From an uncultured bacterium (lineage in GTDB: Bacteria; Omnitrophota; Omnitrophia; Omnitrophales; Aquincolibacteriaceae): 64,000 nucleotides of DNA. The notes under the pieces are model-generated. The model ran no database searches, was not told where the DNA came from, and saw nothing but the letters and a program-made list of their open reading frames with translations. The position numbers and the translations under genes are program-made. The stretch spans positions 2,230 through 66,229 of the forward strand of contig CAZEFF010000002.1 in assembly GCA_964511315.1 (NCBI GenBank). The letters are read 5' to 3'. Numbering within the stretch: position 1 is the first letter of the stretch; each line of letters begins with the position of its first letter. Below are positions 1-64,000 of this stretch, piece after piece.

Positions 1-32
1 CGTCACGGATTTTCAAAAAATCGAACAACTAT

Positions 33-788
33 TTGCAAAGGTATAACATGCTTACAGGAAAAGTTGCCATCATCACAGGAGCAAGCAGGGGAATTGGACA
101 ATCCATCGCTGTTGAATTCGCCAAACGAGGCGCGTCTGTCGTACTTTCTGCCAGTTCCATCGATAATTTAAAGGAAACAGAAGCCCTCATTAACGCCGAA
201 AAAACAGGTTCCTGCATTTTGACGCAAGCCAACGTCAGCGTTGGAGATGAGGTGAATTTAGTCGTCAAAAAAGCCCTTGACACCCATGGAAAGGTAGATA
301 TACTCGTCAACAATGCAGGCATAACTCGTGACAATTTGCTTGCACTCATGCCGGAAAAAGATTGGGATGAGGTTCTTTTGACAAATCTGAAAAGTGTTTT
401 CTTGTTCACTAAAGCCTGCACACGCCCAATGGTAAAGCAGCGCAGCGGTGCCATAATTAACATCACATCAGTGATCGGAATTACCGGCAACGCAGGCCAG
501 GCTAATTACGCCGCTTCCAAAGCTGGAATTATTGGGTTTACCAAATCAGCCGCGAAAGAGTTGGGGAAAAGAAATATACGGGTCAATGCAATTGCCCCGG
601 GGTTTATACAAACCCGAATGACAGAAAATCTGCCCCAAGAGCAAAAAGCAAAATTGCTCGAAAATGTACCGCTGGGGCGGTTAGGTGAACCAAAAGAAAT
701 AGCTGATGCAGCCGCGTTTTTAGCGTCAGAGTACTCCCGGTATATTACCGGCCAAGTGCTTGTAGTCGACGGCGGCCTTATAATTTAA
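33..788 (+). CDS. fabG: 3-oxoacyl-[acyl-carrier-protein] reductase (SDR family)
   Basis: N-terminal TGASRGIG Rossmann motif and SDR catalytic YxxxK; lies upstream of acpP and fabF as in the fab cluster. True start may be the internal Met (MLTGKVAIITG). Confidence 0.85.
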   Translation: MQRYNMLTGKVAIITGASRGIGQSIAVEFAKRGASVVLSASSIDNLKETEALINAEKTGSCILTQANVSVGDEVNLVVKKALDTHGKVDILVNNAGITRDNLLALMPEKDWDEVLLTNLKSVFLFTKACTRPMVKQRSGAIINITSVIGITGNAGQANYAASKAGIIGFTKSAAKELGKRNIRVNAIAPGFIQTRMTENLPQEQKAKLLENVPLGRLGEPKEIADAAAFLASEYSRYITGQVLVVDGGLII

Positions 789-821
789 GCATCATTAGAT
801 TTACAAACCCAGGAGGAATCA

Positions 822-1064
822 ATGGCAGTTCAGGATAAAATTACCGAAATCATCGTAGAGCAACTTGGCGTAAAACCCGAAGAAGTCGTTCCAGAAGCTT
901 CTTTTGTGGATGATCTTGGCGCGGACTCACTCGATACCGTTGAACTTGTAATGGCTCTCGAAGAAGAGTTTGGAATCGAAATCCCAGATGAAGATGCTGA
1001 AAAGATTCAAACTGTCGGCGATGCGATTCGGTATATCGAAGAAAAAGTCGGCTCATCAAAGTAA
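822..1064 (+). CDS. acpP: acyl carrier protein
   Basis: 80 aa with the phosphopantetheine-attachment motif [20 protein letters not shown]; RBS AGGAGG upstream. Confidence 0.9.
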
Positions 1065-1104
1065 CCTTCGATCACTCTAATCTGTTAGCCATTTAATCTA
1101 TCCC

Positions 1105-2349
1105 ATGTCCCGCCGTGTCGTTATAACTGGTGTCGGCATGATTACACCTGTTGCCAATACTGCCGAGGAAACTTGGCAGGGTTTTATTCAAGGCAAAAGT
1201 GGAGTCGGCCGTTTAACCCAGATAGATCCAACACCCTTCAACTCCAAAGTTTCTGCGGAAGTCAAAAACTTTGACCCGTCCGTATTTTTTAAACCCAAAG
1301 AAATAAAGAAGACAGACCGCTTTGTTCAATTCGCGGTTGCCAGCGCGCTAATGGCGGCCAAGGACGCGAACTTCGATGTCTCCAAACTTGATCCGCATCG
1401 CATTGGTGTTCTCGTGGGTTCAGGAATCGGCGGACTTCGCGTCATCGAAGAACAGCATAAGGTTCTTCTTGAAAAGGGCGCCGGACGCGTTTCTCCATTT
1501 CTTATCCCAATGCTCATCGTCAATATGGCTCCCGGACAAATCTCAATCGCTCTTGGAATTAAGGGACCAAATAACTGCGTAGCAACAGCTTGCGCAACAG
1601 GCTCAAATGCCATTGGAGACGCCTTCAAAATCATTCAGCGGGAGGAAGCGGATGTCATGTTTGCAGGCGGAACTGAATCCTGTATCACACCTCTGGGATT
1701 TGGCGGTTTTGATTCAATGAAGGCACTCAGTACCTTAAATGATCCTCCAGAACAGGCTTCGCGTCCATTTGATAAAACGCGCGAAGGTTTTGTCATGGGA
1801 GAAGGCTGTGGAGTTCTTATACTTGAAGAGCTCGAACATGCTAAGCGCCGGGGAGCCAAGATCTATTGCGAAATGTCCGGTTACGGAATGACCTCGGATG
1901 CCAGTCACATCACGGCTCCGGATCCTTCGGGCGAGGGTGCTGCACGCTGCATGATTAACGCGCTTAAAGACGCTAAAATCAAACCTGAAGAAATCGATTA
2001 TATCAATGCACACGGGACATCAACGCCGCTCAATGACAAAGTTGAAACACTTGCGATCAAAAAAGCTCTTGGTGAAGCGATTGCTAGAAAAGTTGCCATC
2101 AGCTCGACTAAATCCATGACGGGGCACTTGCTCGGTGCCGCAGGCGCGATTGAAGGAATTGCCTGTGCGTACGCAATCCGTGACGGAATTATTCCTCCAA
2201 CGATCAATTACCGCACGCCAGATCCAGATTGCGATCTCAACTACACTCCTAATCAAGCGATTCAGCGCAAAGTACGTGTCGCGTTGTCCAACTCGCTCGG
2301 TTTCGGCGGACATAACGCCTGCGTCATCTTCAAAGCTTTTGAAGATTAA
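1105..2349 (+). CDS. fabF: 3-oxoacyl-ACP synthase II (beta-ketoacyl synthase)
   Basis: 414 aa; condensing-enzyme motifs (active-site Cys in ATACATGSNAIG, HGTSTPLND, GHLLGAAG) and a C-terminal SNSLGFGGHNA. Confidence 0.9.
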   Translation: MSRRVVITGVGMITPVANTAEETWQGFIQGKSGVGRLTQIDPTPFNSKVSAEVKNFDPSVFFKPKEIKKTDRFVQFAVASALMAAKDANFDVSKLDPHRIGVLVGSGIGGLRVIEEQHKVLLEKGAGRVSPFLIPMLIVNMAPGQISIALGIKGPNNCVATACATGSNAIGDAFKIIQREEADVMFAGGTESCITPLGFGGFDSMKALSTLNDPPEQASRPFDKTREGFVMGEGCGVLILEELEHAKRRGAKIYCEMSGYGMTSDASHITAPDPSGEGAARCMINALKDAKIKPEEIDYINAHGTSTPLNDKVETLAIKKALGEAIARKVAISSTKSMTGHLLGAAGAIEGIACAYAIRDGIIPPTINYRTPDPDCDLNYTPNQAIQRKVRVALSNSLGFGGHNACVIFKAFED

Positions 2350-2441
2350 TCCGCAAAAAAATCTCTTTTTTTCACTTCATTCATTGCCTACGGCCCCGCA
2401 ATCGGGTAAAATCTCTGCCAACAATTTAGGAAGGTCCTTGC

Positions 2442-5400
2442 ATGCGACTTAAAAAACTCGAATTACTCGGTTTCAAATCTTTCGCCGACCGCACAGAAAT
2501 TATTTTTGATGAAGGCGTTACATGTATCGTCGGGCCGAACGGATGCGGAAAAAGTAATATCTCTGACTCCATCCGCTGGGTTCTTGGTGAACGCAGCGCG
2601 AAATTACTCCGCGGCGCGAAAATGGAAGATGTTATTTTTAATGGAACCGATTTCCGAAAACCCACCGCATTGGCCGAAGTTTCGCTGACGATTGATAATA
2701 CCGACCGCGGTCTTCCCATTGAATATAATGAAGTCACGTTAACGCGCCGCCTCTACCGTTCTGGAGAGAGCGAATACCTTATCAATAAAACAGTCTGCCG
2801 CCTAAAGGACATTCAGGATCTGATTCTTGATACCGGCATCGGTTCAAGCTCTTACTCAATGATTGAACAGGGGAGAATTGACTACATTCTCAACGCGGAC
2901 GCAGATGAACGCCGATTTCTTATTGAAGAAGCCGCGGGCATTTCAAAATATAAAGTCAAAAAAGAAGAAGCGATCCGAAAACTTGAACGAACAGAAGAAA
3001 ACCGTTTACGCCTCAACGACATTATTCATGAAGTTCAAAAAAATATTCAGTATGCCGAACGCCAAGCTCAGCGCGCCGCGAAATATCAGCAGGAACTTGA
3101 AAAGCTTAAAAATCTTGAACTTGCGCGGGCCTTCACAGAACTCGCGCGCCTAACTTCAGAGAAAAATACTTTAAATGAAAGCCGATCCACCATCCATCAG
3201 CGCATTGCTGAACTGACAGAAAAAATCGAAACCTCAAAAACCGATCAGGAAGCCCTGAACAGCAAGCTGCAGGAAATTGCAGGTCATTATCACGAAGAAG
3301 AATCACGCCGGTTTGGCTTTCAATCAAAATGGGATCAAAATCAGCAGCAGCTGGGCTTCAATCAGGAAAAGCGTCTTGAAATGGCAGCTCGCCGCGGGCA
3401 AATTGAGCAGGAAGAACTTCAGCTCAACGAGCGGATTAAAAAATCAGAGGAAGAAGTTGCCTCTAAGCGTCATGAATTAAGCCTCCTTGATATTGAGCAG
3501 GGCAAAGCGGCCGAAGCGTTAAAAACTTCCGAAGACACACTGCAAAAAATTGAGTCGGAGATTCAATCCCTGCGGGCAACAATTGAGAAAGTAAAAGCCG
3601 AGGCTTTTCAGTCCGCTTCAAAAATCGCGCAGGTGCGAAATGAATACCACCGGGTCAACGCATTTTTGGAGTCCAGCCAGGAACAAAAGAAGAAATCTGA
3701 AGCTGGTTCTGAGCGCCTCAAGCAAGAGACGCAGGGATGGGAGAGCAAGAAACTTTCAGCTCAACAGCAGTCGCAGCTTCTTATAGAACGGCTTGCCCAA
3801 CTTGACGAACAAAAAAATACTCTTGAGAATGAAATTGAACAATCTCTGAATCAGCGCAAAGAGGAAGAAAAATCACTTTCGGATCTTGAACGGTCTTTGC
3901 ATGAAAAACAAACCCGTCTATCTTTACTTATTGAAATTGATGAAGCTGCCCGCGCAAGCGAATCCGCTATTCTTACGGATTTAAGTGAAGAAGACCGCAA
4001 CCTCACACATACATTAAGGGAACTTTTAACTGTTCAGCAGGGGTTCGAATGGGCACTGGAATCCGCGCTGGATACCTTTGCCCGCTCATTTGTCGCCGAG
4101 AACTTTGATATCGCGAAAAAACTGACCCAAAAGATGAGCGCTCAAAAATCGATTGCCATGGGACTCCTCATCCAAAGCTCACCGCAGAACCCAACCGCGG
4201 CGGCGTCCCAAAAACCATCGCATCCGCAAATTTCTAAAGCCTTGACGGATGTTGTGCAGATTAAGGCCGGCTATGAGCCGGTTTTTGGATCCTTTCTTCA
4301 AAACGTCTATTTGGCGGATCAGCCGCTTTCTGAGTTCAATATCGAGGAACTTCTCCAGCTTTCGCAGTCATGCAAGATTTTGACTCCGGACGGATTCACT
4401 TTGGGCCATGCCAATCAAATCTTTTTTCATAACAGCGGCTTAACTTCCGAAGACAATTTCTTTAAACGCAATGCCGAAATTACTGCCCTCAATAGGGAAG
4501 TTCAGCAAACCGCCGAACAGCTCATTCTTGCCAAGCAAAGCTTGACCGCGCGCGAAGCTTTTGCCGCGGAGCTTCAAAAGAAAAAAGAGACGGTTGAGTC
4601 TGAGCATTTGGACTCCATGATCAAGAAGGAATCATTTGAATCTCTGTTGAGCGGGATGCAGGAACGGATCGTTTCTTATCAGCGGGAATTGGAGCTTACC
4701 GGCTTTGAGTATGACGAACTTCAAACCCAATACGAAGCAGGGCTTGCTCAGCAAAAAGTTTTGGAAGCTCGCTTACAGGAATGTGAAACCTTTGAAACAC
4801 AAATCCGCGCCCGCCAGGATGAGTTGTCAAAAACACTCGAAACCTCCGAAAGAGGGCGTTCGGATGCTGTGAAGCTGCTCGCAGAAACCCACGCGCGCTT
4901 CGAAACTTACCGCGACCGGACAAATTTCTTAACAGAATCGGTCAATTTGCTTCTTGAGCACGACGGCCGGGACCGCTCCCGTCTTAATTTGCTTGCAGAA
5001 GAACTTGAAAAGCACACCCGAAGACTTGAAGAACTTGATAAAGAAGACCTTGAAGTTCAATCCGAACAGGAAAAAATTCAAAGCCAGCTCCGCGACTGTG
5101 AAGTCGCAGTTGAAATTATCCGTCAAGAAAAAGAAGCTGTTGAAAAGCAGCTGGGGGAAGCCCGGGATCATCATCAAACGTTGCTGGATGAAGAGCGTTC
5201 CTACCAAGGCAAGCTCCATCAATTCGAAATAAAAGAAATGGATCTTAACTTTCAGGAAAAAACAATTTACGAACGGATGGAACAGACCTACCGCATTCAG
5301 CTGAGCACGCTGAAACCCGAAGATTACTCCATGGGTGATCTGGCGCCTGAACAGCTTGAAGAAAAAATTAACCACTTAAAACAGCGGGTGGAAAGCCTCG

Positions 5401-6062
5401 GCACAGTCAACCTTCTCGCGATTGAAGAATATGAAGAACTCAAACAGCGGTATGATTTTTTAATGACCCAGCAGAAAGATCTGGATGATGCCCGGGAACA
5501 GCTCATGGAAACCATCCGCAAAATCAACCGTACGACAAAAGGCTTATTTGAAGAAACATTTGCCAACGTCCAAAAAACTTTTCAGGAATACTATGAAACG
5601 CTTTTCCGCGGCGGCCAAGCAAAACTGGTGCTTGTCGATGAATCCAATCCGCTTGAATCCGGCATCGATATCCATGTCCGTCCTCCCGGGAAAAAGCTGC
5701 AGCACATCAGCCTTCTCTCAGGGGGTGAAAAAGCCCTGACCGCTTCGGCATTATTGTTCGCTTTATTTAAAATCAAACCTTCTCCGTTCTGCGTCCTGGA
5801 CGAAGTTGACGCCCCGCTTGACGAAGCGAACGTCGACCGTTTCATCGCGGTCTTAAAAACATTCCTCGAATCCTCACAGTTTATTATCGTCACTCACAAC
5901 CGCAAAACAATCGCGATGGGTGACGCGCTCTACGGGGTAACGATGCAGGAAGCCGGCGTTTCTAAGCTCGTTTCTGTTAAAGTGAACCCCACGGCCAAAA
6001 CCGCCGAACCCGCGCAAACTGAACCTGAAACAAATTCCGAGCAAGCCCCAGTCAACGCTTGA
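2442..6062 (+). CDS. smc: chromosome segregation protein SMC
   Basis: 1206 aa; N-terminal Walker A (GPNGCGKSNI), long coiled coils, a hinge, a C-terminal signature LSGGEKALTA and Walker B CVLDEVDAPLD. Confidence 0.9.
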   Translation: MRLKKLELLGFKSFADRTEIIFDEGVTCIVGPNGCGKSNISDSIRWVLGERSAKLLRGAKMEDVIFNGTDFRKPTALAEVSLTIDNTDRGLPIEYNEVTLTRRLYRSGESEYLINKTVCRLKDIQDLILDTGIGSSSYSMIEQGRIDYILNADADERRFLIEEAAGISKYKVKKEEAIRKLERTEENRLRLNDIIHEVQKNIQYAERQAQRAAKYQQELEKLKNLELARAFTELARLTSEKNTLNESRSTIHQRIAELTEKIETSKTDQEALNSKLQEIAGHYHEEESRRFGFQSKWDQNQQQLGFNQEKRLEMAARRGQIEQEELQLNERIKKSEEEVASKRHELSLLDIEQGKAAEALKTSEDTLQKIESEIQSLRATIEKVKAEAFQSASKIAQVRNEYHRVNAFLESSQEQKKKSEAGSERLKQETQGWESKKLSAQQQSQLLIERLAQLDEQKNTLENEIEQSLNQRKEEEKSLSDLERSLHEKQTRLSLLIEIDEAARASESAILTDLSEEDRNLTHTLRELLTVQQGFEWALESALDTFARSFVAENFDIAKKLTQKMSAQKSIAMGLLIQSSPQNPTAAASQKPSHPQISKALTDVVQIKAGYEPVFGSFLQNVYLADQPLSEFNIEELLQLSQSCKILTPDGFTLGHANQIFFHNSGLTSEDNFFKRNAEITALNREVQQTAEQLILAKQSLTAREAFAAELQKKKETVESEHLDSMIKKESFESLLSGMQERIVSYQRELELTGFEYDELQTQYEAGLAQQKVLEARLQECETFETQIRARQDELSKTLETSERGRSDAVKLLAETHARFETYRDRTNFLTESVNLLLEHDGRDRSRLNLLAEELEKHTRRLEELDKEDLEVQSEQEKIQSQLRDCEVAVEIIRQEKEAVEKQLGEARDHHQTLLDEERSYQGKLHQFEIKEMDLNFQEKTIYERMEQTYRIQLSTLKPEDYSMGDLAPEQLEEKINHLKQRVESLGTVNLLAIEEYEELKQRYDFLMTQQKDLDDAREQLMETIRKINRTTKGLFEETFANVQKTFQEYYETLFRGGQAKLVLVDESNPLESGIDIHVRPPGKKLQHISLLSGGEKALTASALLFALFKIKPSPFCVLDEVDAPLDEANVDRFIAVLKTFLESSQFIIVTHNRKTIAMGDALYGVTMQEAGVSKLVSVKVNPTAKTAEPAQTEPETNSEQAPVNA

Positions 6063-6601
6063 ATATCGCCAACACCTTAACCCTTTCCCGGATTTTTTTA
6101 GTACCTTTTTTCTTTACGGCGCTTGTATCTTACCGATCGGGACATGAATACCACCGGTGGATTGCGTTTGCTATTTTTTTAACCGCGAGCGTCACCGATG
6201 CCCTCGACGGATATCTAGCCCGAGCCCTTAAGGCCCGTACGCACCTTGGAAAATTTCTTGATCCGTTTGCCGATAAACTTCTTTTGTTAAGCGGTTATTT
6301 AGGGCTCCTCTTTGTCGAGACTTTGCCGTACCGGCCTCCGCTATGGATTACGGTCACGATTCTTTTCAGGGACTTAGTGATTATTACGGGCATGGTCACA
6401 ATTTTTATTTTCACCGGAAATTTACGCCTCGCGCCTAATTTTCTCGGAAAAGCGACAACCGCGCTTCAAATGATCACGCTGATTTCGGTGCTGCTCACAT
6501 TTAAGTTTTCTTTTATTTTCTGGTACGCGACCGCCGGACTCACCATTCTCTCCTGCGTTTTTTACGTTTTCCGCGATTTGAAACTTTTAAAATCCGTATG
6601 A
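6059..6601 (+). CDS. pgsA: CDP-diacylglycerol--glycerol-3-phosphate 3-phosphatidyltransferase (CDP-alcohol phosphatidyltransferase family)
   Basis: 180 aa multi-TM protein with the CDP-OH transferase motif DALDGYLAR...G...DPFADK; 4-nt overlap with smc. Confidence 0.75.
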   Translation: MNIANTLTLSRIFLVPFFFTALVSYRSGHEYHRWIAFAIFLTASVTDALDGYLARALKARTHLGKFLDPFADKLLLLSGYLGLLFVETLPYRPPLWITVTILFRDLVIITGMVTIFIFTGNLRLAPNFLGKATTALQMITLISVLLTFKFSFIFWYATAGLTILSCVFYVFRDLKLLKSV

Positions 6602-7197
6602 TTCTATTTTTCTTATTCCTCTTAGCATACCTTATCGGATCCATCCCATTCGGACTCATCATCAGCCGCATGCGAGGCATCGACATCCGCAAACACGGAA
6701 GCGGAAATATCGGAGCTACCAATGTCTTCCGCGTTGTCGGAAAAAAATGGGGAATTACGGTCTTTATTCTCGATGCTCTCAAGGGGTACATGTCAGTTTT
6801 ACTGCCTGTGATTTTCAAGCAGCAAGCGCCTCTAACGCTTTCTCTGGCATTAGCTCTCGCGGTTATATTAGGACACACATTTCCCATTTGGCTTAAGTTT
6901 AAAGGAGGGAAAGGCGTCGCAACGTCCTTAGGCGCGTTTCTTGCCGCTGCTCCAAAACCGGCCCTCATCACATTCGGAGGGTGGATCATTATTTTTCTCG
7001 CAACACGCATCATTTCTGCGGCATCGCTCAGCGCGGCTGTCTTATTTCCGATTGTGATCTGCCTGATCTACCCGCGTGAAACGCCGGGCTTTACCACGCT
7101 CATCCTTGTCAGTCTTTTTCTAACCGCATTCATTTTTTACACCCACCGCCAAAATATTCAGCGTCTTCTCAAGGGTGAAGAAAAGCGCATTTTCTAG
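6598..7197 (+). CDS. plsY: glycerol-3-phosphate acyltransferase PlsY
   Basis: 199 aa; PlsY hallmark N-terminus LIGSIPFGL...HGSGNIGATNVFR; 4-nt overlap with pgsA. Confidence 0.85.
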   Translation: MILFFLFLLAYLIGSIPFGLIISRMRGIDIRKHGSGNIGATNVFRVVGKKWGITVFILDALKGYMSVLLPVIFKQQAPLTLSLALALAVILGHTFPIWLKFKGGKGVATSLGAFLAAAPKPALITFGGWIIIFLATRIISAASLSAAVLFPIVICLIYPRETPGFTTLILVSLFLTAFIFYTHRQNIQRLLKGEEKRIF

Positions 7198-7381
7198 TAC
7201 CCAGCAGCTCCCCCCTAGAGCATTTTATCAAGTTATTACCTCTTGCTAGTAGATGTTATGACGTGTTAAGGGAAAGTTATCGCGAATTTGTAAATAGCCT
7301 TTTCATGTGTTATTTTTTCTTAATTTTGCAGGATTAAGAAAATAACATTCCATCGAAGGGATATTTTTTTCCATTTCATTT

Positions 7382-10300
7382 ATGAGTTTTAAAAAGAGTC
7401 ATCACCGCGCTTGGCGAAAGCGCCTAGCCCTCTTTATTACCATCATTTTTACCGCGCAAAGCCTAGGCTTAGCGCCTCATAACCTCTGCGCTCGAATGGA
7501 GGCAGAGGATATCCCTTTACCTATTTCTGAACCCTCGGCAATTCAGATTCCCCCGGAATTTGGACGCATCGATGAAGTGTTCTCTGGAAGCAATAAAAAA
7601 TTAATTATTCTTATTCAGGATGCTCACAGTATTCCAGAAGCGCAGCGCAGCATCCAAAAAACCATAAGCCATCTCAGTAAAACATACGCGCTTAGCGGCA
7701 TCGCACTTGAAGGAGCATCCGGCCCTCTTGACCCCGTCATGCTGCGAAATTATCCCGATCGGGAAAAGCTTTCCGATGTACTTGCTGAGCTTACGCGCAA
7801 AGGGGAGCTAAGCGGTTCCGTAGCCGCGCTCATTGAGGACGGAATCAAGACACCCGCCTTTGGCCTTGAAAATTGGGAGACATACCTTGAAGGCTTGAAT
7901 CTCTATCGTGAAGCTCTGACCCGTCAAGAAAGGGCGGCACGCAAAATCCACGTCTTGCAAAAACGTCTCGCCCGGGAAAAATCTGCCGCCTACTCAAAAA
8001 AGCTTCTGGCTGCGGATGATATTCGGAACCGTGTCGAGAGTAATGAGGTTGATTTTCTTCACGCACTGCTCGAAATTTCAAAAATCAGCGCCGTTCCCGA
8101 AAACACGCCGCTAAGTCTCATCTTAAATCAGCTCAACCGGGGCCCGGCGGCATCGCAAACTTCGAGAAATCTTGAAAATCTATTTGGAGAGCTGGCTTCT
8201 TATTTTACTCAGAAAAAAAATTCCGAGGCTTTATCGTCGCTGGCGGAAAAACGTCAGAGCTATCAAAGCAGTGAGCTTGATCTCTACGCATTCGCCTCCT
8301 ATTTGCGTCATCTCGCTGTTTCCGAATCCATCCCGACAATTTCCTTAACACCGGATGTTATCGAGCTTGCTGAAGTTTATGACAAACTGAATCAAATAAA
8401 AGGGTCAGCGGTCTACGCGGAATTTGAAACTCATCTTAACCGCACGATCCACGGCCTTATTCAAACCAGCAAACAAAATGAACTGAACCGTCAATCAGAA
8501 ATACTTCGCTTCGAAAATAAGCTCAACCAGCTCCGGCTAACACGCTCAGAACTCAAGCAGCTTGAGACATCTTCATCGGATATAAATAACCGCGGTGCGT
8601 ATCCATCCTTAAACCTTGAGCTAGCGGCTCATTCAGCATTCTATCGGAATACCCTCAAACGGGATCATGAGCTGTATGAAAACTTTAAAAAAATGGCATC
8701 GGAGAAAAATACGCCATCGGCATGGATTATTGTCGCAGGGGGATTTCACAGCGCTGGACTCCTTGAACAGGCGCGTAAGGACGGATTCTCCTTTGTTAAA
8801 ATCTTGCCGGCAATTCGAAGCCTCCCCGAACATGATTTCTACACGGATCACATGGAAGGAAAAGTCAGCTGGGTAAATCAAGAAAGCTTGGATTCAGGCC
8901 GCGGCCTTTATGAAATCTTCTTAACTTTTGCCATGTCGGCTCTTTTTAAGGATTCATCAGAAAATGAAGCTGCATCAGCCTTGCGCGTCTGGCGTCAAAA
9001 TATTATACGAGACCTATCTGAAATAAAGCGTTTAAACGAATCTTCATCTTACACAAAAATAATTGACGCTGAGTTAACAGCGCGGAAATCCGCGTTCTTA
9101 AAGAGAAACTGGATCTCAAATATTAACCGTTTTACTTCGCAGATGGACGAATTAGAAAAATCGGCCCGCCTAAACAAACAGAATGTTTTGGATATTTTAA
9201 AAACACCCGCGATTCCGGCTCTCTTAACAGGCCCAGGGGTCTTGACTCGAAAGGGAATTCCCGCATCAAGGAGCAGGTCAGAAGCGCGCACCGCGGCTTG
9301 GCGCGAGTCTGATGAGCCGCTCAGCCGTAAAGACGTCATATTCGCTATGGGGGAAGATTTTACCGTTCACCTTCCAACAGGGCAAACCTATAAGCTCCCG
9401 AAAGGCCTCTGGGGAAAATACTTCTCTCGGCAGCCCGCTCAGCAGGAAATACGGGAAGTTTTGCCGCCAAAAAGTTCTGAGCCCATCATTCTTATTGAGA
9501 TCACAGTGCCTAAAGCGGAAAGCGATGAGCTGACTGCCGAACTTAAAATTCTCGGGGATGCTGTCACTGAACTTTTCCCCGGCTATAAATACGCTTTCCT
9601 GCCTCCGGAAACAGCCGGAACATCTCAAACGCAGTTTTTAAAATTTTACAAATTTGATATTCTGACCGGAGACACGGCGGCACCGCCGGTGATTCTCGAA
9701 AATGCTCCGAGTATTATCACTGCATCCGCAGGCAATAGCACCAAACCCGCCGGCCCAAATGAAAATCCAATCCTAAACCGCCGAAATTTCTTAACCTTTA
9801 TCAGTCTAAGCGTGATTGGGTCAATCGCCGCATTCACGTTCTGGCCTCGGACAAAGAAGCCTTTGGCTGTACAGCCTGAAACCGTTTCTAAAATTAACCC
9901 GGCAGGAAAAAAACTCGATGAAATCGATTCAGGTGATAGGGAAGCGGTCAAAATTCACTTATCCGGAATTGGCAATTATTTGAGAGAAGGCGGCATTCAT
10001 CCCGCGACCGGCATTGCCCGTGATCACGTTCAAATTGACCGGCTTTCGGGAAAAATTTCGGGAACACCCGCCAATTATTCTTCCCCGTCAAAACTATCAG
10101 TTTATTTACCCTTTTTACTCAAAATTATTCAAGGCGAAGATGTCTTAGCGCTTACAGGAATTTCAAAACGGGAAGCTGTCGAACTTCTTTCAAAATCACT
10201 TTTTTCACTCCGCCGCTTCCAAGTCGAAGGTTCGGGCAGTCACGAAGTTCAGTCGGGATTATTTCCCTGGTTTGAAATGAAAGACGATGGATCCCTTTCG

Positions 10301-13300
10301 CTTGTCCGATATTCCGGCAAGGCAACAATCCCGATCCTTGATAATGGCCAGCTTTCATTCGCGCTCGCGGCCATCGCGGGCGGACTATGGGATTCAAGAG
10401 ATCCTGAACTCATTGAAATTCAAAAAACCGCCCGGGATATTCTTGATCACCAGCATTATGAGGAAATGGTTAACCCCGCGACCGGATTGCTGTTTGAAGA
10501 ATGGGATCTGGAAGGCATGAGGGGAATTGAAAAACCAGGACACGCGAATCTTTGGACCGAATGGATGCTTGCGGTTTATTGGGCTCATTTAAACGGACAT
10601 ATCACTAACGACGCTTGGCTGCGGTTTAATCATGAAATCTATTTTCAGCAGGCAGAAAATAAAGAAATTCCGATGCCCCAAGGATATATTTTTTCGTTTC
10701 ACGAAACCGGATGGCCGCTCCTGTATATACCGGCGATGAAATCAGACCTCGCGAACCTTTATTACAATTATCTTTGGCTTCACGCGAAGCATGCCCGGCA
10801 AAATGGTCTTCCGGGATTTGTCGGCACGGAATACTCTCCCGCGGGGCAATATGCCCAGGCCGGCATTGATATTACAAAGTACGGCAACGGCGTTGTGCTC
10901 GGGCGGATTGATGATTCGTCCTTAAGCGCCCCGTACGCGACAGCATTCGCGGCGCTTATCTATCCTTCCGTGGGATTCAAATGGTCCAATCGTTTGCTGT
11001 CACAAAAGGGCGTTGTCGACAAATACGGGCCCGTGACCTCTTATAAGGTGGATGAAGGGGCATCGCACATTCATACTGCCGACACGACTTTCGCAACCGC
11101 GCTCGCTTTAAGCGGCGGGGTATCCAGAGAAGTCGAAGTTTATTTCAATCGCGCCCGCGGATTATCCGAAAATGATTTGCTCGCGCCCTTCAATCAGCAA
11201 GCCGCGCAAATTCAAAACACATCAAATATTTCGAAATTTGAAACGGTGTCAGGCATACCCCTGCCTCCAAAAAATCTCGGCGCGGTGAAAAAGCCGAAAA
11301 ATATGAAATTGGAAGGTAAAACGGTATCTCTTTTCTCGAAACTCCAAACGGGTCATTGGCACGGAGAAAACGTGAGCGTTCCGGAGGCTTATTGGGATGA
11401 AAAAATGGACAGCACGCAGTCATGGATTTTTCATAAAGGTGAAATCATCGCGGACTACCAGGTAGGCGCAACCATGAAAGATTATGCCTGGCTCGGCACG
11501 CCCGTAGATCCCGTACCGATTGCCGGAGCAAAATATCTTTCGTTTTGGATTCCCGCCGATTTAAAAGAGTACTGGGAAATTGAGCTCAAGCACATCGATC
11601 AGCAGCTTACGTCTTCAAAAATCATCGTGAACACACAGGATACTGCGGTAACTTATGAAACCTCGAAGGATGGAAAATGGCGCCGCCTGCTTATCCCAAT
11701 TAAGCCGTCACCGCATACCGAGTCTGAAACACTTAATTATCTGGCGGTTTCAATTCCAAGCCCATTAACCTCTCCCTCAAAGCGGGAGGGCGCCATCCGG
11801 ATCAAAAATATACAAATCCATTCTGAAAAACCCACGCATGAAAAAGAGTCATTTTCTAAATCCGTTTCATCCGAGGCCGCCTCAGAAGATGGTTCGGTAG
11901 GAAAAAAACCGACCCATGAAACAAAAATTTCGGAACCTTTCTTTTTACTTCTCCGGAAAGAAAAAAGGAACCTTACCAACGGCGACTTACAAAACATCAT
12001 TTTCCCAAGCGGGGTACTGCGCATCGAGCCGCGCGGTCACTGGGCCGGAGAATCGATAAGACTAAGCCCCAATGTCTCCGATTTACGCTACATCTATATG
12101 CGGGTAAGGGCGCCTAATGGAAAAGCCGTTTTTAAAATTGAAATCCCCAATTTAGTACCTATCAAAAAAGAAATACGGATCAATTCAAAAAATTGGCAAA
12201 CGCTTGAAATCGCGCTGGATCAGCCTTTCGCGGCGAAAGATCTGACTTACTTCGCGGTTTCTGACGCGACCGATGTGATAGAGCTGGCTGATTTCCAATT
12301 ATCCGCGAAGGCTATTCCAGGCGCAGAATTATTCGCCTCAACCGATTACTCACCGTCATATTCAGGAATTTACGCGTATGCTTCGAATACTGCCGGCGCT
12401 CATTCCGCTCAAAAAATCGCCGCCGGAGAACTTAACCGTTTAGCGTCACCGCTACCGCTTTCAAATATCCTCCTCGCGAAAGCAGGCCGGTCCGAACTCC
12501 GCACTTCACCTTATTCCGCGAATGTTCTGGCAATCCGGGATTATTTAGTCACCAAAAACGGCAGTACCCAAACAAATCCGGTCGCGGACGCTCTGAAAAA
12601 CGCGATTCATTTGGGGCTTGGCGCGTTTTCAAAAGAAATCGAAACCCTCGTGACCCAGCTGCATAGAGAAAACCGCGCTCACGGAGCTCTCGCAAAACTC
12701 CTGAGCGACCTGATGTCGGAAGATGAAACGACTCTGCGCCAAATTATCGCCTTTGAGCGGATTCTTGATGATAAGCGCGCTTCTGAGCCTTTATCAAGCG
12801 CGGAAGAATGGTCGTGGAAAATTATTAAAAGCCGGGGGATCGGCGATATTTTTTTCGCGAGTCCGGAAGCAGCACCGTTTCTTTCCATGGCAGGCGGAAT
12901 GGCTCCGGCCGTATGGGGACAAGCCAAACTGCTTGCTGATACCGGCGTCAGCGTCTCAATCGTTTCGTTTCTTTATGATCAGGATCAAAACAAAAAACAT
13001 AAATCCGCCCAAGAGCTCATCACAAGCGGCGTCCGTCACGATGGAAAAAAATACGCCTTAAAGAAACTTGAAATGTCACTGCGAATTCCAATTGGGCCAG
13101 TGGTCGAGGAAGCCTTCGGCCACCGGCAAGTCATCGCGGGGCCTCAATCGATACGCGCGGATGTCTATACTTTTGAAGCGGAGGGCGTCCGCTTTTATCT
13201 GCTGCATGAGCCTGAATTGGGAAACAAACTTTATCCTCCCAGCGACTCCATTGACAGCTTTAAGCGTACAATTTTTCTTTCCCGGGGAACACTTGAAGTC

Positions 13301-16300
13301 ATAAAGAATCTCGATGAATTCCCTGATTTCATTGTCTCTCACGATTGGATGGCTTCGTTAATTCCCGCTTATCTAAAAACAACTCTCGCAGGAGTAAACT
13401 CTCTCAGCCATATTCCCGCCGCAAAAAACTATTCCTCGGATGAACATTTCAAAAGCACCAAACCGCTGATGTTTTTACACAACACCTTAAGAGACTACCA
13501 GGCCGCTTTTTACAACAATATGGAAACCGATAAATTTGACCGCAAACGCCGTATTGAACTTTTCCCGCTGTCAGGCCTAGGCGACGAGCATTTCTTTGGA
13601 TTTCAGGATTCGGGCGATGGATCACGCATCAATCTTGCAAAAGCCGGTGCTTTTCATGCCGCGGGAGTATGGCACCCAAGCCTTAAGCACGGAAATGAAT
13701 TACTCGTCCCCGAAACAGGGGAAACGCTTGAATCACTTATGCGTTCGAAAATGCCTTATAATTTCGGCATCAGCAACGCGGTCAATCTTCCCGATATTTG
13801 GTCGGAAATCGATCATATCGGAAAAGACCTGCTCAAATGGGCCCGCGAAAATTCAATCCCGGCTTCAGCGTTAGGATTTTCTGAAGAAATTGAGAACGCT
13901 GCCACCGCGCCATTTACAAAAGATAATTTTAAAAAAGCCCTTCCTTTTTACCGCGCACTTTCAAAACGCTATTTACAGCGCCAGCAAGGGATGAAAGAAG
14001 ATTCGCATGTCATCCTTTCAGGTTTTGTCGGACGCGTCGCGAAGCAAAAGGGAGTCGCGCTCATCCGGGATGCCTTGGTCAGCTATCTTGATCAAACCGC
14101 GGATCAAAACACTCAGCTTTTTATCGGCGGACCAGTAGCCCAAGGAGACAGAGACGCGGAAACGTTTGAAGCGCTTGTCAAAGAACTCGCGGATAATCCA
14201 AAGTACCGCGGCAGGATCGGAGTCAAAGCAGGCGCCAAAGAATTTTTAGATAAAAGAGAAGTCGTGCTTTCATTCTTGGCCATGGACATTTTTCTTATGC
14301 CCTCCGAAAGAGAACCTGGCGGCATCACACAAATTGAAGCATTGGCCATCGGGGTTGCGTTTATCGTCGCTCATTTTATCGGCGGTATCGCGGACACAGT
14401 TACACAATACAACCCCGCGGAAAAGAAGGGGAACGGCTTTTTCTTTCAGCATTTCAGCCGGGATGAATATTTGCGGGCCTGGATCGAAGCCACCGCGACA
14501 ATACATAACCACCCTGATATTGCTGCCAAAAATATTATCGAAAATGCCTTTGAAGCCGCTTTTGACTGGAGCCGTCAAACACCGCTTTACTTGACCATGC
14601 TCAGGTACGTCGCGGGCGGTTGGGTCGAAGGCGATCCGCAAGCCGAGAATGAGATCAAACTGCTGTCTCGAATTTTGGTGGGTAATCCTAAAATTCGTCC
14701 TATTTTAAAAGGCCCAGGACATTCCCTGCAAATCATTGATTCCGAATTCAAAAACCATCCGATTGTGGCCGACCTTTTTGACGGACGGAAAATTGATATT
14801 CAGCTTTTGCCCAATGACATCCCAAGTGGAAATTTTTCCTATGATTTGGCCAACCGCGTATCCTCCTGGAGCAGCGTTAAAAAATCCGATATCAACTTTT
14901 CCGGACCTCCCATTAATTTTCCGTGGGAATCCTATGAACAAACCCTCAAGAAAGAACCCACTCACATCACATTTTCTTACCACAATCTGTACTTCAATGA
15001 CGGGTTTGTCGCCTTCCGGAATCCAAAAGGACTCTACTTTCGGAGAGATGAACCTTTCCGCCGGCGGACATACAGCATGTTTGTTGTCTGGAATAATGGC
15101 GAAGCCACAGCGGAAAAAATTCGCTTCACAAAAAAAGACGGGCAAACACGCGGCAAAGTCCGAGTCGTACGCGCTCAGGCGATTAATCAAAACGTGGATC
15201 TCGGCCCAAAAATAAAATTTGCCATTTTTGGACAGCAGATCATTTCAGAAGGAAAAGCCGTAAAAATTCAGGACCTCGCGCATCAATTTCCCGATATTTT
15301 TCATCTTTATCAGCTTCCTCAATTTCCGCCGGCAGCCGCCAGTGATAAATACGGTCCCGCTATCGGGATCCGTGAACTTTTGAGCGGCCCCACACACGCG
15401 ATTGAGGCATCTGACCGGCCCGTGCTTTTGGAAACTCTGAAAAACGGCGGCCTATCCGAATTTAATCTGCAGCCTTATTTAGGAATGGGCTATTCAATAC
15501 AGGACATCCGGGAAAAGGCTCTCGCTCCGCGGGGCTACAAAGAAGTCTCGGCAGCCATTCCCGGAAATCAACTTGCCGCGGGGGAGTATTTCATTCAGGA
15601 CCGCACTCTTCACATCCGTCTGAAACCGGCGCTTTATCCGCATAACCTAATCGGCATTACCGAAGATGGAAAAGTTGTATCGCTCGTGCTGACCGGGGAT
15701 AAAACCATTGGCGAGGGCTATGCTGTTTCCGATATCGCGAGTCTGGTGAACGATAAATTGAGCCATTTAAAAATCCGCGATCTTTTCCTCCTTGCCAATA
15801 GCGGTGACGCGTTTCGCCGAAAAAATGGAGCGTTTACCCATACGAGCGGCCCAGCTCCTTATACTGCGGGCACCGCCATGATCAGCTTTGCACTTAGCAC
15901 CCCTCGTTCAGAGATCCGTAAAGCCCCGGCAGACCAATCCAATCTCCGCCGCGCGGTAAAAATTACAGCACTCGCGCTGGCTCCTGATGAAATTTTGGGC
16001 GGACACTTTCAGCGGCCTCAAAAAAATGAAATCCAATTTGCGATCCAAGAAATCACCAAACTCCCGCTGTCATCAACGCCGAAATTGCACGATGCGCTTA
16101 TTCATTACAGCTCGTTCGTTTTAAATCAAGAGACAGGCAGCTGGCTTGAAAAACAGCTGCCCATGGACAGCGTCAATACTCCTTTCATTAGTCCCGCGGC
16201 AAGACGCTTAGCCATGACAAAACTACCCAAGACAATCGCAGGAGAAGGTCTTATCTTAGATGAATCATTCGTACTGAAAGGCGGGCTTGCGTTTATTCCG

Positions 16301-16669
16301 ACATTGTTTTTAGATCAGCCGGTTGTTATTCTTACACAAAATAAAGAAATCGAAGCTGAGGTGCAGCGTTTCAATGAAAGGTATCATTTAGCCGTTCCAA
16401 CCGTAAAGACTGTTCCTGATGCCATTATTGCGGTTTCAAAAACTTCGCTCAATAAAAGCAGTCTTACCGCATCAAAACTTGTTCCGCGCGCCTTACTTGG
16501 ACAGGATTACAATTGGAGTATTCGGTCCGCCCTGATTAAGCAATTAGGGGATCAGCAAGTTTCGATTCTCTCAAGTTCCATGGTTGAGTGGATGGCCCAG
16601 ACAGCCGGTGTTTCAGAACTCTTAAGTCAGCTTGCTGAAACCTACTCCCGTATCGCCAAGTCCGCGTAA
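7382..16669 (+). CDS. giant (3095 aa) multidomain protein: signal peptide, TraB/GumN-like region, internal TM helix, DUF3131-like (alpha/alpha)6 glycoside-hydrolase-like domain, beta-rich region, glycogen/starch-synthase-like GT5 glycosyltransferase domain, uncharacterized C-terminal ~650 aa
   Basis: A single uninterrupted ORF. The N-terminus has a signal peptide (RLALFITIIFTAQSLGLA). TraB/GumN-type motifs are present (LIILIQDAHS ... WIIVAGGFHSAGLL). An internal hydrophobic helix follows an RR motif (NRRNFLTFISLSVIGSIAAFTFW), about nt 9778-9846. The GT5-like domain shows EAAPFLSMAGGMAPAVWG near its start, and later FLMPSEREPGGITQIEALAIGVAFIVAHFIGGIADTV (FLMPSE..PGG matches the glycogen-synthase E-x7-E region). 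Confidence 0.6.
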   Translation: MSFKKSHHRAWRKRLALFITIIFTAQSLGLAPHNLCARMEAEDIPLPISEPSAIQIPPEFGRIDEVFSGSNKKLIILIQDAHSIPEAQRSIQKTISHLSKTYALSGIALEGASGPLDPVMLRNYPDREKLSDVLAELTRKGELSGSVAALIEDGIKTPAFGLENWETYLEGLNLYREALTRQERAARKIHVLQKRLAREKSAAYSKKLLAADDIRNRVESNEVDFLHALLEISKISAVPENTPLSLILNQLNRGPAASQTSRNLENLFGELASYFTQKKNSEALSSLAEKRQSYQSSELDLYAFASYLRHLAVSESIPTISLTPDVIELAEVYDKLNQIKGSAVYAEFETHLNRTIHGLIQTSKQNELNRQSEILRFENKLNQLRLTRSELKQLETSSSDINNRGAYPSLNLELAAHSAFYRNTLKRDHELYENFKKMASEKNTPSAWIIVAGGFHSAGLLEQARKDGFSFVKILPAIRSLPEHDFYTDHMEGKVSWVNQESLDSGRGLYEIFLTFAMSALFKDSSENEAASALRVWRQNIIRDLSEIKRLNESSSYTKIIDAELTARKSAFLKRNWISNINRFTSQMDELEKSARLNKQNVLDILKTPAIPALLTGPGVLTRKGIPASRSRSEARTAAWRESDEPLSRKDVIFAMGEDFTVHLPTGQTYKLPKGLWGKYFSRQPAQQEIREVLPPKSSEPIILIEITVPKAESDELTAELKILGDAVTELFPGYKYAFLPPETAGTSQTQFLKFYKFDILTGDTAAPPVILENAPSIITASAGNSTKPAGPNENPILNRRNFLTFISLSVIGSIAAFTFWPRTKKPLAVQPETVSKINPAGKKLDEIDSGDREAVKIHLSGIGNYLREGGIHPATGIARDHVQIDRLSGKISGTPANYSSPSKLSVYLPFLLKIIQGEDVLALTGISKREAVELLSKSLFSLRRFQVEGSGSHEVQSGLFPWFEMKDDGSLSLVRYSGKATIPILDNGQLSFALAAIAGGLWDSRDPELIEIQKTARDILDHQHYEEMVNPATGLLFEEWDLEGMRGIEKPGHANLWTEWMLAVYWAHLNGHITNDAWLRFNHEIYFQQAENKEIPMPQGYIFSFHETGWPLLYIPAMKSDLANLYYNYLWLHAKHARQNGLPGFVGTEYSPAGQYAQAGIDITKYGNGVVLGRIDDSSLSAPYATAFAALIYPSVGFKWSNRLLSQKGVVDKYGPVTSYKVDEGASHIHTADTTFATALALSGGVSREVEVYFNRARGLSENDLLAPFNQQAAQIQNTSNISKFETVSGIPLPPKNLGAVKKPKNMKLEGKTVSLFSKLQTGHWHGENVSVPEAYWDEKMDSTQSWIFHKGEIIADYQVGATMKDYAWLGTPVDPVPIAGAKYLSFWIPADLKEYWEIELKHIDQQLTSSKIIVNTQDTAVTYETSKDGKWRRLLIPIKPSPHTESETLNYLAVSIPSPLTSPSKREGAIRIKNIQIHSEKPTHEKESFSKSVSSEAASEDGSVGKKPTHETKISEPFFLLLRKEKRNLTNGDLQNIIFPSGVLRIEPRGHWAGESIRLSPNVSDLRYIYMRVRAPNGKAVFKIEIPNLVPIKKEIRINSKNWQTLEIALDQPFAAKDLTYFAVSDATDVIELADFQLSAKAIPGAELFASTDYSPSYSGIYAYASNTAGAHSAQKIAAGELNRLASPLPLSNILLAKAGRSELRTSPYSANVLAIRDYLVTKNGSTQTNPVADALKNAIHLGLGAFSKEIETLVTQLHRENRAHGALAKLLSDLMSEDETTLRQIIAFERILDDKRASEPLSSAEEWSWKIIKSRGIGDIFFASPEAAPFLSMAGGMAPAVWGQAKLLADTGVSVSIVSFLYDQDQNKKHKSAQELITSGVRHDGKKYALKKLEMSLRIPIGPVVEEAFGHRQVIAGPQSIRADVYTFEAEGVRFYLLHEPELGNKLYPPSDSIDSFKRTIFLSRGTLEVIKNLDEFPDFIVSHDWMASLIPAYLKTTLAGVNSLSHIPAAKNYSSDEHFKSTKPLMFLHNTLRDYQAAFYNNMETDKFDRKRRIELFPLSGLGDEHFFGFQDSGDGSRINLAKAGAFHAAGVWHPSLKHGNELLVPETGETLESLMRSKMPYNFGISNAVNLPDIWSEIDHIGKDLLKWARENSIPASALGFSEEIENAATAPFTKDNFKKALPFYRALSKRYLQRQQGMKEDSHVILSGFVGRVAKQKGVALIRDALVSYLDQTADQNTQLFIGGPVAQGDRDAETFEALVKELADNPKYRGRIGVKAGAKEFLDKREVVLSFLAMDIFLMPSEREPGGITQIEALAIGVAFIVAHFIGGIADTVTQYNPAEKKGNGFFFQHFSRDEYLRAWIEATATIHNHPDIAAKNIIENAFEAAFDWSRQTPLYLTMLRYVAGGWVEGDPQAENEIKLLSRILVGNPKIRPILKGPGHSLQIIDSEFKNHPIVADLFDGRKIDIQLLPNDIPSGNFSYDLANRVSSWSSVKKSDINFSGPPINFPWESYEQTLKKEPTHITFSYHNLYFNDGFVAFRNPKGLYFRRDEPFRRRTYSMFVVWNNGEATAEKIRFTKKDGQTRGKVRVVRAQAINQNVDLGPKIKFAIFGQQIISEGKAVKIQDLAHQFPDIFHLYQLPQFPPAAASDKYGPAIGIRELLSGPTHAIEASDRPVLLETLKNGGLSEFNLQPYLGMGYSIQDIREKALAPRGYKEVSAAIPGNQLAAGEYFIQDRTLHIRLKPALYPHNLIGITEDGKVVSLVLTGDKTIGEGYAVSDIASLVNDKLSHLKIRDLFLLANSGDAFRRKNGAFTHTSGPAPYTAGTAMISFALSTPRSEIRKAPADQSNLRRAVKITALALAPDEILGGHFQRPQKNEIQFAIQEITKLPLSSTPKLHDALIHYSSFVLNQETGSWLEKQLPMDSVNTPFISPAARRLAMTKLPKTIAGEGLILDESFVLKGGLAFIPTLFLDQPVVILTQNKEIEAEVQRFNERYHLAVPTVKTVPDAIIAVSKTSLNKSSLTASKLVPRALLGQDYNWSIRSALIKQLGDQQVSILSSSMVEWMAQTAGVSELLSQLAETYSRIAKSA

Positions 16670-16811
16670 CCGCCCATATTCATTAACCTCCATTTCGTCG
16701 GAAACGTGCCTTTTATGATATTTATTTTAATAAATTAATAATTGACTTTAATATAATTATGAGTTACTTTGTTCTCCCCGATACTTCCTCAACTCAATAG
16801 GAGGAAGTGCC

Positions 16812-17066
16812 ATGACTGAAGAACGAATCAAGCAAACCGTATATGCTCTGAACCTTAAAAAAGGGGAAGAGATTCAATTCTCTTTAAGCCAATACAAGGG
16901 ACATGCTTATGTCGATATGCGCATCTGGTTTGAGAGTAAAGCCGCCGACGGAAAGCGTCCAACCAAAAAGGGACTCAACTTCAGCCTCTCAAAGCTGACC
17001 GAGTTCCAGAAGGGTCTTGAATGCCTCAAACAAGCCGGCTCAAAGACCTTTACAGCCTCATCCTAA
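16812..17066 (+). CDS. PC4-like (transcriptional coactivator p15/YdbC family) ssDNA-binding protein
   Basis: 84 aa; matches the PC4 C-terminal domain pattern KG..YVD.R.......DG..PTKKG...SL..L; good RBS (AGGAGG) 8 nt upstream. Confidence 0.65.
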   Translation: MTEERIKQTVYALNLKKGEEIQFSLSQYKGHAYVDMRIWFESKAADGKRPTKKGLNFSLSKLTEFQKGLECLKQAGSKTFTASS

Positions 17067-17111
17067 CCCGCTAAAATGTCACAACTTGCAATCATTTAAG
17101 GAGAAATTTCC

Positions 17112-18224
17112 ATGAACGATAAAAAGAAGGCCGAAAAAGACACAAAAGCCGCAGCAAAAAACGCTTCCAATGCGGTTGAAAAAGCCGAGTCCGCGCTTAA
17201 AAAAATAGCCGGAGAAAAACAAAAAGCCTTAGACGTAGCATTGCTTCAAATCGAAAAACAATTCGGCAAAGGCTCCATCATGAAAATGGGCGAGGGCCGG
17301 CATGAAAATGTTCCTTCGATTCCCACAGGTGCTCTTTCACTTGATCTAGCGACGGGCATTGGCGGCGTTCCCCGCGGCCGTATCATTGAAATCTTTGGAC
17401 CTGAGTCGAGCGGTAAAACGACGCTCACACTCAGCATCGTTGCCCGCGTTCAAGCTCAAGGCGGAGTCGCCGCGTTTATTGATGCGGAGCACGCACTTGA
17501 TCCTTCTTACGCGCAAAAATTAGGGGTGAAACTGAATGACCTTTTAATTTCTCAGCCCGATTCCGGCGAACAGGCGCTGCAGATTGTGGAAATGCTTGTC
17601 CGTTCGAACGCGCTGGATTTAATTGTCGTCGATTCTGTTGCCGCCCTTGTGCCGAAAGCTGAAATTGAAGGCGAAATGGGCGATTCCCACATGGGACTTC
17701 AAGCCCGCTTAATGTCGCAGGCTTTGCGTAAACTGACCGGCATCATCAACCGCTCGAAAACCAGTTTGATTTTCATTAATCAAATTCGTGACAAGATCGG
17801 CGTGATGTTCGGCAATCCCGAAACGACACCGGGCGGAAAGGCTTTAAAATTCTACGCTTCCATGCGTATGGATATCCGCCGTATCGCCACACTCAAAAAA
17901 GGTGATGAAGCGATTGGAAACCGCGTAAAGGTCAAGATGGTTAAAAATAAATGCGCGGCACCGTTCAAAATCGCGGAATTCGATATTCTCTTTGATGAGG
18001 GCATTTCCCGTTCAACCACCATTATTGATCTGGGAACTCAGCATGGCATTATCGATAAATCCGGGTCCTGGCTGATTTACAATAATGACAAGCTTGGACA
18101 GGGACGTGATGCCGCAAGAATGTTCCTTCGGGAAAATCCAAAGCTTCTTGAAGAAATTGAAGCCAAGATCCTCGAGAAAATCGCGAGCGGAAATCTTGCG
18201 GTTGCCGGCACTCCTGACGAATAA
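17112..18224 (+). CDS. recA: recombinase RecA
   Basis: Canonical RecA core ([19 protein letters not shown], Walker [11 protein letters not shown]1/L2 loops); preceded by a ~32-aa Lys/Ala-rich N-terminal extension, so the start is uncertain. Confidence 0.9.
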
Positions 18225-18281
18225 GCTCCCAATATTCTGATTCTGAACCTAAGACAAGGGGTTTTTGTCTCCGGAGAGGTT

Positions 18282-18761
18282 ATGCCAGATTCCCAGAAAA
18301 AACAAGCCTTGATCAGCGCGATGCGTCTTTTGGCCGCGAGCGCGAAAAGCCGTCAGGTGATCTCGGAAAAACTGGAAGGCCGCGGTTTTCCGCCTGAAAT
18401 TGTGAAAGAAGCCCTTGATCAGCTAGAATCACAGGGGCTCTTAAGTGATAAAGCTTTCGGGCAAAGTTTGGTCAGCCGGTTTACGCACTCAAAACCCGCG
18501 GGCAAACGGATGATCGCCTTTGAGCTGAAGCGGAAGGGAATACCGGTAAAGATTCGGGAGGAATTGCTCGACAATGTAACTCCCGAGAACGAACTGGAAA
18601 AAGCCCGTGAAATCGGCGCCCTTCGCTGGGATAAGTTTAAAAATTTGGATAAGAATAAACGCAAAAAACGTTTGTACGATTTTCTCGGACGCCGGGGATT
18701 TGATTTTGATGTGATCCGGCAGGTCGCGGAAGAGTTGGAAAGAGATTCGAATGAAAGTTGA
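18282..18761 (+). CDS. recX: RecA regulator RecX
   Basis: 159 aa helical-repeat protein directly after recA, with typical RecX spacing of Leu/Ala repeats. Confidence 0.7.
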   Translation: MPDSQKKQALISAMRLLAASAKSRQVISEKLEGRGFPPEIVKEALDQLESQGLLSDKAFGQSLVSRFTHSKPAGKRMIAFELKRKGIPVKIREELLDNVTPENELEKAREIGALRWDKFKNLDKNKRKKRLYDFLGRRGFDFDVIRQVAEELERDSNES

Positions 18762-21348
18762 TCAGATCAGACAATCTTATTTGGATTTTTTTGCGAAGAA
18801 AGCTCATCCTATCATCGCGAGCGACTCCCTCGTTCCGCAAAATGATCCGAGCCTTCTCTTTACCGGCGCGGGCATGAATCAATTCAAAGAAAATTTCCTG
18901 GGCGTTAATAAAGAGCTGAAGCGGGCAACAACGTCTCAAAAGTGTCTCCGCACCGGCGACCTTGAAGAAGTGGGGCGCACGCCTTTTCATCATTCCTTTT
19001 TTGAAATGCTCGGCAATTTTTCATTCGGCGATTATTTTAAAGAAGAGGCCATTACCTGGGCCTGGGAATACCTGACGCAGGTTTTAAAAATTCCGGCAGC
19101 ACGTTTGCGCGTCACTGTTCATCAGCGGGATGAAGAAGCCTATAAAATCTGGATTGAGAAAATCAAAATCCGCCCTGACTGGGTTTACAAACTCGGGGAC
19201 AAGGGTAACTTTTGGCCTTCGAACGCTCCGACCGACGGGCCAAATGGACCCTGCGGGCCTTGCTCCGAAATTTATTTTGATCAAAATCCGGAGATGAAGG
19301 ATGAAGATATTAACGGAAGCCGTTTTGCTGAAATCTGGAATCTTGTTTTTACGCAGTATGACCGTCAAGACGGCGGAAAACTGGTTCCGCTCGCGCAAAA
19401 AAATATTGATACCGGCATGGGCCTCGAACGTTTGGCCTGCGTGCTTCAAGGCAAAGAAACCAATTTTGAAATTGATTCCTTTCAGCCGATCAATGAAATG
19501 ATTGAAAAGAAACTCGGCGTCAAAGTCCCAAAAGAAAAACGCCGAGGTCTTTACGCGGTCTCCGATCACTTGCGCGCAGTCACATTCGCGCTTTGTGACG
19601 GCGTCATTCCCTCCAATGAAGGACGGGGCTATGTCATCCGCAAACTCATTCGCCGGGCTCTTTGGCACGCTCGCCAATTAACGCCTTCGCAGCATTTGAA
19701 TGCGGCCTTCCTCTGGGAAGTTGTGCCGACCGTCGGCGAAGTGATGTCAAAGCCCTATCCCGAGATTAAGGAATCTGCCGCGAGTATTCAATCCACTTTA
19801 AAAGGTGAGGAAGAGCGTTTTTTGATGACGCTTGATACCGGCATCCGCATTCTCGAAGACCGCTTAAAGAAGATTACCGCGGCGAAATTAAAAACCGTTC
19901 CGGGCGAAGTGGTCTTTGAACTTTATGATACTTACGGATTCCCCGAAGAACTGACCCGGAATATTGCTGAAAAAGAAGGCTTTGAAATCGATCACAAAGG
20001 TTTTGAGCAGCAGATGGACGCTCAGCGAAAACGCGCGAAAGACGCAACCCAGATTTCGGCCACTATTTTTTCAAGCACCGACCTCGAAAAGAAAATCGCG
20101 GGACTTGAGCCCACAAAATTTCTCGGCTACGACAATCTTTCCGGTAAAGGAAAAATTTTACTTGCTGAGATTGAAGGCAAGAAAGGCGTTATTGTTTTGG
20201 ACCAAACACCTTGCTACGGAGAAAGCGGCGGCCAGGTAGGCGATATGGGTATTATGGAAGGCGCGGCCTTCAAAGCAAAAATCACGGACACTCAGAAAAA
20301 AGATAAATGGTTTATTCACGCCGTTGAAATTGAAAAGGGCAGTGTTAAAGAAGGCGACAACGTTCAAGTCACGGTCGATCAAAACCGCCGCGAACGCACC
20401 ATGCGCAATCACACAGCGACTCATTTGCTTCATGCCGCCCTTCGTGAAATTTTGGGGCCTCAGGTCCGCCAGCTCGGTTCACTTGTGAGTCCGGACAAAC
20501 TGCGCTTTGATTATTCCTATGGGCAGGCGCTGACACCGGAACAGACCCGTCAAATTGAAGACAAGGTCAATTCTGAAATCTTGAAGAATACCGCTCTCAC
20601 AAAAGAAGAAAAGGCGATTGAAGACGCCAAGAAAGACGGCGCGATCGCGTTCTTCGGAGAAAAATACGGCGCAAAAGTCCGAGTCGTCACGGTTCCCGGA
20701 TTCAGCAAAGAATTTTGCGGCGGCACTCACTGTGACCGTACCGGACAAATCGGATTTTTTGTGATTACCAGCGAATCATCCATCGCGAGCGGAACCAGAC
20801 GCATTGAAGCGCTCACGGGTGAAGGAGGATTCGACTATATCCGTTCGCTTCGTTCTCAGGTCAGTCAGCTAGCCTCTGCGCTCAAGACAACTCCCGATCA
20901 ATTGGGGGAACGGGTCGCGAAACTTCAAGACAGCTTAAAGAAGATGGAAAAAGAACAATCCAAGGCTGGGGCATCGCAATCCGCGCTAACCAATGAGAAG
21001 TCAGTCACCGCCGGCGCCTACACCTTTAAGGCCTTTTGCTACAAAGATATAACGGTTGACGCCCTTAGAAAACAGTCCGATGATATACGGTCGAAAAGCA
21101 CGAATACCGTGTATTTTATCGGGACCGAATCAGGTGAAAAACTGACTTTTTTGGTCGCGTCGTCCGGTGATCTGGCAAAAAAAATAGATGTCCGTGAACT
21201 CGCAAAAGAAATCGCGCAGATTCTCGGCGGAAGCGGCGGCGGAAGACCTGATATGGTTCAAGGCGGGGCTCCGAACAATGGACAGCTGAGCACTTCGATC
21301 GATAAGATCACCGCGGCAGCCAAAGATTTTTTAAGTACAAAAGTTTAA
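18751..21348 (+). CDS. alaS: alanine--tRNA ligase
   Basis: 865 aa; class II AlaRS catalytic core, editing domain with the HTATHLLH zinc motif and CGGTHC, and a C-terminal DHHA1-like region ending GGSGGGRPDMVQGG. Confidence 0.9.
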   Translation: MKVDQIRQSYLDFFAKKAHPIIASDSLVPQNDPSLLFTGAGMNQFKENFLGVNKELKRATTSQKCLRTGDLEEVGRTPFHHSFFEMLGNFSFGDYFKEEAITWAWEYLTQVLKIPAARLRVTVHQRDEEAYKIWIEKIKIRPDWVYKLGDKGNFWPSNAPTDGPNGPCGPCSEIYFDQNPEMKDEDINGSRFAEIWNLVFTQYDRQDGGKLVPLAQKNIDTGMGLERLACVLQGKETNFEIDSFQPINEMIEKKLGVKVPKEKRRGLYAVSDHLRAVTFALCDGVIPSNEGRGYVIRKLIRRALWHARQLTPSQHLNAAFLWEVVPTVGEVMSKPYPEIKESAASIQSTLKGEEERFLMTLDTGIRILEDRLKKITAAKLKTVPGEVVFELYDTYGFPEELTRNIAEKEGFEIDHKGFEQQMDAQRKRAKDATQISATIFSSTDLEKKIAGLEPTKFLGYDNLSGKGKILLAEIEGKKGVIVLDQTPCYGESGGQVGDMGIMEGAAFKAKITDTQKKDKWFIHAVEIEKGSVKEGDNVQVTVDQNRRERTMRNHTATHLLHAALREILGPQVRQLGSLVSPDKLRFDYSYGQALTPEQTRQIEDKVNSEILKNTALTKEEKAIEDAKKDGAIAFFGEKYGAKVRVVTVPGFSKEFCGGTHCDRTGQIGFFVITSESSIASGTRRIEALTGEGGFDYIRSLRSQVSQLASALKTTPDQLGERVAKLQDSLKKMEKEQSKAGASQSALTNEKSVTAGAYTFKAFCYKDITVDALRKQSDDIRSKSTNTVYFIGTESGEKLTFLVASSGDLAKKIDVRELAKEIAQILGGSGGGRPDMVQGGAPNNGQLSTSIDKITAAAKDFLSTKV

Positions 21349-21360
21349 AGAAGGAAACAC

Positions 21361-22662
21361 ATGCAAGTATTACCCTGGGATAAAAACACACAAAAAAAAG
21401 TCAGACGCGAATTCGCCACTGTTTTTGACAAAGAAGTCTTTAAAAAAGTCAGCCGCATTATGTCGGAAGTCAAAGACCGGGGCGATCTGGCGCTTCGCCG
21501 TTTCACGCGCGAATTTGACGGCATCGATTTACCCCTTAAACGCCTCCGCGTTTCTCAAGGCGACATCAACCGGGCCTTTGAAAAAATCCAGGTTCAATTC
21601 GTTCCGCTTCTTAAACAAATCACCGAAAACGTCAAAGAGTATTACGAAAAGGAACTCAAACAGTCTTTTGAGATTCAAGGCAAAGACGGCATTCGCCTCG
21701 CTAAGCAATACATGCCGCTTGAACGCGTAGGAATTTACATTCCCGGAGGCACCGCGCCTCTTGTCTCCACCGTTTATATGACCGTCATTCCCGCCAAAGT
21801 CGCGGGTGTTAAAGAAATTATTATCTGCACGCCTCCAAACCGTGACACGGGAGAAATTGATCCGCATATTCTTGCCGTCGCGAACCTTCTTGGCGTTGAG
21901 GAAATTTACCGTGTTGGGGGAGCCCAGGCAATCGCCGCGATGGCTTTCGGAACACGAACCATTAGAAAAGTGGATAAAATTGCCGGACCCGGCAATCAAT
22001 ATGTCACCGAAGCCAAACGTCAGGCCTACGGGTTTGTCGATATCGATATGGTCGCCGGCCCGAGTGAAGTCGCGATCATCGCTGATTCCTCAGCCAATCC
22101 TGATTATGTGACTTGCGATTTGCTGGCTCAAGCCGAACACTTTGGCGGCACCTCTTATCTTGTCACGCCCTCAAAAAAATTAATCGAAGCCGTCCGCAAA
22201 AGAATCGATGAAGGTTTTATCGTACAAACGAAATCCATTCAGGAAGCGGTCGAAGTCGTCAACGAAATTGCTCCGGAACATTTAGAAATACTTACCGAAG
22301 ATCCGCGTTCGATTTTAAAATCCGTTAAACACGCCGGCGCCATTTTCATCGGCCCTTACTCGCCGGCGGTTATCGGGGACTACATCGCCGGTCCAAGTCA
22401 CGTGCTTCCAACCGGGGGAACCGCCCGTTATTTTTCACCTTTGAGCGCGTCCACATTTGTGAAGAGCTCCCAAATTATTGAATACACTAAAGAAGCTTTA
22501 ATGAAAACCCGGGAGCATGTGCAGAAAATTACGGATATGGAAGGACTTGTCCTTCACCGCATATCACTTGAGGCGCGCTTTGTGGAAAATGCCGGCACCA
22601 TCATTCCCGCAAAAGCGCCCGCGAATGAACCCATCGATATCATGAAGGAGAAAGACGCATGA
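21361..22662 (+). CDS. hisD: histidinol dehydrogenase
   Basis: 433 aa; conserved HisD blocks (AGPSEVAIIAD, CDLLAQAEH, GDYIAGPSHVLPTGGTARYFSPLS). Confidence 0.9.
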   Translation: MQVLPWDKNTQKKVRREFATVFDKEVFKKVSRIMSEVKDRGDLALRRFTREFDGIDLPLKRLRVSQGDINRAFEKIQVQFVPLLKQITENVKEYYEKELKQSFEIQGKDGIRLAKQYMPLERVGIYIPGGTAPLVSTVYMTVIPAKVAGVKEIIICTPPNRDTGEIDPHILAVANLLGVEEIYRVGGAQAIAAMAFGTRTIRKVDKIAGPGNQYVTEAKRQAYGFVDIDMVAGPSEVAIIADSSANPDYVTCDLLAQAEHFGGTSYLVTPSKKLIEAVRKRIDEGFIVQTKSIQEAVEVVNEIAPEHLEILTEDPRSILKSVKHAGAIFIGPYSPAVIGDYIAGPSHVLPTGGTARYFSPLSASTFVKSSQIIEYTKEALMKTREHVQKITDMEGLVLHRISLEARFVENAGTIIPAKAPANEPIDIMKEKDA

Positions 22663-23261
22663 AAAAAGCCGTGAGGAAAGCTCAAATTAAACGGACCACC
22701 GCTGAAACCGATATCAAGCTCGCGCTCAATATTGACGGTTCCGGAAAATCGCGCATCCATACCGGCATGCCTTTTCTTGATCATATGCTGACCCTGCTTG
22801 CCAAACACGGCCTCATGGATCTTGACGTCAAAGCCAAAGGCGATTTACATGTCGATATCCACCACACCAATGAAGACGTGGGCATTGTTCTCGGGCAAGC
22901 TTTTCGCAAAGCGCTCGGCTCAAAAGCCGGGATTCGCCGCTACGGCTGCTTTGCCGTACCCATGGATGAAGTGCTCGCGCGGGTAACGCTCGATATTTCG
23001 GGCCGTCCCTCTGTTTTTGTTCACCAGGCCAAAGGCGTCAAACATTCCCGTCTCGAAAATTATTCTTTTCACGACTCCGTCGAATTTCTGCGCTCCTTCT
23101 GCCTTCATGCCGGCATCAATATGCATGTGGAAGTTTTAACGGGCCACGATGCCCACCATATCATTGAGGGCGTATTTAAGGCTGTCGCTAAAGCGCTCGA
23201 TATGGCCACAACCATTGATCCGCGCGTCAAAGGCATTCCTTCAACTAAAGGCAGTTTATAA
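22659..23261 (+). CDS. hisB: imidazoleglycerol-phosphate dehydratase
   Basis: 200 aa monofunctional IGPD with HHxxE metal motifs (IHHTNEDVGI, GHDAHHIIEG). Confidence 0.9.
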   Translation: MKKAVRKAQIKRTTAETDIKLALNIDGSGKSRIHTGMPFLDHMLTLLAKHGLMDLDVKAKGDLHVDIHHTNEDVGIVLGQAFRKALGSKAGIRRYGCFAVPMDEVLARVTLDISGRPSVFVHQAKGVKHSRLENYSFHDSVEFLRSFCLHAGINMHVEVLTGHDAHHIIEGVFKAVAKALDMATTIDPRVKGIPSTKGSL

Positions 23262-23332
23262 GAAGTAAGCGTTAAGCGATAAGTATCTGCTTTTTCACTT
23301 ACTACTTAAAACTTAACGCTTAGCGCTTTTAT

Positions 23333-23944
23333 ATGATCACAATCATTGATTACGGAATGGGAAATTTAAGAAGTGTTTCCAAGGCCCTCGAACATCTTGG
23401 GGCCAAGGTGGCTATCACTTCATCACCCTCCGATATTGAAGCGGCCGAAAAATTAGTGCTTCCCGGCGTCGGCGCATTCGGCGACGCGATGAAAGAGCTC
23501 GACCGCCTGAAACTCTCAGACCCTATCCGTGAACACGTGAAAAAGGGGAAACCTTTTCTTGGAATCTGTCTTGGTCTCCAGCTCATCTTTGAAGAATCCG
23601 AAGAAACACCGGGAGTCCGGGGCCTCGGCATGCTTAAAGGAAAAGTTCAGCGCTTTCGATCAGCGAATGTGAAAGTGCCTCACATGGGCTGGAATGATGT
23701 GACGCTCAAACAAAATCATCCGCTTTTACAAAACGTTAAAGACCGCAGTTTTTTTTATTTTGTTCACACTTTTTACCCTGTCCCTGCAGACTCCGCTGTC
23801 ATTGCCGGAACCTGTACCTACGGCACCGAAACATTCTGCGCCATGGTGGGAGCCAAAAATCTTTTCGCGGCCCAGTTTCATCCCGAAAAAAGTCAGGAAG
23901 CGGGCCTTGAGATATTGAAAAACTATATAGGGTGGAAAGTATGA
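23333..23944 (+). CDS. hisH: imidazole glycerol phosphate synthase, glutamine amidotransferase subunit
   Basis: 203 aa class I GATase (GICLGLQ active-site Cys; HMGWN; FHPEKS). Confidence 0.9.
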   Translation: MITIIDYGMGNLRSVSKALEHLGAKVAITSSPSDIEAAEKLVLPGVGAFGDAMKELDRLKLSDPIREHVKKGKPFLGICLGLQLIFEESEETPGVRGLGMLKGKVQRFRSANVKVPHMGWNDVTLKQNHPLLQNVKDRSFFYFVHTFYPVPADSAVIAGTCTYGTETFCAMVGAKNLFAAQFHPEKSQEAGLEILKNYIGWKV

Positions 23945-24663
23945 TCAATCTCTATCCCGCGATTGATCTCTATGAAGGACAAGTTGTGCGTCTGCAAAAA
24001 GGGGATTATGCCAAGAAAACCGTTTATTCCGATAATCCAGGCGCCATGGCCAAAGATTTTGAAACTCAAGGCGCGAAATGGCTGCACCTTGTGGATCTCG
24101 AAGGCGCGAAGCTCGGGCAAATTAAGAATTGGGCCTCACTAGAAAAAATCCGCTCCGCCGTAACTTCCAAACTCGAATTCGGCGGCGGTATCCGAACACT
24201 GGAAGACTTAAAAAAGCTCGATAGCCTAGGAATCAACCGGATGATCTTAGGGACCAAGGCCCTTGAGAAAACCTTCCTCGAAAAGGCTCTGGCCCAGTTC
24301 GGTTCTAAAATTGCCGTGGGCCTTGATATCCGCGATGGACTCGTGCAAACTCAAGGCTGGCTTGAAGCTGAGGCCCTCACACTTGAAGCCGCCGTCAAAT
24401 TTTTGAATGATCTGCCTGTGGAAACTTTGATTTATACCGATATACAAAAGGACGGGATGCTTCAGGGCCCAAACTTTGAAAAACTGGAAGAACTCTTGAA
24501 ACTCGCGAAGGCGAGGATTATTCTAAGCGGCGGCGTGGCGCGCATAGAAGATATCTCGCAATGCGCCAAAATCAAAAACAGCCGCTTTGACGGCGTCATC
24601 ATCGGCAAAGCGCTGTATGAAAAGCGGTTTACTTTAAAAGACGCGGTCAAAATCGCGGGATAA
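23932..24663 (+). CDS. hisA: phosphoribosylformimino-5-aminoimidazole carboxamide ribotide isomerase
   Basis: 243 aa (beta/alpha)8 HisA (LYPAIDL..G..VRL; VDLEGA; GGGIR; SGGV). Confidence 0.85.
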   Translation: MESMINLYPAIDLYEGQVVRLQKGDYAKKTVYSDNPGAMAKDFETQGAKWLHLVDLEGAKLGQIKNWASLEKIRSAVTSKLEFGGGIRTLEDLKKLDSLGINRMILGTKALEKTFLEKALAQFGSKIAVGLDIRDGLVQTQGWLEAEALTLEAAVKFLNDLPVETLIYTDIQKDGMLQGPNFEKLEELLKLAKARIILSGGVARIEDISQCAKIKNSRFDGVIIGKALYEKRFTLKDAVKIAG

Positions 24664-24666
24664 CTT

Positions 24667-25068
24667 ATGACAGAACCTTTAAAAAATTACATGGATATCG
24701 TCCTTACTCAACGAGACTGGTCTTGGGCCATCATCGGCATTGCTTATTTGATTATCGCGCTCAGCATCCGCAGCTGGTTCATGAGCCCTCTTATCCGCAG
24801 AGTCAAAGACCTTGATAAAAAGCAGAACAAAGAGGTGAAGCGGATTTACCTCGAAAATTCCATCTTTGGATGGTTCTTTTTTATCATTCCTTTTTTTATT
24901 ATCACCTGGCTCTGGTATAACCAGCTGCATATCCCCATGAGTGTTCAAGACGCCCTGATCCTTCTTGGCGCGCTTGTCTCGTATGTGCTTTCGATTATCG
25001 CTCATATCATCGCGTTTGGCTTGGCAGCCATGAGCGTCCTCAAAAAGTATACGGACTCAAACAAATAA
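24667..25068 (+). CDS. small hypothetical integral membrane protein inserted between hisA and hisF
   Basis: 133 aa with 3-4 predicted TM helices and no recognisable family; sits 3 nt after the hisA stop and ends 4 nt before hisF. Confidence 0.5.
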
Positions 25069-25072
25069 ACGA

Positions 25073-25831
25073 ATGCTCACCAAAAGAATCATCCCTTGTC
25101 TCGACGTCAAAGACGGACGCGTGGTTAAAGGCGTTCAGTTTGTCGATCTTCGTGACGCCGGCGATCCGGTGCAATGCGCCATCGCTTACGACAAAGCCAA
25201 AGCGGATGAACTTATTTTTCTCGATATCACTGCCTCTCACGAAAAACGCCAAACCATGATCGAAGTCGCTAACAAAGTCGCTGAATCGGTGTATATTCCT
25301 TTTACTGTGGGCGGGGGAATTAATGAGGTCAGCGATATCCGCGAACTCCTCAAGGCCGGCTGCGACAAAGTTTCTATCAACACAAGCGCGATCAAAAATC
25401 CCGATTTCATCAAACAGGCCAGCACAAAATTTGGAAGTCAATGCATTGTGGTCGCCATTGACGCCCGCAAAAAGTCTGACGGCAAATGGGAAGTGTTTAC
25501 TCACGGCGGACGCAATCCCACAGGGCTTGACGCGGTTGAGTGGGCCAAAAAAGCGGAATCATTCGGCGCCGGAGAAATTCTTCTGACCAGCATGGATAAA
25601 GACGGCACCAAATCCGGCTATGATCTTGAACTCACGCGCCTCATTTCGCGCACCTTGAAAATTCCGGTCATTGCTTCAGGCGGTGTGGGAACCATGGAAC
25701 ATATCTATGAAGGATTCTCAAAAGGGGAAGCCGATGCCTGTCTCGCCGCCTCGATTTTCCATTTTGGAGAATTCACCATCCCTGAAGTAAAGCGCTTCCT
25801 TTCTCAAAAAAATATCCCCGTCCGTTTATAA
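25073..25831 (+). CDS. hisF: imidazole glycerol phosphate synthase cyclase subunit
   Basis: 252 aa HisF ([16 protein letters not shown] ... SGGVG). Confidence 0.9.
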
Positions 25832-26111
25832 ATTTTTTTTCGCGCGGGTCCTGCCGCGAGAATCCCCAGGTCTTCCTCAAATTTTTCCGGGTCCTGTCAG
25901 CAAGGTTTCCGCAGGGACTCCTCAAAATACTTTTCTTATGAAGCAGTCATTCTTCCTTATCTTTTTTCGTCCAGAAAGTTAACTCTCATCCAATTCTCAC
26001 AGCATGCGGCTTTAAGAAAAGTATTTTTCCTCTCCCTTTACGGAACCTCGCTGCCACCCGCAAAACACTCCTAACTAAAAATGTTAGCCCCCTTACTTTC
26101 AAGAGCGAAGC

Positions 26112-26242
26112 ATCATACTTGCCTGAGAGAAGCTCCCGCAATCCTTTGAAGCTTGGTTTCCCATCAGGGAATTCAAAGGATGAGGGGCAGCGGGCAGCCG
26201 CCGCTGGAGCGGCTGAACCGCGATTCTCGGGGCAAGTATGAT
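26112..26242 (+). ncRNA. candidate structured RNA / conserved palindromic element, copy A (upstream of hisI)
   Basis: A 12-bp closing helix (ATCATACTTGCC / GGCAAGTATGAT) encloses conserved blocks CCTG..GAAGCT..CTCCCG.AA.C, TGAGGGGCAG, a hairpin loop CGCTGGA and CC.CGAT. Three internal helices co-vary with copy B at 33998-34153. Strand of any transcript unknown. Confidence 0.5.
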
Positions 26243-26259
26243 CGCGAGTGTGTATCTAG

Positions 26260-26288
26260 TTGACACACTTTAAGAATACAGGCATACT
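26260..26288 (+). promoter_or_regulatory. sigma70-like promoter upstream of hisI-trp cluster (TTGACA-17-CATACT)
   Basis: -35 TTGACA at 26260-26265 and -10 CATACT at 26283-26288, about 35 nt upstream of the hisI ATG. The -35 is embedded in an inverted repeat AGTGTGT..ACACACT (26247-26269). Confidence 0.4.
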
Positions 26289-26323
26289 GTTTTAATTCAC
26301 ATAACTACTGATAGGAGCTACAA

Positions 26324-26704
26324 ATGCACGATTTTAAATACAATGCCGAAGGCTTAATTCCCGCCATTATTCAGGATGCGGACAGCGGTGAAGTCCTCAT
26401 GCTGGCTTATATGGATAAAATCGCTTTAGAACGCACGTTGAGCGAAAAAAAGACCGTCTTTTATTCCCGGTCACGGAACAAATACTGGGTGAAAGGCGAA
26501 ACCTCAGGACATACCCAGGACGTCCAAGGCAAAGCCCTTACTGATTGCGACCGTGACACCATCCTCATCAAAGTCAAACAGCATGGGGGCGCTTGTCACG
26601 AAGGTTACCGCAGCTGTTTCGTTAATGAACTTGATGACAAAGGAAATATTGTCCGTGTCACTCAGGAAAAAGTTTTTGATCCGGACGCGACTTACAAAAA
26701 ATAA
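26324..26704 (+). CDS. hisI: phosphoribosyl-AMP cyclohydrolase
   Basis: 126 aa; HisI motifs (GLIPAIIQD, metal-binding CDRD..C..HGG.CH). Confidence 0.85.
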
Positions 26705-26709
26705 CCGTC

Positions 26710-28161
26710 ATGGACATCAAAACTTTTAGACATCTCGCGCGAAAAGGCAACCTCATCGCGGTTATCAAAACAATTCCCGCTGATCTTGATACGCCCGTAT
26801 CCGCCTTCCTAAAACTCTCCAGAAACACTCAGGATTGTTTTCTGCTTGAATCGGCTGAACAGGAAGAAAAAATTGGGCGCTACTCCATCATGGGCATTCA
26901 TCCCGCCATGGTGCTTTCTTCCCAAAACGGGGAAGTGAGTATTCAAGGAAGCAAGCGCAAGGATGACTGCTGCCACATTACCTCCATCATGGAAGCCGTC
27001 ATGAGCCAGTTTAAACTCGCGAACCCTGAAGCCGTTCCCGGATTTTCAGGCGGTTTTGTCGGTTATCTTTCGTACGAGAATGTGCGCAAATTTGAATCAA
27101 TTAAACTGGAATCGCGCAAAGCCTCTGCTCTTCCTGAAGCGATTTTCTTTCTTATACTTGATTTCGTCGTGTTCGATCATTTCAGAAAAACGATTTTAGT
27201 CGTCAGTCTCGCGAACACTCAAAACACTTCAGCGGATAAAGCCTACAAACAAAGCATCGCCATCATTGATAAAACCATCCGACAGCTTCAAACACCGCTC
27301 AAGCTTGAGAAGTCAAAGGCAGGCGGCAGCCTGAAAATCCAATATAATACGCCCAAAAAAGATTTTCTCCGTAATGTGCAAAAAATTAAATCCTATATCC
27401 GGGCCGGAGACTGCATTCAAGTTGTTCTGTCTCAGCGCTTCACTTTGCCGGCGCCGAAAAATGATTTTCAAATTTACCGCGCCCTCCGATCCATCAATCC
27501 ATCACCCTACATGTTTTATTTTAAGGCGGGAAAGAACCGGCTCGTGGGGTCATCGCCTGAAATGCTCGTCAAAAAAACAGGGCGGACAGCCGAAGTCAGA
27601 CCGATTGCCGGAACACGTCCCCGGGGAAAAAATCAGGAAGAAGATCTCCGTCACGAAGACAACTTGAAGAAATCCATCAAAGAAATGGCTGAACATCTCA
27701 TGCTGGTGGATCTCGGCCGTAATGACCTCGGGCGTGTCTGCGAATTTGATTCGATCAAGGTGAAAAATTACGCTCATACGGAGCGTTACTCGCATGTCAT
27801 GCATCTTGTCAGCGATGTTGAAGGAACGCTTAAAAAAAATAAAAGCGCCTTTGATCTTCTGCGCGCGACCTTTCCAGCCGGAACTGTTTCAGGAGCGCCC
27901 AAAATTCGCGCCATGCAAATCATCAATGAACTTGAGACTGAAGACCGCGGCCCTTATGCCGGCGCTCTCGGGTACTTTGGATTTAATCAGGACATGGATA
28001 TGTGCATCACCATCCGCACGCTTTTTTCGGACGGCAAAAAGCTTTATCTTCAGGCGGGTGCCGGCATTGTCAAGGATTCCAGCCCCGAAAAAGAATATGA
28101 CGAAACGCTGAACAAGGCCAAAGCACTTTTAAAAGCCATCGAACGGCAGGGTGATTTCTAA
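26710..28161 (+). CDS. trpE: anthranilate synthase component I
   Basis: 483 aa chorismate-binding enzyme (LESAEQ; GYLSYE; IAGTRPRG; GAPK; GYFGF..D..ITIRT). Confidence 0.9.
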   Translation: MDIKTFRHLARKGNLIAVIKTIPADLDTPVSAFLKLSRNTQDCFLLESAEQEEKIGRYSIMGIHPAMVLSSQNGEVSIQGSKRKDDCCHITSIMEAVMSQFKLANPEAVPGFSGGFVGYLSYENVRKFESIKLESRKASALPEAIFFLILDFVVFDHFRKTILVVSLANTQNTSADKAYKQSIAIIDKTIRQLQTPLKLEKSKAGGSLKIQYNTPKKDFLRNVQKIKSYIRAGDCIQVVLSQRFTLPAPKNDFQIYRALRSINPSPYMFYFKAGKNRLVGSSPEMLVKKTGRTAEVRPIAGTRPRGKNQEEDLRHEDNLKKSIKEMAEHLMLVDLGRNDLGRVCEFDSIKVKNYAHTERYSHVMHLVSDVEGTLKKNKSAFDLLRATFPAGTVSGAPKIRAMQIINELETEDRGPYAGALGYFGFNQDMDMCITIRTLFSDGKKLYLQAGAGIVKDSSPEKEYDETLNKAKALLKAIERQGDF

Positions 28162-28166
28162 TGATC

Positions 28167-28231
28167 CGTATATCGTCTTTCGAATTTCGTACTTCGAAAA
28201 GTTCTTTCAGGCTTTCGATGTTCGATATACG
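28167..28231. repeat. imperfect 65-nt palindrome in trpE-trpG spacer
   Basis: CGTATATCG ... CGATATACG outer arms around two TTCGAA palindromes. Confidence 0.4.
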
Positions 28232-28255
28232 ATTTACGAATGACCGGGGGCACTT

Positions 28256-28837
28256 ATGCTCCTAGTCATCGATAACTACGATTCATTTACATATAACCTC
28301 GTTCAATATTTGGGCGAACTCAAGGCGCAGCCTGTGGTTTTCCGGAACGATCAAATCACAGTCAAAAAAATTATCCAGATGCGTCCAGACCAAATCGTGA
28401 TTTCACCGGGGCCCTGCACCCCTAAAGAGGCAGGCATTTCCTGCGAAGTCATCCGCACCTTCAGCGGCAAAACACCCATCCTTGGCGTTTGTCTCGGGCA
28501 TCAATGCATCGGCGATGTCTTCGGCGGAAAAATTATCCGGGCGAAACAAATCATGCACGGAAAAACGTCCGAAATTTACCACAAAGGCAAAGAACTGTTT
28601 AAAGGTTTGCCGAACCCCTTTAAGGCCACACGCTATCATTCACTGCTGATCGAAAATAAATCTTTCCCCAAAACTCTCGAAATCACCGCCGTCACCAAAG
28701 ACGATGAAATCATGGGCGTGCGTCACCGCCGTCATCCCACATGGGGCGTGCAGTTTCATCCCGAATCGATTTTGACACAGGGCGGCAAAGATATTCTGCG
28801 TAATTTTCTCGCCCTGGCTAAAAAGGCGAGGCTATGA
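28256..28837 (+). CDS. trpG: anthranilate synthase component II (glutamine amidotransferase)
   Basis: 193 aa class I GATase (GVCLGHQ, HS, FHPES); position within the trp cluster supports trpG over pabA. Confidence 0.85.
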
Positions 28838-29850
28838 GTTTCGAAAAAACCTTTTTAGCGCTTCTTGCCGGTAAGTCTCTTACCGAAACGGAAGCCGGTG
28901 ACGTTTTTGCTGAACTCTTCCGCAACCGCCTGACACCCCATCAAGCCAAGTCGCTCCTTTTACTTCTCGCGAAAAAAGGCGAGACCGCCGAAGAAGTACT
29001 CGGATGTCTGCGGGCACTCAAACCCTATGAACCTCAAGGCAGCATTCATATCCCAGGGCTGATTGATACTTGCGGAACAGGGGGAGACGGCAGTCACTCA
29101 CTGAATATTTCAACCTTGGCTGCCATTGTGGCCGCCGGAGCCGGATGCAAAGTCGCCAAACACGGCAACCGGGCTTTTAGTTCCAAGTGCGGAAGTTCTG
29201 ATCTCATGGAGGCCTTCGGTGTTCAGCTGGAGGCTTCGCCCTCATCCATGATTGAATCCATCCGGAGAAACGGGATTGGTTACTTTCACGCGCCGAATTA
29301 TCATCCCACAATCGGAAAATTTCAGGCCTTACGAAAATCACTCGGCACCAAAACCATTTTCAATTTGCTGGGCCCCTTGATCAATCCGTTCAAACTCAGC
29401 GGTCAGCTTGTGGGTGTCGCTAACGAAAAAACTTTTGATCTCTACACCGCGATCCTGAAAAAACAGGCGGCAAAACGCACTCTTCTTGTTTTCAGCGCTA
29501 AAGACGGTATGGATGAAATTTCAACCACCCACTCAACAAAAGCCGTTTTTATCGACGGCGTCAAAGCCCAAAACCTTACGATTAACCCAATCACCTATAA
29601 ACTTCGCCGAACATCTCCAGGGGACCTGAGAATCTCGAGCATTGAAGACAGCCAAAGAAAGTCGGACGCTATTCTCAAAGGAATTGAAAAAGGGCCGATC
29701 ATTGATGCCGTGCTTGTGAACGCGGGTGCCGCGATTTGGATGGCCGGAAAATCCCTAAACCTTGAAGAAGGCATTCACCAAGCGCGTGTTTCCATTCAAA
29801 GCGGCAATGCCTATAAAGCCTTAAAAGGATTAATTGAGAGTTCTAAATAA
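28834..29850 (+). CDS. trpD: anthranilate phosphoribosyltransferase
   Basis: 338 aa ([23 protein letters not shown]). Confidence 0.9.
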
Positions 29851-30662
29851 TGATCCTAAACGACATTCTCACTCAAAAGCGCAAAGACCTCGAGGAAATC
29901 AAACGCCGTTTTCCTCTCCATCGGCTCAAAGAAACCGCTGAACACAAACAGCGGATAGATCCGCGCTCGTTTCTCAAAGCGGTATCCAACACAAAAAAAA
30001 TTAATCTCGTCTGCGAACTGAAAAAAGCGTCGCCCTCGGAGGGCATTTTGCGGGAAGACTTTCAGCCTCTTAGACTTGCCGCTGCCTATGAACATGGGGG
30101 AGCCGCCGCCATTTCCGTTTTAACCGAACCCCATTTTTTCAAAGGCCGTCCGAGTTATCTGAAAACGGTCCGTCAAGTCACGAGCATCCCTCTTTTAAGA
30201 AAAGATTTCATTCTCGAAAGTTATCAGCTTTATGAAACCGCCGTTCTTGAAGCCGACGCTTTTTTGCTCATCTCGTCCATTCTCACCGATAAGGAACTCA
30301 AAGATTTAATTCTTCTCGGAAAAAAACTCCATATGGACGCGCTTGTAGAGGTCCACACGGATGAAGACCTGAACAAAGCCCTGATTGCCGGCGCTGAAAT
30401 CATCGGCATCAATAACCGGAATTTGCGCACGCTTGAAGTCGACGCGAATAATGCCAAGCGGCTTCTTCCGCATGTCCCTAAACATATTCCGGTCGTGGTG
30501 GAAAGCGGGCTTAAAAAGCATGAAGAACTGCTCGCATATAAGAGCATCGGCGTTCACAGCTTTCTTGTCGGGACCACCCTTATGAAATCCCAGGATATTA
30601 TTGGAGCCATGGATCAGCTTTTAGGCCGTGACAAAAAATGGAAGCAGGAAGAAAAGTCATGA
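29850..30662 (+). CDS. trpC: indole-3-glycerol phosphate synthase
   Basis: 270 aa IGPS TIM barrel (ELKKASPS..; GINNRNL). Confidence 0.85.
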   Translation: MILNDILTQKRKDLEEIKRRFPLHRLKETAEHKQRIDPRSFLKAVSNTKKINLVCELKKASPSEGILREDFQPLRLAAAYEHGGAAAISVLTEPHFFKGRPSYLKTVRQVTSIPLLRKDFILESYQLYETAVLEADAFLLISSILTDKELKDLILLGKKLHMDALVEVHTDEDLNKALIAGAEIIGINNRNLRTLEVDANNAKRLLPHVPKHIPVVVESGLKKHEELLAYKSIGVHSFLVGTTLMKSQDIIGAMDQLLGRDKKWKQEEKS

Positions 30663-31315
30663 CGAAAGTAAAAATTTGCGGCAATACCAATCCCGAAGAC
30701 GCTTTGCTGGCCGCCCAGCTCGGCGCGGATTATCTCGGACTCATTTTTGCCGAAAGCAAACGCAGAGTCGCCAAAGGAAAGGCGAGTGAGATCATTCAGG
30801 CCCTTCCAGGTTTCAAAAATTTTGTGGGCGTTTTCATGAATCAGCCCAAGCCGGAAGTCGAGGCCATGGTCAAAGACCTCGGCATCAAGATCCTGCAGTT
30901 TCACGGAGACGAAACCGCCCTTTACTGCCAATACTTCATGGACAAAGGCTATCAGGTCATCAAAACTTTCCGAATCAAAGACGAAATGACGTTAAAGCGC
31001 CTTGATGATTACGATACCACCGCTTTTCTTTTCGATACTTTTTCGAAAGAAGAAGGGGGCGGTACGGGCAAACCTTTCGACTGGCACCTCATCGAGCAAA
31101 AGCCTTACATTCAGGAAAAACTTTTTCTTGCCGGCGGCCTCAATGTCAAAAATTTAGCGGATGCCATCAAACAAATCAAACCTTACGCGGTCGATGTCGC
31201 CAGCGGAGTTGAAAAAGCACCGGGAATCAAAGACCCAGAACTGCTCAGGCAATTCATTTCAATCGCGAAAGAAGGAATGAGTCACAATGCCAAAACGGAT
31301 ACCATTCGCGCTTAA
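30659..31315 (+). CDS. trpF: phosphoribosylanthranilate isomerase
   Basis: PRAI (MTKVKICGNT ... LAGGL). Start placed at the ATG overlapping the trpC stop (ATGA); the ORF track extends it 7 codons upstream. Confidence 0.8.
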   Translation: MTKVKICGNTNPEDALLAAQLGADYLGLIFAESKRRVAKGKASEIIQALPGFKNFVGVFMNQPKPEVEAMVKDLGIKILQFHGDETALYCQYFMDKGYQVIKTFRIKDEMTLKRLDDYDTTAFLFDTFSKEEGGGTGKPFDWHLIEQKPYIQEKLFLAGGLNVKNLADAIKQIKPYAVDVASGVEKAPGIKDPELLRQFISIAKEGMSHNAKTDTIRA

Positions 31316-32459
31316 GGTTTTAAGCCGTCTCGATAAGATTGACAAGGCCTCGGTCGAATCTTATATCAAAGACCTTGCCTGTGAACAGTCTCTCTATCAG
31401 GAAATTCTCGACGAAATCAACGAGGGGCTTCTCTTAATTGACCGTGACGGCAAAATCACTTACGCCAATCGCCAGGCCTCGCTTTGGCTGGGTTTTCACT
31501 TAAAGCATGATGAACGCAAACCCATTGATCAATTAATCGAAGACGGCACGGCCTCAGGCTATATTGGCACCTGTGTCAAAAATCTCACCGAAAAGAAGGT
31601 GAGCGACCTCACGATTCTTCATCCCCGGGAAACCCATCTCAGAATTTCGTGCCTTCCGCTTTCAAAGTCATCTGAATCCGAAGCCCTGGTCGTGATCGAA
31701 AATTTTTCGCTCGAACGTTCGCATATGCTGACCGAAGATCAGCTGGCCAGAATCGAAGCCCTTGTCAGCTTAGCAGCCGGCATTGCCCATGAAATCGGCA
31801 ACCCTCTCAACTCGATCGCGATTCACTTGGGGCTGCTGAAAAAGGAACTCTCAGGAATTCCTGAACCCAAGCGGGGAAAGCTCGAAAAGACGCTCGCGAT
31901 TTTAAATGCCGAAACTTCAAGGCTTGATAAGATTATTAAAAATTTCCTGAAGGCAACGCGCAAGCCTCCGCTTCGTCTAAAGACAGAAGACCTCAACCAG
32001 ATTTTAGAGGATGCCCTTGGTTTTATGATGCCCGAACTGAATGAGCATCACATCACACTCAAACTTAAAAAGGCGTCAACCCTCGTGCCTTTTTTATTGG
32101 ACCGCGAACGGATCTATCAAGCCGTCATTAATCTCATTAAAAATGCCATGGAAGCAATGCCGGATGGCGGAACCCTTTTAGCCAGTACCGGCCATCAAGG
32201 ACAAATCGCGAGCCTCAGTATTAAAGACACCGGCAAGGGCATCGATGAAGAAGATCTTCCGCATATTTTTGAAGCCTATTACACAACGAAAGAGGAAGGG
32301 TCGGGTCTTGGACTCATGACGGTTTACAATGTGGTGCGTGAGCACGGAGGAAAACTGGAAGTCGCGAGTAAACCCGGTAAAGGCTCAACCTTTACGCTTT
32401 TTTTCCCCATCCGTCAGCCTAAACTTCAGCTCCCTCAAATAAAAACAGGAAAAGGCTAA
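31287..32459 (+). CDS. sensor histidine kinase (PAS + HisKA + HATPase_c; NtrB/AtoS-like)
   Basis: H-box AHEIGNPLNSI; N/G1/G2 boxes (IKNAMEAM, KDTGKGI, GSGLGL); overlaps the trpF end by 29 nt. Confidence 0.8.
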   Translation: MPKRIPFALKVLSRLDKIDKASVESYIKDLACEQSLYQEILDEINEGLLLIDRDGKITYANRQASLWLGFHLKHDERKPIDQLIEDGTASGYIGTCVKNLTEKKVSDLTILHPRETHLRISCLPLSKSSESEALVVIENFSLERSHMLTEDQLARIEALVSLAAGIAHEIGNPLNSIAIHLGLLKKELSGIPEPKRGKLEKTLAILNAETSRLDKIIKNFLKATRKPPLRLKTEDLNQILEDALGFMMPELNEHHITLKLKKASTLVPFLLDRERIYQAVINLIKNAMEAMPDGGTLLASTGHQGQIASLSIKDTGKGIDEEDLPHIFEAYYTTKEEGSGLGLMTVYNVVREHGGKLEVASKPGKGSTFTLFFPIRQPKLQLPQIKTGKG

Positions 32460-32462
32460 ACT

Positions 32463-33836
32463 ATGTCATCGCTTTATTCGAGCATCCTCATTGTTGACGA
32501 TGAAAAAAATACACGGGAAGGTCTGAAAACTTTTCTGGAAGGCCTCGATTATGATGTCATGACAGCCGCCAGCGGTGAAGAAGGACTCAAAACTTACCTC
32601 GCCGAAAAACCGGATTTAGTTCTCACCGATATCCGGATGCCCGGAATGGATGGAACGGTGCTCTTAGAAAAAATTCTTGCCGCGAATCCAAGCGCCACCG
32701 TGGTCATGCTGACGGCTTATGGGTCGGTTGAAGATGCCGTCAAAGCCATGAAAAAAGGCGCGTTTTATTACCTGACGAAACCGGTCAATCTTGAAGAACT
32801 CGAATTTCTCGTCAAAAAAGCTATCGCGAGCAAAAGCATTCAGGATGAAAACAAAGAATTAAAGCAGGCGCTTTTCAAAGCCAAATTTGAAAAGGGCACT
32901 ATTTTGGGCGACTCTCAGCAGATGAAAGAACTTTTGCGTACCGTTGATAAAATCGCCGAGACCAACTCCACGGTTTTAATTGAAGGGGAAAGCGGCACGG
33001 GCAAAGAGCTCATTGCTCACCGCATCCATGAAATCAGCCCCCGCCGTCATCTGCCGTTTGTGGCGGTTCATTGCGCCGCTTTGACGGATACCCTTCTTTC
33101 AAGCGAACTTTTCGGTCATGAACGGGGAGCTTTCACGGGAGCCACCGAAAGAAAAATAGGACGCTTTGAACGCGCCCATACCGGAACCCTTTTTCTTGAT
33201 GAAATCGGAGAAATTTCTCAGGATACCCAGGTCAAACTTCTCCGTGTGCTTCAGGAAGGGGAATTTGAACGTGTGGGAGGCACCAAAACCATCAAGGTCG
33301 ATGTGAGACTTGTTTGCGCCACCAATAAAAATTTAATCGATGAAGTCCGTAAAGGAAAATTCCGCGAAGACCTTTATTACCGCATCAATGTCATTTATTT
33401 GAAAGTTCCGCCTCTACGTGAGCGGAAAGATGACATCCCGACACTGGTCGATTCTTTCATCAAGGCCTACAATCAGTCGAACAATAAGAAAATTACGGGG
33501 ATTGATACCGATGCCTTAGACGCGCTGAAGAATTATCCCTGGCCCGGAAATATCCGTGAACTCAAAAATATTGTGGAACGCATGGTCGTGCTGAGCGCTG
33601 ACCCCAAACTCCATTTAACCAATGTGCCTGAAGATATCCGTAACTACATCCATACCGCCAATGCCCAACAGGTCCTCTCCAATGTTCAGGCCGCGAATGG
33701 TTCGCTTTCCGATATGGAAAAGGAACTCATCAAAAAAACCATTGAAGAAGTGAAGGGAAATAAATCTCTCGCCGCCAAAAAACTCGGCATCTCACGCCGA
33801 ACTCTCTACCGCAAAATCGAAGACTACAACATCTAA
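32463..33836 (+). CDS. sigma54-dependent response regulator (NtrC family: REC + AAA+ sigma54-interaction + Fis-type HTH)
   Basis: REC domain (DDE...D...K); Walker A GESGTGKE; GAFTGA sigma54-contact motif; C-terminal HTH AAKKLGISRRTLYRKI. Confidence 0.9.
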   Translation: MSSLYSSILIVDDEKNTREGLKTFLEGLDYDVMTAASGEEGLKTYLAEKPDLVLTDIRMPGMDGTVLLEKILAANPSATVVMLTAYGSVEDAVKAMKKGAFYYLTKPVNLEELEFLVKKAIASKSIQDENKELKQALFKAKFEKGTILGDSQQMKELLRTVDKIAETNSTVLIEGESGTGKELIAHRIHEISPRRHLPFVAVHCAALTDTLLSSELFGHERGAFTGATERKIGRFERAHTGTLFLDEIGEISQDTQVKLLRVLQEGEFERVGGTKTIKVDVRLVCATNKNLIDEVRKGKFREDLYYRINVIYLKVPPLRERKDDIPTLVDSFIKAYNQSNNKKITGIDTDALDALKNYPWPGNIRELKNIVERMVVLSADPKLHLTNVPEDIRNYIHTANAQQVLSNVQAANGSLSDMEKELIKKTIEEVKGNKSLAAKKLGISRRTLYRKIEDYNI

Positions 33837-33847
33837 TTCTACTAAGC

Positions 33848-33985
33848 CGCGTGCTAAGTATTGCCGCCGGCATCGTTCAGCCCCAAATCAAATCCGGTTT
33901 GAGGGGGCTTCACTCGGCATTCGCTCGACTTCGCCATTCCATTGCGAAGTCGGCTCATGACGTGCCTCTGGCAATACCCAGCACG
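33848..33985. repeat. nested inverted-repeat element C upstream of dnaK
   Basis: 17-bp imperfect outer inverted repeat (GCGTGCTAAGTATTGCC / GGCAATACCCAGCACGC) enclosing a perfect 9-bp inverted repeat (CGACTTCGC..GCGAAGTCG) and AGCCCC..GGGGCT. Confidence 0.4.
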
Positions 33986-33997
33986 CATCTTAAAAAT

Positions 33998-34153
33998 CCG
34001 TAATTGTGAAAACCTGCCTGAAGCTAGCTCCCGGAACTCGTTGAAGATTGGTGCCCGCGTTTTTTGCGGGATTCAACGAGTGAGGGGCAGAGGTTGCTCC
34101 TCGCTGGAAGGAGCAAACCTCGATAGCGGAAGGCAGGTTTCAAAAATTACGGG
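33998..34153 (+). ncRNA. candidate structured RNA / conserved palindromic element, copy B (upstream of dnaK)
   Basis: 21-nt closing helix with an internal loop (CCGTAATTGTGAAAACCTGCC / GGCAGGTTTCAAAAATTACGG); the same conserved blocks and CGCTGGA hairpin loop as copy A, with compensatory changes in helices. Confidence 0.5.
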
Positions 34154-34296
34154 CGGATAAGGCGAGCTAATAGGTTACAGATGGACTGATACATTTCGGC
34201 ACACTCGACAGAGATGTCCCTATCGGGCTAAAAGGGAGGAAATCCGCAACCTATTACCATCTCTTCACTTACAACTATTCACTTTTCACTCATTTA

Positions 34297-34312
34297 TGGC
34301 ATGCCAATTGTA
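34297..34312 (+). promoter_or_regulatory. sigma54-like (-24/-12) promoter candidate upstream of dnaK
   Basis: TGGCAT-N5-TTGTA versus consensus TGGCAC-N5-TTGCA, with correct GG/-12 spacing; about 50 nt upstream of the dnaK ATG; lies next to an NtrC-type activator gene. Confidence 0.4.
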
Positions 34313-34362
34313 CTTATATAGAAGAGAATCGGTATCATAAAATTCACCAAAGGAGAACTAAA

Positions 34363-36282
34363 ATGGCAAAAGTACTTGGAATCGATTTAGGAACCACCAA
34401 TTCGTGCATGGCGATCATGGAAGGCTCAGACCCCAAGGTCATCGCGAATAAAGAAGGAAACCGCACCACACCTTCCGTTGTGGGATTCACCAAAACCAGC
34501 GAACGGATCGTGGGACAAGCGGCAAAAAGACAAGCGGTAACCAATCCGGAAAATACTGTTTTCAGTGCCAAGCGTTTTATCGGCAGACGGTATGAAGAAG
34601 TTACAAGTGAAGCGAAACTTGTTCCATTCAAAGTCAAAGCGGGCAAACATGGAGAAGCGGTGATTCACGTCTCTAATGATACCCGTGACTACACTCCGCC
34701 CGAAATTTCGGCGATGGTTCTGCAAAAAATGAAAGCGGACGCTGAAGCTTATCTTGGCGAAAAAATTACGCAGGCGGTCATCACGGTGCCTGCTTATTTC
34801 AATGACTCTCAGCGTCAAGCCACCAAAGATGCCGGGCAAATTGCCGGCCTCGAAGTCTTACGCATTATCAATGAACCGACAGCGGCAGCACTCGCGTACG
34901 GTCTTGATAAAAAGAAAGATGAAACCATCGCGGTCTATGACCTCGGAGGCGGAACGTTTGACGTTTCGATTCTTGAAATCGGCGAAGGCGTTTTTGAAGT
35001 CAAAGCCACGAATGGTGACACGCATTTGGGCGGTGATGACTTTGACCAAAAGATCATCGAATGGCTTGTCGCTGAATTCAAAAAGACTGACGGCATTGAT
35101 CTTTCGAAAGACAAGATGGCCCTTCAGCGTTTGAAAGAAGCCGCTGAAAAAGCCAAATGCGAACTTTCCACATCGCAAACATCAGAAATCAATCTGCCTT
35201 TCATTACGGCAGACGCTTCGGGTCCCAAACATCTTTTACTCAGCCTCACACGGGCGAAACTCGAACAGCTTGTGTCCGATTTGATTGAAAGAACCTTGGC
35301 TCCTTGCGTCAACGCCATGAAAGACGCCGGCGTAACAGCGGCTGATATCGATGAAGTTGTTTTGGTCGGCGGTCAGACCCGTATGCCGGCTGTGGTTGAA
35401 AAAGTAAAAAAGATTTTCGGCAAAGATCCTCATCAGGGCGTGAACCCCGATGAAGTCGTGGCCATTGGCGCTGCCATCCAAGGCGGAGTCTTGAAAGGCG
35501 ATGTGAAAGACATTCTGCTTCTTGATGTCACACCGCTTTCTCTCGGCATCGAAACTTTGGGCGGGGTGATGACCAAGCTCATTGAACGCAACACGACGAT
35601 CCCGACGAAAAAATCCGAAATCTTCTCAACAGCGGCCGACAATCAAACCGCTGTAACTGTGAAGGTTCTTCAAGGAGAGCGTCAGCTTGCCAACGACAAC
35701 CGGGTGCTCGGAATTTTTAACCTGGAAGGCATTCCAGCGGCTCCCCGAGGAGTTCCGCAAGTCGAGGTCACGTTTGATATCGATGCGAACGGAATTGTGC
35801 ATGTGTCCGCCAAAGATTTGGGTACGGGCAAGGAACAAAAAATCCGTATCGAGTCTTCGTCAGGCCTCAACAAGGATGAAGTCGAGAAGCTTGTGAAAGA
35901 AGCTCAGGCTCATGCGGATGAAGATAAAAAGCGCCACGAATTCATCACGCAAAAGAACCAGCTCGACAACCTGGTCTACCAGACAGAAAAAAGTCTAAAG
36001 GATCTCGGCGAGAAAATCACCGCTGAAGAAAAGACCAAGGTGGAAGAAGCGCTGAAAGAAGCCAAAGACGCGCTTGCCACCGAGGATGTCGAGAAGATCA
36101 AAGCGGCTTCTGAGAAACTCACCACAGCGTCTCATGCCATCGCTCAGAAAATCTATGAGGAAGCCGCCAAGAAACAGCAGGCTGCCGGCGGCGGTGCCAA
36201 GGGCGCTAAGGCTGAAGGCAAAGAAGACATCAAAGAAGCCGACTATGAAGTTGTCGATGAAGATAAGAATGAGAAGAAATAA
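34363..36282 (+). CDS. dnaK: molecular chaperone DnaK (Hsp70)
   Basis: 639 aa; canonical Hsp70 signatures ([27 protein letters not shown]) and an acidic C-terminal EEVD-like tail. Confidence 0.95.
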
Positions 36283-36394
36283 CTTCAGCGACAACGACTC
36301 GGACGAGAGCTTCGGGCTCTCGCCGAGCATCCTTAGGCATTGGCCTAAGGGTGAGGTAATCGACGAAGATACCAAGAAAGATAAGTAAGCCTAG

Positions 36395-36433
36395 GGTGCC
36401 AGGTACCCCAAAAAGTGCCTGGCACCTGTTTTT
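36395..36433 (+). terminator. rho-independent terminator after dnaK
   Basis: GGTGCCAGG..CCTGGCACC stem followed by TGTTTTT. Confidence 0.6.
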
Positions 36434-36534
36434 CCCCCTAAGGAAACAGCCGTTTTTGCCGTCGAATAGTTTCAATGCCCGGACAGTCTAATACCTGTAA
36501 GACAAACCCCAGCAATACAACCAAGGAGCCCAAA

Positions 36535-36894
36535 ATGAAGCAGCAAGTTAAGTTTATGGCGGTTCTTTTCGCCGCTTTGATGGTCCTCAGCTCAACCCCG
36601 GCTTTCGCCAAGAAAGACGGAGATCCATCCGGTTGGGGCAAAGGCGAGAAAAAAGGCTGGCATGATGAAAAAATGCCTCCGGGACTTTCTAAAAAAGATG
36701 GTGAAAAGGCCGAACGCGAAGCCAAAAAAGCAAAGAATGAAACAGAGCGGGAAGCCAAGAAAAAGCAAAAAGAAGCCGAACGTGAAGCCAAGAAAAAACA
36801 AAAAGAAGCTGAACGCGAAGCCAAAAAGAAACAGCATGAAGCCGAAGAAGCCGCTGAAAAAGCGAAAGAACAAGCCGAAAAAGCTAATTCTTAA
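36535..36894 (+). CDS. small secreted Lys/Glu-rich repeat protein
   Basis: Strong RBS AAGGAG; signal peptide (MKQQVKFMAVLFAALMVLSSTPAFA); three tandem KEAEREAKKKQ 11-aa repeats. Start taken at the internal ATG of the ORF 36475..36894. Confidence 0.6.
   Translation: MKQQVKFMAVLFAALMVLSSTPAFAKKDGDPSGWGKGEKKGWHDEKMPPGLSKKDGEKAEREAKKAKNETEREAKKKQKEAEREAKKKQKEAEREAKKKQHEAEEAAEKAKEQAEKANS
36710..36850 (+). repeat. tandem 33-nt coding repeats (KEAEREAKKKQ x3 plus degenerate copies)
   Basis: The direct repeat aaagaagc(c/t)gaacg(t/c)gaagccaa(g/a)aa(a/g)aaaca(a/g) is seen three times. Confidence 0.6.
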
Positions 36895-36923
36895 TCTTGG
36901 TTCACCGTTTCAAAGAATCACCC

Positions 36924-36952
36924 AGGCCGGGGCTAAAACCCCGGCCTTTTTT
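36924..36952 (+). terminator. rho-independent terminator
   Basis: AGGCCGGGG-CTAAAA-CCCCGGCCT stem-loop followed by T6. Confidence 0.7.
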
Positions 36953-36992
36953 ATGCTTTTAGACATCTCCATCTAAGGTTAAAATACACCTC

Positions 36993-37979
36993 ATGAATTC
37001 GGTCCCTAAAGATGCATCAAAAGGCGAAGTTGTTTTTTATAAGAATAAGCTCGAAGTCCGTCTTGAAGAAGATACGGTTTGGCTTAGCCAAAAACAAATG
37101 GCTGAGTTGTTTGATAAGGATACGGACACTATTAGCCTTCATATCAAAAACATCTATAAGGAGGGCGAGCTTTCTCGTAAAGCAACTACCGAGGAATCCT
37201 CGGTAGCTCAAAAAGAAGGGCAAAGAATTATTCACAGAAAGCTAACCTTCTATAACTTGGACATGATCATCTCTGTCGGCTACAGGGTCAACTCCAAGAG
37301 GGGTACGGAATTCCGCATTTGGGCGACCCAGGTTTTGAAGAAGCACTTGGTTGAAGGCTATACGCTCAATCAAAGAAGGCTTCAGCTGGCGACAAAGAAA
37401 TACCAAGAGCTAAAAACCGCTGTTAGCCTTATTGGTAATGTCACTTCACTGAAGGGCTTGCCCCAGGAGGCTGTCGGAATCGCTCAAGTCATCTCCCAAT
37501 ATACCCGTGCCCTTGATCTTCTTGATGATTTCGATCATGAGCGCCTCAAAACGCCGACGGGCAGTAAAAAAGCTTCTTTCACAATGAGTTACGGTGAAGC
37601 TCAAAAAATCATCTTCGCTCTAAAGAAAAAATTTAAATCTTCATCTCTTGTAGGACAAGAAAAAGATAACGGGTTCAAAAGTTCTCTGGGAGCGATCTAT
37701 CAAACCTTTGGCGGAAAAGACCTTTACCCAAGCGTTCAGCAAAAAGCTGCTCATCTTCTTTATTTTGTCACGAAGAACCATAGCTTTGTGGACGGCAATA
37801 AAAGAATCGCGGCGGCTCTGTTCATTTGTTTTCTGGATCGCAACAAACTGCTTTTAAAACGCGATGGTGCGAAGCGCATTGATGAAAGCGCGCTTGTGGC
37901 ACTGACTCTCATGATCGCTGCCAGCAAACCCCAAGAAAAAGATTCCATGATCAAAGTCGTGTTAAACCTTTTAAACTAA
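36993..37979 (+). CDS. RhuM-family protein with C-terminal Doc-type Fic domain (HxFxDGNKR)
   Basis: The N-terminus matches the RhuM/virulence-protein pattern (KLEVRLEEDTVWLSQKQMAELF...IS.HIKNIYKEGEL). The C-terminus carries the Fic core motif HSFVDGNKRIAA, which has the Doc-like NKR variant rather than the GNGR of AMPylating Fic. Confidence 0.65.
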   Translation: MNSVPKDASKGEVVFYKNKLEVRLEEDTVWLSQKQMAELFDKDTDTISLHIKNIYKEGELSRKATTEESSVAQKEGQRIIHRKLTFYNLDMIISVGYRVNSKRGTEFRIWATQVLKKHLVEGYTLNQRRLQLATKKYQELKTAVSLIGNVTSLKGLPQEAVGIAQVISQYTRALDLLDDFDHERLKTPTGSKKASFTMSYGEAQKIIFALKKKFKSSSLVGQEKDNGFKSSLGAIYQTFGGKDLYPSVQQKAAHLLYFVTKNHSFVDGNKRIAAALFICFLDRNKLLLKRDGAKRIDESALVALTLMIAASKPQEKDSMIKVVLNLLN

Positions 37980-37982
37980 ATT

Positions 37983-38933
37983 ATGTCATTAATGATCCAA
38001 AAACTTGCCGGCGCTTCGCAAACGCAACCGCTCGCGTCATACGCCGTCCTTCTCAAACAGGTGAGGCACACAATAGCCCAAGGCAAAGAGCGGGCTCTCG
38101 ACGCTGTTGAACGCGAAAAAGTCAGAACCTGCTGGGAAACCGGAAAACTCATCCACGAGCATATCCTTCTCAATCAAGACCGTGCCGCTTATGGTCAAAA
38201 GGTCATCGATAAACTTTCCAAAGACATCGGTGCTAGCCGGACTGAATTGGGTTATATGGTCCAGTTTGCCAAGACCTACCCAATTTACCGGACGTCCGGT
38301 AAATTGACCTGGAGTCATATTCAACAGTTTCTTTCGGTCAATGAGGCTAAACAAAGAGAAACCCTAATATCCCGGGCCTCAAAAGAAAAATGGACTGTAG
38401 CCAAAACTCGAAAAGAGATTAAAAATCTTAAAGTCCCAAAGTCAGGCATGAAGTACGAAGGCCGAACGTCTCTAGACGAAGTGAAACCCGGAAAGCCGGG
38501 CGTTTACCGCATCGTTGAACGCGGAGGCAAAAAATATTACGATCTTGGCTTCTCAACTTATTGGGCAATAAAAGGCCGGGTCCCCAAAGTCACTGAACCT
38601 CCGGCCTCGGATCTCTACACCTACAATGCTGAGCTGATAAGCGTATATGACGGCGACACGTTCCATGCCCGGATTGAACTGGGCTTCGGCGTCATGCAAG
38701 AAATGAGAGTTCGTTTGCTCAGCATCAATGCCCCCGAGATCATCAGTGCCGATGGTCTCAAAGCAAAAAAAATTCTCGAAAAAGTTTTGGCTCGGGGAAA
38801 CGGCAAAATCCTTATTCATTCCAAAGAACTCGATCAGCACGGCCGCCCTTTGGTGGATGTGTGGGTCAGCGATAAAAATATCAATCAGCCGCTTTTAGAT
38901 TCAGGCTACTTTACCGAAAGGAATGGAGAATGA
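37983..38933 (+). CDS. DUF1016(YhcG)-N-terminal domain fused to SNase-like (thermonuclease) domain
   Basis: The N-terminal region matches the YhcG/DUF1016 N-domain pattern (AYGQKVIDKLSKDIG..ELGYM.QFAKTYP....LTWSHIQQFL). The C-terminus carries a staphylococcal-nuclease-like block (YDGDTFHARIELGFGVMQEMRVRLLSINAPEI ... DQHGRPLVDVWV..DKNINQPLLDSGY). Confidence 0.55.
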   Translation: MSLMIQKLAGASQTQPLASYAVLLKQVRHTIAQGKERALDAVEREKVRTCWETGKLIHEHILLNQDRAAYGQKVIDKLSKDIGASRTELGYMVQFAKTYPIYRTSGKLTWSHIQQFLSVNEAKQRETLISRASKEKWTVAKTRKEIKNLKVPKSGMKYEGRTSLDEVKPGKPGVYRIVERGGKKYYDLGFSTYWAIKGRVPKVTEPPASDLYTYNAELISVYDGDTFHARIELGFGVMQEMRVRLLSINAPEIISADGLKAKKILEKVLARGNGKILIHSKELDQHGRPLVDVWVSDKNINQPLLDSGYFTERNGE

Positions 38934-39077
38934 ATCAATCCGTCCAGTCTCTACTGGGCACCCTACAAAAACGGGAGATATTAAATCACTCGGAGGCGGT
39001 GATCCGCTGTAAAATGGCTTTATTCGTATGATGACTTTTATCATCCAATCGTTTTTCACAAATTTTGAGGAGTCTGT

Positions 39078-39797
39078 ATGAAAAAAATAATTCTCTTTAC
39101 CGCTCTTATTGTTGCGGCCGTGGCTATCACCCTCAATATCTTTGGCGCCGCCATTCTGGGAACCGTTCTTCAAGGGGCCATTGGAGCGCCTGTCACAGTA
39201 GGCCGAATTAACCTGGGCCTTTTGACTTCCAATGTGGGTCTCTATGATGTCAAGATCAAGAACCCCGAAGGGTTTAAAGAAAAGGGGCTCACTGAGATTC
39301 ATGAAATGTCGGTGAAGTATGATTTGCCGGCCATTTTTCACGGCCAAATCCACCTGAAGGAAGTACGGCTTGATTTTGGCGACCTGACGGTTGAAAAAAA
39401 CGGCGGCAAAGTTAATTTGCTTGAAATTGGAGCCGTGAAGGGCGCGAAAAAAGAAAAGCCCGCTGAAACAAAAACAGAAGCGCCGAAAGAAACGAAAACC
39501 GAAGCCCCCAAAGCGCAAAAGGGCCCCGAACTCAAAATCGATGAAGTGTTTGTCAATATCGGCAAGGTGCGTTATGTGGATTCAGGAACCGAAGTCCCCA
39601 CGGTGAAAGAATACGACCTCGGCATTCATGATGAGAAGTTTAAAAACGTGACCGATTCAAGGTCGCTCATCAAAAGTATCGTTTTCCTGATTCTCCGGAA
39701 AATCGGCCTTTCTTCAATTACCGGAAACCTTGACCTTCTGCTTAAGGGTGTCGGAGGCGGCGTTGCTGAAACTTTCCAAAAAATCCTGACAGCCTAA
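39078..39797 (+). CDS. hypothetical membrane-anchored protein with ETKTEAPK repeats
   Basis: 239 aa with an N-terminal TM/signal anchor and no clear family. Confidence 0.45.
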   Translation: MKKIILFTALIVAAVAITLNIFGAAILGTVLQGAIGAPVTVGRINLGLLTSNVGLYDVKIKNPEGFKEKGLTEIHEMSVKYDLPAIFHGQIHLKEVRLDFGDLTVEKNGGKVNLLEIGAVKGAKKEKPAETKTEAPKETKTEAPKAQKGPELKIDEVFVNIGKVRYVDSGTEVPTVKEYDLGIHDEKFKNVTDSRSLIKSIVFLILRKIGLSSITGNLDLLLKGVGGGVAETFQKILTA

Positions 39798-39815
39798 GGT
39801 CTAAGGAGATTTTTT

Positions 39816-40262
39816 ATGGCGAAAACGAATGCGGTCAAACTTCACCGGGTGATTCGGACAACTCCTGAGAAACTCTACCGGGCTTTTCTTGAGCCTGATG
39901 CCTTGGTGAGATGGATCGCGCCCTATGGTTTTACGTGTAAGGTCCATCACATGGACGCCAAGGTTGGGGGAACTTTCAAAATATCTTTCACTAATTTTGG
40001 AACCGGGGCCGGCCATTCGTTTGGAGGAAGCTATCTTGAACTGACGCCTCACACGAGGCTTCGTTACACCGATAAATTTGACGACCCCAATTTGCCCGGA
40101 GAACTGACGGTCACGGTTGAATTAAAAAAGGTGATCTGTGGAACCGAGCTCAACATTGTTCAGGAAGGAATTCCCGAGATGATTCCGGCGGAAATGTGTT
40201 ATCTGGGATGGCAGGAATCACTGCTTCAGCTCGCAAGACTCGTGGAACCCGAAATTCCATAA
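39816..40262 (+). CDS. SRPBCC-superfamily protein (AHSA1 / activator of Hsp90 ATPase homolog-like)
   Basis: 148 aa; AHSA1-type pattern (LYRAFLEPDALVRWIAP.GFT....D.KVGG.F...F....G...SF.G.YLEL.P..RL.YT). Confidence 0.6.
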   Translation: MAKTNAVKLHRVIRTTPEKLYRAFLEPDALVRWIAPYGFTCKVHHMDAKVGGTFKISFTNFGTGAGHSFGGSYLELTPHTRLRYTDKFDDPNLPGELTVTVELKKVICGTELNIVQEGIPEMIPAEMCYLGWQESLLQLARLVEPEIP

Positions 40263-40300
40263 ATGTCTGGGGATTTTAGAAATAAAAGGAAATAAATACT

Positions 40301-40948
40301 TTGGATTCTGAATTTTGGATCAATGCCTGGAAAGAGGGAAGAACGGGTTTTAACCAGGATCGATTTCATGAAAAGCTGACGGAATATTTTCCGAAACTGC
40401 TTCCGGAAAAAGGGCAGAAGGTGCTTGTGCCCTTATGCGGCAAAACAATCGATATGCTCTGGCTGCACGAACTCGACCTTCATGTTCACGGCGTGGAGCT
40501 TTATGACCAGGCCGTAAAAGCTTTTTTCACGGAAAATAAAATCCCTAATCCTCAAATCACACGGGACCAGGATTTTACTCATTACGCTTCGCAAAACTTG
40601 CTGATCAGCTGCGGTGACTTTTTTAAGCTCGGGCATGATCACGCGTATGACTTCATCTATGACCGGGCATCGCTTGTGGCCCTTCCTTCATCCATGAGAA
40701 AAGATTACGCCGAAAAGATCAAGCGTTCGCTCAAACAAGGGGGCAAATACCTTTTAATTGTTTATCACTACGATGAAGCCCAATTAGAAGGTCCGCCTTT
40801 TTCAATTCCGGATGAGGAAGTGCGCGCGCTTTACGGAGATCAGTTTAATATTCAATTAATGGAAAGCAAAAAGCCCAAAAGTGAGGGCGGCAGGCTCACA
40901 GCTGTCGAAAGCCTAAAGCAGAATGTCTATATTCTTGAGAAAATATAA
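40301..40948 (+). CDS. tpm: thiopurine S-methyltransferase family (SAM-dependent methyltransferase)
   Basis: 215 aa; TPMT signature blocks (FW...W.EG.TGF.Q; VLVPLCGK..DM.WL; GVEL...AV..FF). Confidence 0.65.
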   Translation: MDSEFWINAWKEGRTGFNQDRFHEKLTEYFPKLLPEKGQKVLVPLCGKTIDMLWLHELDLHVHGVELYDQAVKAFFTENKIPNPQITRDQDFTHYASQNLLISCGDFFKLGHDHAYDFIYDRASLVALPSSMRKDYAEKIKRSLKQGGKYLLIVYHYDEAQLEGPPFSIPDEEVRALYGDQFNIQLMESKKPKSEGGRLTAVESLKQNVYILEKI

Positions 40949-40971
40949 CCGAGCGTCACCCCAGGAGATTT

Positions 40972-41592
40972 ATGAATTTTGAAACATGGTTTGAAAAAGC
41001 CGCCAATCAGCTACCTCTTGAAATTTTTACGGCCGCCGGGGGATTCATCGAAGAAATTATCGCCCCGATCCCTTCACCGCTTATTATGGGAACGGCTGGG
41101 TCAGCGGCCTTTCACCAAGGCAAAGACTATTTCACTCTTTTCTATCTTGCGGTCCTTGGCTCAGCGGGAAAAACCGCGGCTTCGTGGGCGATTTATCTTT
41201 TCGGCGAAAAAGCGGAGCATCTTGCCGTGGGGAAGTTCGGAAAGTGGTTTGGCGTCACCCAAGAGAGCATGGACCGCCTCAGCAAAATTGTGAACAAGGG
41301 CTGGAAGGATTTTGCCGCGCTTTTGATGATGCGGTCGCTGCCGTTTTTTCCGAGCTCGGTGGTTTCTTTGGCCAGCGGCATTTTGCGCGTAGAAATCTGG
41401 ACCTATATGATTTCTACTTTCATCGGCAATATTATCCGGGGCGGTATTTTTCTCTATATCGGGTATGAGGGCAATTCGGCTTACCGATCGGTCATTGAAA
41501 AAATTGACAGCGCTGAGTCCATCGTCAAAGTTGCCATTGTCGGAATTCTGATCGGAGCGGTTGTCTGGTTCCGGTTTCGAAAGCGCTCATGA
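40972..41592 (+). CDS. DedA/VTT-domain family membrane protein
   Basis: 206 aa multi-TM protein; DedA-like motifs (F.EEI..PIPSPL..G; R.LPFFPS...SL.SG). Confidence 0.55.
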   Translation: MNFETWFEKAANQLPLEIFTAAGGFIEEIIAPIPSPLIMGTAGSAAFHQGKDYFTLFYLAVLGSAGKTAASWAIYLFGEKAEHLAVGKFGKWFGVTQESMDRLSKIVNKGWKDFAALLMMRSLPFFPSSVVSLASGILRVEIWTYMISTFIGNIIRGGIFLYIGYEGNSAYRSVIEKIDSAESIVKVAIVGILIGAVVWFRFRKRS

Positions 41593-42146
41593 TAAAAAAA
41601 CTTTATTCTTTTGCTTATCTGATCACCGCCGGCTTACTTGCGCTGAACTTCTCTGCCTGTGACTCAAAGCCGGTGACTGATTTTTATTATCTTGTCGCTA
41701 CCCAGGTTCAGCAGAATCCGCAAACGAAGCTCACCGTAACTTTTTTGCGCAAATTTGAAAAAGAGAATTGGTGCAAAGACGAGGCCAAGCGTTTTGCCAA
41801 GATGGGGTTTACGGCCAACTGTCCTTATAACGCGAGGATGCATGACTCAACCCTGGCCGGGGAAAAAACGGGGAAGTGGTATTTACTCCACCGGATCGGA
41901 AAATTTCCGCCTTCCGCCATTGTGTTTGAATATGAGCCGCCGATCCCTGATGAGATTGTGCTGGCCCAGCTTAAACGAATCGCGCCTCATGCCGTAAAAC
42001 TCGCCGCTCTCAGTCAAAGTCCTGCCGAAGCCGTTATTTTTTCACCGGCCGGGGATGTCCGCTTTCAAGAAACCATTATGCCGGGCGCCGTTTCTTCGGC
42101 GGCCCAGCTCCCCAAAACACCGCCGTCGGGTCCGGAGAAAAAATGA
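41589..42146 (+). CDS. hypothetical lipoprotein
   Basis: 185 aa; signal peptide with lipobox (LALNFSAC). Confidence 0.45.
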   Translation: MIKKLYSFAYLITAGLLALNFSACDSKPVTDFYYLVATQVQQNPQTKLTVTFLRKFEKENWCKDEAKRFAKMGFTANCPYNARMHDSTLAGEKTGKWYLLHRIGKFPPSAIVFEYEPPIPDEIVLAQLKRIAPHAVKLAALSQSPAEAVIFSPAGDVRFQETIMPGAVSSAAQLPKTPPSGPEKK

Positions 42147-42216
42147 ACGCCATTCGATCAAGTCAAGACGGCTCTCATTTTGAAAATTCCCCTAAACTGG
42201 AGAAATAATTTTCCCG

Positions 42217-42798
42217 ATGACTTGTCCTAATTGCCGCAACCGTCATGTCAGGCACGGAGAAACGCTTACCCTCCATTTTCTCCGGCTGATTTCCGGAAGT
42301 CATAAGTACTACTGCGGGCATTGCAGGCATAAGTGGTGCGCCCGCCCAAGATTTAAGAAGAGCAGGCTGATCTCGCTTGTTGCCATTTTGTTTATTATTT
42401 CTTATTTGGCGAATTATGCCGTGGAATGCTTCATGGATCATTGGCGGGCAAGCCAACTTGGCCGCCAAGCTAACGCGGCGATGGCCGTGCTTTCAGACCC
42501 AAAACTGATGAAAAAAATTGGGGAGGCCGGCGGCAATCCCCGGGAAGCAATGCAGCAATTAAGCGCTTCAGAAAAAGACAAACTTAAAAAGTTTGTGCTG
42601 TCGTCTTCCGATACCGATGCGATCCAGGAAAGATTACGGGGGCTCGGCATCACGGTCGACGCCTCAATACTCGCGCGCATTGCCAAATTTAAGGGGAGCC
42701 CGAGCGCTGCTTATGCCGATCTGACCCCCGAAGAACGAAAACGCGTAAAGAGCGAACTGTCAAAGGCCAGTGTGGATCCCAAAACCATTAAAGTCTAG
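42217..42798 (+). CDS. hypothetical zinc-ribbon membrane protein
   Basis: 193 aa; N-terminal CPNC..(x28)..CGHC zinc ribbon, one TM helix, helical C-terminus. Confidence 0.4.
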   Translation: MTCPNCRNRHVRHGETLTLHFLRLISGSHKYYCGHCRHKWCARPRFKKSRLISLVAILFIISYLANYAVECFMDHWRASQLGRQANAAMAVLSDPKLMKKIGEAGGNPREAMQQLSASEKDKLKKFVLSSSDTDAIQERLRGLGITVDASILARIAKFKGSPSAAYADLTPEERKRVKSELSKASVDPKTIKV

Positions 42799-42906
42799 CC
42801 CGGCAGCTTATCCAAAAACTTTCTATAAAAATAATAGCGGGGAAGTGAAAGATCGGACATAATATCCAACCGTTATTTTATTACCCATTTCAAACCGAGG
42901 ATTTCT

Positions 42907-43515
42907 ATGAAAAAATCAGCTAAAAAAACAAAACCCGCGAAACGCAAATCTTCAAAAAACGAAACCCCGGACACACAATTGCCTGATCTTGTTTCGGTGA
43001 TGTTTAAACTGACAGAACGTCTTGAGGTGGTGGAACGCAAATTGGATTTAGTCTTAAGCCACACATCAAACCGTCAGCACCAGCCTTCGCGTCCATCCTT
43101 TCAGCAAAATCAACCGCCCCGTCAGGAGCCGAGACCCCCTCAGCCTCAAAATTTTAACCGGCATGCGCAAAATCCTCAGTACCCGCATCCGAATCAAAAC
43201 CAGAACCGGGGGCAAAATAACCGCCCCATGTTTCAAACCACGTGCGCCGAATGCGGAAAAGGCTGCGAAGTTCCGTTTAAACCCACGGGCGAACGGCCCA
43301 TTTACTGCAAAGAATGTTTCGCGCTCAGAAAGGGCGGCAGCCAGTCTCACAAACCTCATCACTCTTCGAACCCCGTCTCTCTGGAAAAAAGAGAACTGAA
43401 AGTGGTCAAGAACGGTGTAGGCAGAACAGTTATTTCTGAAATGGTGGCCGTCAATGAACGTCAAAAGGCGTCCGGCAAGAAACCCTCCAAGCCCGCCAAA
43501 AAATCTAGACGGTAA
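42907..43515 (+). CDS. Q/N/P-rich protein with C-terminal CxxC-x17-CxxC zinc-ribbon domain
   Basis: 202 aa; basic N-terminus, low-complexity PQ/N-rich middle, C-terminal CAECGKGCEVPFKPTGERPIYCKECF. Confidence 0.5.
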   Translation: MKKSAKKTKPAKRKSSKNETPDTQLPDLVSVMFKLTERLEVVERKLDLVLSHTSNRQHQPSRPSFQQNQPPRQEPRPPQPQNFNRHAQNPQYPHPNQNQNRGQNNRPMFQTTCAECGKGCEVPFKPTGERPIYCKECFALRKGGSQSHKPHHSSNPVSLEKRELKVVKNGVGRTVISEMVAVNERQKASGKKPSKPAKKSRR

Positions 43516-43542
43516 GCCGGGCAAAATCTCTGGGAAAAGCAC

Positions 43543-44043
43543 ATGGGCGGATTTAGATTTTTTTTTCCTTTCTTAAAAACTTTCCTCAAGCTGGGTATGC
43601 AAACCGCTGCCTCGATTTATTTTGGGGCGGTCGGCCTTGCTTTTGGAGCCGGGGCAGGGAACTGGGTGCCTGATATTTCATACTCGTGGCAAATGTGCGC
43701 TGTAAGCGGCGGTTTGGCCGGAGCCGTTTTAGGGTCACTCCTCGGTCAGGCTTTTTTCAAACCTCTCGGAGCGAAATCCGACACAATGGTGTGGATTAAA
43801 AGCATCAGCTCTTCCATCACGCTCGCGTTTTTCAGTTTGCCGGCGGCAGGTTTTGCCGCTGTGTTTTTAACCCTGGTCCGCTCCAATCATTCGATTCCTT
43901 CCGCGCTCGTTCAAGGCTTCAAACTAGCCATGAAAAATTTTCATCTTCTCGAAACACCCAGCGGCTTAGTTTTGGCGGCAGCTGTATTTCTTTCCGGTCT
44001 CGGGTTCCGCGCTCTTCTCGACACTTTCGACGGCCAGGATTGA
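43543..44043 (+). CDS. hypothetical integral membrane protein
   Basis: 166 aa, Gly/Ala-rich TM helices, no recognisable family. Confidence 0.4.
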   Translation: MGGFRFFFPFLKTFLKLGMQTAASIYFGAVGLAFGAGAGNWVPDISYSWQMCAVSGGLAGAVLGSLLGQAFFKPLGAKSDTMVWIKSISSSITLAFFSLPAAGFAAVFLTLVRSNHSIPSALVQGFKLAMKNFHLLETPSGLVLAAAVFLSGLGFRALLDTFDGQD

Positions 44044-44096
44044 CAGACATGTTTCAATAGATCGCAAGACAATCTAAAATTCTTTTAGGAGATTAT

Positions 44097-45182
44097 ATGC
44101 TGAAGCTCTTATCAAAATATTCATTAGGTCCGTACAATTTAAAAAACCGCATGGTGATGGCGCCTCTTACTCGGTGCCGTGCTGATATGAACACACGGGT
44201 GCCGACACCCATGATGATTGAGTATTACCGTCAGCGGGCTGGAGCCGGCCTCATCATTACCGAAGCCACCGTTGTCACCGCGAAAGGCGTCGGTTATCCG
44301 GCAACACCTGGAATTTATAGTGACGGTCAAGTTGCGGCCTGGAAAAAAATCACGAAAGCCGTGCACGATGAGGGCGGAATCATTTATCTTCAGCTCTGGC
44401 ATTGCGGCAGATCCTCGCACTCGTCTTTTCTTGGCGGCGAATTACCCGTTTCGTCATCGCCCATCGCCATCCCAGGACAAATTTATACGCCGCTGGGTAT
44501 GAAGCCCTACGAAACCCCGAGAGCCTTGACGATTGATGAAATCAAGCAAGTGCCGGCTCTTTATGCTGAAGGAGCGAAAAAAGCGATGGAGGCGGGGTTT
44601 GACGGCGTTGAAATTCACGGGGCCAACGGATATCTCATCGATCAGTTCCTTCGTGACGGCGTTAATCAGCGGACCGATGAATACGGGGGAAATATTGCAA
44701 ACCGCACGCGGCTTCTTCTTGAAATCGCGGAAGCCGTCTGCAAAGTCTGGGGCAAAGACCGTGTGGGTCTTCGTTTATCACCAGGCGGAGCCTTTAACGG
44801 AATGAGTGATTCAGACCCCGCCGGTCATTTTAGCTATATCACCGAAAAAGTTTCGGATCTTGGCATTAGTTATCTTCATATCGTCGAAGCGGACAAAGAT
44901 GATTTGCGGCATGGAGGAACCCGGGTCGACAGCCTTCCTTTGAGAAAAAAATTTAAGGGAAGCTTTCTTATTTGCGGCGGCTACACAAAAGAATCGGCCG
45001 AAACAGCCCTCAGTGAAAACCGGGCGGATCTCATCGTTTTCGGAAAATTATTTCTCGCGAATCCTGATTTGCCAAAACGCTTTGAGAATGATGAGCCCCT
45101 GAATGCCTGGGATGAGCCCACTTTTTATGCCGGCGGGGAAAAAGGCTACATCGATTACGCCTTTTCAAAATCGAGGCGATAA
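44097..45182 (+). CDS. NADH:flavin oxidoreductase, Old Yellow Enzyme family (alkene reductase / NemA-like)
   Basis: 361 aa; OYE motifs (MAPLTRCRA; GLIITEAT; LWHCGR; HGANGYLIDQFL). Confidence 0.85.
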   Translation: MLKLLSKYSLGPYNLKNRMVMAPLTRCRADMNTRVPTPMMIEYYRQRAGAGLIITEATVVTAKGVGYPATPGIYSDGQVAAWKKITKAVHDEGGIIYLQLWHCGRSSHSSFLGGELPVSSSPIAIPGQIYTPLGMKPYETPRALTIDEIKQVPALYAEGAKKAMEAGFDGVEIHGANGYLIDQFLRDGVNQRTDEYGGNIANRTRLLLEIAEAVCKVWGKDRVGLRLSPGGAFNGMSDSDPAGHFSYITEKVSDLGISYLHIVEADKDDLRHGGTRVDSLPLRKKFKGSFLICGGYTKESAETALSENRADLIVFGKLFLANPDLPKRFENDEPLNAWDEPTFYAGGEKGYIDYAFSKSRR

Positions 45183-45187
45183 ACACT

Positions 45188-45760
45188 ATGCATAAAACAC
45201 GGTGCGGATGGGCAACGAATGATCCTATTTACATTAAGTACCATGACACAGAATGGGGTGTTCCTGTTTATGATGACCGCACGCTCTTTGAGTTTTTACT
45301 TCTCGAAGGAGCTCAGGCAGGTCTCAGCTGGATCACTATCTTAAAAAGGCGGGAAGGATACCGCAAAGCCTTCGCTCATTTTGATGTCAAAAAAGTCGCG
45401 CGCTTTACACCGGCCAAAATTAAATCACTGCTAAAAGATCCTGGAATTATCCGCAACCGTCTCAAAGTCCGCTCAGCCGTCACAAATGCCCAGGCTTTTT
45501 TAAAAATCCAGAAAGAGTTTGGGAGTTTTAATCAGTATCAGTGGCAGTTTGTCGGCGGAAAACCGCTTCAAAATAAACGCGCCTCTTTAAAAGAGCTGCC
45601 GGCCGCTAGCCCCGAGTCAGACGCGTTCAGCCGCGATTTAAAAAAACGCGGGTTCCGGTTTGTAGGCTCCACCATCATGTACGCCCATATGCAGGCAGTC
45701 GGAATGGTCAATGACCATGTCACCTCGTGTTTCCGCCACCGGGAAGTTCAAAAACTCTAA
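45188..45760 (+). CDS. tag: DNA-3-methyladenine glycosylase I
   Basis: 190 aa; Tag zinc and HhH motifs (RCGWA..DP.Y..YHD.EWGVP; LFE.L.LEG.QAGLSW; VNDH...C). Confidence 0.85.
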   Translation: MHKTRCGWATNDPIYIKYHDTEWGVPVYDDRTLFEFLLLEGAQAGLSWITILKRREGYRKAFAHFDVKKVARFTPAKIKSLLKDPGIIRNRLKVRSAVTNAQAFLKIQKEFGSFNQYQWQFVGGKPLQNKRASLKELPAASPESDAFSRDLKKRGFRFVGSTIMYAHMQAVGMVNDHVTSCFRHREVQKL

Positions 45761-45827
45761 TCCCGTAATCTTTTTTTCTGTTTTGCCGATAACACCTTCA
45801 CGGCGTTAACTCAAAAAAAGGAGTGTT

Positions 45828-46199
45828 ATGAAAAAATTCATATTGATTATGGCAGTGGCAATCCTATTCTCAGGATCATTAGCATTCGCTGAAGACCAAG
45901 GTATGATGGGAAATTCTGGCGGAGAGGATCAAGGAATGATGATGGGCGGCCCTCAAGGTCAGGGAGAAGGGCGGGGCAAAATGAATCCCATGATGATGAA
46001 GGGAATGATGCAGAAGGATTCTCTTGTCGCGACTTCTGACGGCGGCGTTGTCGTTCTCTCGGGACCTAGACTTTTAAAGTATGACGCGAATCTCACGCTC
46101 GTGAAGGAAGTGGAACTCCCCAAAGGCAAGCCGCCCGCACGCCCCGAAGGACAAAATGGACAAGACGCTCAAGCTGGCGATAGCGAACATTCTCATTAA
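45828..46199 (+). CDS. secreted Met-rich low-complexity protein
   Basis: 123 aa; signal peptide then repeated DQGMMG/MMMKGMM motifs and a C-terminal HSH. Confidence 0.45.
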   Translation: MKKFILIMAVAILFSGSLAFAEDQGMMGNSGGEDQGMMMGGPQGQGEGRGKMNPMMMKGMMQKDSLVATSDGGVVVLSGPRLLKYDANLTLVKEVELPKGKPPARPEGQNGQDAQAGDSEHSH

Positions 46200-46214
46200 A
46201 AGAACGATCCGTGA

Positions 46215-47053
46215 ATGAATTCTGATAAAAATCCATCCATCATTTACGGTACAGCATGGAAAATCGAAGCCACGGCCGAGCTGACAAAGCTCGCCGTGAC
46301 TTCAGGCTTCCGGGCCATTGATACAGCGAATCAAAAAAAACATTACCGCGAAGATTATGTGGGAGATGCTCTACTCGCGCTGAAAAGTCAGGGGATTAAG
46401 CGGGAAGATTTATTTCTTCAAAGCAAGTATACCTATCAGCGGGGGCAGGATCACCGCTTGCCTTATGATCCAAAAGCGGATTTTGGCACCCAGGTCCGGT
46501 CATCTTTCGCTTCCACGCTTGAAAATATGCATACGGATTATATCGACTCTTATTTGCTGCATGGTCCAAGCGATTATGAAGGCATGAAAGACGCCGACTG
46601 GGAAGTCTGGGGCGCTATGGAAACGCTGCACCAATCCGGACAGACACGGATGATTGGGATCAGTAATACGGGCATCCAACATTTAAAAGAACTTTGTGAA
46701 AATCCAAAGGTAAAAGTCAAACCCCAGGTGGTTCAGAACCGGTGTTTTGCCGCCAGGGGCTGGGACAAGGAAGTGCGCGAATTTTGTTTGGCTAACAAAA
46801 TTATTTATCAGGGATTTCTTTGCTGACAGCCAATCAGCAGGTTTGGTTCCATCCAAGCGTCGCCGAAATTGCTGTCCGTAACGGACTCACGCCTGAACAG
46901 GTGCTTTTCCGTTTTGCCATTCAAATCGGAATTTTGCCGATCACAGGAACCACAGATCCCGAACACATGAAACAGGATCTTGAAACCGTAAAACCGGGGG
47001 CTGTTCAATTATCCGCCTCCGACCTCGATCGGATTCACTCAATTTCCGAGTAA
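46215..47053 (+). pseudogene. aldo-keto reductase (2,5-diketo-D-gluconate reductase-like) interrupted by a -1 frameshift near 46815-46818
   Basis: Two adjacent ORFs (46215..46826 and 46820..47053) in different frames together encode a complete AKR (IIYQGF | SLLTANQQVW...). The junction is at a T3 run in cagggatttctttgctg; one extra T would restore QGFSLLT. Confidence 0.65.
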
Positions 47054-47179
47054 ACCCAAGTCCTTCTCAATACCCGCCAGATCAATGCGTCTATGTGATC
47101 ACGGTCACTAACGGGGAATAAATGCCGTCTATACTATGGATAGAGCCGCGCCTGGCTGCAAAGACGTAAAGGAGATTTT

Positions 47180-47887
47180 ATGAGTATGATTCAGCCTTCA
47201 GATTATAAAGAAAGCGGGCTTTATCTCATTTTTCCTGACGGAAAAACTCTCACTCTCACACACAGCATGATCGAAGAGCGGAGCGCCGCGATTCTGGCGA
47301 ATCCCGAATTGATTCCGCCTCAGGTGAAAGAGGCCGAAGAGTTTCAGCTTTGCACGATTTGCCCTAAGCACGGTACACCTGGCGAAACTTGTCACGCCAT
47401 CCGGCCCATTTTGGCCTTCTGGGAAAATCTTGATGAGCATCTTTCCTATGACCAGGTCACCGCCGTTTTTCGGGGAAATTCTCCAAGTGAAATCATGATT
47501 GCCGAAACCACCATGCAAAGAGCTCTCCAGTATCTTTCTATCATGAGTCTGATGTATTACTGTGAAACAGGAAAAAAATACTGGAAATACTTTTACGGGG
47601 TTCATCCCTTGATGGGAACCGAGGATGTCGTGATCCGCGTTTACATGAATATGTTCTGGATGTGTGAAGGCAATCTTGAAAAAACACGGGCGCTCATCAC
47701 AAAATTTCATGACGAGATCACCACTACCACGCGCTGTCAGCTCGGACGAATCCGTTTATTCTGCAAACATGACTCCTTTCTAAACGCGCTGGTGATTACT
47801 CAGCTCGCATCCGAATTTCTCGCGATGAACGCGGAAGATGTCATCCGGCGTCACGTTTCAACCTTTGACCAATCCTTTTCTTTATAG
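47180..47887 (+). CDS. hypothetical protein
   Basis: 235 aa with no recognisable family; Cys/His cluster (CTICPKHGTPGETCH). Confidence 0.4.
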   Translation: MSMIQPSDYKESGLYLIFPDGKTLTLTHSMIEERSAAILANPELIPPQVKEAEEFQLCTICPKHGTPGETCHAIRPILAFWENLDEHLSYDQVTAVFRGNSPSEIMIAETTMQRALQYLSIMSLMYYCETGKKYWKYFYGVHPLMGTEDVVIRVYMNMFWMCEGNLEKTRALITKFHDEITTTTRCQLGRIRLFCKHDSFLNALVITQLASEFLAMNAEDVIRRHVSTFDQSFSL

Positions 47888-47994
47888 CGTCAGCCCAAAA
47901 AAACCCCCAAAAAAGTAAACTCCTATGAACGGCTATAAACGATTATAATAGCCGCCTGTTATCATCCTCTAAATTCGACCACAAAGGAGCAACT

Positions 47995-48555
47995 ATGGGA
48001 GCCTTAGAAGCATCAGAAATTCGCGTCGGAACCGTCCTTAAAATCGGAAACAGCTACTGCACCGTCCTCACGCAGGAAATTCGAGGCACGGGAAAGATGA
48101 GTAAGAAGGTTCAGCTGGGTCTTCGAAATCTTGAAGACGGCAATTTCAGCGAAAAAAGTTTTAACGCCGGAGAAAAAGTTGAGGACGTGGATGTCATGCA
48201 CGTCAAACTTCAGTATCTTTACAAAGACGGCGAACAGTTTGTCTTCATGAATCAGGAAACCTATGAACAGTTTCCGCTTTCAAGCAAGGCCATCGGCAAA
48301 CAGGCTGTTCTTTTAAAAGAAAACATGGAAATTAACTCGCTTTATATTGGCGATAAACCCGTCAGCCTTGAGTTTCCGAGGACGGTCGACATGAAAGTTA
48401 TCACAACCCCGCAAGGAAGCGGCAGCGACGGCAATTATAAAGAAGCCGAGCTGGAGAATGGAATCCTGGTGAGGGTACCTCAATTTATCAAGCAGGATGA
48501 AATGATCCGCATTAATACCGCCGATTTCACTTATGCCGAGCGTGTCGCAAAGTAA
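47995..48555 (+). CDS. efp: elongation factor P family protein
   Basis: 186 aa; three-domain EF-P pattern (RVGTVLKIGN...; YLYKDGEQFVFMNQETYEQ; VRVPQFIKQDEMIRINT). The loop region RGTGKMS differs from the canonical KPGKGQA. Confidence 0.75.
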   Translation: MGALEASEIRVGTVLKIGNSYCTVLTQEIRGTGKMSKKVQLGLRNLEDGNFSEKSFNAGEKVEDVDVMHVKLQYLYKDGEQFVFMNQETYEQFPLSSKAIGKQAVLLKENMEINSLYIGDKPVSLEFPRTVDMKVITTPQGSGSDGNYKEAELENGILVRVPQFIKQDEMIRINTADFTYAERVAK

Positions 48556-48580
48556 GTAAAATTCAAAAAGGAATTCAATC

Positions 48581-49300
48581 ATGAAGCCAAAACTCTATCA
48601 ATATGCCGCTTGTCCCTTCTGCAACAAAGTCCGAACGATCCTTAAATATAAAGGCGTGGATTTTGAAACGGTAGAAGTGCATCCGATGAACAAGAAAGAA
48701 ATCGCGTTCTCAGCCAATTACCGGGCGGTGCCTATTTATATTGATTCCAACGGCATACAGGTCAATGACTCGACCCCGATCATGAAGTGGATTGATACCG
48801 AATTTCCCGCGCGGAAAGTTTTTGCCGTGGATGCGTCTGAGAAAACACGTGAAGATTATTGGCTCGAGTGGTCAGATAAGTTTGTGAAGGGTGTGCCCGC
48901 CGCGATTTATGATACATTCCCAAACGCTCTGACTTCGTTTAACTACATCACAAAGATTGCCAAGTTTAACTGGTTCGAAAAACAATTCCTCAAAGTGTTC
49001 GGGGCGTTTGTCATGTCTTTAGTCGCGAAGAAAATCAAGAAACGCGAGCAAATCGATGATCCCGCCGAATTCTTGAAAACCAAAGCCGGGGAGTGGATTC
49101 GGGGTCTTGAAGGCCGTTCGTTTATGGGAGGAGCTCAGCCCAATGGCGCTGACTTGGCTGTTTACGGAATCTTTCAGTCGATCACGGATCTCAAGGCGGG
49201 GGATTTAATGCGTCAGAATGCTGAGTTCGCTGCCTGGCTTGACCGTGTCCGTGAATCGATTGACGCCGCCGCTGATATCGCGCAGGCCTCCGCTGGGTAG
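48581..49300 (+). CDS. glutaredoxin 2-like / GST-fold protein
   Basis: 239 aa; N-terminal thioredoxin-fold with CPFC active site, C-terminal helical GST-like domain. Confidence 0.6.
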   Translation: MKPKLYQYAACPFCNKVRTILKYKGVDFETVEVHPMNKKEIAFSANYRAVPIYIDSNGIQVNDSTPIMKWIDTEFPARKVFAVDASEKTREDYWLEWSDKFVKGVPAAIYDTFPNALTSFNYITKIAKFNWFEKQFLKVFGAFVMSLVAKKIKKREQIDDPAEFLKTKAGEWIRGLEGRSFMGGAQPNGADLAVYGIFQSITDLKAGDLMRQNAEFAAWLDRVRESIDAAADIAQASAG

Positions 49301-49397
49301 TCTCTTTATTCCGCTTTTCCTCAGTCTTTTTTCATTCTGGGAAAATGATCATTATTGATATACATTTTTCTCTGAAAAAGGGCGATATACTTCTTGT

Positions 49398-49763
49398 ATG
49401 GACAAGACCGTGTTAATTATTGATGATGAGCCCGATTTAGTCGAAATCGTCAAAAGCCATGTGGAAGATGCGGGTTATTTGGTTCAGGCAGCACGCGACG
49501 GCAAGGAAGGGCTTAAAATCGCGAGAGCCATTAATCCTGATCTCATTATTCTGGATATCGGAATGCCCGGAATGACGGGACTGGAAATGCTCGAGAGACT
49601 TCGGCAAACTCCAGGCCTCCAATCCACGCCGGTTCTTATGCTGAGCGCGCAAGGGCAAAGCACAAATATTTTTGAAGCTGACCGGCTTCGGGCCGCTGAT
49701 TTTCTCATTAAACCTTTTACGCGAGAGGAATTAATTCTTGCTGTTCAGCAAAACATACGGTAA
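49398..49763 (+). CDS. single-domain response regulator (CheY-like receiver)
   Basis: 121 aa; conserved DD...D (ILD)...K receiver residues; no output domain and no adjacent kinase. Confidence 0.8.
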   Translation: MDKTVLIIDDEPDLVEIVKSHVEDAGYLVQAARDGKEGLKIARAINPDLIILDIGMPGMTGLEMLERLRQTPGLQSTPVLMLSAQGQSTNIFEADRLRAADFLIKPFTREELILAVQQNIR

Positions 49764-49787
49764 TCACCCAAAGTCATTGGAGGGGAT

Positions 49788-50000
49788 ATGAAAAAAAACG
49801 CGGCTCTGCTTGCGTTAATGCTCCTCGGAATTTTAGCGTTGGCGGGCTCATCCAACGCGTACGCGGATGAAGACGCTCCCTGCGTGATTGACGGGGATAC
49901 CTGCGTGATGGGAGGCGCTCCATGCTGCAGCGCTCTATCAAAATGTAAGGGATTTTTTCCAGCCACCACATGCCAGGCGGACTTTGATAAAAATCAGTAG
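49788..50000 (+). CDS. small secreted cysteine-rich peptide
   Basis: 70 aa; signal peptide (LLALMLLGILALAGSSNAYA) then a 6-Cys mature region with C-x6-C-x7-CC-x5-C-x8-C spacing; RBS GGAGGG upstream. Confidence 0.5.
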   Translation: MKKNAALLALMLLGILALAGSSNAYADEDAPCVIDGDTCVMGGAPCCSALSKCKGFFPATTCQADFDKNQ

Positions 50001-50006
50001 AAAGTT

Positions 50007-53000
50007 TTACGCGGCTTTAGGCTGGGCGGCGTGAGATGGAATATCGAGTAAGCATTGGCCTGCCGCTTGTTCAGAAATCTGTTTTGCTTCCGCGGAACCA
50101 TCCTGCAAAAGTTTTTCAGCAGCAGCCTTCATTTTTGGATCCTGCGTAAATGTTTCTCTTACCACACCGTCAAAAAGAAAATTAGCGAGCGCGAGAAAGC
50201 TCATCCCTTGACTCGGCATTAAATAGTGGGGCGAAGTCTTTCCGGTTTTCCAATCGATCGAATCAATAAACCCGTAGGTCAAAGGCTTCGGAGCCGGCGC
50301 CGTTTCTTCAGTCATCTTCACTTCTGATTCCTGATTGGCGGTATCCGCCGCTTCGCCTTTAGTTGAAGAGGCTTCACCGGGAATAGGAACAACCGTCTGC
50401 AAATTTGAATCCGCGGCAGTTCCTGGGAACCAAAGGGCTTTTCCGTCTGACAAATAAGAAATGGACGATGTAAGACCGCCCGTAAACTGAATTTGACCGG
50501 GGACGTAAATTCCAGCTTTCGCGCCAAGCCCCAGCAGTTCGCCGAGCCGAGCGGGATTCGCCAGCTTCACCGCTAAGTCCGGCTTAACCGAGGTTCCATA
50601 ACTTAATGTTTTTACCCAATCTTTCAGGGCGGAGGAATCGGTCACCGCAAAACCCATGGCCTGGATGAGGCTGCTTAGCGCCGGCTGATCATAATTCGCA
50701 ACCGCGGCGCCATGTCCGCTTTCTAAGAAAGAAGAAAGTTTTTCAATCTCACCGTGCTGATTTAAAAAGAAAACTTCAGTACCGGAACTGACAGCCCAAA
50801 GTTTCGAGGCGCCTCCCGGAACGGGCTCCAGCAGACAGGAAAAAGACTTTCCGTCTTTTAAAAGCAGCCGGCAGGGTGTGTAGACAAGCGATTCGGCACC
50901 CAGACCCAGCAATTCTCCGGCGAGAGAAGGTTCGGGCAAGGATTCCGTTAAACCTGATTTTAAAACCGAGCCGGGACGGATGGAATTAATCAAAGATTGA
51001 AAAGAGTTTCCCCCAGAAGGGGAATATCCTAAAACCGGCGCGAGTTTTTCAAAAGCCGACGTGTCATATTTCACCGAAGTATCAGGAAGCGCGGCCGCGT
51101 CAACATAGTCGCTCAGTTTGGATAATTTTCCTTCGCGGTTCAAAAAGAAAACTTCAAGCGCGTCCAGAACAGCCCACGGTTTAACTGCTTTGATATTATC
51201 GCCGGCCGGCAAAACCGGCGCGGAAACAGGGGAAGAACCGGAAACCGCGGAAATTGCCGCTGGGGCAGCCGTGTCGGTTTTCGATTCCGCGACAAATGCC
51301 GCGGGAACCGTAACGCCGCTTTTAAACGAAGGGGTGTATTCCACTTTTCCAGGAACGTAAAGGCCGGTCTGCGAAGCAAGCGCGGTCAAGTCTCCCAAAT
51401 CTGAGAATGGGCTCAGCGACTGAATCAGTTCTTCCTTGAGCACTGTTCCGCGCGTGAGACTCGCGATAGAATCTGTTGGCGACGAACCATTGAGTTCAGG
51501 GGTGGACGCGGTGATTAAGGTTTCCAGCGGTGATTTTTCGTATTGAGAGATTTTTTCGTTTTCTTTTGCGCGATCAATAAAGGAAGAAAATTTTTGAACA
51601 TTGCCTTCTTTATCCAGAAAATAAACTTCGCGGTTCCAAATAAGCGCCCAAGGTTTAGGAGCTCCTTCTCCCGAATGAGAAAGGATGACCGGCGCGGTCC
51701 TGCCATTGGTAAAATAAATTTTGCCCGCAGAGTAAAGTTCGAGCCTTGAGGCCAGCGCGAATAAATCGCCGGCGAGGGAAGGTTTGGAAAGGGTTTCCGC
51801 CAGTCCCTGCTTGATCTGAGTTCCCGCAGTGATTCCTGAAGTGATTTTCTTAATGGTTTCTCCGGGCGCGAGAGAATACCCAATCGCTTCTGCCAATTTA
51901 AGAAAAGCTGTTTCATCAAAAGAGGGGACTGAAATTTCTTTTTGCGCGGGCACAACCCAATCACTGAATTTCTGGATTTTTCCGTCACGGTCTAAAAAGT
52001 AAACATTCGTCGAGTCAATCAGCGCCCATGGCGAAACAGATTTCATGGTGTCGTATCCCGCCGCAACGGAATCAGATGCTGTTTGCGACACGGCCGGTTC
52101 GGCCGGCGGCGCTTCTGGAATCGAGGGACGCGCCCCCATTTTTTCAAGCGTCTTTAAATTCGCAATGACTTGATTAGGAAAATGTTCAATCGCAAGAATC
52201 GAAGCATAAGGCGCCACAATTTCATCACGAAGGAGACCGTAACCCACATAGTTGCCGCGGGTATCGAGCGATGCCGACCAGCCCCAAACAGGCGCGCCAA
52301 TATTTGCCGCGTGCGTCATTTGAGATTGGGTATAATTTTGCTGTGAGAAACCCATCATGGTTTCACGCTCATCAATAAAAAGGCCCGCGAGATAAGGCAT
52401 ATAAGCGCCGCCATCTTCATAGCCAGGCACAAAAAACCATACGCCGTCTTTCTGCTGAATAGGACGAATCATCGCGTCCCAGTGCTTCTCGGGCGCGAAC
52501 CCCCGCGCAATCATATAGAAGCTAATAAGTCTCGCTTCCGACGCGAAAAATTTGTTGTACCAATTTCCCCATGGCTGAGACACCGCGAAATTTTTTGCCG
52601 CGGCATCGTATCCGCCTTTCAGCCATCCGCTTTTAGGGTCATATAAATTTTTAAACCGCATCCCGCGCAAAAGACCGCCGATCGGCTGACGCATCTCATC
52701 CGGAAAAACTGAAAGCGCTAATTGAAGACCGCCGACTAAATTGGTGACGTGTTTGCTGTAAGAAAATTGATTGATTCCGCTGATAGGTTTTAATGAGCGC
52801 GCGGCAAGCCAAACACGCGGAAAACCTTCCCATTTTTCCATTTTGGCAAGACTGTCAAGCACCGGATTAATTCTCGCGAGCGCTTCTTCTTTTGTAATTA
52901 AATTTGTTTTATAGGCAATCACCGTCGCGGCTAAATAAAGCCCGACATTTGAAATGGAAGTGGCGGGCTGACGCGCGTCAGAATCATACGGCAGTCCTGT

Positions 53001-53234
53001 TGAAGGCTCCACAAAAGTGGAAATATAGCGCCAGGTATCTTTATACACATCCATTAAATAATCACGGTCCGCGGGAGAGAGTGTAAATTCAGGCGCATTC
53101 GCGGAGGTAGTAATGACAGGCTGACGGGCTGCCGCGAAAACGGGCGAGGTACCCGTCGGAGCCGACATTAAACAAAGCAAAAATAACGTGAATGGAGTGA
53201 GGGCCCGAGAGCGCAGAGTTTTTATAATGGACAT
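50007..53234 (-). CDS. secreted DUF3131-like (alpha/alpha)6 glycoside-hydrolase-like protein with four C-terminal ~150-aa repeats
   Basis: Start set at the internal Met that begins a signal peptide (MSIIKTLRSRALTPFTLFLLCLMSAPTGTSPVFAAA); the ORF track extends to 53405. The N-domain is homologous to the DUF3131-like domain of the giant ORF (VEPSTGLPYD; SQPWGNWYNKFF; FVPGYEDGGAYMPYLAGLF). Four repeats begin PWALI/PWAVL...VYFLD..G..QKFS. Confidence 0.6.
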   Translation of the reverse strand: MSIIKTLRSRALTPFTLFLLCLMSAPTGTSPVFAAARQPVITTSANAPEFTLSPADRDYLMDVYKDTWRYISTFVEPSTGLPYDSDARQPATSISNVGLYLAATVIAYKTNLITKEEALARINPVLDSLAKMEKWEGFPRVWLAARSLKPISGINQFSYSKHVTNLVGGLQLALSVFPDEMRQPIGGLLRGMRFKNLYDPKSGWLKGGYDAAAKNFAVSQPWGNWYNKFFASEARLISFYMIARGFAPEKHWDAMIRPIQQKDGVWFFVPGYEDGGAYMPYLAGLFIDERETMMGFSQQNYTQSQMTHAANIGAPVWGWSASLDTRGNYVGYGLLRDEIVAPYASILAIEHFPNQVIANLKTLEKMGARPSIPEAPPAEPAVSQTASDSVAAGYDTMKSVSPWALIDSTNVYFLDRDGKIQKFSDWVVPAQKEISVPSFDETAFLKLAEAIGYSLAPGETIKKITSGITAGTQIKQGLAETLSKPSLAGDLFALASRLELYSAGKIYFTNGRTAPVILSHSGEGAPKPWALIWNREVYFLDKEGNVQKFSSFIDRAKENEKISQYEKSPLETLITASTPELNGSSPTDSIASLTRGTVLKEELIQSLSPFSDLGDLTALASQTGLYVPGKVEYTPSFKSGVTVPAAFVAESKTDTAAPAAISAVSGSSPVSAPVLPAGDNIKAVKPWAVLDALEVFFLNREGKLSKLSDYVDAAALPDTSVKYDTSAFEKLAPVLGYSPSGGNSFQSLINSIRPGSVLKSGLTESLPEPSLAGELLGLGAESLVYTPCRLLLKDGKSFSCLLEPVPGGASKLWAVSSGTEVFFLNQHGEIEKLSSFLESGHGAAVANYDQPALSSLIQAMGFAVTDSSALKDWVKTLSYGTSVKPDLAVKLANPARLGELLGLGAKAGIYVPGQIQFTGGLTSSISYLSDGKALWFPGTAADSNLQTVVPIPGEASSTKGEAADTANQESEVKMTEETAPAPKPLTYGFIDSIDWKTGKTSPHYLMPSQGMSFLALANFLFDGVVRETFTQDPKMKAAAEKLLQDGSAEAKQISEQAAGQCLLDIPSHAAQPKAA

Positions 53235-53429
53235 GATTTGCCTTTCAATTTTTTTGGGAATGGAAACAATAATATAGAGTAAAATTCGCCTCTTGTCTAA
53301 CGCAGAGAAAAAGCTAATTCGGACTTTTTCTATATGATAAGTCCTGCAATATCTTTTTAGTCGATGCGCAATTCTCAGCCATAAGTTCGCTGGACAAAGC
53401 CGCATAAATCTTGGATTATACCCCCCTTC

Positions 53430-54686
53430 ATGAAAACAGCTGAATTTGATGTCTGTATTGTAGGAGGGGGACCCGCGGGAATGCTTGCCGCCCTCCTCTT
53501 AGCCAAAGGCGGTAAACGGGTTCTCGTGATTGAACAGCATCATGATTTCGCGAGAGAATACCGCGGCGAAGTATTGATGCCGCGGTTCACACAAATCATG
53601 CGGCATGTCGGCCTATTTGATCATCTCGAAAAATATCCTCACCGGAAACTGCCAGGCCTTGAAGGTTTTTATCACGCGAAGCGGTTCATACGTATCGGCA
53701 TCGATAAAATTGCGCCCGAAGTTCCTTTCGCGGTATGGATGCCTCAGCCGGTCATGCTCGCGGCTTTTCAGGATAAAGCCAAAGAACTTTCAACTTTTAA
53801 TTTATGGTTCAACACCGGCGTCAAAGAACTCATTTTCGAAAACGGAATTTGCAAAGGCATCATCGCTGAAAAAGATCATGAAGCGGTTGAGATCCGCGCG
53901 AAAGTGATTGTCGGCGCCGACGGCAGATTTTCAATGATCCGAAAACTCGGTCATTTTGAACTTGATCAGGAAAGCCATAAATTTGATCTTGTCTGGTTTA
54001 CCGTTCCCGAACCGGAAAACTACGATCATCAAGTTCAATTTTATCTTTCAAAAAGCCGCAACTATCTGATTCTTCCGAAATATCCGAAGTCACTGCAAAT
54101 CGGTGTGGTCGTACCCGCCGGAGAATTTACCCATTACCGGCGGGAAGGCATTGAATCCTTCAAAAAAATTCTTTTAGAAACCGGCCAGCCGATCATTCAA
54201 AAATTCGCGCGGGAAGTCACTGACTTCCATTCATTCTTTCTTCTTCAGGCAAAAATCGAACACGTCAAAGAATGGGCCAAAGACAGCTTGCTCTTAATAG
54301 GGGATGCCGCTCACACCTGCTCACCTGCGGGGGCTATCGGGGTTTCTGTGGCAGCTCAAACCGCGGCAACCGCAGCCGATGTCATTTTTTCCTGCTTTGA
54401 GAAAAACGATTTTTCAAAAAGCGCTTTGTCAAAGGTTCAGCAAACGAGGGATGCCGACGTTCTTGGCATCCTTAAAATGCAGGAGACCGTTTCGGGTCTA
54501 TTGTTTCCCAAGTCGCGATTCTTTCAGAGCTGGATCGTTCCCGCCGTTCTTTTTTTGATCGCGAAGCTTGGAATATTTAAGATGTTTCAACGGAGGCTGA
54601 TGGTGTTACAATCGGAGCTTACCATTTCGGAAGAATTAATTTTTACAGAACCGTGCCCGGCGGAGTCCGGCGCACCGAATCATTAA
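53430..54686 (+). CDS. FAD-dependent monooxygenase/hydroxylase (UbiH/geranylgeranyl-reductase-like family)
   Basis: 418 aa; FAD fingerprint DVCIVGGGPAG; GADG motif; LIGDAAH..SPAGAIG. Confidence 0.75.
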   Translation: MKTAEFDVCIVGGGPAGMLAALLLAKGGKRVLVIEQHHDFAREYRGEVLMPRFTQIMRHVGLFDHLEKYPHRKLPGLEGFYHAKRFIRIGIDKIAPEVPFAVWMPQPVMLAAFQDKAKELSTFNLWFNTGVKELIFENGICKGIIAEKDHEAVEIRAKVIVGADGRFSMIRKLGHFELDQESHKFDLVWFTVPEPENYDHQVQFYLSKSRNYLILPKYPKSLQIGVVVPAGEFTHYRREGIESFKKILLETGQPIIQKFAREVTDFHSFFLLQAKIEHVKEWAKDSLLLIGDAAHTCSPAGAIGVSVAAQTAATAADVIFSCFEKNDFSKSALSKVQQTRDADVLGILKMQETVSGLLFPKSRFFQSWIVPAVLFLIAKLGIFKMFQRRLMVLQSELTISEELIFTEPCPAESGAPNH

Positions 54687-54695
54687 GGAGATTTT

Positions 54696-55166
54696 ATGAG
54701 CAAGCGGGTATTATCTTTTCATTACACATTAACGGGAACCGACGGCAAGCAAATTGACAGCTCCCGCGGCGGCCAGCCTTTTCCTGTCATGGAAGGCTCC
54801 ATGCAAATTATTCCGGGCCTCGAGGAAGTTCTTTTTAAAATGACTAAGGGCGAAAAAAAAATCGTCCAGGTTCCCGCGGAAAAAGCTTATGGAAAATTTA
54901 ATGATAAATTAAAACTCAAAGTTCCAAAATCAAAACTGCCCGCATCTGATCTGCAGGTGGGCATGCAGTTTCGCGGCGGAAATGAAGAACACGCGCCCAT
55001 TTTTACCATCATCCAAATTGAAGGCGATACTGTTCATTTAGACGGCAATCATCCGCTGGCGGGCCAAGACCTGACTTTTGATGTTGAAGTCGTGGAAATC
55101 CGCGAAGCCACTGCCCAGGAAATGCAGCATGGACACGCGCACGGCGCTCATGGACATGATCACTAA
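54696..55166 (+). CDS. slyD: FKBP-type peptidyl-prolyl cis-trans isomerase SlyD-like
   Basis: 156 aa; FKBP domain with an insert-in-flap and a His-rich C-terminal tail (HGHAHGAHGHDH). Confidence 0.75.
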   Translation: MSKRVLSFHYTLTGTDGKQIDSSRGGQPFPVMEGSMQIIPGLEEVLFKMTKGEKKIVQVPAEKAYGKFNDKLKLKVPKSKLPASDLQVGMQFRGGNEEHAPIFTIIQIEGDTVHLDGNHPLAGQDLTFDVEVVEIREATAQEMQHGHAHGAHGHDH

Positions 55167-55473
55167 GAAAAAACTTTTTGCCCTTTCGGCACTGATATTT
55201 TTTTTACCTTCTTTTTTTTGCTTGGCGGAAACGCCGGCAAAACAGAATGAGACAAAGAAGGAACCTTTCAAAGCCTCAACGCTGTGGGGAATCCGCAGAG
55301 GGCCGAACGCGCCTAAAGAAAAAGAGACAGAAAAGCCGAAATCCGATGAACGCGCGGACGCAATCAATGAATATTACAGAAAGCGGGCAACGGGCGAATT
55401 AGGAAGCCCGCAGTCCAGTTCCGCGAAAAGCACTTCGAGCTCTTCACAATGTCAGCAAGGATCATCAAAATGA
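55150..55473 (+). CDS. small secreted Ser/Lys-rich hypothetical protein
   Basis: Signal peptide (KKLFALSALIFFLPSFFCLA); start chosen at the internal ATG; overlaps the slyD end. Confidence 0.3.
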   Translation: MDMITKKKLFALSALIFFLPSFFCLAETPAKQNETKKEPFKASTLWGIRRGPNAPKEKETEKPKSDERADAINEYYRKRATGELGSPQSSSAKSTSSSSQCQQGSSK

Positions 55474-55973
55474 AAACATCAAAAATGATTCTACCGATTT
55501 TAGCTTACGCGGTGAGTGTTTATGTCTCCTGGAAATTCTGCGCGGGTTATTGGGTGGTGGGCCCGGTTTTCGCGGCCGCTCTGATTATCGCGAACCTTGA
55601 CACCGTGAGAAAAAAATTCTCGCTCAAACCTTACGGCCTCGTGATTCTTTCAACCTTGATTTACGCGCTGGTTTTCTGGATCAGTGAAAAGGGCTGGCGC
55701 CTTCAGCCGGAGTGGCTCGATATGCTGGCGGGATCACTTTCCGCGGGTGTTATTCTCGGAAGCGTTCTGATGCCGGCACTTCACGCCTCCCTTTACGGCT
55801 TCGAAGTAAAAAATGCGCAGATCACTTCGGCCGCTCTTATTGTTTCATGGTACGTGTGTATTTCGCTCTCACTCATGAAGGAATATATGGGGCTAAGGCT
55901 GCCTATCAGCGAAGGACTTCTCGCGATTGCGTTATGGCAGGGGATTTATCTTAACCGGATGAAACTTAAATAA
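55449..55973 (+). CDS. hypothetical integral membrane protein
   Basis: 174 aa with 4-5 predicted TM helices. Confidence 0.4.
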   Translation: MSARIIKMKTSKMILPILAYAVSVYVSWKFCAGYWVVGPVFAAALIIANLDTVRKKFSLKPYGLVILSTLIYALVFWISEKGWRLQPEWLDMLAGSLSAGVILGSVLMPALHASLYGFEVKNAQITSAALIVSWYVCISLSLMKEYMGLRLPISEGLLAIALWQGIYLNRMKLK

Positions 55974-57204
55974 GTTTTTCGGTACGAGTTTTTGTCTCAA
56001 GAAGAATCTTGGGATTAAACTTTGCGAGTTCCGGCGCAAGCTGATTCAACAGTTCTTCGGCGGCTCTTCGATGGTCCGTCAACTTCACTCCAAGAACATG
56101 AACCGCACCTAATTCATCCTTCACAAATTCATGCTCACGCGAAATTTGATTTGCCGACACATCCCGTTTAGGCTTTACCAGCGGACGAATCCCGGCATCC
56201 GAGCACAAAATATCAGAATCCTTAAAGTTCTTGCCGGGAAAAAACTTATTTAGCGAACCAAGTAAATATTTAATTTCTTTTTCAGTCGCCGAAACTTGAT
56301 CCGGCGTCTCGCAGATTCTTTCCGTCGTACCTATCCGTGCGCGCTCACCCCGGTTGATCATAAAAAAAAGACGGCCGTCTTCCGCTTCCAAAATCGCGGA
56401 ATAATTCGAGAATTTTTTTATTTCAATATGGGCGCCCGCGATCGGCATAAGCATTTGATCACTTTGAGGGGCGGCCGATCTCCGCACTTGATCCGCCCAC
56501 GGACCGGACGCGTTGATGATTTTCCGGCACCGAAACAACTGCCGCTCTCCATTTATCTCAGCCGCAATCTCATAAGTCATGCCGTCAGTTTTTTTTATGT
56601 AGGTTTGCACTTCGGCATGTTCAAACGCGGCGGCTCCTGATTTTACCGCGGAATTTATAATCGCTTTCACCAAGGCTTGATCATCAGTTGTGTGATCCCA
56701 GACAATCACTCCGCCCAAAAGCCCTTCGGGATTTAATTCCGGCAGAAGCTTCAAAACAGATTCTTTAGAATTTAAAATTTTAGACAGGTGAGGATTTCCA
56801 TTGATCCGCGCGAGTATACCGTACAGGTATGTTCCAAAATAAACGGACAGAGGCCGCCGCTTTCCATTTTTATAGATCGGCACAATGAGGGGAATCGGGC
56901 GGATCAATTTGGGCGCTAAAACCTGAAGCCGATGGGTTTCGCGCAGCGCTAAAAAAACAAACCGCAAATTTTCCCAAAACCCTTCGACCCTTCCCGCGCA
57001 AAGTTCTTTCCACGCGATTTCAAGATACCGGAGACCGCCATGAATCAGCTTCGAACTTTTGGAGCTTGTTCCGGAACCAAAGGAATTTTTTTCAAGCAAA
57101 ACCACGCTCGCGCCGCGAAGAGCGGCATCACGGGCAATGCCCGCGCCGGCAATGCCTCCGCCGATAATACCCAGATCATAAATCTTGGATGAATTTAAAG
57201 TCAT
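55966..57204 (-). CDS. FAD-dependent glycerol-3-phosphate dehydrogenase-like oxidoreductase (GlpD/GlpA family)
   Basis: N-terminus YDLGIIGGGIAGAGIARDAALRGASVVLLEKNSFGSGTSSKSSKLIHGGLRYLE matches the GlpD FAD-binding region; at 412 aa it is shorter than typical GlpD. Confidence 0.7.
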   Translation of the reverse strand: MTLNSSKIYDLGIIGGGIAGAGIARDAALRGASVVLLEKNSFGSGTSSKSSKLIHGGLRYLEIAWKELCAGRVEGFWENLRFVFLALRETHRLQVLAPKLIRPIPLIVPIYKNGKRRPLSVYFGTYLYGILARINGNPHLSKILNSKESVLKLLPELNPEGLLGGVIVWDHTTDDQALVKAIINSAVKSGAAAFEHAEVQTYIKKTDGMTYEIAAEINGERQLFRCRKIINASGPWADQVRRSAAPQSDQMLMPIAGAHIEIKKFSNYSAILEAEDGRLFFMINRGERARIGTTERICETPDQVSATEKEIKYLLGSLNKFFPGKNFKDSDILCSDAGIRPLVKPKRDVSANQISREHEFVKDELGAVHVLGVKLTDHRRAAEELLNQLAPELAKFNPKILLETKTRTEKLI

Positions 57205-57296
57205 AAGTAGATGAGTATATTATCGGGCTTCTTAATAAGCACTGAAGCTCCTTTAGTTATTGATTGCGGGAGACCGTACGGCTAGAATACGTCCTT

Positions 57297-58163
57297 ATGC
57301 TTCGAGCCCTCATTTTATTTCTTTTTCTAGCGTCTTTCGCCCCGGCCAAACTCATGGCTGAGCCCAAAATTGAAGTCTCCCTTTCGGGAAAACAAGTCAC
57401 TGCGGACCAATCCACAATTCTTCAAATTCAGGCGGAATGGCCCAAAAGCGAAGGCGCTTACTCCTTCGCGCTGCCCGACTTAAAACTCCAGAATCTTATT
57501 TATATCCAGCAAGGGCAATCCCAGGAAAACTATAATCAGGGGGATACACTTTGGACACGCAAAATTTTCACGATTGAACTGAAAGCCGAACCCAAGAAAA
57601 AAGAAGGCATCATTGGGGCGTTTAGCCTTCCTTATCTGGACCCCGAAACCCAAAAAGGCGGTACCCTTGAAGTCGGAGAACAAAGGGTCCGTATCCATAC
57701 GCCTTTGCCCTCATGGTTATGGCCCTCTATGGGAGGAATCCTGGCTCTTGCCAGCGGGGTAGGGGGATGGCTCGCTCTACGGGCCAATAAACGCAAAAAA
57801 GAGGCCTCTATAGCGCCCTTGCAAGATGCCCCAGAGCTCGGCAAGGTTAAAGCTCTGATCGAAAGACGCGGAGACAAACAGGCGAAAGATCTGCTGCTGG
57901 ATTTGGATGCCACTTTACGGCAATTCCTGACGTCTTATTATCAACTTGGTCTTGAGCGGAGCGCGGGAGAGAATCAGATTTTGCGGGGTCTTAAAGCGAA
58001 ACAGATCCCGCAGGAAGAAATCGCTCCGGTCGAAAAACTTTTCAATGAAATGGGGCAGGCTAAATTCGCGGCCAACGCGGTCAGCGAATCTGAACTTAGA
58101 GATTTTCAGCGTGAAATCATCCGTTATCTCGAAACTAAAAAAGTTGCAGGAACAGTTTCATAA
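57297..58163 (+). CDS. hypothetical Bat-operon-associated membrane protein (signal peptide - ectodomain - TM - cytoplasmic helical domain)
   Basis: Start set at the ATG giving signal peptide MLRALILFLFLASFAPAKLMA; internal TM WPSMGGILALASGVGGWLAL; same architecture as the protein at 60158..61102. Confidence 0.45.
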   Translation: MLRALILFLFLASFAPAKLMAEPKIEVSLSGKQVTADQSTILQIQAEWPKSEGAYSFALPDLKLQNLIYIQQGQSQENYNQGDTLWTRKIFTIELKAEPKKKEGIIGAFSLPYLDPETQKGGTLEVGEQRVRIHTPLPSWLWPSMGGILALASGVGGWLALRANKRKKEASIAPLQDAPELGKVKALIERRGDKQAKDLLLDLDATLRQFLTSYYQLGLERSAGENQILRGLKAKQIPQEEIAPVEKLFNEMGQAKFAANAVSESELRDFQREIIRYLETKKVAGTVS

Positions 58164-58181
58164 TCAACAGGAGGAAGTGGT

Positions 58182-59171
58182 ATGGATAGTGCGATTCAGG
58201 AAATTAACCGGAAAGTCCGCGACGCGAACACAATTCTTAAAGATCTCTTGCGCGAAATCGGCAAAGTCATCGTCGGTCAACAGTATTTGATCGAACGGCT
58301 CTTGATCGCGCTTTTGGCCGACGGCCACATCCTTATTGAAGGGGTGCCGGGTCTTGCTAAAACGCTGTCGGTAAAAACCCTGGCGCGCGCGGTCAACACA
58401 AAGTTCCAGCGTATTCAGTTCACACCGGATCTTTTGCCCGCGGATTTGATCGGCACGCTGGTTTACAATCCGAAAGACCATACCTTCACCACAAAAAAAG
58501 GGCCGATCTTCTCCAATATTATTCTCGCGGACGAAATCAACCGCGCGCCTTCCAAAGTTCAGAGCGCCCTGCTTGAAGCCATGCAGGAACATCAAGTCAC
58601 GATCGGAGAAACCACTTTTCCTCTCGCGGCGCCTTTTATCGTGCTCGCGACTCAAAACCCGATTGAACAGGAAGGCACTTATCCGCTGCCCGAAGCCCAG
58701 GTCGACCGTTTCATCATGAAGCTTGTTGTCACTTATCCGACAAAAAAGGAAGAAAAAGAAATTATGGAACGCATGTCGATGGGTAAAGACATCGATGTTC
58801 ATCCCGTTATGGAACCCGAAAAAATTCTTGAGCTGCGCAAACTCATGAATGAAATTTATGTGGATGAAAAAGTCAAAGATTACATTCTTGATCTTGTGTT
58901 CGCGACTCGCGACCCGGATGCCTATAAACTATCCGCTCTGAAACCGCTCATATCGTACGGCGCTTCACCGCGCGCGAGCATTATGCTGACACGGGCGGCA
59001 AAAGCTAACGCCTTTATGCAGGGCCGCGGCTATGTCACTCCGGATGATGTTAAGCAAATCGGCATGGACGTTCTTCGCCACCGCGTCCTTCTGACATACG
59101 AAGCCGAAGCCGAAGATATGACTTCTGAAAAAATTGTTCAGAAAATTTTTGATCAGATTGAAGTGCCGTAA
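58182..59171 (+). CDS. MoxR-family AAA+ ATPase
   Basis: 329 aa; Walker A GVPGLAKT; Walker B ILADEINRA; MoxR-specific C-terminal region. Confidence 0.9.
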   Translation: MDSAIQEINRKVRDANTILKDLLREIGKVIVGQQYLIERLLIALLADGHILIEGVPGLAKTLSVKTLARAVNTKFQRIQFTPDLLPADLIGTLVYNPKDHTFTTKKGPIFSNIILADEINRAPSKVQSALLEAMQEHQVTIGETTFPLAAPFIVLATQNPIEQEGTYPLPEAQVDRFIMKLVVTYPTKKEEKEIMERMSMGKDIDVHPVMEPEKILELRKLMNEIYVDEKVKDYILDLVFATRDPDAYKLSALKPLISYGASPRASIMLTRAAKANAFMQGRGYVTPDDVKQIGMDVLRHRVLLTYEAEAEDMTSEKIVQKIFDQIEVP

Positions 59172-59189
59172 GCAAATGTTATTTTTTAT

Positions 59190-59272
59190 GTCATTGCGAG
59201 GAGCGGATTTTGCGACGAAGCAATCTGGTTTTCAAACAGATTGCCACGCTCCCTTCGGTCGCTCGCAATGAC
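59190..59272. repeat. 83-nt imperfect palindrome between moxR and DUF58 gene
   Basis: Perfect 11-bp outer inverted repeat GTCATTGCGAG / CTCGCAATGAC, with an inner CAATCTG..CAGATTG hairpin. Confidence 0.45.
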
Positions 59273-59285
59273 GGCAGGCAAATAA

Positions 59286-60161
59286 ATGATCCCAAAGGAA
59301 ATTCTGCGCAAAGTCCGGCGCATTGAAATCCGGACAACGCGTTTGGTCAACGACCTTTTCGGCGGAGAGTATGAATCCGTCTTTAAAGGCCAGGGCATCG
59401 AATTCGCGGACGTCCGCGAATATGTGCCTGGGGATGATATCCGCACCATTGACTGGAACGTCACGGCCCGCTCCCAAAAACCCTTTATCAAAAAATTCGT
59501 CGAAGAACGCGAGATGACGGTTCTTTTCATCGTCGATATGTCCGGCTCGCAATATTTCGGAACGGGGGAGAGATTAAAATCAGAAGTCGCCGCCGAAATT
59601 ACCGCGCTGTTAGCTTTCGCGGCGGTGAAAAATAAAGACAAAACAGGCCTTCTCATCTGCACCGACGAAGTAGAAAAATACGTTCCGATGAAAAAAGGCA
59701 AAATGCACGTCCTCCGCGTCATTCGTGAAATTCTTTTTTACAAACCCAAAGGCAAAAAAACACGGCTCGCGGCCGCAATTGAGTACCTCAATCAAATCCT
59801 GACCCGCACCGCCGTCGTTTTTATCATCTCGGACTTTCTTGATACCGGATACGAAAAACCAATTAAGGTCCTTAGCCGAAAACATGACGTCATCGCCATT
59901 CATCTCAAAGACCGCCGGGAAAAAGAATTTGTCGACGCGGGCCTCGTTGAGCTCGAAGACCGCGAGACTGGACAAACGATCATGATTGATTCTTCTCAAA
60001 AGAAACTGCGCGAAAGTTTAAAAAAATACAGCGCCTCTTTAGATGAGAAACTGGATAAGTTTTTTAAACAAATGGGCATTGATAAGGTCGCGATCGCGGC
60101 CGAGGGCTCCTATGTGGAACCCCTGATGAAATTTTTTAGAGTCCGCGAAAAGAGATTATGA
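59286..60161 (+). CDS. DUF58 family protein (vWA-like, MoxR partner)
   Basis: 291 aa; DUF58 signature (RIEIRTTRLVNDLFGGEYESVFKGQGIEFADVREYVPGDDIRTIDWNVTAR). Confidence 0.85.
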   Translation: MIPKEILRKVRRIEIRTTRLVNDLFGGEYESVFKGQGIEFADVREYVPGDDIRTIDWNVTARSQKPFIKKFVEEREMTVLFIVDMSGSQYFGTGERLKSEVAAEITALLAFAAVKNKDKTGLLICTDEVEKYVPMKKGKMHVLRVIREILFYKPKGKKTRLAAAIEYLNQILTRTAVVFIISDFLDTGYEKPIKVLSRKHDVIAIHLKDRREKEFVDAGLVELEDRETGQTIMIDSSQKKLRESLKKYSASLDEKLDKFFKQMGIDKVAIAAEGSYVEPLMKFFRVREKRL

Positions 60162-61102
60162 AAAAACTTTTTATATTATTTTTTCTTATTTTATTGGGAT
60201 CTGCCGCGGGCACGCTTCAAGCGGCGCCGAAAGAGCCCGAAATATCCGTTAAAGCAGAGGTTAACCGGGCATTTCTCACAATCGGTGATCCGGTGGAATA
60301 TACAGTTACGATCCGCCACGATCCCGGCATTCAAGTCCTCACGACCGTTCCGCCTCCCGACAGCGATGTTTTAAAAATTAAACGGGTCGAGGACATCAAG
60401 CAGAAGGACGGCAAAAAGATTATTGAAGGCCGTAAATTTATCCTGACGACATTTCAGCTTGGTGAGTTTGTGCTGAATCCCGTAAAAATCGAGTACCGCT
60501 CCAGCACCGGCGCGGCCCAATCGATCAGCACCGATTCTATTTATATGACCGTCAAAAGTGTCGCCGAAGGTGAAAATAAAACGGATATCCGGGGCGCGAA
60601 ATCGGTGACGACGATCAAGTTCAACAAAAAACCTTTCATCATTGCGGTCGCTATGATTTCACTGCTTCTGCTCGCGTTTATCATTTACCGCATCCTTAAA
60701 AAATCGCCCGAACTTTTAAAACCCTCAGAACCGCCCATGACCCCGGAGGAAGAGGCTTTATCTCATCTTAATCAGCTTTTTGATTCCGATTTAATCCGCA
60801 GGGGAAAAATCAAAGAGTATTATTTACGGTTTTCAGAAATTTTGCGCGTTTATCTTGAAAAGCGCACAGGCATTCTGGCCGGCGAATCGACAACTTATGA
60901 AATCAACCGTTTGCTGCGGAATAAAGACGCCGATCCCACGCTGCGTGAAAAAGTAATCGAAGTTTTAGAAGCCGCTGACCTGGCAAAATTCGCTAAATGG
61001 AAGCCGGAGCCGCCTGAAATTATTCTGCTTAATCAGAAAGCCAAAGCCGTGATTGAAATCGGAAGCCCGAAAGAAGCTAAAGGAGCCGGCGATGGAGTTT
61101 AG
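60158..61102 (+). CDS. hypothetical Bat-operon membrane protein (signal peptide - ectodomain - TM - cytoplasmic domain)
   Basis: 314 aa; signal peptide, central TM (FIIAVAMISLLLLAFIIYRIL); sits in the position of the unnamed ORF between the DUF58 gene and batA in Bacteroides-type aerotolerance operons. Confidence 0.5.
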   Translation: MKKLFILFFLILLGSAAGTLQAAPKEPEISVKAEVNRAFLTIGDPVEYTVTIRHDPGIQVLTTVPPPDSDVLKIKRVEDIKQKDGKKIIEGRKFILTTFQLGEFVLNPVKIEYRSSTGAAQSISTDSIYMTVKSVAEGENKTDIRGAKSVTTIKFNKKPFIIAVAMISLLLLAFIIYRILKKSPELLKPSEPPMTPEEEALSHLNQLFDSDLIRRGKIKEYYLRFSEILRVYLEKRTGILAGESTTYEINRLLRNKDADPTLREKVIEVLEAADLAKFAKWKPEPPEIILLNQKAKAVIEIGSPKEAKGAGDGV

Positions 61103-62072
61103 AGATCCCGCTTATTTCTTACTTTTGCTTCTGCTTCCAGTCATCTTTTATTTTTCAAAGAAAAGGATGAGTTCTCAAATCGCTTTTTCGAGCCTCAGTT
61201 TTTTTCATGACCGTCCGGTTTCTTGGCGTGTGATGGGCTACCGGCTGCTTCCAATCGCGCGGCTTCTTGTCTTCGCTTTATTTATTACCGCGCTCGCTCG
61301 ACCGCAAAAAGTGACCGCCGAAAAAGATTACAAGACAAATGGTCTCGACATCGTGATCGCTCTTGATATTTCAGGATCCATGCTGGCGGAGGATTTCAAA
61401 CCTGAAAACCGTTTAGTGGTCGCGAAACAAGAGGCCGCTAAATTCATTATGGGCCGTGAAAATGACCGCATTGGTCTTGTGGTCTTCGCGCGAAAAGCTT
61501 ACACACAATGCCCGCTGACTTTGGATTATCAGGTACTCATAAAACTTCTCGATGACATCAAAATCGGCATGATCGCGGACGGTACCGCCATCGGTATGGG
61601 TTTGGCCACGTCCGTGAACCGCTTGCGTGACAGTAATGCCAAAAGCAAAGTCATCATTTTGGTCACAGATGGTTCCAATAATGCCGGCAATATTGACCCC
61701 GTAACCGCCGCCGAGCTGGCCAAGGCTTTCGGCATTAAAGTCTATACGATCTGCATAGGCAGGGGAGGGATGGTGCCCTTCCCGGTCAATGATCCTCTCT
61801 TCGGCAAGCGCTATGTGCAGGCCAATGTAGAAATTGACGAGTTGACCCTTAAACGGATTGCCGATATCACGGGCGGTTTGTTTTTCCGTTCCCGGGACCC
61901 GCAATCCTTGACCCAAATTTATGAACGCATTAACCAGCTGGAAAAAACCGAAATTAAGGTCCGGGAATACCGCAGTTTTGAAGAGCTTTTTTATTGGTTT
62001 CTTTGGCCGGGTTTGATTCTTTTACTTCTTGAAGTCTTGGCTAGCCGCACTGTTTTTATGAAGGTGCCCTGA
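61092..62072 (+). CDS. batA: BatA-like von Willebrand factor A domain membrane protein
   Basis: N-terminal TM helices then a vWA domain with MIDAS (DISGSM ... TDG). Start placed at the ATG giving MEFRDPAYFLLLLLLP; the ORF track starts 13 codons earlier. Confidence 0.8.
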   Translation: MEFRDPAYFLLLLLLPVIFYFSKKRMSSQIAFSSLSFFHDRPVSWRVMGYRLLPIARLLVFALFITALARPQKVTAEKDYKTNGLDIVIALDISGSMLAEDFKPENRLVVAKQEAAKFIMGRENDRIGLVVFARKAYTQCPLTLDYQVLIKLLDDIKIGMIADGTAIGMGLATSVNRLRDSNAKSKVIILVTDGSNNAGNIDPVTAAELAKAFGIKVYTICIGRGGMVPFPVNDPLFGKRYVQANVEIDELTLKRIADITGGLFFRSRDPQSLTQIYERINQLEKTEIKVREYRSFEELFYWFLWPGLILLLLEVLASRTVFMKVP

Positions 62073-64000
62073 TGCAATTTTACAGCCCATCCGCCCTCAT
62101 TTTTTTATGGCTCATCCCGGTTGTGCTCGGCATTTTTTGGTTTTCCCAAAAACTTTGGCTGAAACGCCTCGCGAAAATCGGACAAATCCAAACCCTCCAG
62201 ACCAAACTGATGCCGGCCTACCGCGCCTCCGAATGGTCGATACGGGCGTTTTATCTTGGCCTCGCTTTTTTATTCGCCATCCTGGCCTTATCACAGCCTC
62301 AATGGGGTGAAGAAAAAAAGAAAGTTCAGCGCAAAGGAGTCGACATTGTTTTTCTTTTAGATACGTCGCTCAGCATGCTGTCGGAAGACATCAAACCGAA
62401 CCGTTTGGATAAATCACGGATGGAAATCAAATCTTTCGTGCAGGAACTCAAGGGCGACCGCGTGGGCATGGTGGCTTTTGCCGGATCAAGCTTTCTCCAA
62501 ACACCGCTGACGCTCGATTACTCGGCTTTCATGCTTTTTCTTGACGCGGTAAAGCCCGGATATATCCCTGATCCCGGAACATCCATTGAACGGGCTGTTT
62601 ATATGGCCGCTCAATCCTTTCCGAAAGAAAATACCAAACACAAAGCTATCATTCTTTTCAGCGATGGGGAAGACCATGAAGGCGGCGTGGAAGCCGCGAT
62701 TGAAGCCGCGAAAAAAGCCGGCATACGTATTTATTCGATTGGAACCGGCACTCCCAACGGTGATCCCATTCCTTTAAAGGATGAGAACGGCCGCAAAAGC
62801 GGCTTCAAGAAAGATTCCGCCGGCCAAGTCGTGATCACTAAATTGAATCAGCCGCTTATGGAAAAAATCGCCAAAGAAACCGGCGGCATTTATCTGCCGT
62901 CAACGCCGGCAGAAGATGAAATCAGAATTATTCTTAAACACATGGAATCGCTCGGCCAAAAACAATTTAAAGAGCAAATGGTCGCTGAGAAAGAAGATCA
63001 TTTTCAGTTTTTTGTCTTTTGGTCGCTGGTTTGCCTCATTGCTGAAATGCTTGTCAGCCGCAGGAAGAAAATTAAATTGGAGCCGGCCTTAGCTATCCTG
63101 CTCGCGTTTTTCATGTTTACCGGATTTTTAGATACCACCAGCGGTCTCAACAAAAAAGCTAATGACCAGTTCGCGCAGAAGAAATACCAATCCGCTGAGG
63201 AGCTGTACCAGAAAGCCCTTGTAAAAAATCCGGACGATCCGAGTTTACGCTATAACTTAGGAACGACCAAATACCAAACCCAAAATTATCAAGACGCTGA
63301 CAAAAATCTCCAGAAAGCACTGGCTACAATCAAGGATCCAGAACTAAAAGCCAAAGCCCTTTATAACTATGGAAACACACAGTACCGTCTTGGAAACTTT
63401 GAAAAAGCGATTGATTCGTACAAAAAGGCCCTTGAAATCAACCCGAAGGATCAGGACGCCAAGTACAATCTGGAATTTCTTCAGAATAAAAAAGGTTCGA
63501 TGGATAAAAAGAACCAAGATAAACAAAATCAGAAACAAAATAAAAATCAAAACCAGCAAAACCAAAATCAGAATCAGCAGCAAAATCAACAGCAGAACCA
63601 GCAGCAGAATAACCAGCAAAATCAAAACAATCAGCAGCAGCAGCAAAATCAGCAACAGAACCAACAGCAGAATCAGCAAAACCAACAGCAGAACCAGCAA
63701 CAGCAGCAAGATCAACAACAGAATCAGCAGGATCAACAGCAGAATCAGGACCAACAGCAGCAAGATCAGCAGCAAAATCAAGACCAGCAAAAACAGGATC
63801 AGCAGAATCAAGATCAGCAAAACCAGGGCCAGGATCAGCAAGACCAGCAAAAAGATCAGGGCCAAGAAGATAAGCAGGATCAAAAAGAAGGTTCTCAGGG
63901 CGAGAAAAACAAAGAACAAAAGGAACAAGACAAGCAGGATCAAGAGAGTCAGCAGCAAAAAGAACAGGAACAAAAAGAAAAAGAGCAAGAACAGCAGGAT
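62072..64000 (+). CDS. BatB-like vWA protein fused to TPR (BatC-like) region and Q/N-rich low-complexity tail (3' partial, runs off window)
   Basis: ATGA overlap with the batA stop. vWA MIDAS (DTSLSM ... SDGED) is followed by TM segments, TPR-like repeats (AEELYQKALVKNPDD, ALYNYGNTQYRLGNFEKAIDSYKKALEINPKD), then more than 150 aa of Q/N/D-rich repeats. No stop codon before the window end. Confidence 0.7.
   Translation, partial: MQFYSPSALIFLWLIPVVLGIFWFSQKLWLKRLAKIGQIQTLQTKLMPAYRASEWSIRAFYLGLAFLFAILALSQPQWGEEKKKVQRKGVDIVFLLDTSLSMLSEDIKPNRLDKSRMEIKSFVQELKGDRVGMVAFAGSSFLQTPLTLDYSAFMLFLDAVKPGYIPDPGTSIERAVYMAAQSFPKENTKHKAIILFSDGEDHEGGVEAAIEAAKKAGIRIYSIGTGTPNGDPIPLKDENGRKSGFKKDSAGQVVITKLNQPLMEKIAKETGGIYLPSTPAEDEIRIILKHMESLGQKQFKEQMVAEKEDHFQFFVFWSLVCLIAEMLVSRRKKIKLEPALAILLAFFMFTGFLDTTSGLNKKANDQFAQKKYQSAEELYQKALVKNPDDPSLRYNLGTTKYQTQNYQDADKNLQKALATIKDPELKAKALYNYGNTQYRLGNFEKAIDSYKKALEINPKDQDAKYNLEFLQNKKGSMDKKNQDKQNQKQNKNQNQQNQNQNQQQNQQQNQQQNNQQNQNNQQQQQNQQQNQQQNQQNQQQNQQQQQDQQQNQQDQQQNQDQQQQDQQQNQDQQKQDQQNQDQQNQGQDQQDQQKDQGQEDKQDQKEGSQGEKNKEQKEQDKQDQESQQQKEQEQKEKEQEQQD
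63480..64000 (+). repeat. imperfect CAG/CAA/AAC trinucleotide-type repeat tract (encodes poly-Q/N)
   Basis: More than 500 nt dominated by cagcag/aatcag/caaaac units; produces a spurious poly-Leu ORF on the opposite strand. Confidence 0.8.

Follow-up and report, generated by a model that had tools for sequence, protein, structure and literature searches.

Downstream of dnaK in a contig of an uncultured member of the Omnitrophota lie two accessory genes, 3 nt apart and on the same strand, whose products combine domains known from conflict systems. The first (gene 1, 36993..37979, + strand) encodes a RhuM-Fic/Doc fusion of 328 aa and the second (gene 2, 37983..38933, + strand) a DUF1016_N::SNase fusion of 316 aa, and both ORFs exist just as the preliminary description had it, 3-nt spacer included. 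The question is whether they form a two-gene toxin or defence module, as proposed there, or are merely neighbours. We favour, with a probability of roughly 0.6, a reading in which they are independent, self-contained accessory genes of conflict or defence type, which are adjacent at a rearrangement-prone spot after dnaK and probably co-transcribed, but are not coupled.

The locus and its surroundings

In the window (the whole 64,000-nucleotide stretch that was analysed), the genes from 24.7 to 64 kb comprise his/trp genes, dnaK, metabolic genes and a MoxR/BatA operon, the part from 24.7 to 36.3 kb being a conserved his/trp-kinase-regulator-dnaK block. Upstream synteny is kept in three relatives (L170-L172), but the gene pair is absent downstream of dnaK in all three, and the MoxR/BatA operon, which is found within about 1 kb of dnaK in L171 and L172, is 22 kb away in the window. 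The position just downstream of dnaK is a synteny breakpoint, and the two genes are accessory, as had been supposed, given their absence from this position in the relatives and the low GC content of gene 1.

Mobility of the pair, by contrast with its accessory status, found no support. No integrase, transposase or recombinase gene was seen among the scanned ORFs, there is no tRNA in the window, and the sole repeat bracketing the pair, a 14-nt inverted repeat with 86% identity, is not convincing. An interpretation of the interposed 22-kb segment as a mobile island was likewise rejected in favour of a synteny breakpoint, as it carries ordinary metabolic and housekeeping genes and neither integrase nor tRNA. 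RhuM and DUF1016 genes are described in the literature as riding in type I restriction-modification (R-M) loci (PMC3710099, PMC9881135); here the pair stands outside such a locus, in agreement with the earlier view, as the ORFs scanned between 39.8 and 57.2 kb include no R-M genes (hsdR/M/S).

The pair had been placed after the dnaK terminator, and while it does lie downstream of dnaK, it does not follow directly: the ORF scan revealed a 139-aa secreted repeat protein (36475..36894) with its own strong terminator between dnaK and gene 1. This intrinsic-terminator-like hairpin (36924..36947, + strand), with a 9-bp stem containing 8 G-C pairs and followed by TTTTTT, would end the upstream ORF and probably delimits the transcription unit of genes 1 and 2 on its left side. 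A sigma-70-like promoter candidate, TTTAGA-16-TAAAAT (36958..36985, + strand), ends 8 nt before the ATG of gene 1 and matches the consensus at 9 of 12 positions, a quality of site that is no more frequent in the region than expected from shuffled sequence. There is no Shine-Dalgarno sequence between this candidate and the ATG, so that a leaderless or near-leaderless gene 1 mRNA is possible. The junction of the two genes reads TAA-ATT-ATG (37977..37985, + strand), with both genes in the same reading frame; the spacer grows from 3 to 12 nt with the database gene call P0001, which begins at the second ATG (37992) and gives a gene 2 product of 313 aa. As the spacer is this short and a terminator-like hairpin precedes gene 1, while neither a terminator nor a promoter-like site separates the genes, they are probably co-transcribed. 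No Rfam match in or around the pair comes near gathering scores, and those matches that were found fall on the terminator hairpin.

The composition of the two genes is unequal. Only gene 1, with a GC content of 0.433 (the lowest 1.7% of same-sized windows), bears out the AT-richer stretch of the preliminary description; gene 2 (0.477) is close to the window mean of 0.475. This difference suggests separate histories.

Gene 1 belongs to a large catalogued family

The four domain calls made earlier for the two proteins all hold in profile searches, with Pfam scores above the curated cut-offs. For gene 1, Pfam and PADLOC place the core of a RhuM N-terminal domain at residues 64-135 (37182..37397, + strand): the match to Virulence_RhuM (PF13310; E=1.1e-23, 84.3 bits against a cut-off of 33.7) covers profile positions 1-72 of 252 only, while PADLOC PDC-S05 models cover residues ~9-214. 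A Fic/Doc domain follows at residues 216-303 (37638..37901, + strand), detected by PF02661 (residues 216-281, E=2.8e-11, 44.6 bits, cut-off 24), TIGR01550, PDB and structure searches. Doc-type proteins carry the motif HxFx(D/N)(A/G)NKR, and AMPylating Fic proteins HxFx(D/E)GNGRxxR. The motif of gene 1, H263-S-F-V-D-G-N-K-R271 (HSFVDGNKR; 37779..37805, + strand), is of the Doc type, having Lys where the AMPylating form has its second Gly, and H263, F265, D267, G268, N269, K270 and R271 are invariant across 40 homologues. The only PDB sequence match is 9vzc, a "Death-on-curing family protein" (E=1.3e-4). With an AF2 model of moderate confidence (pLDDT 66.6), the best structures retrieved by Foldseek were those of P1 Doc (3k33/3kh2/3dd7; TM 0.70, probability 1.0).

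P1 Doc, the toxin of Phd/Doc, is reportedly (Castro-Roa et al. 2013) a Fic-fold kinase that phosphorylates EF-Tu. Gene 1 differs from it by a RhuM/helical N-terminal extension of about 200 residues and by the lack of a Phd gene, and its score with NCBIfam TIGR01550 (DOC_P1), 31.2 bits, is under the curated cut-off of 38.65, so that by this model it is Doc-like but no bona fide type II Doc toxin. Its C-terminal domain is a predicted protein kinase which, by analogy with P1 Doc, would phosphorylate EF-Tu and so stop translation. The RhuM domain and the long central helices may keep the kinase silent before a trigger, for example phage infection, is received, and its activation would then give protection of the abortive-infection type.

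The Doc motif, the Doc-like fold and the tight linkage of the two genes could also be read as signs of a type II toxin-antitoxin pair of the classical Phd/Doc-like kind, with the gene 1 toxin neutralised by gene 2 or by a small ORF that escaped recognition. We consider this very improbable. No Phd- or antitoxin-like ORF lies upstream of gene 1, where the space is taken up by the terminator and the unrelated secreted repeat protein, and the six distinct contexts in which gene 1 homologues occur show no conserved small partner gene. Gene 2, for its part, follows the toxin gene and encodes a nuclease of 316 aa, and in none of the loci compared does it accompany a gene 1 homologue. The N-terminal extension of gene 1 is the more likely regulator.

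The earlier description spoke of a module of uncharacterised function, but gene 1 itself is no novelty. It is a full-length match to the PADLOC candidate defence family PDC-S23 (PDLC04965; E=1.9e-132, residues 18-328 on profile positions 17-324 of 327), which corresponds to the NCBI "virulence protein RhuM/Fic/DOC family protein", and there is no architectural difference. The databases hold more than 8000 homologues with the same RhuM-N plus Fic/Doc architecture at 60-68% identity. Gene 1 is unremarkable within this very large family of single genes. PDC-S23 members are solitary and often found in contexts resembling defence islands, whereas gene 1 comes after dnaK and the gene of a small secreted protein, outside R-M loci and any obvious defence island. 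Its affiliation with conflict systems is supported by the PDC-S23 match and by defence-type neighbours of its homologues, the closest of which is flanked by SIR2 and by GmrSD/HNH plus AAA_13 genes, while another adjoins a HEPN/MNT pair and a second Fic gene. Literature on related proteins also supports it: a toxin role in R-M-linked defence has been proposed for RhuM-DOC fusions (PMC3710099), and a PDC-S05 single gene, which resembles gene 1 in its RhuM-class domain, lowered T7/T5 plating in E. coli about 1000-fold (bioRxiv 10.1101/2024.09.26.614923).

Gene 2 combines DUF1016_N with a staphylococcal nuclease domain

The earlier proposal that gene 2 joins a DUF1016 N-domain to a staphylococcal-nuclease (SNase) domain in place of the usual PD-(D/E)xK nuclease is borne out by Pfam, profile-PDB comparison and superposition alike. 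The all-helical DUF1016_N domain occupies residues 27-148 (38061..38426, + strand; PF17761, E=1.2e-20, 74.5 bits, cut-off 32.8; helices at 20-148 in the model), and its C-terminal half has a weak likeness to the ParB HTH domain (PF17762, 21.4 bits, just below the cut-off of 22.6). Alignment and model show a family-specific three-stranded beta element at residues 176-195 (38508..38567, + strand) with an invariant D187-L188-G189. The SNase-type OB-fold domain follows at residues 213-309 (38619..38909, + strand), PF00565 matching residues 242-309 (E=2.6e-7, 31.5 bits, cut-off 21), and a profile of the family retrieves S. aureus thermonuclease from the PDB (E=1.4e-12). Its AF2 model (pLDDT 88) and SNase can be superposed with an rmsd of about 2.0 Å (TM 0.69). 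PF06250, the PD-(D/E)xK domain, has no match in gene 2. A lone second match to gene 2 within the window (E=0.07), inside a 3095-aa ORF, was rejected as a further copy.

Two known groups can be compared with gene 2. With the YhcG/DUF1016 nucleases (PDC-S02) it shares a homologous N-domain (PDC-S02 models, up to E=6e-26), a similar length and the layout of N-domain plus C-terminal nuclease, but their PD-(D/E)xK domain (PF06250) is replaced by the unrelated SNase OB-fold. PDC-S02 models align to residues ~15-156 only, and the true YhcG-type proteins P0048 and P0049 match just 40% of gene 2 (E ~1e-6). The gene 2 family also differs from this group in its narrow taxonomic range and in that many members have predicted export. 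With the staphylococcal nuclease family (PF00565, including YncB-type proteins and the ParB-type nucleases of plasmids RK2/RP4), it shares the superposable fold and the equivalents of D21, R35, E43, D83 and R87; NCBI names relatives of gene 2 "thermonuclease family protein". What gene 2 adds is the 150-residue DUF1016_N, the beta element with its DLG and, within the barrel, an inserted "DLGFG".

The residues D225, R244, E252, D284 and R288 correspond to SNase D21, R35, E43, D83 and R87 and are near-invariant across the family. The copy in the window has minority residues at three further positions, N249 (SNase D40), Q285 (K84) and H286 (Y85). The position of D40, a Ca2+ ligand in SNase, is Asp in 136 of 145 family members and Asn in 8 of 145, so that the nuclease activity of the window copy may be reduced. 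Gene 2 is best described as a solitary nuclease, whose helical N-domain may direct the enzyme to its target, through nucleic-acid binding or in some other way, and whose SNase domain, a predicted Ca2+-dependent phosphodiesterase, would cut DNA or RNA.

Adjacency without co-occurrence

The preliminary description had proposed a search for co-occurrence of the two genes in other genomes, and its result speaks against a module. In a tblastn search with gene 1, none of 160 loci of the gene 2 family (123 of them with at least 1.2 kb of upstream sequence) has a RhuM-Fic neighbour, the sole Fic match being weak, distant (29% over the Fic domain) and 2 kb away, at L076. Conversely, a DUF1016/SNase neighbour is found in 0 of 6 distinct contexts of gene 1 homologues (65-68% identity), where tblastn was also negative. 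A conserved pair is therefore rejected, and the lack of co-occurrence in either direction argues that the two genes are not an evolutionarily coupled system.

A conserved third partner is rejected as well, since all-vs-all clustering of 1700 neighbour ORFs gave no recurrent neighbour of gene 2 relatives, and any neighbour cluster, at any position, is present at no more than 5 of ~130 loci. Neighbours are often housekeeping genes, with PIN, HigA-like and ORF6N genes also among them. ORF6N genes are the commonest, and four independent loci have one immediately upstream in the same orientation, but the enrichment is weak (odds ratio 6.2, p=0.0016, about 6 independent loci). Gaps around gene 2 relatives are ordinary, without tight operon packing, which is uninformative.

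A rival reading sees a lineage-specific two-gene system, recently assembled from two modular parts, whose co-transcribed genes work together; a RhuM-Doc arm for sensing or translation arrest could, for example, be combined with an SNase arm that degrades nucleic acid. This reading draws on the same-strand, same-frame junction with a terminator before gene 1 and none between the genes, and on the ORF6N neighbours, which match the PDC-S05 class as does the N-domain of gene 1; for R-M-linked loci, multi-level defence by protein-modifying toxins and nucleases has been proposed (PMC3710099). We nevertheless regard it as unlikely, as co-occurrence is nil in both searches, both families are overwhelmingly solitary, and the unequal GC contents suggest separate histories. 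The ORF6N genes do not save the module idea as RhuM homologues, since profile comparison with the gene 1 family by hhalign found no detectable homology (probability 0.09%) and the adjacency is limited to ~4-5% of gene 2-family loci, in mixed orientations, leaving a weak co-localisation only. On account of the tight junction and this weak enrichment, a functional link between gene 1 and gene 2 keeps some probability.

Distribution and predicted export in the gene 2 family

The gene 2 family is small, little-known and made up of solitary genes, comprising roughly 800 loci and ~155 clusters at 50% identity, mostly from Omnitrophota and Opitutaceae; a literature search for a DUF1016_N::SNase protein found no paper. 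Among the genomes represented in the best 80 matches, 17 of 56 have at least two copies, and as these are only 37-77% identical within a genome, recent transposition was rejected. Sec signal peptides, textbook examples with AxA sites, are present in 16 of 47 gene-called members and are flagged in 71 of 137 when the longest ORFs are used. Signal peptides in a third to half of the family speak for a role outside the cytoplasm more than for immunity inside the cell.

Gene 2 might thus belong to a family of non-immune, DNA-scavenging or envelope-associated nucleases expanded in Omnitrophota and Opitutaceae, the window copy being a cytoplasmic or decaying paralogue beside gene 1 by coincidence. Besides the signal peptides, the divergent paralogues, the frequent housekeeping neighbours and the minority residues of the window copy at three metal or substrate positions agree with this. 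SNase enzymes also need high Ca2+ concentrations, which are typical of sites outside the cytoplasm. Moreover, a tested representative of PDC-S02 (DUF1016) was not among the protective candidates (bioRxiv 10.1101/2024.09.26.614923). We still find this reading rather doubtful: the window copy lacks a signal peptide and, because of an in-frame stop just before its start, cannot be longer at the N-terminus, its core catalytic residues are kept, and PIN, HigA-like and ORF6N genes occur among the neighbours of its relatives. Its N-domain, too, is that of the YhcG/DUF1016 proteins, which are enriched beside R-M and inversion loci (PMC9881135).

A more speculative proposal, to which we give similarly little weight, brings these observations together. 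DUF1016_N::SNase proteins would be an undescribed single-gene nuclease system, a YhcG-type targeting or sensor domain re-equipped with a Ca2+-gated SNase effector, which radiated into divergent paralogues in Omnitrophota and Opitutaceae. Forms with a signal peptide would patrol the periplasm or exterior, where they could block incoming DNA or digest that of prey or the environment, to the benefit of bacteria that are ultra-small and perhaps depend on a host. The cytoplasmic forms, the window copy among them, would be Ca2+-triggered suicide or immune nucleases, and gene 2 may perhaps have been recruited into an operon with the RhuM-Doc toxin, making a two-armed abortive-infection unit.

Implications

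With two independent accessory genes as the preferred reading, gene 1 only adds a further member to a candidate family that is very large and already catalogued, and showing that its adjacency to gene 2 is not conserved keeps a spurious "new two-gene system" out of defence-system catalogues. Gene 2 is the more instructive of the two, as it presents DUF1016_N as a portable module that is able to drive at least two unrelated nuclease folds. This argues that the N-domain, rather than the nuclease, carries the targeting or sensing function of the family. The existence of exported and cytoplasmic forms is a concrete clue to the role of DUF1016-type proteins, as is the multiplication of paralogues in Omnitrophota and Opitutaceae. 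The gene 2 family may also be relevant to the way in which these bacteria, poorly known and for the most part uncultured, deal with foreign or environmental DNA.

Two adjacent genes downstream of dnaK

Both open reading frames of the pair were recovered where the preliminary description had placed them: gene 1 (36993..37979, + strand, 328 aa), encoding a RhuM-Fic/Doc fusion protein, and gene 2 (37983..38933, + strand, 316 aa), encoding a DUF1016_N::SNase fusion protein. The junction reads TAA-ATT-ATG (37977-37985), leaving a spacer of 3 nt, and a second ATG 9 bases downstream is the start used in the public call of gene 2 (P0001, 313 aa). The two genes share one reading frame with only TAA-ATT between them, which is probably a coincidence because the ends and starts of each gene's homologues fall at the same points. 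A single stop-codon read-through at this junction would yield a RhuM-Doc-DUF1016_N-SNase fusion.

Between dnaK (34363..36282, terminator at 36394-36427) and gene 1 lies a 139-aa ORF (36475..36894, + strand), whose product begins in the manner of a signal peptide and continues with EREAKKKQK repeats rich in lysine and glutamate; these correspond to a 33-nt unit repeated in tandem in the DNA (36704-36868). The ORF matches no Pfam family and possesses a strong terminator (36924-36947) separate from that of dnaK. The gene 1 ATG is preceded at 8 nt by the end of a sigma-70-like pair of hexamers (36958-36985), and no Shine-Dalgarno sequence intervenes. This pair is a weak candidate for the gene 1 promoter since the regional count of such sites is not above that in shuffled sequence. 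Terminator-like sites were found neither between the two genes nor in the 144 nt 3' of gene 2, and an Rfam scan of 36200-39300 gave nothing near any family threshold. The next gene 3' of the pair (39078-39797, + strand) encodes a 239-aa protein with sub-threshold matches to the N-terminal part of large AsmA/DUF748/YhdP envelope-protein models, and may be either a domain on its own or a short piece of an AsmA-like protein. The AT-richness attributed to the pair applies to gene 1, whose GC content of 0.433 falls in the lowest 1.7% of windows of equal size, but not to gene 2 (0.477, against a window mean of 0.475).

Gene 1 encodes a Doc-type Fic protein

Pfam matches above the curated cut-offs place Virulence_RhuM at residues 64-135 of gene 1 (E=1.1e-23, limited to positions 1-72 of a 252-position model), and Fic at residues 216-281 (E=2.8e-11), while the NCBIfam Doc model TIGR01550 scores 31.2 bits on residues 250-303, under its cut-off of 38.65. 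By sequence, a single PDB entry is matched significantly, namely 9vzc, a 'Death-on-curing family protein' (E=1.3e-4). A Foldseek search with the AF2 model, which is of mediocre quality (pLDDT 66.6 overall, about 80 in the Fic region), puts P1 Doc chains (3k33, 3kh2, 3dd7; TM 0.62-0.70, probability 0.99-1.0) in its first five places and the AMPylating FICD 24th, at a probability of 0.09. The motif H263-S-F-V-D-G-N-K-R271 carries Lys at the position of Gly in AMPylating Fic proteins, and H263, F265, D267, G268, N269, K270 and R271 are each invariant among 40 homologues. From the work of Castro-Roa et al. in 2013, this motif is said to be the mark of kinase-type Doc enzymes phosphorylating EF-Tu. 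Motif and fold thus bear out the Doc-type assignment proposed for this gene.

Over 8000 database proteins, of which the best reach 60-68% identity, have the RhuM + Fic architecture; their names vary between 'virulence protein RhuM/Fic/DOC family protein' and 'prophage maintenance system killer protein'. Over its whole length gene 1 matches the PADLOC single-gene phage-defence candidate PDC-S23 (E=1.9e-132), and many models of the RhuM class PDC-S05 recognise its N-terminal half; gene 1 is a further member of an already known candidate family.

Gene 2 joins a DUF1016_N domain to an SNase fold

In gene 2, Pfam identifies DUF1016_N (residues 27-148, E=1.2e-20) and SNase (residues 242-309, E=2.6e-7), together with a ParB-HTH match near threshold at residues 78-150. 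A family profile of 47 sequences matches S. aureus thermonuclease (E=1.4e-12), and the confident AF2 model (pLDDT 88) comprises seven helices (20-148), then an element of three strands (176-195) and lastly a beta-barrel (213-306). Roughly 108 residues of the barrel align with SNase at an rmsd of about 2.0 A (TM 0.69). The two-domain composition read from the sequence is upheld. A weak SNase-like tblastn match at 15054-15245 inside a giant 3095-aa ORF (7382-16669, + strand) (E=0.07) is not credible as a further nuclease domain.

Gene 2 has the same N-domain as YhcG/DUF1016 proteins but a different nuclease fold. PADLOC models of the YhcG/DUF1016 class PDC-S02 match its N-domain only, and genuine DUF1016_N + PF06250 proteins cover only 40% of it, at E about 1e-6, so the suggested exchange of nuclease domains describes the protein correctly. 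Since the protein has the SNase fold in place of PD-(D/E)xK, it should not be filed as YhcG. A literature search found no paper on a DUF1016_N::SNase fusion.

Comparison of 145 family members shows no variation, among aligned residues, at the positions corresponding to SNase D21, R35, D83 and R87, and 139 of the members keep the counterpart of E43. The window copy carries N249 at the position of SNase D40 (Asn in 8 of the 145), Q285 at that of K84 (13 of 145) and H286 at that of Y85 (10 of 145). As these minority residues occupy three metal- or substrate-contacting positions, this copy may be attenuated as a nuclease.

The two genes are solitary elsewhere

The proposal that the two genes form a toxin/defence module was examined from both sides by the co-occurrence check that the preliminary description had named, which is the decisive one. 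We inspected 160 loci of gene 2 relatives with up to 8 kb on each side (123 of them having at least 1.2 kb upstream, with a few duplicates between collections), and in none did a RhuM-Fic gene adjoin the gene 2 relative; a Fic domain at 29% identity, lying 2 kb downstream in one locus (L076), was the only match. When all 1700 neighbour ORFs were clustered, no partner recurred between positions -3 and +3, where even the most frequent cluster was seen at most 5 times in about 130.

For the closest homologues of gene 1 we inspected six distinct contexts, which include a HEPN/MNT pair with another Fic gene, a site between metabolic genes, and the gap between gatA and gatB in two different Omnitrophota genomes, with a 4-nt overlap with gatA. 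The closest homologue of all (P0051, 68% identity) belongs to a series of genes resembling a defence island, in the order SIR2, RhuM-Fic, GmrSD_N/HNH and AAA_13 (L173, 5180-11639). DUF1016 and SNase genes are absent from all six contexts, and a tblastn search with gene 2 found nothing. With no partner gene in 160 loci and six contexts, the adjacency seen in the window is not conserved and each gene is solitary elsewhere. The observation underlying the preliminary description was largely right; a two-gene system is not supported. The gatCAB-embedded homologues (65-68% identity; L166 6001-6975, L167 6001-6993, L168 1290-2282) are followed by two ORFs of 68-80 aa and a family-less protein of 272-341 aa before gatB.

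Neighbours of gene 2 relatives comprise housekeeping genes (purB, ligA, purC, an ABC-F protein) as well as genes of mobile or toxin-antitoxin type (ORF6N, HigA-like HTH, PIN, AAA_14/DUF4143, XerD-like). The commonest is an ORF6N-domain gene (Pfam E=1.4e-30), which falls in PDC-S05 (E=2.4e-53), as does the N-terminal half of gene 1; homology between ORF6N and the gene 1 family was undetectable by hhalign (probability 0.09%). ORF6N genes occupy 8 of 263 neighbour positions against 5 of 998 distant ORFs (odds ratio 6.2, p=0.0016, before de-duplication), corresponding to about six independent loci (L016/L115/L116, L038, L085, L123, L148, L156), four with the gene upstream on the same strand. We read this signal not as an operon but as the accumulation of accessory genes at shared variable sites.

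A synteny breakpoint 3' of dnaK

The window derives from an Omnitrophota MAG, its DnaK having best matches at 85% identity. The block of his/trp genes, histidine kinase, sigma-54 regulator and dnaK at 24.7-36.3 kb of the window is collinear in three relatives. In two of these (L171, L172) a 282-288-aa gene without assigned family and then a MoxR/DUF58/BatA operon follow within about 1 kb of dnaK; in the window this operon starts at 58182, about 22 kb from dnaK (36282-58182), and the third relative (L170) shows yet another arrangement (glycoamylase, EF-P). The interposed 22 kb carries ordinary genes (an AHSA1-like protein, TPMT, a DedA/VTT protein, OYE, Tag glycosylase, EF-P, GST, glycoamylase, FAD oxidoreductases). 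The region 3' of dnaK is thus a synteny breakpoint in the clade, and the gene pair, which is missing at the equivalent position in relatives, lies at the edge of a rearrangement-prone region.

The suggested mobility of the pair found no backing, as the window contains no tRNA, no recombinase was found among the ORFs scanned, and a search for flanking repeats gave nothing convincing that would delimit a discrete element. The sole candidate, a 14-nt inverted repeat of 86% (36392-36405 / 38952-38965), encloses the 139-aa ORF and both genes, has its left arm within the dnaK terminator stem, and is probably due to chance.

Possible functions

For gene 1, the motif, the fold, the solitary occurrence, the defence-island neighbours of homologues and the lack of an antitoxin gene are all directly observed. 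Its most likely mechanism would be that of a self-contained Doc-type toxin with a putative kinase activity, presumably targeting EF-Tu, in which the roughly 200-residue RhuM and coiled-helix N-terminal part would act as regulator, replacing a separate Phd antitoxin; the resulting phenotype, once the toxin is triggered, would be an arrest of translation. RhuM-DOC fusions have been proposed as toxins beside R-M systems (PMC3710099), and RhuM and DUF1016 are 14-fold and 17-fold enriched, respectively, next to inversion-targeted (mostly R-M) genes (PMC9881135). A RhuM-domain PDC-S05 gene lowered T7/T5 plating about 1000-fold, and the PDC-S02 representative in the same study was not among the protective ones (bioRxiv 10.1101/2024.09.26.614923). 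For gene 2, beyond the folds and residues described, we infer as the most likely mechanism that the helical, ParB-HTH-like DUF1016_N domain would bind or target nucleic acid and is fused to a Ca2+-dependent phosphodiesterase.

The gene 2 family is far smaller than that of gene 1, with 47 clusters in a word-indexed search, 339 confirmed stretches in species-representative genomes, at least 479 in metagenomes, and 155 matches at E <= 1e-30 among 1.84 billion representatives at 50% identity. Its members, named simply 'thermonuclease family protein' by NCBI, occur overwhelmingly in Omnitrophota and Opitutaceae/Verrucomicrobiota MAGs, with a few in Planctomycetales, Elusimicrobiota and Syntrophaceae. 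Among the best 80 of the 339 matches, 17 of 56 genomes hold two or more copies and one holds five (MAG JAZDJU01; L023, L031, L036, L039, L045). Such paralogues are scattered in unrelated contexts and are 37-77% identical, which rules out recent transposition and points to old paralogues or separate acquisitions.

Textbook Sec signal peptides (e.g. ...AFA|Q, ...SYA|Q, ...AWA|Q) are present in 16 of 47 gene-called members, and longest-ORF calls flag 71 of 137, probably an overestimate; the share of exported forms would thus be a third to a half of the family. Members with such AxA sites include P0002, P0003, P0006, P0008 and P0010 and copies among loci L003-L045 and L081-L147; they are mostly Omnitrophota copies, those of Opitutaceae being mostly without. 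The window copy has no signal peptide, a longer N-terminus being excluded by the in-frame TAA just upstream. That the family consists of scavenging or envelope nucleases appears rather unlikely to us. Because paralogues carry export signals, it is doubtful that the family as a whole serves immunity solely inside the cell. What remains of interest is this small DUF1016_N::SNase family and its split, as predicted from signal peptides, into exported and cytoplasmic members.
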